Part shown: positions 1-64,000 of the stretch, piece by piece
Position numbering within the stretch: position 1 is the first letter of the stretch
How the letters are laid out: every line of letters starts with the position of its first letter
NCBI GenBank assembly: GCA_040954595.2
Contig: CM082583.2
Location: 2,242,925 to 2,306,924, forward strand
Length of the DNA stretch: 64,000 nt
Reading direction: 5' to 3'
Source: Balanoglossus misakiensis
Lineage: Eukaryota; Animalia; Hemichordata
Translations under genes and position numbers: made by a program
Notes under the pieces: model-generated
Seen by the model: the letters and a program-made list of their open reading frames with translations, nothing else
The model's database searches: none
Told to the model about the DNA's origin: nothing

Positions 1-1505
1 CAATATTTTACCCACAATTCTCCATGATTTGTATATTTGAACGTTGCCCATTTAATATCTTTTTCTGTTTTACATGCTAACAATGATATGAAGTACATAT
101 AAATTTATTTATTTTTATCTAGGAAAAGTATGTTGAGCAATTAATAGTGTGAAAATTTCAAAATCAAAATTAGAAGCCATAGGAATCTAGATATTCATGT
201 ACTGCAAATGTCACACTTTAGGGGAAACAAGCAATGACTAACTGAGGTGGCCAGTCTCTGTTGAAAGTTAACATGTAAATTTCCTTTGTTCTGTCAATAG
301 AAAAATCAATTTTTGTTTGATTAAACGGGTATTTCAAGTGTCCCTGTTTACTTCAAACTTTTTTGTATAGCTAGCTATGCAATTGCTTGATTATTTTATA
401 AAATTAGTATCTCCTCTCTCAATAATGCATAATTTTAAAAATAATTTGAAATGGTTATTCACAGTAAGATTTGCCTTAAAAGTACGATCTCGAACTTGGT
501 ATTAGTGATCTACAATTCTCTGTTCACATGTGCACTTTGCCTGGTTTGACAGAGGAATATCTGTTGGTACAAATCAGAATGAATCATGAGATATTTCTAG
601 TACTGTGTGCTTTCAAAAGCTGGCTGAAACACTGATAATATACCAATTTGCTTGTTAATTTGAGGAATTTTACCTGGTGAAATAACAATTTGTATTTTTA
701 TCTGTCTAGCTGAATTTTGGTGATTATCATTATGCTCCATATTTGCCTTTGTACTTTTACAAATATTTTAATCGAGGTTGAAGATATGTAACACCACTAA
801 TATGTAGATTTTTATGTATTTGATAATAAACAGAGGTCGCGATAACATTTTTTTGAGTGCGTATTTTTGATGCAATCATAAAAAAATGTGTCAAACTCCT
901 TTTACTTAGCCTGCGTCGTACACATGTCTAATTCAAAATTCATCAAACAAAATTAGCTACATTTTGAGTACAAAAAGTCGGGCACACAAGTGATTATTTT
1001 GATTCCAGGGGATAGTCAGCGGTATGCGTACGTTGACCATTGTACAAATAGAGAGGCCATTCCTATGCGTCAATATTGATGCACTTAATAAGATTTTCAC
1101 GTCAAATGACTATTTTGGCGTCAAATATACATAATTTTTGCGTAAACACGACCTCTGATAAATGCAAATTTTTTTTTTTAATAAACAGCAAAAATGGATG
1201 CATGGGCTGTTGAATTTCAGTCACCATGACGATGCATGTAGTCTGTGACAAACGTAACATTCCATACAAAGCGTATGATTTCATTTTTTTGAGTGTCTAG
1301 CTATTACATTATATTTTCAGCGAATTTACATGCAACACATTGCAGGATGCTACAATCTCTAGTGCAAATTTGTTTGCGAAATTATGTTTGGCTTTACATT
1401 ATATGACAAAAGTGAACATATGTGCATGACTGCCAGATGCTGTTATTTTTCATTTGTCAAGTATACCTGGTCTCATTCACTGGCTTTAGAGAGGCTTTAT
1501 ATATA

Positions 1506-2856
1506 CAGACTCGCCAATAAGTATTTACGCACCTTGACAATGAATGTAAGCTATGAAAGATTATTCACAAAAGCGATCGACTGTAACTTATTTCTGAATA
1601 TAAATAACTTACGGAAGGTTTAACCCATTTTAGTCAACACAGATGTGTTGCCGCGCCGAATTTGACTGCATAAGTGGCGAGTTTTTCGGCCAGTGAAATT
1701 TCCTATGATTATTGCAATGGCGGTATACTCATTAACATCTCATTTTCATTAACTTTTCGCGCCATTGTGTCCGTGGCTAATTTCCCTCTATTCATATTTA
1801 AATCTCCACCAATCAGAGCTTTTAAAAATAATTCTGATTAAATTTTGGGGCGGGAAAATCTGCTAGATTTGCTTATGAATATTCTGATCGAGGTCGTCGG
1901 AGGTTGCTGCATAATTTTTGTTTGTAAACATTGAATCAATGAAATCATGCCCACAGTTCGTGAACTTCCTGAATTTGTGAAAGGTCAAATTGAGGCACTG
2001 CATAGGCAAGGTTTGAGGAACAGGGAAATCGCAAGGCAGCTTGGAATCACAGAAGGCAGAGTCAGGTACAACATTCGGAAACTTGTTCAAAATGGTAGCA
2101 CGGACAATTTACATCGATCTGGACGGCCAAGGCGAACAACTGAACGGGAAGACCGAATGTTGATTAGATCAAGCCTGACGGACAGATTCAAGACGGCCCG
2201 TGACCTCCGCGCTAAATTTCATGAGGATACCGGGAAACTTTTGAGTCTGAGCACAATCAAATCTCGATTGAATAGAGGAGCCAGACTCCATGGATGTGTG
2301 ACCAAGAAAAAGCCGAAATTACAACCCTGGCACATCACAGCGCGACTACCTGTTCAGTGGTCCCAGGTTGTTTGGTCAGACGAGTCCAAGTTCACCGTGT
2401 ATAGGAGCCGAGGGAGAGTTTTCGTTAGAAGGCGACCCGGCGAGGAGTACGAAATTGAATGACAGTCCCACAGTAAAGTTTGATGGTGGCAGTGTTATGG
2501 TTTGGGGGTGTTTCTTGGCTGCGGGTGTTGGTTTGCTCGCTGGAAGAACTTAGACGTTCTACAAAACGAAATGCTACGATAGGCTTTGAGACTCGTCCGG
2601 CCAGATTTTGTGTTCCAACAGGATAATGCCCCTGTACATACTGCCTTGGATGTGAAATCATTTCTACAACGTCGATATGTCTCACTCAAATTTAATCACA
2701 GATGACAGATTTTTGTTCTACGACTGTTATTTATCTTGAATTTATTAAATGTAGTTGAATTTTTGCTAAAAACTGTCTGCAAGGTGTGTTATTTCATGTT
2801 TCTGAAACGTTTTTCACTGCAGAACGTGGGTGCGTAAATACTTATTGGCGGGTCTG
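1506..2856 (+). mobile_element. Tc1/mariner DNA transposon, defective
   Basis: 28-bp TIRs CAGACTCGCCAATAAGTATTTACGCACC (1506-1533) and its reverse complement with 1 mismatch (2829-2856). TA precedes the left end; the right flank reads ATA. Encloses a Tc1 transposase remnant. Confidence 0.9.
1947..2690 (+). pseudogene. Tc1-family transposase, frameshifted and 3'-truncated
   Basis: N-terminal HTH, RSGRPR, WSDESKF (first D), SVMVWGCF in another frame, FQQDNAPVH (second D, ~2610-2640). The third catalytic residue region is missing. Confidence 0.88.
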
Positions 2857-3049
2857 ATACATGTACATATCTGTACATATTATTCTTGATGTTGTTGTAA
2901 ACATTTCTTTTGTGTCTGTTTCAAGGTCAGATGAGGTGAGTTATAACACTTGATTCATAGGTTGTGTGACTTTTGAAAACCATCACTCACATTCATGGAA
3001 GAATTTTACCTTAAAAAGAGTATACTTCAGTTGTCCCTAATAATAGCCT

Positions 3050-5450
3050 TTGTGTAAATTTCCCCTCTCTGAAGTGAGACAGAACTAAAGAAAGCATCTT
3101 CATATTGCTGCCAGATGCATGAGCTTGCTGGTGAAGTTCCCTGTGTGTTCCACAAGATTAAACTGTCCCAAGATGGGTAGGCAGTAGAAATGAGGTCTGT
3201 TGGCGTCCTTCAGTCTCAAGAGACTATGGATCTGCGTGCTGGGATGTTGGTCTAGATCCGGAACAGCGTAGTACATGTATGAGGCATTGAGCTTATGTTC
3301 CTTCTGGGTGGTCCTAGATTCACTGCTGTACAGTACAAATTTATTTTAGGTATGACTCACAACACAAGCACTCATGTGGGCATTGGTGTCATACTCAGTA
3401 ATAGCCTGCATCCAGTAGTCTGAAAGTAGGACTAGGAGGGCTTCGTGATTAGGAAGAACAAAGATCTGAGCCTAACAAACTGCATAAGGCAAATCGGTCT
3501 CCTGGTGAGATATATACCATCCACCTCAGCTGTCATGATCTCCAGTATATGCTTTGGTGAAGTACAATGCAATCTCCACTGCACTCTTGCTATAATGGCC
3601 TGACTATTCATAATTCCTGAGGAGCAATGATTCATGGCTGGACAAATATTCATCACATGGTGAGAAACAAGTGGATCTGCATGGGAGCCTGCTATAAGAT
3701 AGCTTAGGGTTGAAATCATGAGTTGATGGTCTAGCTCAAAGTAGTTTTCAGGAATAGAGTGATCTGACCTGACCCATCCTCCTGGCAAAGTATTTTTTCT
3801 CGGTTCCCTTGACATTATTACAAATTGTGTGTATCATAAAAAGGCCAATCAGTCAGACAGGCCTCTGCCAATAGAGATAAGTCACAGCTGTTACAACCAT
3901 CTCAACACATACCAAGAACCATAGACAATAGTAAAGAGAAAAGAAAACTAAATACATATGTAGATTACAAACTGTGAATGGATTGGCTGAGGGAACAGGA
4001 TCCAGTGAGTACATGAGTGATAAAAGGATTTGAGAGAATAATTAAACAGAGCTCGTGCCTGGTCGGTTGATGTGGTATTGGCTGTTCTTGTCTACTAACA
4101 CTACTTGAATGGATAAGGCTATGTGCTTTCTGGTGATATAGTATTTAAAGACAGAACTGCATGAAGCTCAGTTTTATGTGCAGGGGTTAATTCCCACGAC
4201 ACTGGACTGCCAGACATGCAGAAAAAATGGTCTGATGCAAATCAAGACTTGTAGTGAAGCACGAAGGTTGTCAGGTGATTGTCACCATACATTTCACTGT
4301 ATTTTGAGGCATGTCCCCAATGTGTAACGTCTTTGATGGAAATTGTTTTACACTTGAGTGATTTGGCCTGAGCAATATCCATAAGATCCCATAGAAACTT
4401 ACGGATTTAGGTAAAACAGTTGTCATCAAGTGCAGATGACCAGAGGTCTCAGAAAGATGAAGCTGCCCACAACTTGACAGATCTGACAATATCAGAGATA
4501 TCAATGACAACACCGGTAAACGGTGTGTTTCATTAGTAAAGACACAAGGAAGATGATCACTTTGATCAGAGGCTGTATACTAGCTGAAAGATGTATCCTA
4601 GTGAACACAGGTGGACATACCTCACAGCTGTTGCCTTCACCTCCATAATATCATATGTACACGCACATGTACATGTATACCGGTAACCTATAAAATGATA
4701 GTTTCGTAATGTGGAAAGAATAGTATGCCTCTGACGGCAAGGAAGAAGGAATTCTGACAACTGCTAAATATTAAAGTGACATCGCATATGGGCAGCCAAT
4801 GGGAAACCCATTTGCTATAATTTCTGCCTTGTGAGCTGAATGCCAAGTTGAACTGTCCTCCAGGGTGGGACCCTGTGGTGATCCATGATTGCTGCATCCC
4901 CAAATGGCATGCTAGACACTTGCCTCCGATGAATAGGGGTATATATGTGACATAGCTGTATCCCAGAAGCCCAGGTGCAGAAGTCGGCAGAGTGATAGAG
5001 CATGTCTGTTACAGATCGTCAGCCATTCACTTCCATATTCGGTAAAATCAGTGATGGGATAAATACCCTTTTTTGTCTGTTGGAGTGGGAAATCTGCTGT
5101 AATATTCCACTATAGGAGCAAAATTATTCACTTTATAGACTCCAAGAGTTACTGAACAAGTGTTCTCAGCACAATGCTACTAACCTCCCTCAAGTGATTC
5201 TGCTAGATTTCAAGACAGCAGTTATAATATGTAAATACGAACCAATGCTAAGTGGACAAGGTTGCAAATACTACAGCTGGGCCGGTGGCTCCATGCCTCA
5301 TAAAGCTGCATTTCTAATACAAGATTCTGCAATATTGAAGTCAGGACACACATGGGCTACAGGAGTATGAAAGAAGAAGTAGCACCCAAACCATACACCC
5401 ACTATGGGTGTGGGTGTAGCAAAATGTTTGACACAAGTATTAGAAGCAAG
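3050..5450 (-). mobile_element. Highly degenerate non-LTR retrotransposon (CR1/L2-like) ORF2 remnant
   Basis: Broken minus-strand fragments resemble RT motif GSPQGPTL (~4860-4885), a YADD-like segment (~4780) and a C-terminal ...LILWNT... (~3150). Many stops and frameshifts; boundaries approximate. Confidence 0.35.
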
Positions 5451-5613
5451 AGCCTGTAATTTACACAAAGGCTAACAAGGCAATACAAAACAGTATACTC
5501 TGTTTATATGTTCTCCAAAGATGTTCAAGTTAACATACTCTCTTACGTATGTTCTATAATTAGCACATGTTTTTTGAACGTGAAAGAAGACTTCTGATCA
5601 TTGTAGGAACGAA

Positions 5614-7489
5614 GGTAGAGTTGACTTTTCAGAGCCCTCTGACTCAGAGGGCTCTGAGTCAGAGCCCTTCAGAGCCCTCTGAAGTTTCAGAACCTCAGAA
5701 CCCGGACCTCAGAATTCTTGTTGACCTCAGATATAACCCCAAAATGTACCTGTATAATTAAATATAATAAAGTTCCTTCACTTGCGGTGATCTTTCACCG
5801 CCAGGCATTTGTATTCAACCTGTCCCCCATTATATATCAGTGGGAAGGGCAATGTTATGATTTATTTGTGCAGGGGTGAGTTATCATTGTGGTAATATTG
5901 ATCATGCAGATATGATGTGGCTATTATAACAAGAAAACTTTCTTTAGAAACTTGTTTTCATTGCCTAGATTATTTTTTATCAAAAGTGATTTGATATTAT
6001 TCATCACATGTTTACATATTATGTATGTATTTATTGTTTTTTCTTGTTTTGGAATAAACTCTTTGAAATGTAACTGCTTGTTTGTAAATTTTTAGCAAGA
6101 AATATATACGCATTTGACATACAGCAAACCTATAGTAATAATCCTAATGGAAGGAGAATAAGCGCAGTGTGTGAGGACACAAAGTTTGTCAAAAAGTCAT
6201 TAATTTGAATGACTGGCAAATCCAAAATGTTTTCCATGGGCTTTATTCTGATGGACAAATAATTAAATTCTTATTTAAGGTGGCATTGCATGAAAAATTG
6301 TGATTTTTGCCAAATTTACTTTTTTTACATAAATCGGTAGGTCTAATACTGTTCCACATTCTGACAAATGGGTCTTGGCGGAAATGGTGCATAATCACCC
6401 AAAAATAGCACTTTTTTGAATGAGTTCACAGCTTAACAAATAGGTGTCAACAATGCAAATGGCCGTTTTTCTCAGTTTGCATTTTTGCTGCTCTTGACAA
6501 CTTCAGAAGAATTTAGCTTCGCTCTGCGTTGGCCGAATTTGCTCAAATTTTAACAGGGGATTGTGTATGACCCATCTAACAAAACAAATTTTTTTAGTCG
6601 ATAAAGTGTCCATGGCGGGAATAAAATCTGATTCAATACAACTCATTGTGAATTTGATCAAATTTTCTAAAAATCTAACTTGCAAACACTGTTACTCCTC
6701 AATGGAAGCAGATAACGCTAAACTAAATTTTGTTTTTTTGCATGTGTACTCTAGTTTCGAATGACATACTAAGATGCATGATGCATGGTCAACCGTTTTA
6801 CCTAATTTCAATTGAATGACATAATATCAAAAAAATGCTTCTTTTAACCCAAAAACGCCACCATTTCCGGAGGTCAATGAAATGTGCAACTCAAACAAAA
6901 GTTCAAAAACTCAGCTTCCAGAATATGTATGGTTTATAGGGGTTTTAATAATTATTGTCTTTGAAGAGAAATAGGCCTCTGAAAAAGTCTCAACGGTTTC
7001 ATGCGATGCCAATCTGATTGACGGTTTCGTGCAATACCACATTAAGTATCGAATTGATTTCCAAATTCTCTTCTTTTGGTGTTTCTTCTTGCGATTTATT
7101 TTGTCGTGTGCTACAAAATACATTAATATTTTAATGCAATGCAAGCAAAAAAAGAAAAGTAACGCGTTACTGGTGAATCGGAATCCCTGGCTGAATCTGA
7201 ATCTGAAATCGACATAAACTTCGAAAACAAATATGGCGGGTAATAGGCAGTCACGATCTCGCACTTGCCATACAACGTAGTACGTCGTATTTTCAGCGGG
7301 AGTAATTTTGGCAACATTATACCCATTTGTAATCGTTATATTTAATTATACAGGTACATTTTGGGGTTATATCTGAGGTCAACAAGAATTCTGAGGTCCG
7401 GGTTCTGAGGTTCTGAAACTTCAGAGGGCTCTGAGGGGCTCTGACTCAGAGGGCTCTGAGTCAGAGGGCTCTGAAAAGTCAACTCTACC
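5614..7489. mobile_element. Non-autonomous long-TIR DNA transposon, Mutator/MULE-like
   Basis: 154-bp near-perfect TIRs (5614-5767 / 7336-7489) beginning GGTAGAGTTGACTTTTCAGAGCCC. Direct repeat TAGGAACGAA at 5604-5613 and 7490-7499 (10-bp TSD, or 8 bp if the terminal A/T belongs to the TIR). No transposase. Confidence 0.8.
6279..7041. mobile_element. TTAA-flanked non-autonomous element (Kolobok-like) nested in the MULE-like element
   Basis: TTAA at 6275-6278 and 7042-7045. Imperfect ~17-bp TIRs GGTGGCATTGCATGAAA / TTTCGTGCAATACCACA. Confidence 0.55.
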
Positions 7490-8892
7490 TAGGAACGAAC
7501 TCTCAATTTCATGGTCCACATTTTCTGAAATTTTACCAGTAAGCGACTCCAAATTCTTAACTGACACCTTGTATCAAAGGGTCAACGGTTATTATTACAA
7601 ATTCTACGATTTAGTCTTCCAAGGCTCCACCTAATCCAGTTCTTGAATAAAACTGATTATCCATGGACTCTCCTCGTCAAGTTATGCATGGCAATCCATT
7701 GTTAATGACACTGTCTCTACTGGATCGACAGTTAAAGGGGCGAAATCATAACACCAAACAAATAACCCACAAAAGAGACAAATTGGCGATGACGTGAAGA
7801 AATTCACACAAAGTGGTGTCTGCTGGGAGCTGTATCAAACCTCACTGCAAACAACACGTCACAATACCATCCAACGTGCACCAACAGCCACATTAGATTA
7901 TATTGTGAAACAAATCAATGAAAATGTGTATCTTAAAACACACAGTCATGGAACCATGTGTAAACAAATGAGATATATTCAAAATCAAATTGAATGACAG
8001 AGAAAAAAAATTTCTGAATGCAGAGATTTTTTTTCTGAATGCTCAAGAATTCCTACTCCAAGCTCGGTAGTGGACATTTGCACATGGTACCCCTGACGTC
8101 AAGTGTACTATTTTATCGTAAAGCACACAGTCAGGGAAGTGTAAACAAAACTAGATATATTCAAAATCAAAGAAAATGAATGGCTGAATGATTAAGTGAT
8201 CCAATGTAAACTTTTCTGTACATTATAAAAACAATAATTGTAACTCATAGAAAATTGACATCTTTTCTGAATATTGAAGGTTTGATGTCAAATGGGCAAT
8301 TTGAATCACTGGTTATCAATTTTGAGACGGCTTTGGCAACCAGACCTGATGTAAGGATTAACACCTCTCTACAACCCATTGTCTATGGGGCCGAGCCTCA
8401 GCGCCTATACATAAACTTTATGTGTGTGGACACAAGCGACTCAAAGGATTAATTCTCTGTGTTTACAAAAGGCAAATAGTGTCTCCGAAACGTTTCAAAT
8501 TTTTACCAGTGTGACCGTGGTATTATAAACAGGTACCCCAGACTTTGAATGACACACACACTTACACCACACAAACAAACAAACAAACAAACATAAATAC
8601 CCTATAACTATACTATATTATAACTAACTATAACTACAAGTAACAACTAACAAAATAACTTAATATACCTATATAAATAAACTGTTCAAATACAGATGTG
8701 TACACTGAAAGTAACTAAATTTACACAAATATATAAAAATGCATTGCAGGGATGCCCCCAAAACTACCGTAAGCACTGCAAGCTGGAAGTCCATGCGTCT
8801 ACGGACCTCTGTTGACAGATGAGACATCATGGAGACTGCATGGTAGTTGGACTTCTGGTCCAAATCATCTGGCCGCATTCCTCTGCTATGGT

Positions 8893-11723
8893 GGCATACA
8901 GATCAATCTCCGCCATCCTGCAACGCAGCATCTAGTTTCTGCATGGTACTATTGGTAGTCGGACTTCAATCTGCCAGTTGGCACACAGATCAATCTCCGC
9001 CATCCTTCAACACAGCATCTAGTTTCTGCATGGTACTATTGGTAGTCGGACTTCAATCTGCCAGTTGGCACACGGATCAGTGTTCTCCATCCTGCAAACC
9101 AGCATCTAGTTTCTGCATGGTACTATTGGTAGTCGGACTTCAATCTGCCAGTTGGCACACAGATCAGTGTTCTCCATCCTGCAAACCAGCATCTAGTTTC
9201 TACATGGTACTATTGGTAGTCGGACTTCAATCTGCCAGTTGGCACACAGATCAGTGTTCTCCGTCCTGCAAACCAGCATCTAGTTTCTGCATGGTACTAT
9301 TGGTAGTCGGACTTCAATCTGCCAGTTGGCACACGGATCAGTGTTCTCCATCCTGCAAACCAGCATCTAGTTTCTGCATGGTACTATTGGTAGTCGGACT
9401 TCAATCTGCCAGTTGGCACACGGATCAGTGTTCTCCATCCTGCAAACCAGCATCTAGTTTCTGCATGGTACTATTGGTAGTCGGACTTCAATCTGCCAGT
9501 TGGCACACAGATCAATGTTCTCCATCCTTCAACGCAGCATCTAGTTTATGCATGGTACTATTGGTAGTCGGACTTCAATCTGCCAGTTGACACACAGATC
9601 AGTGTTCTCCATCCTGCAAACCAGCATCTAGTTTCTGCATGGTACTATTGGTAGTCGGACTTCAATCTGCCAGTTGGCACACAGATCAGTGTTCTCCATC
9701 CTGCAAACCAGCATCTAGTTTCTGCATGGTACTATAGGTAGTCGGACTTCAATCTGCCAGTTGGCACACAGATCAATGTTCTCCATCCTGCAAACCAGCA
9801 TCTAGTTTCTGCATGGTACTATTGGTAGTCGGACTTCAATCTGCCAGTTGGCATACAGATCAATGTTCTCCATCCTTCAACGCAGCATCTAGTTTATGCA
9901 TGGTACTATTGGTAGTCGGACTTCAATCTGCCAGTTGGCACACAGATCAATGTTCTCCATCCTGCAAACCAGCATCTAGTTTCTGCATGGTACTATTGGT
10001 AGTCGGACTTCAATCTGCCAGTTGGCACACGGATCAGTGTTCTCCATCCTGCAAACCAGCATCTAGTTTCTGCATGGTACTATTGGTAGTCGGACTTCAA
10101 TCTGCCAGTTGACACACAGATCAGTGTTCTCCATCCTGCAAACCAGCATCTAGTTTCTGCATGGTACTATTGGTAGTCGGACTTCAATCTGCCAGTTGGC
10201 ACACAGATCAGTGTCCTCCGTCCTGCAAACCAGCATCTAGTTTCTGCATGGTACTATTGGTAGTCGGACTTCAATCTGCCAGTTGGCACACAGATCAGTG
10301 TTCTCCATCCTGCAAACCAGCATCTAGTTTCTGCATGGTACTATTGGTAGTCGGACTTCAATCTGCCAGTTGGCACACAGATCAGTGTCCTCCGTCCTGC
10401 AAACCAGCATCTAGTTTCTGCATGGTACTATTGGTAGTCGGACTTCAATCTGCCAGTTGGCACACGGATCAGTGTTCTCCATCCTGCAAACCCACATCTA
10501 GTCTCTGCATGGTACTATTGGTAGTCGGACTTCAATCTGCCAGTTGGCACACAGATCAATGTTCTCCATCCTGCAAACCAGCATCTAGTTTCTGCATGGT
10601 ACTATTGGTAGTCGGACCTCAATCTGCCAGTTGGCACACAGATCAATGTTCTCCATCCTGCAAACCAGCATCTAGTTTATGCATGGTACTATTGGTAGTC
10701 GGACCTCAATCTGCCAGTTGGCACACAGATCAATGTTCTACATCCTGCAAACCAGCATCTAGTTTCTGCATGGTACTATTGGTAGTCGGACCTCAATCTG
10801 CCAGTTGGCACACGGATCAGTGTTCTCCATCCTGCAAACCCACATCTAGTCTCTGCATGGTACTATTGGTAGTCGGACTTCAATCTGCCAGTTGGCACAC
10901 AGATCAATGTTCTCCATCCTGCAAACCAGCATCTAGTTTCTGCATGGTACTATTGGTAGTCGGACCTCAATCTGCCAGTTGGCACACAGATCAATGTTCT
11001 CCATCCTGCAAACCAGCATCTAGTTTATGCATGGTACTATTGGTAGTCGGACCTCAATCTGCCAGTTGGCACACAGATCAATGTTCTCCATCCTGCAAAC
11101 CCACATCTAGTCTCTGCATGGTACTATTGGTAGTCGGACTTCAATCTGCCAGTTGGCACACGGATCAGTGTTCTCCATCCTGCAAACCCACATCTAGTCT
11201 CTGCATGGTACTATTGGTAGTCGGACTTCAATCTGCCAGTTGGCACACAGATCAATGTTCTCCATCCTGCAAACCAGCATCTAGTTTCTGCATGGTACTA
11301 TTGGTAGTCGGACCTCAATCTGCCAGTTGGCACACAGATCAATGTTCTCCATCCTGCAAACCAGCATCTAGTTTATGCATGGTACTATTGGTAGTCGGAC
11401 TTCAATCTGCCAGTTGGCACACAGATCAATGTTCTCCATCCTGCAAACCAGCATCTAGTTTCTGCATGGTACTATTGTTAGTCGGACTTCAATCTGCCAG
11501 TTGGCACACAGATCAATGTTCTCCATCCTGCAAACCAGCATCTAGTTTCTGCATGGTACTATTGGTAGTCGGACCTCAATCTGCCAGTTGGCACACAGAT
11601 CAATGTTCTCCATCCTGCAAACCAGCATCTAGTTTCTGCATGGTACTATTGTTAGTCGGACTTCAATCTGCCAGTTGGCATACAGATCAATGTTCTCCAT
11701 CCTGCAAACCAGCATCTAGTTTC
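8893..11723 (-). repeat. 87-bp tandem array, ~32.5 copies, no net length change between copies
   Basis: Unit CATGGTACTATTGGTAGTCGGACTTCAATCTGCCAGTTGGCACACAGATCAGTGTTCTCCATCCTGCAAACCAGCATCTAGTTTCTG. Equivalent positions 8903 and 11687 differ by exactly 32x87. Confidence 0.97.
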
Positions 11724-11729
11724 TCGTGT
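9200..11729 (-). CDS. Candidate terminal exon of a spliced gene: HEKLDAGLQDGEH then TGA (stop, or Sec read-through of 58 TGA codons up to TAG at 9200-9202)
   Basis: Acceptor (T-run + cag) at 11730-11738. Phase matches the upstream exon 16032-15901 (AG|A = Arg). Repeat frame reads QKLDAGLQDGEH*SVCQLAD*SPTTNSTM with both stops TGA. Confidence 0.4.
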
Positions 11730-12411
11730 CTGAAAAAAAGCAAACAGATGTAGTTCAGGAAAATGAGGAGTAATTCAACTGCATGTGACACAAAAGACAG
11801 CTTCCCGCGATACAAACACCCTCTATAACTGCAGGCTTTGTCTTTGCAGTACACAGGGCATGTAATGCAAATTGTGTAAGAATCCATCAAGTTTTACTTT
11901 ATGCAGGCTACATGACAATGATTCATGCTTAGTTTTTATGGACTTGTTATTTTGTGCCTTTCTAAATGACTTCTGGGTGTTTGTAAAACTTGTAACGAGC
12001 AGTAATGAGCAGAAACTTGCAGTAATGATCAATAACATCCTAGAAATTGACAGAATGGGTAATCACAAATACTGTGGAAATGACGATCGTTTCCAATTTC
12101 ATAATAGTCATCTGAAGTTATGCAATCAGTGTCAATTATCATGACCATTTTCATGGAACTAAACAGTTGTTTAATTTCATATCATTGCTGGAAAAAAGTC
12201 ATCGTCAATGACTTCATTCACGCTGGTTTGATGTTCTTGGTATTTGTGCTCGAGTGTTGGTTAGTTTTTGCATAATTTGAAATGTTGTGCGTTGACTTAG
12301 ATGTTTTCATCTATGTGAACTGACATACTCTGAATGTTTGAAGAAACTTTACAAACCCCATATAAATTCCCATCTACATAAAATGGAGCAGCAAACAGTT
12401 ATATTGATGTT

Positions 12412-13741
12412 AGACCAGAGAAAAAAAATCTTGTTCATTGGATTTTTTCGGCCCTAGTTCCAGGAGCGGCGAGCGGAAAATTTTTTTTTAAATTTGTTTA
12501 GGCCGAAGGTAAACCGTGGTTCTCTGGCATATTTGCACAGATGCAGACATTGGGAGATAATTGTTTCCATTTGAACCAGAAATATCTCTGATACATGTAC
12601 TGTACTTGTCACTGAATTCAATACTACATTTCCCAACAATAACATATAGGCAATTACATATACAGTTGGTGTTTGCACAACAAATTCCAAGTATTTCAAC
12701 AGGCTCTCAGAATAAAATAAAATGCACAGCAAATCACTGAAATCCAACAATTTAGTATTGACCTTTAATATTGTCCTGGTGGGACCTTGCATTTGAATGT
12801 TTTTCATTTTACTTTGGCCCCATCTCTTGGTCTCTTTACAACTGTCTCTACATTTTTTACACAATGGTCTAACAACACTGTACAGACTATCTCTCACTGC
12901 ACACACACTGTTCTGGTCGCGATAGCCATGTCTAATTTGTTCCAGTCTGCACCAAGTTCATCAAACAGCTGAATAATATCATTGTAATAGTTTGTGGAAA
13001 CCATCTATTTTGTCAGGCAGACCGACTTCAGTAACAGTGGACATCATGATTAAAATCGCATTTTAAATGTGGCTGCCAGTATCAGATGGTGCTGTACAGG
13101 CGGAAGTAGATGGAATGGCTTTGTGTGCACATTGATTGCCAGAAGTAAACACATTGGAAACTACAAACTTCATGTTGAACTCGCTGCAGATTTAATACCT
13201 CAGATCCTACTATAACATCAACACAACCATGTGTTTTGTCACTGTCATAAATTTTTATACTTTTGATGCAATTTTCATAAAATCAAATGCACCATCAATC
13301 TGCTATGACGATCTTGTTAAACAAATTACAGAACGAAACATCATGACAAATACTGAATAGCATCTTTCGAACAAATCTGTTTGTCGTCACATCGAATGTT
13401 GGTGATCAACTTAATACTCATGATGTGACATGTACCAACATGTACTAATATAGAACGAGGACATTTCTGCCCAAAGCTACCCACTTTGCGTTGTCATTCG
13501 CCCAAATTCAGACATCAGAACAATGTGTTTGCGGTCAACTCAGTCCAAACATGTCGGAAGTCTAATTCAAAATTCTGTGCTCGCGAAAACCTGAGAAAGT
13601 GTAGGGCGCCACCAACGACAGTACTAAGAATATTTGTAATGCAGAAGTAAGAATTTGCCACGATCCAAAAAATAAAAATTCCAAAACAGCCAAAGTAGAA
13701 GCAGCAATTCCATGAACAATTTATTTTTTTCTTCCTGGCCT
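12412..13741. mobile_element. Degenerate TIR element with decayed coding remnant
   Basis: Imperfect ends AGACCAGAGAAAAAAAATCTTGTTCATTGGATT / AATTCCATGAACAATTTATTTTTTTCTTCCTGGCCT. Broken minus-strand coding-like text (NAILIMMS...LPDKI...YYNDIIQLFDELGADW) at ~12800-13200. Superfamily not assigned. Confidence 0.3.
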
Positions 13742-15057
13742 TAAGTCTTATTATTTTTTCCACATTATCAGTAAAAAATCTTCATTTCTGAAGTGATAGG
13801 CTGACTTCTTTGAAATTTAGTATGAAGCTTCTTACAGGTTGTCTGAGTTACCATATTTTTTTTCTTTAAATTGTTGCAAAACTGCATGTCAGAGTGCTTT
13901 GAAGTTTGAAATTTGTTAGGCGTGTTCCTAGAGGTAACCCCAAAAAGTTGCTGTAAAACAATTTGCGATATTTGCATAATTGCAAGATTGGTAAAAAATT
14001 TGCAATTTTTGTCAAAAATTGTTTTCTCTGAAACCGCTTGTCACATTGCTATAAACTATGGCAGCCATGTTCCTTGAGGTGATTGAAGATATTGTACAAT
14101 TATGGAGATATTTGCACATTTGTGTTTTTTTTGCCACTTTTGAACATTCAAATATTGTTTTCGGTGAAACTGATTGTTGGATTGCTTTTTGTAAATTTCT
14201 TTTTGGTTTATATCAAAACTTCTCCAAAACCAATTGTCCAGTTGCTTTGAAAGTTACTCTTTACAAGGAGTTGGTACCCCCAACTTAGACATGTTTACAT
14301 AACTTTAATAGGCCAGCTGTTACAGAGACCACCATCTATTAAATATTTTAAGAGTGAATGGCACTCAGTCAGTCAGTGAGCGTCTCTGTCTGTCTGTGTG
14401 TCTGCCTGTCTGTTACAGGGCTGACTGAAAGAAGTTGGTCATTATATGTGTTTGTACAGACAATTTTTGGTCAAAAACAATTTCGCCAATATTTTTCCGG
14501 AGTCCACAGCTAGTTCAGAAAATAAAAACTTAATAATGTGTAGTGGAGATGTCAAAGTTTATTCAAGGCAAACTGATAATGTGGGGCATGCTCCAAAATC
14601 TGAACAGACACCGAGCAACTCAGGTTGTGTGTCAAGCTAACTCGTGTAACGCGACTTATATGCTGCTTATATTCATCATTGGAAACCACAGGCGTCAGAA
14701 AAAATGCTTTGTTAGTATTCTGTACTGTAAAGTAGCTAAAATCGAAAAATCAACAGCTCAGATAATCTCCCCGTTTCACGTCATACGAGCGCTTACGCTA
14801 TGTTCAGTCCTTGCCATATACCCTACTAACACATAAAGAGATCTCTTTATGTGATAGTGGGGTAATTTCTTGACAGGTCATATTAGTGGCTCGGTATTTA
14901 TTCATGCTATGTATCTCTTGCTTTTTATTGCTCATCGCTGTTCGTTTTTGCTAATTACTTTCAAATTTGTATCTATCAAATTGTCATAGATGGCATGAGT
15001 CCGGTGATGGGCGGGAACTGCATGTGGTTATTTTTGGTCGTTATTGCTCCATATTAA

Positions 15058-15615
15058 AGGTACATGAGCTGCAACTTGATAAAAAATTCCACAATAAGAT
15101 AGGGTCATAGCTTAAAGGTACAATTTTATGAGCTGCAACTGGATAAAAAAATTAAAGTTTTAAATAATCTCATATATACTTTTAATTATGTCTATTAAAT
15201 GATATTTCATGATGATATATCAAGCTCAACACTTATTTATGACAAAATGGCCAAAAATTAAAGAAAAACGAAAATTCCTGCAATTGTTAAAAAAAGTGCA
15301 ATATTACAATGAAAAAGGAAAATATACTGTCACAGCAGTGTACATATACTTCCATGAGCTCAAGTGGATGAGATCATGTTTTGTTTATGAAGTTTCACAA
15401 CCGGAAATGCAACATTTTCATTGTTACTTGCTTTTTCCCACGGTGGCGGCAAAGCTTTATTATTTATCTGGTTAAAACTTGCATATGCACTCATATTTAG
15501 GGTTTATAATGCTTACAAGTGTATAGTTCACTGCCTTCATCTGCATGGACTAATGGTAGTACAGTTTGAAACAAAAATTATGATAATTATCCCAAAAGTT
15601 GCAGCTTATGTGAAT
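15058..15615. mobile_element. TTAA-flanked non-autonomous element (Kolobok-like)
   Basis: TTAA|AGGTACATGAGCTGCAACT ... AGTTGCAGCTTATGTGAAT|TTAA. The left end is partly duplicated at ~15112. Confidence 0.5.
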
Positions 15616-15900
15616 TTAATCATTCTATCTATTTCAAGTTCATTATTGGTCATTACTGTAGGTTCTGCTCATTACAAGTTTTAGAAACACCTGGTTTTGT
15701 TGGCACATGATTCAACATTACACACAACATGTGTCCCTTTTGTGTAACAGACAATATTATTGTTTTGGGATGATTTACAACTATATGCACAGATTCAGTG
15801 TGTAAGGTTGGCTGATCCACAGTTTAAACTCAAAATGATTAAATCATACCAACAAAATGCCAAGATGTAAAGGTCACACAGGGGTCAAGATTCACCGTAC

Positions 15901-16032
15901 CTTTCAGCAGCATCTTTCCACCACGTTTTCAACACTCTGGCTTTTTGGCTGAAAGCGGTCAGCGCCTCAACCATTTGTTCGAAATGTTGGTGGTACTCGT
16001 TCTTGGCTTTTTCATGCTGCAGATTATCCCAG
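15901..16032 (-). CDS. Candidate internal exon (132 nt, phase 2-2): WDNLQHEKAKNEYHQHFEQMVEALTAFSQKARVLKTWWKDAAE
   Basis: Acceptor tttctttcag, donor AAG|gtacgg. Stop-free and helical-looking. Phase-compatible with the exons on both sides. Confidence 0.55.
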
Positions 16033-16068
16033 CTGAAAGAAACCCAAGACAGTACAACATTAGAGATA

Positions 16069-16656
16069 CTGTAAAACATGTTATTTTCGCGAGTTGAATT
16101 TTTTTGCGATATCGAGAGAGGCCACTGTTACGCGAGAATTAATTTTCGCGTTCTCATGCACATTGTTCTTTCACAATTATATTTTTGCTCTCCCGTATTT
16201 CGCTTAAATTTATTGCTCGCGAAAATAACCTGTTCTCACACTCCTGGCAGGCTGGGAGTGTGAGAACAGAGTGTGAGAACAAATTGTTCTCACACTCTCA
16301 CTGAATCGAAAGCTGTATATGACGCAAGCGCTGATTGGTTGACAAAGCATTATTTTGGTACGCGCGCTAAAAGTTATCCAATGGCGCGATGTGTATTACA
16401 GGGACAGAGACTACAACGTGTCCCCAGACGACAGTTCCAGCGTCATTTATTCAATGTTTTTAACGAATTAGGCTAATTTGTGACCGTGTGAGAAAAATAA
16501 TCTCACACACCAAGGACCTGGGATCATATTTCTCACACTCGTCAGAGATATTCTGTCCCACACTCGCCTGCGGCTCATGTGGGACATAAAATCCCCAACT
16601 CGTGTGAGAAATACGATCCCAGGACCTTGGGAGTGTGAAATTCTATTGTTCCACAG
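16069..16656. mobile_element. TA-flanked MITE interrupted by a second small element (~16235-16646)
   Basis: TA|CTGTAAAACATGTTATTTTCGCG ... CGCGAAAATAACCTGTT[insert]CCACAG|TA. The insert is flanked by TGTT (16231-16234, 16647-16650) and is rich in TCTCACAC/GTGTGAGA inverted motifs. Confidence 0.5.
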
Positions 16657-17276
16657 TAGTTGATAATATGCACAAGACTCATGGGCTCAAACTGACTCAT
16701 ATTTCAGACCACGTTATTTTTTTTTTTTCATTTGGGTTCAATTTGACGACCTCATCCGTATTTTCCTGGGTGATGCAACTCTGTCCACAACTCAGAGCAT
16801 TTTCACTGCTTTAATTCCTTTTTTTTACAATTAGTGACTGTTGACAAAATTACTACCACATAATTAGACCGTTTGATTTTGGTTGGCACAAAAACTCTAA
16901 GACCATGTTCCTTTTGGGTGTACATTATTTTTGAACTGCTTGAGGCTGGGCCGACCAGTCATGCAGTACATGATGACTACAATACTGTCATGAGATACCA
17001 CATGTACAATGTGCAAATCTTATGAGTGTGCTCTGATTGAAATGAAAATTGTGTCCTGCAAAATATAATGGGCCATCGGAAGCAGAAAGAGGTCTGCGAT
17101 ACTTATGACCATAAGACCCTTCTCTGCTTGGGATGGCCCAAATGTGACTGCAATATTAGAGTACATACCACATAATCAGACCGCTGAATTTTTGTTGGCA
17201 GAAAGGTGCCACTGTAGTATATCATGTACCGGTATATTCAACTTTACAAATATATCCCAGTGTACGCCACACCTAC

Positions 17277-17471
17277 CTTGTCTCCTGCTGGAGTGTTTCA
17301 AACATTTGCGCCAATTTCGTGAAATCCATCAACATGGCCTCATTCTGTTCAATCTAATTGGATTTTTAATCGTGCTTGTTGCTTAAGAAGAAGCATTTTA
17401 CGGCTGCAGAAGATCTCTGTTATTTCTTCTATCGTGAACTTATCTTTGGCGTGTTGACTCTTGTGCAGAAC
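17277..17471 (-). CDS. Candidate exon (195 nt); coding part MLMDFTKLAQMFETLQQET from ATG 17335, or a frameshifted longer exon
   Basis: Acceptor (T)n-cctcag at 17472, donor AAG|gtaggt at 17276. Its 3' part is in frame with exon 16032-15901 and has GCCATG context. The 5' part is open only in a different frame. Confidence 0.45.
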
Positions 17472-17671
17472 CTGAGGAAAAAAAAAAAAAAAGTGTAAAA
17501 TATTGCCTGTAGAAGAGGTGTTTCCAGTAGTCTCGTTCCTGGCTGTGTCAGCTAAAAGGCAAGGGTCAGGTATGGGCTGCCGTCTTGCACAAATTTCTGT
17601 CCAGCCATGCCCAAGATGACTGCTTCCAACGTTTGCACACAGGTACTGTCAAAGTCAGGTGCACCACACAA

Positions 17672-18597
17672 GATCCATCCATCCCATCCCATCCCATCCA
17701 TCCATCTATCCATACATACATACATGTACATACATACATGCATGCATGTGTACGCACGCACGCACACACACATGCACGCACGCACATACATACATCCATC
17801 CATCCATCGATACATACATACATACATCCATCCATCCATACATACATACATACAAACATACATACATACATACATACCAGGGCTTGCGTTTGATATTTAA
17901 TTTTTTACATGCAGTGCACGCAAAGAGCCAAAAAAAATTGCGTGAAATTGTATTTGAATTACGTGCAACAAAATAGCGATAGACAAAGCAGGCTTTCAGA
18001 TAATGAGTTCTCCCTTCATGTCTAGACGGTCCAACACAAAAAAAAATCTTCAAGGAAAATGACCGGGAAGCCCTACTTACTTTTTTATATCTACATGTAA
18101 TGGTTTCTGCGTGCATAAATTATAGGGCCGACACGTGCCAAGTTTGTCGCCTAGGTTACCGCACATACATTACTGTGCGTCCTGCTACAGCATACAAGCG
18201 CGCGTATGCCTACATGTGTACAGGGCGCCCAACCGACCAACCTTGAAAAGGCACCCCATATAGCCTCGCCTGATGTTATCTTTCAATGGATTTTTTTGCG
18301 TGCATGTCACGCAACTGTGACAAAATATTTGCATGCACACATTGTAGTTTTGCGTGAAAACGCAAGAAATAGACGTGAACGCGAGCCCTACATACATACA
18401 TACATACATATATACATACATACATACATACATACATACATACATACATGCATGCATGCAAACATACATACATGCATGCAAACATACACACACATAAATG
18501 CGTAAGTACATACATACATACATACATACATACGTCCATACATATATACGTCCATACATACATACATTCATACATACATACATGCATACATGCATGA
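17672..18597. repeat. (CATA/CATC)n microsatellite split by a MITE
   Basis: TACA/TCCA tetranucleotide runs at ~17672-17877 and ~18390-18597. Confidence 0.9.
17878..18390. mobile_element. hAT-like MITE inserted in the microsatellite
   Basis: Ends CAGGGCTTGCGTT / AACGCGAGCCCTA. The TSD is obscured by the flanking CATA repeat. Confidence 0.5.
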
Positions 18598-19904
18598 TAT
18601 TGATATTGTATATTTTTCAAGAAGATATCTGAAACTTCTACCTTCCAAGGTATTAAGAACTCACTGATTTTATTCTGTGTGACTTTTAACAGTTCAATTC
18701 TATCATAAATATCACCAAAACTACATGCTTATAATGCATGCAGTTCATGTCATGCAAACATGCCCCTTGAAAAATTATTCAAGCACTTTGAGCAGCCATT
18801 TTTGTTTTATGTTATTTTTATTCTATTAGTTTGCCTTTTCACTAATCATATTTATTTTTTTTTCTGGTCGAACTGATGGAGTGATTACGGTAAATTCATA
18901 CATACACACACATACTACATAGTACATACACACACAAATACATACATACATAAATTGCCATAACAGTTTAATGTGCTCATACTTACGAAAACACAACACA
19001 CCTCTGCTAAAACACTACAGCAACTGTGATCAGCAGCCATTGCCAGTTAACCTCATAGAGCTGGAAGGTAAAAATACAACTGATAAGTGATAATGCACCT
19101 CTATACCAAATACAGATCTTACACATATTGAAATTTTGCATAATATTGTAGCACTTTAAAGTGAAGGGGTCAGCGCGCTGCGATTGTTTGTTGATAGACA
19201 TTAGAATTCACCTTCAAATCCCTGAAATTAAATAATTCCTAGAATGAACGAAGCAGCCAACCGTAGCATAGACTGGGCATGGCAGCAACTGAAGATCCTG
19301 GTTGTGGTGACTACAGTGAGGTTTGTGCTGGTATATGAAGGGATATATTCTCATCAAGGGGGACACCCACCCGATGACCGCTTCCCTTTAAACATTGTAT
19401 GAAAGCACACGTCAGAACAACCAAAGCTACTTACATTGGGCTTTTCTGGGGGTTCATCTGGAGGATCTCTTGCCTAGTTCAAATTATACAAAAAAAAATA
19501 GAATTAGCAAATCCTTGAAACTGAAATGTTGAAAACTGTCAATGTCATGCCATTTCGGTCAATGACACATTTACTGAGCATAGAATGATGGATCAAGGTA
19601 CATTATAAAACCCAAGATAAGCACATTTTTAGGACCACAAATAGTTGATCCAAGTTACAAATGGACTTCAAATTATTACTTTAAAATTTTGTTGATCAAA
19701 GTCAGAGTAAATGAAGTCCAATAACCCGTACCATAATACTTGAATGTGTTATTAGTTTTAGGGGATAAATATATAATTTACTCGAAAATTATAATTATGC
19801 AAATTTTCCGACAAAAATACCAATATTTCCTTTATGTTGCTTTTACTGTTGATGCTCGTGAGCCTATACAGGTTGTTCAAATTTAAAAACATTGTCATAG
19901 CCAA

Positions 19905-19918
19905 CCACTAGAGGGCGC
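19905..19918 (+). promoter_or_regulatory. CTCF-like binding motif
   Basis: CCACTAGAGGGCGC matches the CTCF core consensus. Motif match only. Confidence 0.35.
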
Positions 19919-21173
19919 TGTTATGTATTTGAATGCCCATGAATGTGCAACTCGATCGTGCAGTACACCCATGTAACAAATAGCCTTCTCAGGCACTCAT
20001 AAAATTCATACTAGTATTAGCTACATCCCCATTTGCCAGAATGTAGCACAAATTCGTTTGCTTCCATCATTGCAGAATCAGATTGAACAATGCTTAAAAA
20101 CTTGGACAGAAAACATCAGTAAGACAACAAATGATTTGTTACATTAAGTCTGTACAATATGGCTACAGTTACATTCATGATTGCCATGGCATAAAGGTTA
20201 GAACTATCATGATCAGTGGTTCCGTTAATGCAAAATCCTGCGCATTTCAAAATGTCAGACCATAATTACACAAAGATAATGAAGGATGCATACACCGCAA
20301 GTGCAAATTTGCAAATTGTATTCAGCGAGGCTTACAAGATACAAATAATGCAGAAATGCACAGAAATGTTACAATTTTCACTCAGGCAACATGACATTCA
20401 TAGATCAAACTTTGTAATAATGTACCGGTACGGTGGTGTTCTATTCAGGCTTTCAAATGCCTACCCACTTGAGGCAAGATTGTTATATTTATGCAAAGTA
20501 AATTCTGAATGCATATTGAAGTATGCAAAGGAAAAATAATCGAACAGAACCTCTGTATCATGTGATTGAACTTGTATGAACATGCAGGATGACAGACATA
20601 GGAGGACAGACACTCACTTATTGATATGCCAACTTTAAAAGCACATAGTCACTTGCGCCATGTGTGAACAAAATGTGTTTGGCTATTTCTGGGTTACAGA
20701 TATGGAAAGAGAATTCAGTTTCAGGTGATCTACAATTGTTGTAAATTACTTACCATGCATCGCAACAAGTCCAATCTTCCCTCTCTAGCACCTAACTGGC
20801 GCTGCCTACACCTAACTCTCTGTGAATGAAATGGGAAGAATTACTCATCACGGATTATAAAAGACACTTTCAGGAATTGCAGCATGGTGGCAATTATCAA
20901 AGTCATTAGTCTAAATGCTCAAAGTTTTTATTTTGAAGCAATGATATGGGGGAACAGGGTGGTGCACAGTACAAAATCATTATGTATATCCCTAACAGTG
21001 CCAAGTCAGTATGAACTGGTTTGATTTCCAAGGTGCCTAGAATCCAGGCTCCCAGGTCTGTTAGACTGCCAAGTGCGTGTTAATCAGTAGGGCCTATACA
21101 AGACCCTCAGACCAATACAGTCAGTGCAAACCAGTGCGATTTAGTACATTTTACAGGGGGCTCAGACTGCCAA

Positions 21174-23140
21174 CAGTCTTCGGACTGAGCGCGATTCCCA
21201 TTATCAAAACACCGCAAAGCATGCTGGGAAATTTCAGCACTCATTGACCTCTGTTATGGCGGCCAAGAACCCAGCGTACGTGGAGAGATTTCAATCCAAT
21301 TTTTTTCCATGTTTTGAGAGTACTTGACAGATTTCGTTATCTTTGTGAAAATTATTGAAATAAAGCAATAAGAGAATCAAAGAGATGAATTCGGTAGATT
21401 TGCAAAAAAAAAAATAAAAGAGTTACCTTTGACCCCTTCTATTTTAGCCTTCAGAGGCATATACCAACTTTGATTTTTTGTGCCTTTTCATCCAAAGCTT
21501 CAATGGACGAGAAAAAACGTGGTATATACTCTATTTCATTAGAACTTTGTTGGAAACTATCGTATATCATGATCAACGACTGAATAGAGACTGTGGGACG
21601 TCTCCAATTGTTGTTGTTAAATTGGCGATTTTGTAGCAAAATACCGTGATTTTGCCGTGTCGTAGTAAAAAAAATCCAGACGCAAATGTCATGCAGAGTG
21701 TTTATTTTAATCACTCATCACCTCTTATGCTCATTTTTTCGTCCAGAACATCTTGCCCGTAAATTCCACACTTTCTGACAGGGTCTTCCTGGCACACACT
21801 GTTTTTGGGTGAAAATGCAGTGATTTGTTTGATTTTTTGTGCCTTTTCATCCAAAGAGTGAAAACTATTCAAACTCGAATTTCTGAGGTCATAGATACTG
21901 TATTGTTATCATACGAACCTATTTTAGCTAGTGCTAAGCCTCTAAAAAAAATATGCAGCCACTCGAAGTGAGGCGTAAAACGTAGTTTGTCGATATTTTG
22001 GTTATGAATGTTTGTGGGCCTTCAATCAATAATTTATCAGATACGACCGTCCGCAGTGCCCAAAATACTTACGATACATGTTGTTATTTCGTAATCACAC
22101 CGATCGAACACAGATACCTCATGTGGATACAAGCACCATGTCGTTTTTCAACGGTTTTGTGAATTTAACACCAATTTCAAGGGAAGTACTTGCAGTCATG
22201 TATCCCGCAATCAGCCAAAATAAGACTCCAACAGCGAAAAAAGAGACGCATCTGGAACAAACACGCATATTTACTTCCTCTGACTTCCGTAAGAACCGCG
22301 ATTACATGCAGAATTACCCCACTAGAGCCCATGTGTGTACCCTAATCACATGAGTCAGTCTCTGACACAGAGATATCAACGCCCCTTTCATGACGTTCAA
22401 GCCTGATGACAGCATCATTGATCAATGGGTGGGTAGATATACTCATAACTGACATGATCTTATATATAAATATTCAGATATTTGTTTACAACAAACTTAG
22501 ATGTATCTAAAGCGTGAAGCATTGCCTTTCTTGGCGGGAGATTGACGCATGTTGTTTACGTTACCATGGCGCCATAGAAATAGTAACGCTATTTAGCATA
22601 TCACGTGCACTAAATGACACCCACTGGTTGGCGTATTCAAAAGGTCATAAAATTTTGGGGTCATCAGTCGGCAGACTGAAAGTCATTGAGGAATTGTGGT
22701 TTCACGTCATTCAATTGAGGTTCATTGGTCAGAGAAAGTCGTCTGGGAGTCGGCAGGTTTCGCTGCTTGCTGCATATGCTGAAATATTGCACCAGCACCA
22801 TTTTAGCAACCACGATCTGTCAAATTTTGGTCAGTTCCATAGGCATTGCCATGCAATTGCAGTGCGGGGCTGGTTAATTCAAGTGTTGATGTTTTTTCTG
22901 AGTTAATTTTTGTAAAAAAATCACGTCGGTTTTTGGATTTGTCACAGCGAGTAAGGAACTTAATGTCAGTTCTTTGTTAAAAGCTAAGCTCGCTGGATTT
23001 TTTTCTGTTGGAGACACTGCGACTTGTAATTTTTGTTTCCGACCGTAATTGTCCGGACACTCGACAGCGTAGTCAGCCTTTTTGAATACTTAATGAGTGA
23101 TAATGGACACGCCCACTTTGCGCGCTCAGTCCGAAGACTG
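21174..23140. mobile_element. Non-autonomous DNA transposon with 3-bp TSD (Academ-like)
   Basis: Perfect 20-bp TIR CAGTCTTCGGACTGAGCGCG (21174-21193 / 23121-23140). CAA direct repeat at 21171-21173 and 23141-23143. Superfamily is inferred from YR termini and the 3-bp TSD. Confidence 0.65.
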
Positions 23141-23509
23141 CAAGTGTGTCTAAGTATGTATGAGAGCCATGTCAAGACAGTCAAAATATGTTATATACTA
23201 GGTCACATGATATTATGGCCATTAAAAGAATCAATTTTTTACCCCATTTTACTTTAGAAAAATGCTGGCTGATTGCTGGTTGCCATGAGTGTATCACTTG
23301 AGAAGACTTTGCAGTATTGTTCAAGAGAGTGTTGGCAGTCTATGGTGTGACAATCCATGACAAAATTACAACTCCTCATTTTGCTGTTCTTATTTCTATT
23401 CAACATTCCATTTCTTAGTTCAAAATTTGATTTCAAAATTCAACATTCCATTTTTCAGTGCAACGATTCGATTTCACAACTTTGACTTACAGATAGTCGG
23501 ATTGAATCT

Positions 23510-23653
23510 GGCGTCTGCGTATTCACGTATGTAGAATTTCTTCATTCAGAATTAGGATTTTTACATTGTCAGCATAATTGGGATTTTGCATAGTCAGCGA
23601 CATTCAGAAATCTGTTCCAACAGAAATTCTACATGCGTGAATACGCAGACTCC
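23510..23653. mobile_element. Small hairpin MITE (144 bp)
   Basis: 32-bp inverted repeat GGCGTCTGCGTATTCACGTATGTAGAATTTCT with 2 mismatches. No clear TSD. Confidence 0.5.
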
Positions 23654-23754
23654 TTGATAAAATTGTCATCAACTTCTCGGTTATCGGTAATATTAAATCC
23701 CAAACTAAATATATTTGTTTGTGAATTCTAAATTGTATTTCAAAATTAACTTAC

Positions 23755-23822
23755 CTTATAGCTCTCTTCGGTTCGCTGGAGCCGGATTGTTCTGAACTTT
23801 GCGGAATGGTATTACCACATAT
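23755..23822 (-). other. Candidate 68-nt exon
   Basis: (T)n-ag acceptor and AAG|gtaagt donor on the minus strand. One open frame: ICGNTIPQSSEQSGSSEPKRAI. Confidence 0.35.
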
Positions 23823-25727
23823 CTAAAAAAAAAATAATGAAATGACATCAAGGATGATAAATAACAAATTTCATTATTTCAAATAAAGTGGAATCATACC
23901 ACAGGTCTGTTTCCTCGTTTTCATGTAAGCTTACTTGCAAATTAAATATTGATAGCGGTGTCAATTGTCCAGGTCTGAGACAGTAAATTGTACTAGTTTA
24001 CTGGTTATAATGAGGAATTACAGGCCCACCATTATAATCACAACTTGAAGCTGTCTAAGAGAGCGAACATTATTTATTTAGGGCCTGAAGAGGTGTTGGA
24101 AGAATTTCACCAGTCACATATGCATGCCAAACCAGGCCTGTTGCTGGATTATAACCAAAGGTGTAAACATACAGTTACTGCAGCCCCATCGCGACCATCG
24201 ATCGTGCCATGTGCCTTTGCTCACAAGGTTAAACCTCGAGCTACGGTTCTGCAGTTGCGTTTGGGTTTAGTCGTGTATCACATCATATCGTGGCTGAAAA
24301 CTGTATTCTACCTGTCTCATCATTGCTTGGACCATGACTCCTTGATTCAGCTCGACATGACTCAAGTAGAAGACACAATAAATCAATATAAATATTACTT
24401 CTGGTCGATGCACCGACACTCGAGTGTCATGGCGCTCGAGTGCTTTTGTGACAGGCCAAAGGTCAACCCTGTTGAGGGCGTGCTCCGGTTATAATATTAT
24501 AATACTGTACTATAAAAATAATTTTCAAGTTGAAAATGAACTGCGGACGGGAACGTGGGCCTGCACTGGTCGATACCATATTATTTATGAGATTGTCAAT
24601 GCCGACAACCTAGTTTAATATGTGTGTCTGCAAAATAGTCCGAGTAAGGCTACAAAGTGAAACGAACTGCACCACACAGTCATTGCAGCTTGTTCAACGC
24701 CAGAAAATTAAAATACAAACAGCTGGCAGAAAACTTGGTGTGTTTTCGTTTGGATATTCTAAGAATGGAAAACATATCGCTCGAGGGCACTAGCTGAGCT
24801 CCGTCATCATTCAGTGTATGTGAAAAATAGCCCTAAAGTATAGAGGAGTGACACTATAAAAATAATGGCGGCTGGACAGCGAAAGACACTAATAAATATT
24901 TCCAAACGTGGTTAGCAGAAAAGTGGAGTTCGCTCATTTGTCAATTGTGGCAAATGCTGTAGACACGGAGCAAGTACGCGAGAATACTAATGCGAGAATA
25001 TTCGTAAAATTAAAAGTCTTGTCACTTCTCTTTAGAAGTTGCTGGTTGTTTATTCTCCTTACTAAGCATTTTTTCGATCGCTAATAAATTGCATGGGGTT
25101 AAAACGTGCTTGGTTTTGAAATTCAAGGCCGTGAGATTAGTCGATCATAATGAAAATAAAAACTACCGAGGCAACAATTTTCTGTTGTCCCCATGGGTGA
25201 ACATATCTCGAAATTGAGCGCGTTGGCTATTCAATTGTTGTCTACCATTCAATTTTAATTCATTTGACTGAGTTATGTGTAGACTAGCTCTGTGGGGGAC
25301 GGAGAGCAGCGTAGACCCAAACAGCGCATAAGTCCAGAGCTATGTGTAGACCTAAACGTTCATGAAAATGACAATAGCAGACGCGGGTTTTCCTATGGGA
25401 AAAGACAAATTGAAAGCGCTTGTACAGATTGTAATTTATACTCGGTTGGCTGCTGTCTTCCACGTGGATCTATTCATGGTGTAAGGTGTGCCTCAATACT
25501 TTCTATTTCATTCGACGCTAATGTTTAGACCATGTAATTAGTTCTACTGTATGGAGATAGTCAATTATAGAGGCCCTGGTCTGCCTTTAGGGTTCATGTA
25601 AATCTCTTGACATTCTTATGATAGCAATTGGTCCGACTTGCTGCTTTGAACCATGTATTGTTTTGGCATTGCTGCACTCAATGTCGAATACGCCCGGCTG
25701 CGATTATTCCAACACGTAGGCCTAACT

Positions 25728-27996
25728 CATATTCCGTTGTGATGCGTAGAACACACAGGCCTGAGCGAATAAGAAAGTTTTCCGGTAGACTCTGTAGATC
25801 GACGGTTTGTTCTAAAATATCCATGGGTGCTTCCAAACATCGTCGCGTTATTTGCATATTCCGTTGTGATGCGAGAACACACAGGCCTGAGCGAATAAGA
25901 AAGTCTTCCGGTAGACTCTGTAGATCGACGGTTTGTTCTCAAATATCCATGGATGCTTCCAAACACTGTCTCGTTATTTGCATATTCCGTTGTGATGCGT
26001 AGAACACACTTGCCTGGGCGAATAAGAAAGTTTTCCGGTAGACTCTGTAGATCGACGGTTTGTTCTCAAATATCCATGGATGCTTCCAAACACCGTCTCG
26101 TTATTTGCATATTCCGTTGTGATGCGTAGAACACACAGGCCTGAGCGAATAAGAAAGTTTTCCGGTAGACTCTGTAGATCGACGGTTTGTTCTCAAATAT
26201 CCATGGATGCTTCCAAACACTGTCTCGTTATTTGCATATTCCGTTGTGATGCGAGAACACACAGGCCTGAGCGAATAAGAAAGTTTTCCGGTAGACTCTG
26301 TAGATCGACTGTTTGTTCTCAAATATCCATGGATGCTTCCAAACACTGTCTCGTTATTTGCATATTCCGTTGTGATGCGTAGAACACACTTGCCTGGGCG
26401 AATAAGAAAGTTTTCCGGTAGACTCTGTAGATCGACGGTTTGTTCTCAAATATCCATGGATGCTTCCAAACGCCGTCTCGTTATTTGCATATTACGTTGT
26501 GATGCGTAGAACACACAGGCCTGAGCGAATAAGAAAGTTTTCCGGTAGACTCTGTAGATCGACGGTTTGTTCTAAAATATCCATGGGTGCTTCCAAACAT
26601 CGTCGCGTTATTTGCATATTCCGTTGTGATGCGAGAACACACAGGCCTGAGCGAATAAGAAAGTTTTCCGGTAGACTCTGTAGATCGACGGTTTGTTCTC
26701 AAATATCCATGGATGCTTCCAAACACTGTCTCGTTATTTGCATATTCCGTTGTGATGCGTAGAACACACTTGCCTGGGCGAATAAGAAAGTTTTCCGGTA
26801 GACTCTGTAGATCGACGGTTTGTTCTCAAATATCCATGGATGCTTCCAAACACCGTCTCGTTATTTGCATATTCCGTTGTGATGCGTAGAACACACAGGC
26901 CTGAGCGAATAAGAAAGTTTTCCGGTAGACTCTGTAGATCGACGGTTTGTTCTCAAATATCCATGGATGCTTCCAAACACTGTCTCGTTATTTGCATATT
27001 CCGTTGTGATGCGAGAACACACAGGCCTGAGCGAATAAGAAAGTTTTCCGGTAGACTCTGTAGATCGACTGTTTGTTCTCAAATATCCATGGATGCTTCC
27101 AAACACTGTCTCGTTATTTGCATATTCCGTTGTGATGCGTAGAACACACTTGCCTGGGCGAATAAGAAAGTTTTCCGGTAGATTCTGTAGATCGACGGTT
27201 TGTTCTCAAATATCCATGGATGCTTCCAAACGCCGTCTCGTTATTTGCATATTACGTTGTGATGCGTAGAACACACAGGCCTGAGCGAATAAGAAAGTTT
27301 TCCGGTAGACTCTGTAGATCGACGGTTTGTTCTCAAATATCCATGGATGCTTCCAAACGCCGTCTCGTTATTTGCATATTACGTTGTGATGCGTAGAACA
27401 CACAGGCCTGAGCGAATAAGAAAGTTTTCCGGTAGACTCTGTAGATCGACGGTTTGTTCTCAAATATCCATGGATGCTTCCAAACACTGTCTCGTTATTT
27501 GCATATTACGTTGTGATGCGTAGAACACACAGGCCTGAGCGAATAAGAAAGTTTTCCAGTAGACTCTGTAGATCGACTGTTTGTTCTCAAATATCCATGG
27601 ATGCTTCCAAACACTGTCTCGTTATATGCATATTACGTTGTGATGCGAGAACACACTTGCCTGGGCGAATAAGAAAGTTTTCCGGTAGACTCTGTAGATC
27701 GACTGTTTGTTCTCAAATATCCATGGATGCTTCCAAACACTGTCTCGTTATTTGCATATTACGTTGTGATGCGAGAACACACAGGCCTGAGCGAATAAGA
27801 AAGTTTTCCGGTAGACTCTGTAGATCGACTGTTTGTTCTCAAATATCCATGGATGCTTCCAAACACTGTCTCGTTATTTGCATATTCCGTTGTGATGCGA
27901 GAACACACAGGCCTGAGCGAATAAGAAAGTTTTCCAGTAGACTCTGTAGATCGACTGTTTGTTCTCAAATATCCATGGATGCTTCCAAACACTGTC
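25728..27996. repeat. 126/127-bp satellite, left block (~18 monomers)
   Basis: Unit CCGTTGTGATGCG(T)AGAACACACAGGCCTGAGCGAATAAGAAAGTTTTCCGGTAGACTCTGTAGATCGACTGTTTGTTCTCAAATATCCATGGATGCTTCCAAACACTGTCTCGTTATTTGCATATT. Variants recur at 380-bp and 760-bp periods. Confidence 0.98.
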
Positions 27997-28030
27997 AGTA
28001 GTATAGGTTGGAGCCGTAGCACTCTCATTT

Positions 28031-28546
28031 GGGGAGGAGGAGCTGAGGAGGAGCTGAGGAGGAGCTGAGGAGGAGCTGAGGAGGAGGAGCTGAGGAGGAG
28101 GCGGAGGAGCTGAGGAGGAGGAGCTGAGGAGGAGGCGGAGGAGCTGAGGAGGAGCTGAAGAGGAGGAGCTGAGGAGGAGGAGCTGAGGAGGAGGAGCTGA
28201 GGAGGAGGAGCTGAGGAGGAGGAGCTGAGGAGGAGGAGCTGAGGAGGAGGAGGCGGAGGAGCTGAGGAGGAGGAGGAGGAGGAGGAGGAGGAGGAAGAGG
28301 AGGAGGAGCTGAGGAGGAGGAGGAGGAGGAGGAGGAGGAGGAGGAGGAGGAGCTGAGGAGGAGGAGGAGCTGAGGAGGAGGAGGAGCTGAGGAGGAGCTG
28401 AGGAGGAGGAGGAGCTGAGGAGGAGGAGGAGGAGGAGGAGGAGCTGAGGAGGAGGAGGAGCTGAGGAGGAGGAGCTGAGGAGGAGGAGCTGAGGAGGAGG
28501 AGGAGCTGAGGAGGAGGAGGAGCTGAGGAGGAGGAGGAGGAGGAGG
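28031..28546 (+). repeat. Subterminal (GAG)n/GAGCT low-complexity tract
   Basis: Purine-rich tract. The mirror copy at ~40779-41013 is 281 bp shorter. Confidence 0.95.
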
Positions 28547-28913
28547 CAGACATGGTCCCCTAAGTTGGTGGAAAATTGAGATATGGTTAAGTATATATGG
28601 AACGTGCTTTGATTGGTGGACTTTCTGCAAAGCATGATGTTGGGAGGAGGAGGAGGAGGAGGAGGAGCTGAGGAGGAAGAGGAGGAAGTGGAGGTGATGT
28701 TGGGAGGAGGCAGAGGAGGCAGTGGAGGTGATGTTGGGAGGAGGTGATGAGAGGCGAAGAAGGCCTATCACCCATCACCAAGTTCGATTGTGACCCGAGT
28801 AGCGACCCGAGTAGCTGCCGCTGACGTCATCCCATTCTAGTTCGCATGCGCATAAGCGTAACCCGGGAGATTTCAAACGAACGATACTAGCGTAGCAACC
28901 CATGTAAACAAAT

Positions 28914-30565
28914 ATGGCGACTGAGTTCGAAGATTTCTTGTTTTTGCGTACTTTTTTTGAGGATTTTGATGAATCTTTAGATTCTGCGGCAGTTTGGCAA
29001 CTCCGAATAAATACTGCCATCATTGCCTCTCTGAGCTGTTTATTTTTGCGCCGAAAATACATCCCGAAGATACAAAATTTTGCCGAAGATATCGTACCTC
29101 AGTATTCTTTGCAGGATTTTTGCATCCATTTCCGTATTTGCAAAGATATCTTCACGTTTGTTCTGGGTCGCATCGCCCACAAACTGGCAATAGAACAATG
29201 CGGTGGCCGCCCTCAAGTGCCTCCAGAAAAACAATTATTGGTATGGATTTGGTACATGGTAAACCAGGAATCCATCAGAGAAGTTGGTCACATTTTCAAT
29301 CTCTCCAAATCCACAGTCCATTCAACAGTAAAGCGTGTCACAAAAGCTATCATTGCTGTGATGAAAGATGTAAGTACATTGTAAAGTACATTTTCTAGAT
29401 TATCTTCATGGATTATTTTTGAATACAAATGTATTTTAACATTTCAATAATATACAGTTGGTAATGCATAATTTCAAGCTCTGTTTAATTATTGCTATCA
29501 AAGAACATATTAAAGGGGACAGTTAAAAATTATCCTTTAGCATTTTCTTTTAGTATTATGGTTCTCTGTGTCAACATTTTTTTTTCTACTGCACTCTGTA
29601 TAGCAAGCTGAAATGTCCAATATTATGTTTGTCATAATTGCAGGTATGTGTAAAAATTAATGTTGAAAAATGACTTATCAATATTTGTAGGTTATCAGGT
29701 GGCCAACACAAGAGCGACAGAGGGAGATTTCACAGAGTTTTCAGCTTGATTGTGGTTTACCAGGTATAGTGGGCATTATTGATGGCACTCACATTAGACT
29801 GGCTGGTTGTATTGGTGGAGCTCAAGACTATATAAATAGGAAAGGTTATCCATTCATGCAACTTCAGGTAAGAAAATTCATTTTTTAATTTTATAGAGAA
29901 AAATTTATATCTTCCATCATGACATGTGTCATTCTTGAATTTAAAAATAAAACCTGTTGAAATGTTGGTTAGTCTCTGCCATTGAGAATTTTATCAAGTT
30001 ACATAAATGTAGGAGATTCTTGACAAAAAGTGTCCTTTTTTTCAGGTCATTGTTGATGATAATCTATTAATCACCAATGCATACACTGGATGGCCTGGTT
30101 GTACACACGATGCCCGTGTCCTTCGAAATTCTTCCCTGTACACAAGACTGGAGACTAATGAAGTAACTATGGGTCCTGGGAGATACATCATTGGTGATTC
30201 TGCATACCCTTTGAGAGAATGGCTTATTACTCCCTTCAGAGACAATGGATTTTTAACCATTCAGCAGCGCAGGTTCAATCGCGTCTTTTCATCCTGCCGT
30301 CAAAATGTTGAACGATCAATTGGGCATTTAAAGGGTCGTGTTAGGAGGCTCAGAGAATTGCCTATGCATAGTCCTGAAGATGTGTGAGACTATAATTTCT
30401 GGCTGTATTCTTCACAATCTATGTATTATCCATCATGATGATGTGGAAAACTATATTGATTTAGATCCACAGCATATTGATGATCCAAACCAATATCCAA
30501 ATGTTCATGTGAATGCACCTGGGGGTATTGCCAGAAGACAGCAACTCATGAATCATTTACATTAA
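28914..30565 (+). pseudogene. PIF/Harbinger (HARBI1-like) DDE transposase, 3 exons (28914-29369, 29691-29867, 30046-30565), late frameshift
   Basis: Phase-0 GT-AG introns. Motifs GIIDGTHI, NRKGY, GWPGCTHDARV, IGDSAYPL, VERSIGHLKGR. A frameshift at ~30380-30387 (GATGTGTGAGAC) separates the C-terminal GCILHNLC. Confidence 0.92.
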
Positions 30566-31420
30566 GAGTGTCAACATCATTAGGTATCTTAATGGATTGC
30601 CTTTCACACATGAAAATGAAACCTTTTTCTTGATTTAGTTATAAAAATAAGTTATGCACTGGGATAAATGTTTTTTTTATCATCTTGTTATGCACATTGT
30701 GTATTTGAAGTGTTAAGTGTGACTCTGGACATGAAATATTTATTGATTAAAATATATATGGTTAAGTCGACACTGAAGGATTCAAAGCCTGACTTTCTAT
30801 TGCTGGTAACATTTTAAATGTACAATCTTACCTGGATAAAAAAAAAAACACACTTTATGTTTGTATATGATATAACAATTTATTGTAAAGGTTCAAATGT
30901 TTTTTAAAGATAAAGAATTCACTTTTATCCATCAATAATAATAATAGAATAAATATTATAGACAATAAATACATTCATAAGTTATGCAATAATTACTTAA
31001 TAAATAAAGAGTATCAATATATTAACTATAAACATTGGTAATGACTTTTGAATTTTTACATTTGTTTTTAAAGTTCAACGTCTTCATACATATAATACAT
31101 ACATACCATACATACATAAATGCCAACAGCAATGCTAATAAATTATTTGAGATTTTCAAAATATTTTTTAAGGTTATCATGTGTACATGGAATAATTCTG
31201 ATTAAAAATTGAGTTTGTCAAATAAAAAAAAAAAAATCATCACGAACATGTAGTATGAACATATAACACTCCAATAAAATTTTAACAATTGTCCAGAAAT
31301 TCAGATACTTCTACAACTATAACAGTATCAATGAAAACGTTTAGTAACAATAAACTTTATGAAATATTTCATTTAGATAAAACATTTTTGAATTTTGTCA
31401 AATTTATTATACGGTAATCT

Positions 31421-32288
31421 TTAGTTCTTATTGACAGACTGCTCGTATAAATCCAACATTCTATCCATTCTTCTCATTTTCTCTGTATGTTGTTTTTCCA
31501 TCATCCCAAACAAATCATCATTTTTCTTTTCCATTTGTGTAATTGCAGCCATCAATTTATCTTGTGGGGATACTCTGTCGGATATTTTGTTTCTTTTTCT
31601 GTGTGTACGTGGTGTTGCATGTGTGTCAGATGTGCTTGGTGTTGCATGTGTGTCAGATGTGCTTGGTGTTGCATGTGTGTCAGATGTGCTTGGTGTTATC
31701 TCTGTAGGTTCTGTAGTCGTCATTTCTGTTGTTGTTTCTGTCACTGTGTCTGTGTTATTTTTACTTTTGTCGGTCGTCAAATCAAGCGAATCCATCGTAC
31801 ATGTGGGCTGTGTCGATTCCTTCATCCCATATAAATTATCAAACTCATTGAAATGTCGACACGTTTTCCTTTCTGCTCCAGTTTTCTTTCGGTTATCAAT
31901 CACTTCCATATAATTTTTTTAAAATTTTTCCATTTATCCCTTGCCTGTGTGACAGACACAGAAACCCCCGCCTCTCCCATTTTAGACACAATGGACTGCC
32001 ACAACTTCTCATGTCTAACACTAGTTTTAAATAAATCTTCCATGTCAGACCTCAACACTACAAGTAAATTTTCTTCTCTATCATTCCAAATGTGAATTCT
32101 AGCTACGTTTTCTGTGCTGTGTGATGTTGTTCCTGCTTTACTTGGTTCATGTGGTTGCTGAGTGTTTGTGTTCTTTTCACCTTGTCCTTGACTGCTTTGG
32201 TTCTGGTCGAGGTCTTGTACCTTTTCCTTTTGTTTTCCGTTGTGTGCTGCAATAGCTTGTGAAATGATAGCTTGTTTGATGTTAGAGT
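31421..32288 (-). pseudogene. Harbinger accessory Myb/SANT (trihelix) DNA-binding protein, last exon, frameshifted
   Basis: Mirror copy of 37037-37904, convergent with the transposase. Confidence 0.85.
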
Positions 32289-32536
32289 CTGTTAAATATA
32301 AGAATGGGTATAGTCAAGACAAGTTTATTTCTATTTGCTCACCAAAACATGATTCTATCAGATTAATTACTGTTGAACTTGAATCCTTAGTACATAAAAC
32401 CAAAAATGAAATTATTTAATTATAGTTCAGCTTTGTAGAGATATTTAGACATTTTACCACTTTTAGATGACCAACACAGAAAATATTTGTTTATAAACAT
32501 AAGTGACGTGAGCGGACAATGCCTTAGACACACAGT

Positions 32537-32573
32537 CCCTAACCCTAACCCTAACCCCTAACCCTAACCCTAA
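32537..32573 (-). repeat. Short telomere-like (CCCTAA)n tract followed by a G15 run
   Basis: About 6 CCCTAA units; mirrored as (TTAGGG)n at 36752-36788. Confidence 0.85.
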
Positions 32574-33069
32574 GCCTAAAAGTGCATATAAATTGACGTA
32601 GGGGGGGGGGGGGGGGTAAATTAGTCTTGTAAAATACTGTCTCTCTGAATGTATACCTAGAACAACAGGGAAGTATTTGGTATCAAAAGAAAGCTTAATA
32701 AACAAGCTTTCCATTAATTACAAAATTAAAGTGATATGACAAATCATGACATCATAGTGACGTCATAAGTCAAAATACCCTTACGAAAATGGTGTTCTGT
32801 TCACCTATAATTTGTATAAATGTGAGGTTTTGCAAAACACGTCTCTGAGCAATTGTACTGATGAAAACTGTGATGTGTTTGGTATCAACAGAAAGCTGAT
32901 TGAGTAAAGTATCTAATTATTGCAAAATATTGATATAATAATCAATTACGTCATCATTACGTCATACTTCCAAGTACCCTTACCAATTAGTGACTATGAT
33001 GACAAGTTATTACCTAGGAGATAGGTGCCTTTAAAAAAAAAAAAAAATTGGTAAGGAAGGTTTGTGAAG

Positions 33070-34700
33070 TCCATTCTATGTAAAAAATAGTGCTGATTCC
33101 AAAAAAGGCAGTCTTATTGACCCCACCCAAGACAAAATTGCCATTTTGGCACTTTTTAACCCAAAAATGTCATTTTTAGAAAACACTAAAAACACACTGT
33201 TTTCGTCACATTCGAAGATCTGATGACATATGATATGCCTATTCTATGTAAAATTTGGTTGATATTACGAAAAAGGCAGTCTAACTGACCCCACCTAAGA
33301 CAAAATTGCCGTTTTGGCACTTTTTAACCCAAAAAACACACTGTTTTCGTCACATTCGAAGATCTGATGACATATGATATGCCTATTCTATGTAAAATTT
33401 GGTTGATATTACGAAAAAAGCAGTCTGACTGACCCCAAACGAGACAAAATTGCCTTTTTGACCATTTTTTGCCCAAAAACGTCATTTTTAGACAAAACTG
33501 AAAACACACTCTTCTCTTCATATTGATTGATTTGATGATATATGGAAAGTCAATTCTATGTGTAAAATGGTGACTATAAAACATAAAGCAATCTTTTTGA
33601 CCCCAATCAATACAAAAATGCCATTTTTGGCCATATTTTTGAGGTCAAAAAAGGTCATTTTTACAAAAAAACTAAAAACAAACTGTTTTCTTCATATTCA
33701 GAGATCATGTGATATATGAAAAGTTTATGCTATGTAAAATAGTTCTGATTCCAGAAATAGCAGCCTTATTAACCCCCACTCAAGGCAAATGTGCCATTTT
33801 TGCCACTTTTTGCCCCAAAAATGTCATTTTTAGAAAACACTCAAAACTTATATATTTTCTTCACTTTCGGAGATCTGATAATGTATTGTATACCCACCTT
33901 GTGTAAAATTTGGTAGGTATTCAAAAAAGTAGGTTTATTGGCGCCACTCAAGATTAAAGTGCGTTTTTTGGCAAGTTTTTGCCCAAAAAGGCCATTTTAA
34001 GAAATAAGCAAACGTTTTTCTTTGTATTTGGAAATTTGATCATGTATGAAAAGTCCATTTATTGAAAAATTGCTGTTGACTCTAGAAAAAGCAATCTTAT
34101 TGATCTCAATGAAGATGAAAATACTTTTTGCCCAAAAAGGGTCATTTTTAGAAAATACTAAAAACAAGCTATTTGTTTCCCTTTGGTGATCTAATAATAA
34201 ATAAAAGTCCATTCTATCTTAAAATTAGCGATTTTTCCAAAAAAGCACTCTTACTGACTCCACAGAGGGAAAAAATGCCATTTTGGCCACTTTGCTCAAA
34301 AAAGGTAACTGTTTGAAAACTTCTTTCTTTATTTTCAGATCTTATGATGTACGGAGAAGGTCCATTTTTGTTGAATGGGAGCCGATTCCAAAAAAAAAAA
34401 AAAAAAAAATCTTTTCAGCCCTTCAAAATTGTCATTTTGGCCATTTTTGGTCAAAAAGGTCATTTCAAGAAAAAATGAAAAACAAGCTGTTTTCTTCGTA
34501 TTTAAATGTTTGATTATGAATGGAAAGTCCATTTTTTGCAAAAAAATATGCTGATACCAACGCAACAGTCTTATTAAGACCCCACTCAATACAAAATTGC
34601 CACTAAGCCATCTTCTAGTCAACAATTGTCTTTTTCAGAAAACAAAATAATTGGTGTTTTTTTTGCCTTTTGAGTTTTGATGTTATATTTGCATATTTAA
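33070..34700 (+). repeat. Diverging ~144-167-bp tandem subrepeat array (foldback-like)
   Basis: Recurring AAAGTCCATTCTATGTAAAA...GCAGTCTTATTGACCCCAC...AAAATTGCCATTTTGGC units that decay toward the centre. Confidence 0.8.
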
Positions 34701-35339
34701 AATGTCATACCATATGATATCAGTTGAATTGATGATATTGAAAGGCAGAGTTGCCACAATTTGGCACATTTAGCCCAAAATGGAACTCAACAATAAAACG
34801 AGACGATCCATGTATTCACACTGTATACTATAAGTCGGTTATACATGGTATAATTGTTTTAAGTACATCTATACCAGCTCCGGATAGATTGTTAACATTT
34901 ATCCTCTTCGTTCTGAATACAAAATCAGAAATTATATTATATCATGATACCTCCGTCATTTTGATTGGACAGGGGTGCAATCCCACGATGCTAAATACTC
35001 AATAGAGCTAAAACTGGCCCCTGAACTAGCACACAACGGGAAAATGTGGGTTTAAACCTAATAAATATAATAAAAACTCTTAAATTCCTTGACGTTTCAA
35101 TTTGGAGATGCTCTAAGTGAATATTTGGGACTTTGCCATGTGCAGTGCCTGTCTTTTTGTCGCCTGTATCATGTTTAATGCTTGGTCCTGGGCGACGTGT
35201 TTAGATTCATCGATGCGACTTTGGTTCAATTCGTATAACTTCTTTTACTGTCGTCGCTGTGTCATCATCATTATGAGTTCAATTTGGGCTATCTCCAAAT
35301 GCAAACATTTTTTTCTCTAGAAAATGTTTAAAATGATAA

Positions 35340-36260
35340 ATTTGTCTTAAATAGGTCTTTTTAGGCAATAAATTGCCAAAAACGCAATCTTGACTAGAAT
35401 GGGGTCAATCAGATTTTTTATACACAGAATGGACTTTTCATACATAATCAGATCTCTGAATATGAAGAAAACAGTTTGTTTTTAGTTTTTTTGTAAAAAA
35501 TGACCTTATTTGACCTCAAAAATGTGGCCAAAAATGGCATTTTTGTATTGATTGGGGTCAAAAAGACTGCTTTATGTTTTATAGTCACCAACTTACACAT
35601 AGAATTGACTTTCCATATATCATCAAATCAATCAATATGAAGAGAAGAGTGTGTTTTCAGTTTTGTCTAAAAATGACGTTTTTGGGCAAAAAATGGTCAA
35701 AAAGGCAATTTTGTCTCGTTTGGGGTCAGTCAGACTGCTTTTTTCGTAATATCAACCAAATTTTACATAGAATAGGCATATCATATGTCATCAGATCTTC
35801 GAATGTGACGAAAACAGTGTGTTTTTTGGGTTAAAAAGTGCCAAAACGGCAATTTTGTCTTAGGTGGGGTCAGTTAGACTGCCTTTTTCGTAATATCAAC
35901 CAAATTTTACATAGAATAGGCATATCATATGTCATCAGATCTTCGAATGTGACGAAAACAGTGTGTTTTTAGTGTTTTCTAAAAATGACATTTTTGGGTT
36001 AAAAAGTGCCAAAATGGCAATTTTGTCTTGGGTGGGGTCAGTTAGACTGCCTTTTTCGTAATATCAACCAAATTTTACATAGAATAGGCATATCATATGT
36101 CATCAGATCTTCGAATGTGACGAAAACAGTGTGTTTTTAGTGTTTTCTAAAAATGACATTTTTGGGTTAAAAAGTGCCAAAATGGCAATTTTGTCTTGGG
36201 TGGGGTCAATAAGACTGCCTTTTTTGGAATCAGCACCATTTTTTACATAGAATGGACTTC
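35340..36260 (-). repeat. Inverted copy of the ~167-bp subrepeat array
   Basis: Same units in reverse orientation. One extra 167-bp unit relative to the left arm (mirror sum shifts from 69325 to 69158). Confidence 0.8.
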
Positions 36261-36751
36261 ACAAACCTTCCTTACCAATTTTTTTTTTTTTTTAAAGGCA
36301 CCTATCTCCTAGGGTAATAACTTGTCATCATAGTCACTAATTGGTAAGGGTACTTGGAAGTATGACGTAATGATGACGTAATTGATTATTATATCAATAT
36401 TTTGCAATAATTAGATACTTTACTCAATCAGCTTTCTGTTGATACCAAACACATCACAGTTTTCATCAGTACAATTGCTCAGAGACGTGTTTTGCAAAAC
36501 CTCACATTTATACAAATTATAGGTGAACAGAACACCATTTTCGTAAGGGTATTTTGACTTATGACGTCACTATGATGTCATGATTTGTCATATCACTTTA
36601 ATTTTGTAATTAATGGAAAGCTTGTTTATTAAGCTTTCTTTTGATACCAAATACTTCCCTGTTGTTCTAGGTATACATTCAGAGAGACAGTATTTTACAA
36701 GACTAATTTACCCCCCCCCCCCCCTACGTCAATTTATATGCACTTTTAGGC

Positions 36752-36788
36752 TTAGGGTTAGGGTTAGGGGTTAGGGTTAGGGTTAGGG
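36752..36788 (+). repeat. Short telomere-like (TTAGGG)n tract
   Basis: TTAGGGTTAGGGTTAGGGGTTAGGGTTAGGGTTAGGG. Confidence 0.85.
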
Positions 36789-37036
36789 ACTGTGTGTCTA
36801 AGGCATTGTCCGCTCACGTCACTTATGTTTATAAACAAATATTTTCTGTGTTGGTCATCTAAAAGTGGTAAAATGTCTAAATATCTCTACAAAGCTGAAC
36901 TATAATTAAATAATTTCATTTTTGGTTTTATGTACTAAGGATTCAAGTTCAACAGTAATTAATCTGATAGAATCATGTTTTGGTGAGCAAATAGAAATAA
37001 ACTTGTCTTGACTATACCCATTCTTATATTTAACAG

Positions 37037-37904
37037 ACTCTAACATCAAACAAGCTATCATTTCACAAGCTATTGCAGCACACAACGGAAAACAAAAGGA
37101 AAAGGTACAAGACCTCGACCAGAACCAAAGCAGTCAAGGACAAGGTGAAAAGAACACAAACACTCAGCAACCACATGAACCAAGTAAAGCAGGAACAACA
37201 TCACACAGCACAGAAAACGTAGCTAGAATTCACATTTGGAATGATAGAGAAGAAAATTTACTTGTAGTGTTGAGGTCTGACATGGAAGATTTATTTAAAA
37301 CTAGTGTTAGACATGAGAAGTTGTGGCAGTCCATTGTGTCTAAAATGGGAGAGGCGGGGGTTTCTGTGTCTGTCACACAGGCAAGGGATAAATGGAAAAA
37401 TTTTAAAAAAATTATATGGAAGTGATTGATAACCGAAAGAAAACTGGAGCAGAAAGGAAAACGTGTCGACATTTCAATGAGTTTGATAATTTATATGGGA
37501 TGAAGGAATCGACACAGCCCACATGTACGATGGATTCGCTTGATTTGACGACCGACAAAAGTAAAAATAACACAGACACAGTGACAGAAACAACAACAGA
37601 AATGACGACTACAGAACCTACAGAGATAACACCAAGCACATCTGACACACATGCAACACCAAGCACATCTGACACACATGCAACACCAAGCACATCTGAC
37701 ACACATGCAACACCACGTACACACAGAAAAAGAAACAAAATATCCGACAGAGTATCCCCACAAGATAAATTGATGGCTGCAATTACACAAATGGAAAAGA
37801 AAAATGATGATTTGTTTGGGATGATGGAAAAACAACATACAGAGAAAATGAGAAGAATGGATAGAATGTTGGATTTATACGAGCAGTCTGTCAATAAGAA
37901 CTAA
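37037..37904 (+). pseudogene. Harbinger accessory Myb/SANT (trihelix) protein, last exon, 1-bp frameshift; 5' exon not found
   Basis: Acceptor ttaacag at 37036. Reads HIWNDREENLLVVLR...RHEKLWQSIVSKM...QARDKWKN, then shifts frame in the T4A7 run (~37401-37411) to YMEVIDNRKKTGAERKTCRHFNEFDNLYG. Contains 3x TPSTSDTHA and a C-terminal coiled coil. Confidence 0.85.
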
Positions 37905-38759
37905 AGATTACCGTATAATAAATTTGACAAAATTCAAAAATGTTTTATCTAAATGAAATATTTCATAAAGTTTATTGTTACTAAACGTTTTCATTGATAC
38001 TGTTATAGTTGTAGAAGTATCTGAATTTCTGGACAATTGTTAAAATTTTATTGGAGTGTTATATGTTCATACTACATGTTCGTGATGATTTTTTTTTTTT
38101 TATTTGACAAACTCAATTTTTAATCAGAATTATTCCATGTACACATGATAACCTTAAAAAATATTTTGAAAATCTCAAATAATTTATTAGCATTGCTGTT
38201 GGCATTTATGTATGTATGGTATGTATGTATTATATGTATGAAGACGTTGAACTTTAAAAACAAATGTAAAAATTCAAAAGTCATTACCAATGTTTATAGT
38301 TAATATATTGATACTCTTTATTTATTAAGTAATTATTGCATAACTTATGAATGTATTTATTGTCTATAATATTTATTCTATTATTATTATTGATGGATAA
38401 AAGTGAATTCTTTATCTTTAAAAAACATTTGAACCTTTACAATAAATTGTTATATCATATACAAACATAAAGTGTGTTTTTTTTTTTATCCAGGTAAGAT
38501 TGTACATTTAAAATGTTACCAGCAATAGAAAGTCAGGCTTTGAATCCTTCAGTGTCGACTTAACCATATATATTTTAATCAATAAATATTTCATGTCCAG
38601 AGTCACACTTAACACTTCAAATACACAATGTGCATAACAAGATGATAAAAAAAACATTTATCCCAGTGCATAACTTATTTTTATAACTAAATCAAGAAAA
38701 AGGTTTCATTTTCATGTGTGAAAGGCAATCCATTAAGATACCTAATGATGTTGACACTC

Positions 38760-40411
38760 TTAATGTAAATGATTCATGAGTTGCTGTCTTCTGGCAATAC
38801 CCCCAGGTGCATTCACATGAACATTTGGATATTGGTTTGGATCATCAATATGCTGTGGATCTAAATCAATATAGTTTTCCACATCATCATGATGGATAAT
38901 ACATAGATTGTGAAGAATACAGCCAGAAATTATAGTCTCACACATCTTCAGGACTATGCATAGGCAATTCTCTGAGCCTCCTAACACGACCCTTTAAATG
39001 CCCAATTGATCGTTCAACATTTTGACGGCAGGATGAAAAGACGCGATTGAACCTGCGCTGCTGAATGGTTAAAAATCCATTGTCTCTGAAGGGAGTAATA
39101 AGCCATTCTCTCAAAGGGTATGCAGAATCACCAATGATGTATCTCCCAGGACCCATAGTTACTTCATTAGTCTCCAGTCTTGTGTACAGGGAAGAATTTC
39201 GAAGGACACGGGCATCGTGTGTACAACCAGGCCATCCAGTGTATGCATTGGTGATTAATAGATTATCATCAACAATGACCTGAAAAAAAGGACACTTTTT
39301 GTCAAGAATCTCCTACATTTATGTAACTTGATAAAATTCTCAATGGCAGAGACTAACCAACATTTCAACAGGTTTTATTTTTAAATTCAAGAATGACACA
39401 TGTCATGATGGAAGATATAAATTTTTCTCTATAAAATTAAAAAATGAATTTTCTTACCTGAAGTTGCATGAATGGATAACCTTTCCTATTTATATAGTCT
39501 TGAGCTCCACCAATACAACCAGCCAGTCTAATGTGAGTGCCATCAATAATGCCCACTATACCTGGTAAACCACAATCAAGCTGAAAACTCTGTGAAATCT
39601 CCCTCTGTCGCTCTTGTGTTGGCCACCTGATAACCTACAAATATTGATAAGTCATTTTTCAACATTAATTTTTACACATACCTGCAATTATGACAAACAT
39701 AATATTGGACATTTCAGCTTGCTATACAGAGTGCAGTAGAAAAAAAAATGTTGACACAGAGAACCATAATACTAAAAGAAAATGCTAAAGGATAATTTTT
39801 AACTGTCCCCTTTAATATGTTCTTTGATAGCAATAATTAAACAGAGCTTGAAATTATGCATTACCAACTGTATATTATTGAAATGTTAAAATACATTTGT
39901 ATTCAAAAATAATCCATGAAGATAATCTAGAAAATGTACTTTACAATGTACTTACATCTTTCATCACAGCAATGATAGCTTTTGTGACACGCTTTACTGT
40001 TGAATGGACTGTGGATTTGGAGAGATTGAAAATGTGACCAACTTCTCTGATGGATTCCTGGTTTACCATGTACCAAATCCATACCAATAATTGTTTTTCT
40101 GGAGGCACTTGAGGGCGGCCACCGCATTGTTCTATTGCCAGTTTGTGGGCGATGCGACCCAGAACAAACGTGAAGATATCTTTGCAAATACGGAAATGGA
40201 TGCAAAAATCCTGCAAAGAATACTGAGGTACGATATCTTCGGCAAAATTTTGTATCTTCGGGATGTATTTTCGGCGCAAAAATAAACAGCTCAGAGAGGC
40301 AATGATGGCAGTATTTATTCGGAGTTGCCAAACTGCCGCAGAATCTAAAGATTCATCAAAATCCTCAAAAAAAGTACGCAAAAACAAGAAATCTTCGAAC
40401 TCAGTCGCCAT
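38760..40411 (-). pseudogene. PIF/Harbinger DDE transposase, mirror copy (exons 40411-39956, 39634-39458, 39279-38760)
   Basis: Identical translation and identical frameshift to 28914-30565. Confidence 0.92.
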
Positions 40412-41047
40412 ATTTGTTTACATGGGTTGCTACGCTAGTATCGTTCGTTTGAAATCTCCCGGGTTACGCTTATGCGCATGCGAACTAGAATGGGATGACG
40501 TCAGCGGCAGCTACTCGGGTCGCTACTCGGGTCACAATCGAACTTGGTGATGGGTGATAGGCCTTCTTCGCCTCTCATCACCTCCTCCCAACATCACCTC
40601 CACTGCCTCCTCTGCCTCCTCCCAACATCACCTCCACTTCCTCCTCTTCCTCCTCAGCTCCTCCTCCTCCTCCTCCTCCTCCCAACATCATGCTTTGCAG
40701 AAAGTCCACCAATCAAAGCACGTTCCATATATACTTAACCATATCTCAATTTTCCACCAACTTAGGGGACCATGTCTGCCTCCTCCTCCTCCTCCTCCTC
40801 AGCTCCTCCTCCTCCTCAGCTCCTCCTCCTCAGCTCCTCCTCCTCAGCTCCTCCTCCTCAGCTCCTCCTCCTCAGCTCCTCCTCTTCAGCTCCTCCTCAG
40901 CTCCTCCGCCTCCTCCTCAGCTCCTCCTCCTCAGCTCCTCCGCCTCCTCCTCAGCTCCTCCTCCTCAGCTCCTCCTCAGCTCCTCCTCAGCTCCTCCTCA
41001 GCTCCTCCTCCCCAAATGAGAGTGCTACGGCTCCAACCTATACTACT

Positions 41048-44000
41048 ACTGTCTCGTTATTTGCATATTACGTTGTGATGCGAGAACACACTTGCCTGGG
41101 CGAATAAGAAAGTTTTCCGGTAGACTCTGTAGATCGACTGTTTGTTCTCAAATATCCATGGATGCTTCCAAACACTGTCTCGTTATTTGCATATTACGTT
41201 GTGATGCGTAGAACACACAGGCCTGAGCGAATAAGAAAGTTTTCCGGTAGACTCTGTAGATCGACGGTTTGTTCTCAAATATCCATGGATGCTTCCAAAC
41301 ACTGTCTCGTTATTTGCATATTACGTTGTGATGCGTAGAACACACAGGCCTGAGCGAATAAGAAAGTTTTCCAGTAGACTCTGTAGATCGACTGTTTGTT
41401 CTCAAATATCCATGGATGCTTCCAAACACTGTCTCGTTATATGCATATTACGTTGTGATGCGAGAACACACTTGCCTGGGCGAATAAGAAAGTTTTCCGG
41501 TAGACTCTGTAGATCGACTGTTTGTTCTCAAATATCCATGGATGCTTCCAAACACTGTCTCGTTATTTGCATATTACGTTGTGATGCGAGAACACACAGG
41601 CCTGAGCGAATAAGAAAGTTTTCCGGTAGACTCTGTAGATCGACTGTTTGTTCTCAAATATCCATGGATGCTTCCAAACACTGTCTCGTTATTTGCATAT
41701 TCCGTTGTGATGCGAGAACACACAGGCCTGAGCGAATAAGAAAGTTTTCCAGTAGACTCTGTAGATCGACTGTTAGTTCTCAAATATCCATGGATGCTTC
41801 CAAACACTGTCTCGTTATTTGCATATTACGTTGTGATGCGAGAACACACTTGCCTGGGCGAATAAGAAAGTTTTCCGGTAGACTCTGTAGATCGACTGTT
41901 TGTTCTCAAATATCCATGGATGCTTCCAAACACTGTCTCGTTATTTGCATATTACGTTGTGATGCGTAGAACACACAGGCCTGAGCGAATAAGAAAGTTT
42001 TCCAGTAGACTCTGTAGATCGACTGTTTGTTCTCAAATATCCATGGATGCTTCCAAACACTGTCTCGTTATTTGCATATTACGTTGTGATGCGAGAACAC
42101 ACTTGCCTGGGCGAATAAGAAAGTTTTCCGGTAGACTCTGTAGATCGACTGTTTGTTCTCAAATATCCATGGATGCTTCCAAACACTGTCTCGTTATTTG
42201 CATATTCCGTTGTGATGCGTAGAACACACTTGCCTGGGCGAATAAGAAAGTTTTCCGGTAGACTCTGTAGATCGACGGTTTGTTCTCAAATATCCATGGA
42301 TGCTTCCAAACGCCGTCTCGTTATTTGCATATTACGTTGTGATGCGTAGAACACACAGGCCTGAGCGAATAAGAAAGTTTTCCGGTAGACTCTGTAGATC
42401 GACGGTTTGTTCTCAAATATCCATGGATGCTTCCAAACACCGTCTCGTTATTTGCATATTCCGTTGTGATGCGAGAACACACAGGCCTGAGCGAATAAGA
42501 AAGTTTTCCGGTAGACTCTGTAGATCGACTGTTTGTTCTCAAATATCCATGGATGCTTCCAAACACCGTCTCGTTATTTGCATTTTCCGTTGTGATGCGT
42601 AGAACACACAGGCCTGAGCGAATAAGAAAGTTTTCCGGTAGACTCTGTAGATCGACTGTTTGTTCTAAAATATCCATGGATGCTTCCAAACACCGTCTCG
42701 TTATTTGCATTTTCCGTTGTGATGCGTAGAACACACAGGCCTGAGCGAATAAGAAAGTTTTCCGGTAGACTCTGTAGATCGACTGTTTGTTCTAAAATAT
42801 CCATGGATGCTTCCAAACGCCGTCTCGTTATTTGCATTTTCCGTTGTGATGCGAGAACACACAGGCCTGGGCGAATAAGAAAGTTTTCCGGTAGACTCTG
42901 TAGATCGACGGTTTGTTCTCAAATATCCATGGATGCTTCCAAACGCCGTCTCGTTATTTGCATATTACGTTGTGATGCGTAGAACACACAGGCCTGAGCG
43001 AATAAGAAAGTTTTCCGGTAGACTCTGTAGATCGACTGTTTGTTCTCAAATATCCATGGATGCTTCCAAACACTGTCTCGTTATTTGCATATTCCGTTGT
43101 GATGCGTAGAACACACAGGCCTGAGCGAATAAGAAAGTTTTCCGGTAGACTCTGTAGATCGACTGTTTGTTCTAAAATATCCATGGATGCTTCCAAACAC
43201 CGTCTCGTTATTTGCATTTTCCGTTGTGATGCGTAGAACACACAGGCCTGAGCGAATAAGAAAGTTTTCCGGTAGACTCTGTAGATCGACTGTTTGTTCT
43301 AAAATATCCATGGATGCTTCCAAACGCCGTCTCGTTATTTGCATTTTCCGTTGTGATGCGAGAACACACAGGCCTGGGCGAATAAGAAAGTTTTCCGGTA
43401 GACTCTGTAGATCGACGGTTTGTTCTCAAATATCCATGGATGCTTCCAAACGCCGTCTCGTTATTTGCATATTACGTTGTGATGCGTAGAACACACAGGC
43501 CTGAGCGAATAAGAAAGTTTTCCGGTAGACTCTGTAGATCGACTGTTTGTTCTAAAATATCCATGGATGCTTCCAAACGCCGTCTCGTTATTTGCATATT
43601 ACGTTGTGATGCGTAGAACACACTTGCCTGGGCGAATAAGAAAGTTTTCCGGTAGACTCTGTAGATCGACTGTTTGTTCTAAAATATCCATGGATGCTTC
43701 CAAACACTGTCTCGTTATTTGCATATTCCGTTGTGATGCGAGAACACACAGGCCTGAGCGAATAAGAAAGTTTTCCGGTAGACTCTGTAGATCGACTGTT
43801 TGTTCTCAAATATCCATGGATGCTTCCAAACACTGTCTCGTTATTTGCATATTCCGTTGTGATGCGAGAACACACAGGCCTGAGCGAATAAGAAAGTTTT
43901 CCGGTAGACTCTGTAGATCGACTGTTTGTTCTCAAATATCCATGGATGCTTCCAAACACCGTCTCGTTATTTGCATATTACGTTGTGATGCGTAGAACAC

Positions 44001-47000
44001 ACAGGCCTGAGCGAATAAGAAAGTTTTCCGGTAGACTCTGTAGATCGACTGTTTGTTCTCAAATATCCATGGATGCTTCCAAACACTGTCTCGTTATTTG
44101 CATATTCCGTTGTGATGCGAGAACACACAGGCCTGAGCGAATAAGAAAGTTTTCCGGTAGACTCTGTAGATCGACTGTTTGTTCTCAAATATCTATGGAT
44201 GCTTCCAAACACCGTCTCGTTATTTGCATATTCCGTTGTGATGCGAGAACACACAGGCCTGAGCGAATAAGAAAGTTTTCCGGTAGACTCTGTAGATCGA
44301 CTGTTTGTTCTCAAATATCCATGGATGCTTCCAAACACTGTCTCGTTATTTGCATATTCCGTTGTGATGCGAGAACACACAGGCCTGAGCGAATAAGAAA
44401 GTTTTCCGGTAGACTCTGTAGATCGACGGTTTGTTCTCAAATATCCATGGATGCTTCCAAACGCCGTCTCGTTATTTGCATATTACGTTGTGATGCGTAG
44501 AACACACAGGCCTGAGCGAATAAGAAAGTTTTCCGGTAGACTCTGTAGATCGACTGTTTGTTCTCAAATATCCATGGATGCTTCCAAACACCGTCTCGTT
44601 ATTTGCATATTCCGTTGTGATGCGAGAACACACTTGCCTGGGCGAATAAGAAAGTTTTCCGGTAGACTCTGTAGATCGACTGTTTGTTCTCAAATATCCA
44701 TGGATGCTTCCAAACACCGTCTCGTTATTTGCATATTCCGTTGTGATGCGTAGAACACACAGGCCTGAGCGAATAAGAAAGTTTTCCGGTAGACTCTGTA
44801 GATCGACTGTTTGTTCTAAAATATCCATGGATGCTTCCAAACACTGTCTCGTTATTTGCATATTCCGTTGTGATGCGTAGAACACACAGGCCTGAGCGAA
44901 TAAGAAAGTTTTCCGGTAGACTCTGTAGATCGACTGTTTGTTCTAAAATATCCATGGATGCTTCCAAACACCGTCTCGTTATTTGCATTTTCCGTTGTGA
45001 TGCGTAGAACACACAGGCCTGAGCGAATAAGAAAGTTTTCCGGTAGACTCTGTAGATCGACTGTTTGTTCTAAAATATCCATGGATGCTTCCAAACGCCG
45101 TCTCGTTATTTGCATTTTCCGTTGTGATGCGAGAACACACAGGCCTGGGCGAATAAGAAAGTTTTCCGGTAGACTCTGTAGATCGACGGTTTGTTCTCAA
45201 ATATCCATGGATGCTTCCAAACGCCGTCTCGTTATTTGCATATTACGTTGTGATGCGTAGAACACACAGGCCTGAGCGAATAAGAAAGTTTTCCGGTAGA
45301 CTCTGTAGATCGACTGTTTGTTCTAAAATATCCATGGATGCTTCCAAACGCCGTCTCGTTATTTGCATATTACGTTGTGATGCGTAGAACACACTTGCCT
45401 GGGCGAATAAGAAAGTTTTCCGGTAGACTCTGTAGATCGACTGTTTGTTCTAAAATATCCATGGATGCTTCCAAACACTGTCTCGTTATTTGCATATTCC
45501 GTTGTGATGCGAGAACACACAGGCCTGAGCGAATAAGAAAGTTTTCCGGTAGACTCTGTAGATCGACTGTTTGTTCTCAAATATCCATGGATGCTTCCAA
45601 ACACTGTCTCGTTATTTGCATATTCCGTTGTGATGCGAGAACACACAGGCCTGAGCGAATAAGAAAGTTTTCCGGTAGACTCTGTAGATCGACTGTTTGT
45701 TCTCAAATATCCATGGATGCTTCCAAACACCGTCTCGTTATTTGCATATTACGTTGTGATGCGTAGAACACACAGGCCTGAGCGAATAAGAAAGTTTTCC
45801 GGTAGACTCTGTAGATCGACTGTTTGTTCTCAAATATCCATGGATGCTTCCAAACACCGTCTCGTTATTTGCATATTCCGTTGTGATGCGAGAACACACA
45901 GGCCTGAGCGAATAAGAAAGTTTTCCGGTAGACTCTGTAGATCGACTGTTTGTTCTAAAATATCCATGGATGCTTCCAAACACTGTCTCGTTATTTGCAT
46001 ATTCCGTTGTGATGCGAGAACACACAGGCCTGAGCGAATAAGAAAGTTTTCCGGTAGACTCTGTAGATCGACTGTTTGTTCTCAAATATCCATGGATGCT
46101 TCCAAACACTGTCTCGTTATTTGCATATTCCGTTGTGATGCGAGAACACACAGGCCTGAGCGAATAAGAAAGTTTTCCGGTAGACTCTGTAGATCGACTG
46201 TTTGTTCTCAAATATCCATGGATGCTTCCAAACACCGTCTCGTTATTTGCATATTACGTTGTGATGCGTAGAACACACAGGCCTGAGCGAATAAGAAAGT
46301 TTTCCGGTAGACTCTGTAGATCGACTGTTTGTTCTCAAATATCCATGGATGCTTCCAAACACTGTCTCGTTATTTGCATATTCCGTTGTGATGCGAGAAC
46401 ACACAGGCCTGAGCGAATAAGAAAGTTTTCCGGTAGACTCTGTAGATCGACTGTTTGTTCTCAAATATCCATGGATGCTTCCAAACACCGTCTCGTTATT
46501 TGCATATTCCGTTGTGATGCGAGAACACACAGGCCTGAGCGAATAAGAAAGTTTTCCGGTAGACTCTGTAGATCGACTGTTTGTTCTCAAATATCCATGG
46601 ATGCTTCCAAACACTGTCTCGTTATTTGCATATTCCGTTGTGATGCGAGAACACACAGGCCTGAGCGAATAAGAAAGTTTTCCGGTAGACTCTGTAGATC
46701 GACTGTTTGTTCTAAAATATCCATGGATGCTTCCAAACACCGTCTCGTTATTTGCATATTCCGTTGTGATGCGAGAACACACAGGCCTGAGCGAATAAGA
46801 AAGTTTTCCGGTAGACTCTGTAGATCGACGGTTTGTTCTCAAATATCCATGGATGCTTCCAAACACTGTCTCGTTATTTGCATATTCCGTTGTGATGCGA
46901 GAACACACAGGCCTGAGCGAATAAGAAAGTTTTCCGGTAGACTCTGTAGATCGACGGTTTGTTCTCAAATATCCATGGATGCTTCCAAACACTGTCTCGT

Positions 47001-50000
47001 TATTTGCATATTCCGTTGTGATGCGAGAACACACAGGCCTGAGCGAATAAGAAAGTTTTCCGGTAGACTCTGTAGATCGACTGTTTGTTCTCAAATATCC
47101 ATGGATGCTTCCAAACACTGTCTCGTTATTTGCATATTCCGTTGTGATGCGAGAACACACAGGCCTGAGCGAATAAGAAAGTTTTCCGGTAGACTCTGTA
47201 GATCGACTGTTTGTTCTCAAATATCCATGGATGCTTCCAAACACTGTCTCGTTATTTGCATATTCCGTTGTGATGCGAGAACACACAGGCCTGAGCGAAT
47301 AAGAAAGTTTTCCGGTAGACTCTGTAGATCGACTGTTTGTTCTCAAATATCCATGGATGCTTCCAAACACTGTCTCGTTATTTGCATATTCCGTTGTGAT
47401 GCGAGAACACACAGGCCTGAGCGAATAAGAAAGTTTTCCGGTAGACTCTGTAGATCGACTGTTTGTTCTCAAATATCCATGGATGCTTCCAAACACTGTC
47501 TCGTTATTTGCATATTCCGTTGTGATGCGAGAACACACAGGCCTGAGCGAATAAGAAAGTTTTCCGGTAGACTCTGTAGATCGACTGTTTGTTCTCAAAT
47601 ATCCATGGATGCTTCCAAACACTGTCTCGTTATTTGCATATTCCGTTGTGATGCGAGAACACACAGGCCTGAGCGAATAAGAAAGTTTTCCGGTAGACTC
47701 TGTAGATCGACTGTTTGTTCTCAAATATCCATGGATGCTTCCAAACACCGTCTCGTTATTTGCATATTCCGTTGTGATGCGAGAACACACAGGCCTGAGC
47801 GAATAAGAAAGTTTTCCGGTAGACTCTGTAGATCGACTGTTTGTTCTCAAATATCCATGGATGCTTCCAAACACCGTCTCGTTATTTGCATATTCCGTTG
47901 TGATGCGAGAACACACAGGCCTGAGCGAATAAGAAAGTTTTCCGGTAGACTCTGTAGATCGACTGTTTGTTCTCAAATATCCATGGATGCTTCCAAACAC
48001 TGTCTCGTTATTTGCATATTCCGTTGTGATGCGAGAACACACAGGCCTGAGCGAATAAGAAAGTTTTCTGGTAGACTCTGTAGATCGACTGTTTGTTCTC
48101 AAATATCCATGGATGCTTCCAAACACTGTCTCGTTATTTACATATTCCGTTGTGATGCGAGAACACACAGGCCTGAGCGAATAAGAAAGTTTTCCGGTAG
48201 ACTCTGTAGATCGACTGTTTGTTCTCAAATATCCATGGATGCTTCCAAACACCGTCTCGTTATTTGCATATTCCGTTGTGATGCGAGAACACACAGGCCT
48301 GAGCGAATAAGAAAGTTTTCCGGTAGACTCTGTAGATCGACTGTTTGTTCTCAAATATCCATGGATGCTTCCAAACACCGTCTCGTTATTTACATATTCC
48401 GTTGTGATGCGAGAACACACAGGCCTGAGCGAATAAGAAAGTTTTCCGGTAGACTCTGTAGATCGACTGTTTGTTCTCAAATATCCATGGATGCTTCCAA
48501 ACACCGTCTCGTTATTTGCATATTCCGTTGTGATGCGAGAACACACAGGCCTGAGCGAATAAGAAAGTTTTCCGGTAGACTCTGTAGATCGACTGTTTGT
48601 TCTCAAATATCCATGGATGCTTCCAAACACCGTCTCGTTATTTGCATATTCCGTTGTGATGCGAGAACACACAGGCCTGAGCGAATAAGAAAGTTTTCCG
48701 GTAGACTCTGTAGATCGACTGTTTGTTCTCAAATATCCATGGATGCTTCCAAACACTGTCTCGTTATTTGCATATTCCGTTGTGATGCGAGAACACACAG
48801 GCCTGAGCGAATAAGAAAGTTTTCCGGTAGACTCTGTAGATCGACTGTTTGTTCTCAAATATCCATGGATGCTTCCAAACACTGTCTCGTTATTTACATA
48901 TTCCGTTGTGATGCGAGAACACACAGGCCTGAGCGAATAAGAAAGTTTTCCGGTAGACTCTGTAGATCGACTGTTTGTTCTCAAATATCCATGGATGCTT
49001 CCAAACACTGTCTCGTTATTTGCATATTCCGTTGTGATGCGAGAACACACAGGCCTGAGCGAATAAGAAAGTTTTCCGGTAGACTCTGTAGATCGACTGT
49101 TTGTTCTCAAATATCCATGGATGCTTCCAAACACCGTCTCGTTATTTGCATATTCCGTTGTGATGCGAGAACACACAGGCCTGAGCGAATAAGAAAGTTT
49201 TCCGGTAGACTCTGTAGATCGACTGTTTGTTCTAAAATATCCATGGATGCTTCCAAACACCGTCTCGTTATTTGCATATTCCGTTGTGATGCGAGAACAC
49301 ACAGGCCTGAGCGAATAAGAAAGTTTTCCGGTAGACTCTGTAGATCGACTGTTTGTTCTAAAATATCCATGGATGCTTCCAAACACCGTCTCGTTATTTG
49401 CATATTCCGTTGTGATGCGAGAACACACAGGCCGGAGCGAATAAGAAAGTTTTCCGGTAGACTCTGTAGATCGACTGTTTGTTCTCAAATATCCATGGAT
49501 GCTTCCAAACACCGTCTCGTTATTTGCATATTCCGTTGTGATGCGAGAACACACAGGCCTGAGCGAATAAGAAAGTTTTCCGGTAGACTCTGTAGATCGA
49601 CTGTTTGTTCTAAAATATCCATGGATGCTTCCAAACACCGTCTCGTTATTTGCATATTCCGTTGTGATGCGAGAACACACAGGCCTGAGCGAATAAGAAA
49701 GTTTTCCGGTAGACTCTGTAGATCGACTGTTTGTTCTCAAATATCCATGGATGCTTCCAAACACCGTCTCGTTATTTGCATATTCCGTTGTGATGCGAGA
49801 ACACACAGGCCTGAGCGAATAAGAAAGTTTTCCGGTAGACTCTGTAGATCGACTGTTTGTTCTCAAATATCCATGGATGCTTCCAAACACCGTCTCGTTA
49901 TTTGCATATTCCGTTGTGATGCGAGAACACACAGGCCTGAGCGAATAAGAAAGTTTTCCGGTAGACTCTGTAGATCGACTGTTTGTTCTCAAATATCCAT

Positions 50001-53000
50001 GGATGCTTCCAAACACTGTCTCGTTATTTGCATATTCCGTTGTGATGCGAGAACACACAGGCCTGAGCGAATAAGAAAAGTTTTCCGGTAGACTCTGTAG
50101 ATCGACTGTTTGTTCTCAAATATCCATGGATGCTTCCAAACACCGTCTCGTTATTTGCATATTCCGTTGTGATGCGAGAACACACAGGCCTGAGCGAATA
50201 AGAAAGTTTTCCGGTAGACTCTGTAGATCGACGGTTTGTTCTCAAATATCCATGGATGCTTCCAAACGCCGTCTCGTTATTTGCATATTATGTTGTGATG
50301 CGTAGAACACACAGGCCTGAGCGAATAAGAAAGTTTTCCGGTAGACTCTGTAGATCGACTGTTTGTTCTCAAATATCCATGGATGCTTCCAAACGCCGTC
50401 TCGTTATTTGCATATTACGTTGTGATGCGTAGAACACACAGGCCTGAGCGAATAAGAAAGTTTTCCGGTAGACTCTGTATATCGACTGTTTGTTCTCAAA
50501 TATCCATGGATGCTTCCAAACACCGTCTCGTTATTTGCATATTCCGTTGTGATGCGAGAACACACAGGCCTGAGCGAATAAGAAAGTTTTCCGGTAGACT
50601 CTGTAGATCGACTGTTTGTTCTAAAATATCCATGGATGCTTCCAAACACCGTCTCGTTATTTGCATTTTCCGTTGTGATGCGTAGAACACACAGGCCTGA
50701 GCGAATACGAAAGTTTTCCGGTAGACTCTGTAGATCGACTGTTTGTTCTCAAATATCCATGGATGCTTCCAAACACCGTCTCGTTATTTGCATATTCCGT
50801 TGTGATGCGAGAACACACAGGCCTGAGCGAATAAGAAAGTTTTCCGGTAGACTCTGTAGATCGACTGTTTGTTCTAAAATATCCATGGATGCTTCCAAAC
50901 ACCGTCTCGTTATTTGCATATTCCGTTGTGATGCGAGAACACACAGGCCTGAGCGAATAAGAAAGTTTTCCGGTAGACTCTGTAGATCGACTGTTTGTTC
51001 TAAAATATCCATGGATGCTTCCAAACACCGTCTCGTTATTTGCATATTCCGTTGTGATGCGAGAACACACAGGCCTGAGCGAATAAGAAAGTTTTCCGGT
51101 AGACTCTGTAGATCGACTGTTTGTTCTCAAATATCCATGGATGCTTCCAAACACCGTCTCGTTATTTGCATATTCCGTTGTGATGCGAGAACACACAGGC
51201 CTGAGCGAATAAGAAAGTTTTCCGGTAGACTCTGTAGATCGACTGTTTGTTCTAAAATATCCATGGATGCTTCCAAACACTGTCTCGTTATTTGCATATT
51301 CCGTTGTGATGCGAGAACACACTGGCCTGAGCGAATAAGAAAGTTTTCCGGTAGACTCTGTAGATCGACTGTTTGTTCTAAAATATCCATGGATGCTTCC
51401 AAACACCGTCTCGTTTATTTACGGACTTCCGTTCTGATGCGTGGAACACATAGGCTGAGCGCATAAGAAAGTTTTCTGCAAGACTCTGTAGATCGTCGGC
51501 TTGTTCTAAAATATCCATGGGTGCTTCCAAACACCGTCTCGTTATTTGCATATTCCGTTGTGATGTGTAGAACACACAGGCCTGAGCGAATAAGAAAGTT
51601 TTCCAGTAGACTCTGTAGATCGACTGTTTGTTCTCAAATATCCATGGATGCTTCCAAACACCGTCTCGTTATTTGCATTTTCCGTTGTGATGCGTAGAAC
51701 ACACAGGCCTGAGCGAATACGAAAGTTTTCCGGTAGACTCTGTAGATCGACTGTTTGTTCTCAAATATCCATGGATGCTTCCAAACACCGTCTCGTTATT
51801 TGCATATTCCGTTGTGATGCGAGAACACATAGGCCTGAGCGAATAAGAAAGTTTTCCGGTAGACTCTGTAGATCGACTGTTTGTTCTAAAATATCCATGG
51901 ATGCTTCCAAACACCGTCTCGTTATTTGCATATTCCGTTGTGATGCGAGAACACACAGGCCTGAGCGAATAAGAAAGTTTTCCGGTAGACTCTGTAGATC
52001 GACTGTTTGTTCTAAAATATCCATGGATGCTTCCAAACACCGTCTCGTTATTTGCATATTCCGTTGTGATGCGAGAACACACAGGCCTGAGCGAATAAGA
52101 AAGTTTTCCGGTAGACTCTGTAGATCGACTGTTTGTTCTCAAATATCCATGGATGCTTCCAAACACCGTCTCGTTATTTGCATATTCCGTTGTGATGCGA
52201 GAACACACAGGCCTGAGCGAATAAGAAAGTTTTCCGGTAGACTCTGTAGATCGACTGTTTGTTCTAAAATATCCATGGATGCTTCCAAACACCGTCTCGT
52301 TATTTGCATATTCCGTTGTGATGCGAGAACACACAGGCCTGAGCGAATAAGAAAGTTTTCCGGTAGACTCTGTAGATCGACTGTTTGTTCTGAAATATCC
52401 ATGGATGCTTCCAAACACCGTCTCGTTATTTGCATATTCCGTTGTGATGCGAGAACACACAGGCCTGAGCGAATAAGAAAGTTTTCCGGTAGACTCTGTA
52501 GATCGACTGTTTGTTCTAAAATATCCATGGATGCTTCCAAACACCGTCTCGTTATTTGCATATTCCGTTGTGATGCGAGAACACACAGGCCTGAGCGAAT
52601 AAGAAAGTTTTCCGGTAGACTCTGTAGATCGACTGTTTGTTCTAAAATATCCATGGATGCTTCCAAACACCGTCTCGTTATTTGCATATTCCGTTGTGAT
52701 GCGAGAACACACAGGCCTGAGCGAATAAGAAAGTTTTCCGGTAGACTCTGTAGATCGACTGTTTGTTCTCAAATATCCATGGATGCTTCCAAACACCGTC
52801 TCGTTATTTGCATATTCCGTTGTGATGCGAGAACACACAGGCCTGAGCGAATAAGAAAGTTTTCCGGTAGACTCTGTAGATCGACTGTTTGTTCTAAAAT
52901 ATCCATGGATGCTTCCAAACACCGTCTCGTTATTTGCATATTCCGTTGTGATGTGTAGAACACACAGGCCTGAGCGAATAAGAAAGTTTTCCAGTAGACT

Positions 53001-56000
53001 CTGTAGATCGACTGTTTGTTCTAAAATATCCATGGATGCTTCCAAACACCGTCTCGTTATTTGCATATTCCGTTGTGATGCGAGAACACACAGGCCTGAG
53101 CGAATAAGAAAGTTTTCCGGTAGACTCTGTAGATCGACTGTTTGTTCTAAAATATCCATGGATGCTTCCAAACACCGTCTCGTTATTTGCATATTCCGTT
53201 GTGATGCGAGAACACACAGGCCTGAGCGAATACGAAAGTTTTCCGGTAGACTCTGTAGATCGACTCTTTGTTCTCAAATATCCATGGATGCTTCCAAACA
53301 CCGTCTCGTTATTTGCATATTCCGTTGTGATGCGAGAACACACAGGCCTGAGCGAATAAGAAAGTTTTCCGGTAGACTCTGTAGATCGACTGTTTGTTCT
53401 AAAATATCCATGGATGCTTCCAAACACCGTCTCGTTATTTGCATATTCCGTTGTGATGTGTAGAACACACAGGCCTGAGCGAATAAGAAAGTTTTCCAGT
53501 AGACTCTGTAGATCGACTGTTTGTTCTAAAATATCCATGGATGCTTCCAAACACCGTCTCGTTATTTGCATATTCCGTTGTGATGCGAGAACACACAGGC
53601 CTGAGCGAATAAGAAAGTTTTCCGGTAGACTCTGTAGATCGACTGTTTGTTCTAAAATATCCATGGTTGCTTCCAAACGCCGTCTCGTTATTTGCATATT
53701 CCGTTGTGATGCGAGAACACACAGGCCTGAGCGAATAAGAAAGTTTTCCGGTAGACTCTGTAGATCGACTGTTTGTTCTAAAATATCCATGGATGCTTCC
53801 AAACGCCGTCTCGTTATTTGCATTTTCCGTTGTGATGCGAGAACACACAGGCCTGGGCGAATAAGAAAGTTTTCCGGTAGACTCTGTAGATCGACGGTTT
53901 GTTCTCAAATATCCATGGATGCTTCCAAACGCCGTCTCGTTATTTGCATATTACGTTGTGATGCGTAGAACACACAGGCCTGAGCGAATAAGAAAGTTTT
54001 CCGGTAGACTCTGTAGATCGACTGTTTGTTCTAAAATATCCATGGATGCTTCCAAACGCCGTCTCGTTATTTGCATATTACGTTGTGATGCGTAGAACAC
54101 ACTTGCCTGGGCGAATAAGAAAGTTTTCCGGTAGACTCTGTAGATCGACTGTTTGTTCTAAAATATCCATGGATGCTTCCAAACACTGTCTCGTTATTTG
54201 CATATTCCGTTGTGATGCGAGAACACACAGGCCTGAGCGAATAAGAAAGTTTTCCGGTAGACTCTGTAGATCGACTGTTTGTTCTCAAATATCCATGGAT
54301 GCTTCCAAACACTGTCTCGTTATTTGCATATTCCGTTGTGATGCGAGAACACACAGGCCTGAGCGAATAAGAAAGTTTTCCGGTAGACTCTGTAGATCGA
54401 CTGTTTGTTCTCAAATATCCATGGATGCTTCCAAACACCGTCTCGTTATTTGCATATTACGTTGTGATGCGTAGAACACACAGGCCTGAGCGAATAAGAA
54501 AGTTTTCCGGTAGACTCTGTAGATCGACTGTTTGTTCTCAAATATCCATGGATGCTTCCAAACACCGTCTCGTTATTTGCATATTCCGTTGTGATGCGAG
54601 AACACACAGGCCTGAGCGAATAAGAAAGTTTTCCGGTAGACTCTGTAGATCGACTGTTTGTTCTAAAATATCCATGGATGCTTCCAAACACTGTCTCGTT
54701 ATTTGCATATTCCGTTGTGATGCGAGAACACACAGGCCTGAGCGAATAAGAAAGTTTTCCGGTAGACTCTGTAGATCGACTGTTTGTTCTCAAATATCCA
54801 TGGATGCTTCCAAACACTGTCTCGTTATTTGCATATTCCGTTGTGATGCGAGAACACACAGGCCTGAGCGAATAAGAAAGTTTTCCGGTAGACTCTGTAG
54901 ATCGACTGTTTGTTCTCAAATATCCATGGATGCTTCCAAACACCGTCTCGTTATTTGCATATTACGTTGTGATGCGTAGAACACACAGGCCTGAGCGAAT
55001 AAGAAAGTTTTCCGGTAGACTCTGTAGATCGACTGTTTGTTCTCAAATATCCATGGATGCTTCCAAACACTGTCTCGTTATTTGCATATTCCGTTGTGAT
55101 GCGAGAACACACAGGCCTGAGCGAATAAGAAAGTTTTCCGGTAGACTCTGTAGATCGACTGTTTGTTCTCAAATATCCATGGATGCTTCCAAACACCGTC
55201 TCGTTATTTGCATATTCCGTTGTGATGCGAGAACACACAGGCCTGAGCGAATAAGAAAGTTTTCCGGTAGACTCTGTAGATCGACTGTTTGTTCTCAAAT
55301 ATCCATGGATGCTTCCAAACACTGTCTCGTTATTTGCATATTCCGTTGTGATGCGAGAACACACAGGCCTGAGCGAATAAGAAAGTTCTCCGGTAGACTC
55401 TGTAGATCGACTGTTTGTTCTCAAATATCCATGGATGCTTCCAAACACTGTCTCGTTATTTGCATATTCCGTTGTGATGCGAGAACACACAGGCCTGAGC
55501 GAATAAGAAAGTTTTCCGGTAGACTCTGTAGATCGACTGTTTGTTCTAAAATATCCATGGATGCTTCCAAACACCGTCTCGTTATTTGCATATTCCGTTG
55601 TGATGCGAGAACACACAGGCCTGAGCGAATAAGAAAGTTTTCCGGTAGACTCTGTAGATCGACGGTTTGTTCTCAAATATCCATGGATGCTTCCAAACAC
55701 TGTCTCGTTATTTGCATATTCCGTTGTGATGCGAGAACACACAGGCCTGAGCGAATAAGAAAGTTTTCCGGTAGACTCTGTAGATCGACGGTTTGTTCTC
55801 AAATATCCATGGATGCTTCCAAACACTGTCTCGTTATTTGCATATTCCGTTGTGATGCGAGAACACACAGGCCTGAGCGAATAAGAAAGTTTTCCGGTAG
55901 ACTCTGTAGATCGACTGTTTGTTCTCAAATATCCATGGATGCTTCCAAACACTGTCTCGTTATTTGCATATTCCGTTGTGATGCGAGAACACACAGGCCT

Positions 56001-59000
56001 GAGCGAATAAGAAAGTTTTCCGGTAGACTCTGTAGATCGACTGTTTGTTCTCAAATATCCATGGATGCTTCCAAACACTGTCTCGTTATTTGCATATTCC
56101 GTTGTGATGCGAGAACACACAGGCCTGAGCGAATAAGAAAGTTTTCCGGTAGACTCTGTAGATCGACTGTTTGTTCTCAAATATCCATGGATGCTTCCAA
56201 ACACTGTCTCGTTATTTGCATATTCCGTTGTGATGCGAGAACACACAGGCCTGAGCGAATAAGAAAGTTTTCCGGTAGACTCTGTAGATCGACTGTTTGT
56301 TCTCAAATATCCATGGATGCTTCCAAACACTGTCTCGTTATTTGCATATTCCGTTGTGATGCGAGAACACACAGGCCTGAGCGAATAAGAAAGTTTTCCG
56401 GTAGACTCTGTAGATCGACTGTTTGTTCTCAAATATCCATGGATGCTTCCAAACACTGTCTCGTTATTTGCATATTCCGTTGTGATGCGAGAACACACAG
56501 GCCTGAGCGAATAAGAAAGTTTTCCGGTAGACTCTGTAGATCGACTGTTTGTTCTCAAATATCCATGGATGCTTCCAAACACCGTCTCGTTATTTGCATA
56601 TTCCGTTGTGATGCGAGAACACACAGGCCTGAGCGAATAAGAAAGTTTTCCGGTAGACTCTGTAGATCGACTGTTTGTTCTCAAATATCCATGGATGCTT
56701 CCAAACACCGTCTCGTTATTTGCATATTCCGTTGTGATGCGAGAACACACAGGCCTGAGCGAATAAGAAAGTTTTCCGGTAGACTCTGTAGATCGACTGT
56801 TTGTTCTCAAATATCCATGGATGCTTCCAAACACTGTCTCGTTATTTGCATATTCCGTTGTGATGCGAGAACACACAGGCCTGAGCGAATAAGAAAGTTT
56901 TCCGGTAGACTCTGTAGATCGACTGTTTGTTCTCAAATATCCATGGATGCTTCCAAACACTGTCTCGTTATTTACATATTCCGTTGTGATGCGAGAACAC
57001 ACAGGCCTGAGCGAATAAGAAAGTTTTCCGGTAGACTCTGTAGATCGACTGTTTGTTCTCAAATATCCATGGATGCTTCCAAACACCGTCTCGTTATTTG
57101 CATATTCCGTTGTGATGCGAGAACACACAGGCCTGAGCGAATAAGAAAGTTTTCCGGTAGACTCTGTAGATCGACTGTTTGTTCTCAAATATCCATGGAT
57201 GCTTCCAAACACCGTCTCGTTATTTACATATTCCGTTGTGATGCGAGAACACACAGGCCTGAGCGAATAAGAAAGTTTTCCGGTAGACTCTGTAGATCGA
57301 CTGTTTGTTCTCAAATATCCATGGATGCTTCCAAACACCGTCTCGTTATTTGCATATTCCGTTGTGATGCGAGAACACACAGGCCTGAGCGAATAAGAAA
57401 GTTTTCCGGTAGACTCTGTAGATCGACTGTTTGTTCTCAAATATCCATGGATGCTTCCAAACACCGTCTCGTTATTTACATATTCCGTTGTGATGCGAGA
57501 ACACACAGGCCTGAGCGAATAAGAAAGTTTTCCGGTAGACTCTGTAGATCGACTGTTTGTTCTCAAATATCCATGGATGCTTCCAAACACCGTCTCGTTA
57601 TTTGCATATTCCGTTGTGATGCGAGAACACACAGGCCTGAGCGAATAAGAAAGTTTTCCGGTAGACTCTGTAGATCGACTGTTTGTTCTCAAATATCCAT
57701 GGATGCTTCCAAACACTGTCTCGTTATTTGCATATTCCGTTGTGATGCGAGAACACACAGGCCTGAGCGAATAAGAAAGTTTTCCGGTAGACTCTGTAGA
57801 TCGACTGTTTGTTCTCAAATATCCATGGATGCTTCCAAACACTGTCTCGTTATTTGCATATTCCGTTGTGATGCGAGAACACACAGGCCTGAGCGAATAA
57901 GAAAGTTTTCCGGTAGACTCTGTAGATCGACTGTTTGTTCTCAAATATCCATGGATGCTTCCAAACACCGTCTCGTTATTTGCATATTCCGTTGTGATGC
58001 GAGAACACACAGGCCTGAGCGAATAAGAAAGTTTTCCGGTAGACTCTGTAGATCGACTGTTTGTTCTAAAATATCCATGGATGCTTCCAAACACCGTCTC
58101 GTTATTTGCATATTCCGTTGTGATGCGAGAACACACAGGCCTGAGCGAATAAGAAAGTTTTCCGGTAGACTCTGTAGATCGACTGTTTGTTCTAAAATAT
58201 CCATGGATGCTTCCAAACACCGTCTCGTTATTTGCATATTCCGTTGTGATGCGAGAACACACAGGCCGGAGCGAATAAGAAAGTTTTCCGGTAGACTCTG
58301 TAGATCGACTGTTTGTTCTCAAATATCCATGGATGCTTCCAAACACCGTCTCGTTATTTGCATATTCCGTTGTGATGCGAGAACACACAGGCCTGAGCGA
58401 ATAAGAAAGTTTTCCGGTAGACTCTGTAGATCGACTGTTTGTTCTAAAATATCCATGGATGCTTCCAAACACCGTCTCGTTATTTGCATATTCCGTTGTG
58501 ATGCGAGAACACACAGGCCTGAGCGAATAAGAAAGTTTTCCGGTAGACTCTGTAGATCGACTGTTTGTTCTCAAATATCCATGGATGCTTCCAAACACCG
58601 TCTCGTTATTTGCATATTCCGTTGTGATGCGAGAACACACAGGCCTGAGCGAATAAGAAAGTTTTCCGGTAGACTCTGTAGATCGACTGTTTGTTCTCAA
58701 ATATCCATGGATGCTTCCAAACACCGTCTCGTTATTTGCATATTCCGTTGTGATGCGAGAACACACAGGCCTGAGCGAATAAGAAAGTTTTCCGGTAGAC
58801 TCTGTAGATCGACTGTTTGTTCTCAAATATCCATGGATGCTTCCAAACACTGTCTCGTTATTTGCATATTCCGTTGTGATGCGAGAACACACAGGCCTGA
58901 GCGAATAAGAAAAGTTTTCCGGTAGACTCTGTAGATCGACTGTTTGTTCTCAAATATCCATGGATGCTTCCAAACACCGTCTCGTTATTTGCATATTCCG

Positions 59001-62000
59001 TTGTGATGCGAGAACACACAGGCCTGAGCGAATAAGAAAGTTTTCCGGTAGACTCTGTAGATCGACGGTTTGTTCTCAAATATCCATGGATGCTTCCAAA
59101 CGCCGTCTCGTTATTTGCATATTATGTTGTGATGCGTAGAACACACAGGCCTGAGCGAATAAGAAAGTTTTCCGGTAGACTCTGTAGATCGACTGTTTGT
59201 TCTCAAATATCCATGGATGCTTCCAAACGCCGTCTCGTTATTTGCATATTACGTTGTGATGCGTAGAACACACAGGCCTGAGCGAATAAGAAAGTTTTCC
59301 GGTAGACTCTGTATATCGACTGTTTGTTCTCAAATATCCATGGATGCTTCCAAACACCGTCTCGTTATTTGCATATTCCGTTGTGATGCGAGAACACACA
59401 GGCCTGAGCGAATAAGAAAGTTTTCCGGTAGACTCTGTAGATCGACTGTTTGTTCTAAAATATCCATGGATGCTTCCAAACACCGTCTCGTTATTTGCAT
59501 ATTCCGTTGTGATGCGAGAACACACAGGCCTGAGCGAATAAGAAAGTTTTCCGGTAGACTCTGTAGATCGACTGTTTGTTCTCAAATATCCATGGATGCT
59601 TCCAAACACCGTCTCGTTATTTGCATATTCCGTTGTGATACGAGAACACACAGGCCTGAGCGAATAAGAAAGTTTTCCGGTAGACTCTGTAGATCGACTG
59701 TTTGTTCTAAAATATCCATGGATGCTTCCAAACACTGTCTCGTTATTTGCATATTCCGTTGTGATGCGAGAACACACTGGCCTGAGCGAATAAGAAAGTT
59801 TTCCGGTAGACTCTGTAGATCGACTGTTTGTTCTAAAATATCCATGGATGCTTCCAAACACCGTCTCGTTTAATTACGGACTTCCGTTCTGATGCGTGGA
59901 ACACATAGGCTGAGCGCATAAGAAAGTTTTCTGCAAGACTCTGTAGATCGTCGGCTTGTTCTAAAATATCCATGGGTGCTTCCAAACACCGTCTCGTTAT
60001 TTGCATATTCCGTTGTGATGTGTAGAACACACAGGCCTGAGCGAATAAGAAAGTTTTCCAGTAGACTCTGTAGATCGACTGTTTGTTCTAAAATATCCAT
60101 GGATGCTTCCAAACACCGTCTCGTTATTTGCATTTTCCGTTGTGATGCGTAGAACACACAGGCCTGAGCGAATACGAAAGTTTTCCGGTAGACTCTGTAG
60201 ATCGACTGTTTGTTCTCAAATATCCATGGATGCTTCCAAACACCGTCTCGTTATTTGCATATTCCGTTGTGATGCGAGAACACACAGGCCTGAGCGAATA
60301 AGAAAGTTTTCCGGTAGACTCTGTAGATCGACTGTTTGTTCTAAAATATCCATGGATGCTTCCAAACACCGTCTCGTTATTTGCATATTCCGTTGTGATG
60401 CGAGAACACACAGGCCTGAGCGAATAAGAAAGTTTTCCGGTAGACTCTGTAGATCGACTGTTTGTTCTAAAATATCCATGGATGCTTCCAAACACCGTCT
60501 CGTTATTTGCATATTCCGTTGTGATGCGAGAACACACAGGCCTGAGCGAATAAGAAAGTTTTCCGGTAGACTCTGTAGATCGACTGTTTGTTCTCAAATA
60601 TCCATGGATGCTTCCAAACACCGTCTCGTTATTTGCATATTCCGTTGTGATGCGAGAACACACAGGCCTGAGCGAATAAGAAAGTTTTCCGGTAGACTCT
60701 GTAGATCGACTGTTTGTTCTAAAATATCCATGGATGCTTCCAAACACTGTCTCGTTATTTGCATATTCCGTTGTGATGCGAGAACACACTGGCCTGAGCG
60801 AATAAGAAAGTTTTCCGGTAGACTCTGTAGATCGACTGTTTGTTCTAAAATATCCATGGATGCTTCCAAACACCGTCTCGTTTATTTACGGACTTCCGTT
60901 CTGATGCGTGGAACACATAGGCTGAGCGCATAAGAAAGTTTTCTGCAAGACTCTGTAGATCGTCGGCTTGTTCTAAAATATCCATGGGTGCTTCCAAACA
61001 CCGTCTCGTTATTTGCATATTCCGTTGTGATGTGTAGAACACACAGGCCTGAGCGAATAAGAAAGTTTTCCAGTAGACTCTGTAGATCGACTGTTTGTTC
61101 TCAAATATCCATGGATGCTTCCAAACACCGTCTCGTTATTTGCATTTTCCGTTGTGATGCGTAGAACACACAGGCCTGAGCGAATACGAAAGTTTTCCGG
61201 TAGACTCTGTAGATCGACTGTTTGTTCTCAAATATCCATGGATGCTTCCAAACACCGTCTCGTTATTTGCATATTCCGTTGTGATGCGAGAACACATAGG
61301 CCTGAGCGAATAAGAAAGTTTTCCGGTAGACTCTGTAGATCGACTGTTTGTTCTAAAATATCCATGGATGCTTCCAAACACCGTCTCGTTATTTGCATAT
61401 TCCGTTGTGATGCGAGAACACACAGGCCTGAGCGAATAAGAAAGTTTTCCGGTAGACTCTGTAGATCGACTGTTTGTTCTAAAATATCCATGGATGCTTC
61501 CAAACACTGTCTCGTTATTTGCATATTCCGTTGTGATGCGAGAACACACTGGCCTGAGCGAATAAGAAAGTTTTCCGGTAGACTCTGTAGATCGACTGTT
61601 TGTTCTAAAATATCCATGGATGCTTCCAAACACCGTCTCGTTATTTGCATATTCCGTTGTGATGCGAGAACACACAGGCCTGAGCGAATAAGAAAGTTTT
61701 CCGGTAGACTCTGTAGATCGACTGTTTGTTCTAAAATATCCATGGATGCTTCCAAACACCGTCTCGTTATTTGCATATTCCGTTGTGATGCGAGAACACA
61801 CAGGCCTGAGCGAATAAGAAAGTTTTCCGGTAGACTCTGTAGATCGACTGTTTGTTCTCAAATATCCATGGATGCTTCCAAACACCGTCTCGTTATTTGC
61901 ATATTCCGTTGTGATGCGAGAACACACAGGCCTGAGCGAATAAGAAAGTTTTCCGGTAGACTCTGTAGATCGACTGTTTGTTCTAAAATATCCATGGATG

Positions 62001-64000
62001 CTTCCAAACACTGTCTCGTTATTTGCATATTCCGTTGTGATGCGAGAACACACTGGCCTGAGCGAATAAGAAAGTTTTCCGGTAGACTCTGTAGATCGAC
62101 TGTTTGTTCTAAAATATCCATGGATGCTTCCAAACACCGTCTCGTTTATTTACGGACTTCCGTTCTGATGCGTGGAACACATAGGCTGAGCGCATAAGAA
62201 AGTTTTCTGCAAGACTCTGTAGATCGTCGGCTTGTTCTAAAATATCCATGGGTGCTTCCAAACACCGTCTCGTTATTTGCATATTCCGTTGTGATGTGTA
62301 GAACACACAGGCCTGAGCGAATAAGAAAGTTTTCCAGTAGACTCTGTAGATCGACTGTTTGTTCTCAAATATCCATGGATGCTTCCAAACACCGTCTCGT
62401 TATTTGCATTTTCCGTTGTGATGCGTAGAACACACAGGCCTGAGCGAATACGAAAGTTTTCCGGTAGACTCTGTAGATCGACTGTTTGTTCTCAAATATC
62501 CATGGATGCTTCCAAACACCGTCTCGTTATTTGCATATTCCGTTGTGATGCGAGAACACATAGGCCTGAGCGAATAAGAAAGTTTTCCGGTAGACTCTGT
62601 AGATCGACTGTTTGTTCTAAAATATCCATGGATGCTTCCAAACACCGTCTCGTTATTTGCATATTCCGTTGTGATGCGAGAACACACAGGCCTGAGCGAA
62701 TAAGAAAGTTTTCCGGTAGACTCTGTAGATCGACTGTTTGTTCTAAAATATCCATGGATGCTTCCAAACACCGTCTCGTTATTTGCATATTCCGTTGTGA
62801 TGCGAGAACACACAGGCCTGAGCGAATAAGAAAGTTTTCCGGTAGACTCTGTAGATCGACTGTTTGTTCTCAAATATCCATGGATGCTTCCAAACACCGT
62901 CTCGTTATTTGCATATTCCGTTGTGATGCGAGAACACACAGGCCTGAGCGAATAAGAAAGTTTTCCGGTAGACTCTGTAGATCGACTGTTTGTTCTAAAA
63001 TATCCATGGATGCTTCCAAACACCGTCTCGTTATTTGCATATTCCGTTGTGATGCGAGAACACACAGGCCTGAGCGAATAAGAAAGTTTTCCGGTAGACT
63101 CTGTAGATCGACTGTTTGTTCTGAAATATCCATGGATGCTTCCAAACACCGTCTCGTTATTTGCATATTCCGTTGTGATGCGAGAACACACAGGCCTGAG
63201 CGAATAAGAAAGTTTTCCGGTAGACTCTGTAGATCGACTGTTTGTTCTAAAATATCCATGGATGCTTCCAAACACCGTCTCGTTATTTGCATATTCCGTT
63301 GTGATGCGAGAACACACAGGCCTGAGCGAATAAGAAAGTTTTCCGGTAGACTCTGTAGATCGACTGTTTGTTCTAAAATATCCATGGATGCTTCCAAACA
63401 CCGTCTCGTTATTTGCATATTCCGTTGTGATGCGAGAACACACAGGCCTGAGCGAATAAGAAAGTTTTCCGGTAGACTCTGTAGATCGACTGTTTGTTCT
63501 CAAATATCCATGGATGCTTCCAAACACCGTCTCGTTATTTGCATATTCCGTTGTGATGCGAGAACACACAGGCCTGAGCGAATAAGAAAGTTTTCCGGTA
63601 GACTCTGTAGATCGACTGTTTGTTCTAAAATATCCATGGATGCTTCCAAACACCGTCTCGTTATTTGCATATTCCGTTGTGATGTGTAGAACACACAGGC
63701 CTGAGCGAATAAGAAAGTTTTCCAGTAGACTCTGTAGATCGACTGTTTGTTCTAAAATATCCATGGATGCTTCCAAACACCGTCTCGTTATTTGCATATT
63801 CCGTTGTGATGCGAGAACACACAGGCCTGAGCGAATAAGAAAGTTTTCCGGTAGACTCTGTAGATCGACTGTTTGTTCTAAAATATCCATGGATGCTTCC
63901 AAACACCGTCTCGTTATTTGCATATTCCGTTGTGATGCGAGAACACACAGGCCTGAGCGAATACGAAAGTTTTCCGGTAGACTCTGTAGATCGACTCTTT
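41048..64000. repeat. 126/127-bp satellite, main block (~180 monomers, runs off the window)
   Basis: Same unit and orientation as the left block. Highly homogeneous, with higher-order periodicities. Confidence 0.99.

Follow-up and report, generated by a model that had tools for sequence, protein, structure and literature searches.

Polintons (Mavericks) are described, in a vertebrate set (Barreat and Katzourakis 2021, PMC8097293) and a nematode set (Jeong et al. 2023, PMC10748475), as intact elements of 12.7–24.6 kb with core genes and short terminal inverted repeats (TIRs) of 46–1,447 bp or 100–1,500 bp. The commonest signature of the vertebrate elements is the end pair (AGT)2//(ACT)2 with a 6-bp target-site duplication, and a Harbinger on a Maverick-like scaffold is on record (both in PMC8097293). 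Mavericks with cargo or nested transposons, as presented by Widen et al. (bioRxiv 10.1101/2022.07.12.499685), hold foreign intron-bearing sequence inside Maverick-type ends, a single cargo lying beside the core genes. The target duplication of PIF/Harbinger transposons is the 3-bp TWA (PMC4482050). In adenovirus vectors, internal inverted repeats lead to replication-induced rearrangement (PMC2518115).

The window analysed here is a 64,000-nucleotide stretch of the hemichordate Balanoglossus misakiensis, to which all coordinates refer. It contains a palindromic element of 13,051 bp (27997–41047) made up of a left arm, a spacer and a right arm. The element shares the ends and the 6-bp duplication of Polintons and, at 13.05 kb, lies at the low end of the intact range given above, but differs from the described sets in having arms of 5.6–5.7 kb and no core genes in the frames scanned. 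From the cargo Mavericks it differs in that its cargo is broken and mirror-doubled, with no core genes beside it. Our best reading is that it is a young non-autonomous Polinton derivative that arose by copy-back replication.

Ends and target site of the element

The outer features and the interrupted host repeat are as follows.

25728–27996 (+), 126/127-bp satellite of the host, left portion of the array that received the insertion; it resumes at 41048–64000 in the same orientation and phase
27991–27996 (+), target-site duplication, left copy, ACTGTC, from end reading and the flank-joining test
27997–28032 (+), left terminus, (AGT)2 motif followed by about 30 bp of unique sequence, from sequence reading
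28033–28546 (+), GGA/GGAGCTGA tandem array of 514 bp (right-arm counterpart 233 bp)
28547–28780 (+), subterminal part of the Polinton-type end, containing 34-bp repeats
40545–41011 (−), right subterminal segment and CCT array (array at 40779–41011)
41012–41047 (−), right terminus closing in (ACT)2; 41047 is exactly where run contigs break off
41048–41053 (+), target-site duplication, right copy, from end reading and the flank-joining test

The left arm (27997–33706) measures 5,710 bp, the right arm (35450–41047) 5,598 bp and the spacer between them 1,743 bp, in agreement with the initial annotation, which had put the inverted arms at about 5.6–5.7 kb and the spacer at about 1.7 kb. The same annotation had reported AGTAGT...ACTACT termini and a clean 6-bp duplication. 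Both were read again: AGTAGT opens the element at 27997, ACTACT closes it at 41047, and ACTGTC flanks it on both sides as an exact 6-bp target-site duplication (one insertion read). When the flanks are joined, an ordinary satellite unit is rebuilt only with a 6-bp overlap, which gives eight exact matches; the nine other overlaps tried (0–5 and 7–9) give none. Within the window, the terminal 20-mer is confined to the element's two ends. The subterminal segment 28547–28780 lies outside the Harbinger sequence described below, as run contigs join Harbinger only from 28781.

End motif, of the kind (AGT)2//(ACT)2 or (AG)3//(CT)3, and duplication length thus both correspond to the Polinton signature, as far as one insertion can tell, and the assignment made in the initial annotation agrees with the vertebrate record. 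The arms, however, exceed the usual Polinton TIR of about 0.05–1.5 kb. They occupy 87% of the element, and a Pfam scan of 17 element frames (7 + 10; the frame list starts at 100 aa) returned Harbinger domains only, with no gene for pPolB, integrase, ATPase, protease or capsid; the earlier picture of a unit that is almost all TIR and carries no Polinton gene holds for the frames scanned. Beyond the Harbinger genes, 11 further element frames gave no protein family above the cut-off, and Rfam gave no match on the element.

Because Polinton membership is drawn here from a 6-bp motif and a single duplication, and because neither a Polinton gene (in the frames scanned) nor a helper (in the viral and metagenome scans) was found, the unit might instead belong to another, unrecognised inverted-repeat family with 6-bp duplications, its likeness to Polintons being incidental. 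Against this stands the fact that (AGT)2//(ACT)2 with a 6-bp duplication is the very combination most often seen at vertebrate Maverick ends, and we regard such a coincidence as improbable. To our knowledge, no other superfamily combines this end motif with this duplication.

A broken Harbinger in each arm

Each arm carries a DDE_Tnp_4 nuclease gene (Pfam E 1e-21) and, convergent with it, a Myb/SANT gene (E 2e-10).

28781–32527 (no strand), Harbinger relic of the left arm, damaged at its left end and lacking both the right end and the first Myb exon; right boundary approximate (32527–32536)
28914–30565 (+), HARBI1-like DDE nuclease gene with three exons (28914–29369, 29691–29867 and 30046–30565) and GT-AG introns
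31421–32288 (−), Myb/SANT gene, represented by its second exon alone, with a frame break near 31915–31925
37037–37904 (+), mirror copy of the broken Myb/SANT exon
38760–40411 (−), mirror copy of the broken nuclease gene

The pieces of the nuclease, whose frame is broken near 30380, are 74–90% identical to Ptychodera flava P0001, and the Myb/SANT exon is 58–62% identical to residues 40–309 of P. flava P0002. Residues 1–39, which correspond to the first Myb exon, were not found: a search of the stretch separating the two second exons reached a score of 22, less than the average of 29 for 200 shuffles, as against 44–193 for seven control stretches. Terminal inverted repeats of Harbinger, sought inside one arm, yielded only motif pairs of 9–11 bp and no convincing partner of the left end. 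Other Harbinger copies, seen in contigs, have terminal bases before 28781 that are absent from the window. The loose ends of those copies form a blurred consensus, and one contig of run X1 continues for 633 letters past 32527.

In gene content, a DDE and HTH transposase with a Myb/SANT second gene, the relic is PIF/Harbinger. With that group, as represented in PMC4482050 and by the P. flava proteins, it shares the DDE_Tnp_4 nuclease with HTH and the Myb/SANT partner, here convergent; it differs in that both frames are broken, there is neither an intact end pair nor a visible TWA, and it is embedded twice in another element. The two mirrored Harbinger cassettes of the initial annotation are thus both present, but what had been taken for cargo genes is an end-less relic with broken frames; the breakage and truncation of both genes had been missed, as had the composition of the inner third of the arms. 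Judged from their sequence, the cassettes are a dead passive passenger, unable to move themselves or the unit.

The TWA duplication sets PIF/Harbinger apart from the Nuwa and Pangu groups, and the 13-kb unit as a whole, with its 6 bp, departs from it. Since the ends and the 6-bp duplication are of Maverick type and PIF/Harbinger duplicates a 3-bp TWA, the Harbinger genes did not insert the unit, as the initial annotation had argued from a 3-bp Harbinger duplication. Inverted transposase cassettes on either side of a central block do resemble a composite transposon in which two Harbinger copies moved everything between them. However, the unit extends beyond Harbinger by 784 bp on the left and by about 500 bp on the right, its 6-bp duplication adjoins ends that are not Harbinger's, and the ends and genes of Harbinger are broken, which leaves this explanation with next to no credibility.

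Inner arms and comparison of the two arms

The inner third of each arm consists of a telomere-like tract, a separate repeat of high depth and 168-bp arrays.

32537–32579 (+), (CCCTAA)7 telomere-like tract, where Harbinger is cut off
32587–33072 (no strand), separate repeat with two 160-bp modules that are 69% alike
33073–34644 (no strand), left tandem array of about 10 units of 168 bp that decay inward
34645–35340 (no strand), unique 696-bp loop with no recognisable gene
35341–36253 (no strand), inverted array on the right, about 5.5 units of 168 bp, among them one additional exact unit
36746–36788 (+), (TTAGGG)7 tract, mirror of 32537–32579

Summed contig depth over 32587–33072 is far above that of the rest of the arm, and the 10 frames scanned in the loop and arrays gave no Pfam match at the cut-off.

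Over some 5,286 aligned columns, running from the terminus as far as 33565, the arms differ by one substitution. The further differences are the GGA array (514 versus 233 bp), two homopolymer lengths and one additional 168-bp unit in the right arm. Every Harbinger lesion is common to both arms. Both arms are set apart from four long X1 contigs by 7 shared substitutions in about 3.36 kb and by several indels, one of them at the nuclease break. Independent copies at that distance would be expected to show about 14 differences, and the probability of none is about 8e-7, a figure that holds only if the contigs represent the family; the calculation is weakened because the runs holding most of the stretch come from one sample of one study, possibly from a different individual. 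Because all lesions are common and 5.3 kb differ by one substitution, one of the arms is likely a copy of the other.

Toward the spacer the identity decays in steps. Mismatches per 50 bp are 0 over 33118–33549, then 3, 1 and 1, then 13 in 50 and 8 in 29, so that over 33566–33750 the arms go from 100% down to about 75% identity. This decay is confined to the inverted 168-bp arrays adjoining the spacer, which are the likely fold-back point, and the profile is as expected where a new copy meets older inverted repeats.

Host satellite and integrity of the assembly

Around the element, all 195 satellite anchors are forward and none is reverse. A 758-bp satellite duplication runs across the insertion with one base difference, for which reason we consider the insertion young. 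A 506-bp satellite block has exactly two occurrences, one to the left and one to the right of the element, at six-unit spacing, and the five units to the left of the element are at distance 1 from the block that starts one unit to the right (median 20 over 152 blocks).

These observations bear on the possibility that the element is real but that its arm identity or palindrome was made in assembly, by read collapse, polishing or a fold-back chimera. Neither a read nor a listed contig crosses a junction or covers the element from end to end, homopolymer runs of at least 7 bases have equal length in both arms in seven of nine cases, and both frame breaks sit in short repeats, all of which would suit an artefact. 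Yet the two flanks share direction and phase, the 6-bp duplication is free of mismatches, the 506-bp block and the distance-1 match link the satellite across the element, the arms are unequal in the length of their arrays and by one unit, and the terminus is present in public contigs. An assembly origin is accordingly very improbable, and the fold-back artefact named in the initial annotation as one possible refutation is rejected, with flanks that are direct and in register and a duplication that crosses the insertion.

The terminus in public contigs

Among the listed contigs, those ending exactly at 41047 have depths of 410 and 743 in X1 and of 1792 and 2025 in X2, and they come in two sequence variants. 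One X1 contig continues from the terminus into a flank that is not satellite; since the terminus is a sharp branch point with this one non-satellite flank, other insertions are likely. The contigs yielded no readable flank pair from which duplications at other copies could be read. Contig depth was not taken as copy number, and the runs X4 and X5 (organism B), where two contigs of low depth at 32587–33060 were the only finds apart from short matches of low complexity, were left out. Among the runs listed as containing the stretch none was of RNA, which says nothing about expression either way. Neither the terminus nor P0001 had a match in metagenome scans. Of three viral scans with terminal and subterminal patterns, two were blank and one gave a single 21-base match on a phage-like contig, inside an unrelated coding region, which we attribute to chance.

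Origin of the palindrome

With somewhat better than even confidence, we consider the locus a clean 13-kb palindromic insertion with Polinton-type ends and no Polinton genes, in which the end of a derivative, together with its broken Harbinger, was copied back and the product inserted by the integrase of a helper Polinton. Insertion by a helper Polinton is in itself likely. A one-ended or asymmetric Polinton remnant would have acquired a Harbinger, truncated later, as well as a block of repeats that included a pair of inverted 168-bp arrays. While the pPolB of a helper replicated this DNA by protein-primed strand displacement, a single strand could fold at the inverted arrays and be extended; the extension would copy everything outward of about 33565 and so provide a second arm and a second working end. 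The retroviral-like integrase of the helper would then place the product into the satellite, with Harbinger a passive passenger throughout. Adenovirus vectors rearranged at internal inverted repeats offer a parallel in that they too are protein-primed linear replicons with inverted repeats as the point of rearrangement; they are engineered and not integrated, and the parallel is one of analogy. The rearranged vector products described by Steinwaerder and colleagues in 1999 were reportedly two-ended mirror genomes.

The palindrome may instead be older than its passenger, as in a lineage of long-armed Polinton satellites maintained by panhandle copy-correction, in which Harbinger entered one arm and was copied with its lesions to the other. 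The stepwise decay of identity toward the spacer (0, about 3% and about 25% mismatch) fits repeated copy-correction in such a palindrome as well as it fits a single event, and the X1 terminus contigs (410 and 743) are deeper than those of Harbinger (185–402), a weak hint, depth being no copy number, of many ends without the passenger. However, neither end of Harbinger is intact, which calls for additional deletion steps, and no passenger-free palindromic copy was seen; we therefore judge an older palindrome unlikely, if less so than the other alternatives considered above.

Giant palindromic non-autonomous Polintons were not described in the parts of the literature searched, a scope outside which most subscription journals and Repbase Reports fall, and two papers checked for a connection of nematode palindromic repeats with the ends of Polintons showed none. 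Polintons might spawn integrated copy-back satellites, akin to defective interfering viral genomes, in which the doubling of one end supplies a second origin again and brings the genome, at about 13 kb, to a length that can be packaged, with arm DNA such as the dead Harbinger serving as stuffer; by that route intact transposons could be carried between hosts in helper capsids. We offer this wider proposal tentatively and think it doubtful.

Polinton replication has so far been inferred from gene content and not from observed intermediates. Arms that share the private lesions of a passenger would record both an arm-to-arm copying event and its stopping point, and they therefore provide a genomic test of the panhandle, strand-displacement model. 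For annotation, we note that the genes of this element would file it as a Harbinger, although other machinery inserted it.

Boundaries, arms and insertion site

The element (27997-41047; 13,051 bp) lies between two parts of a 126/127-bp satellite, starts with AGTAGT, finishes with ACTACT, and is flanked left and right by ACTGTC, a 6-bp target-site duplication. Its arms of 5,710 and 5,598 bp enclose a 1,743-bp spacer; the initial annotation had described arms, spacer, ends and duplication accurately. Joined with a 6-base overlap, the flanks yield eight exact matches to satellite words, whereas each of nine other overlap lengths gave none; only with six shared bases do the flanks restore the normal satellite word.

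Features from the flanks inward
Satellite, 126/127 bp: 25728-27996 and 41048-64000
Unique terminus, 36 bp: outermost part of each arm
GGA array: inward of the terminus; 514 bp left, 233 bp right
Subterminal segment, 234 bp: inward of the GGA array
Harbinger relic: 28781 to ~32527 (left arm), inward of the 234-bp segment
(CCCTAA)7 tract: 32537-32579, with a (TTAGGG)7 mirror at 36746-36788; inward of the relic
168-bp array: inward of a high-depth repeat; decays toward the centre

The high-depth repeat, inward of the telomere-like tract, has a summed contig depth of ~13,000 in sequencing run X1, against 185-400 in the Harbinger interior, depth here not being copy number. The telomere-type tract is located at the Harbinger cut-off point, with its G-rich strand directed outward from the centre, and may be a repair scar or a piece of the adjoining repeat. 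No recognisable gene was found in the 696-bp loop, and Rfam gave no match in the element. The satellite occupies at least 25 kb of the window and contains local six-unit duplications.

The window contains 195 satellite anchors, all in one orientation. A 506-bp four-unit block occurs exactly twice (27365 and 41180), and the last five left units have an edit distance of 1 to the block that begins one unit beyond the element's right end (next best block 12, median 20; 152 blocks). Once the element is excised in silico, a tandem duplication of 758 bp remains, with 1 base different between its copies. The block match and this near-identical duplication indicate that the flanks belong together. The element interrupts only one of the two copies. 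It was inserted after a satellite duplication that has diverged by at most ~0.6%. An assembly fold-back, against which the palindrome of the initial annotation was checked, is ruled out by the direct satellite flanks, matching across the element, and by arms that are not carbon copies. Polishing may have introduced some homogenisation of the arms, as no spanning read was seen. The arms are unequal in the GGA array, in two homopolymers and in one additional 168-bp unit on the right.

Relationship to Polintons

The commonest vertebrate Maverick end, in the available part of PMC8097293, is (AGT)2//(ACT)2 with a 6-bp duplication, as in our element. Intact vertebrate Mavericks are given there as 12.7-24.6 kb long; their repeats, at 46-1,447 bp, are far shorter than the present arms. 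None of the frames scanned in the element contains a Polinton core gene, and scans of viral and metagenome collections gave no genuine match that would indicate a helper, the autonomous Polinton presumed to supply polymerase and integrase. To judge from its sequence, the element probably works like a non-autonomous Polinton; it departs from autonomous ones on two counts, core genes and repeat length.

Within 41000-41082, the listed contigs reaching the terminus end exactly at 41047 (depths 410 and 743 in X1, 1792 and 2025 in X2) and comprise two variants, and one listed X1 contig runs past the terminus into a non-satellite flank. As read from these contigs, the pattern is that of a common end with diverse flanks, in runs X1-X3 that represent one sample and with no target-duplication pair readable.

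Mavericks with cargo genes have been published (bioRxiv 10.1101/2022.07.12.499685, available part), and the consulted portion of PMC8097293 mentions Harbinger on a Maverick-like scaffold. Our literature search, of incomplete coverage, found no paper on giant palindromic Polinton derivatives; if unpublished, the palindromic architecture would surprise specialists.

The Harbinger passenger is a relic

The nuclease gene is split into three exons by GT-AG introns, and its product matches DDE_Tnp_4 (E 1e-21). Of 161 longer candidates only one matched it, a Ptychodera flava protein of 384 aa, with 74-90% identity piece by piece. The nuclease frame is broken near 30380, where covering X1 and X2 contigs show, at full depth, an indel relative to the window. 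For the Myb/SANT gene (profile match E 2e-10), one of 130 candidates matched: a P. flava protein of 309 aa, of which residues 40-309 are alignable in two frames; residues 1-39 were not found in the arm. Both matched proteins come from a hemichordate, a hint at the lineage of the host. Contigs from other genomic places (two in X1, two in X2; blurred consensus) join the window at 28781 with GGCCG immediately before, a word that does not precede 28781 in the window, and no matching right Harbinger end was found in the arm.

The PIF/Harbinger target duplication is TWA in the available part of PMC4482050. With ends and frames broken and TWA expected, the cassette as it reads here is unable to move itself or to account for the 6-bp duplication. 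The initial annotation had held that these genes did not insert the unit, which stands (6 bp against TWA), and had regarded them as cargo; they are not working cargo but a relic passenger with broken frames and missing ends.

A CRE-like word and an 11-bp AT-rich word form inverted motif pairs near both relic ends (28818-28915 and 32483-32515), the Myb-side pair lying upstream of the second exon, probably within the first intron. A related derivative in X1 and X2 skips 2,658 bases between the genes (29673 to 32332), and contig depth increases across 28700-29150, as would fit short non-autonomous Harbinger relatives. A 7-bp inverted repeat (28743-28779) crosses the point where the Polinton-type end meets the Harbinger, possibly a template-switch trace, or chance.

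Probable arm-to-arm copying and a proposed origin

Between the terminus and 33565, 1 substitution separates the two arms over ~5,286 columns, introns included. Compared with four long X1 contigs among the matches listed, the two arms carry the identical 7 substitutions in ~3.36 kb plus several indels. Two independent copies at such distance would show ~14 differences, and the probability of none is ~8e-7, a value that holds only if the X1 contigs, whose sample may be another individual, represent the family. The identical Harbinger truncation points in both arms point to copying free of that assumption. On these alignments, one arm was likely copied from the other. Counted per 50 bp toward the centre, mismatches stay at 0 up to 33549, then number 3, 1 and 1, then 13/50 and 8/29, a gradient indicating that the copied tract terminates within older inverted 168-bp arrays.

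We consider it probable that a Polinton remnant underwent helper-replicated fold-back copying and was then inserted by the helper integrase. The starting remnant would have contained the broken Harbinger together with two 168-bp arrays in inverted orientation, and would have been replicated by the protein-primed polymerase (pPolB) of the helper; the displaced strand would fold at these arrays and be extended, giving the second arm and second end, and the helper integrase would insert the palindromic product. Steinwaerder et al. are said to have seen mirror genomes, in 1999, as the outcome of rearrangement in adenovirus vectors. Rearrangement of such vectors during replication at internal inverted repeats is described in the available part of PMC2518115. 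The main rival, which we think unlikely, likewise invokes the helper, but in it the palindrome is older and arm correction is recurrent. Both readings share a Polinton-dependent element with arm-to-arm copying, which is very likely. That fold-back products are copy-back satellites of a packageable size, in which transposon DNA acts as stuffer, is a tentative and somewhat doubtful extension.

Other features of the window

1935-2685: degraded, frameshifted Tc1/mariner transposase remnant (HTH_Tnp_Tc3_2, E 6e-12)
5613-7490: 1.9-kb segment between 155-bp inverted repeats of 98% identity, probably a young non-autonomous DNA transposon
8892-11724: 87-bp tandem array, 32.6 copies, 96% identity, with a long open repeat frame
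16487-16655: 170-bp imperfect hairpin, self-complementarity 76%, MITE-like
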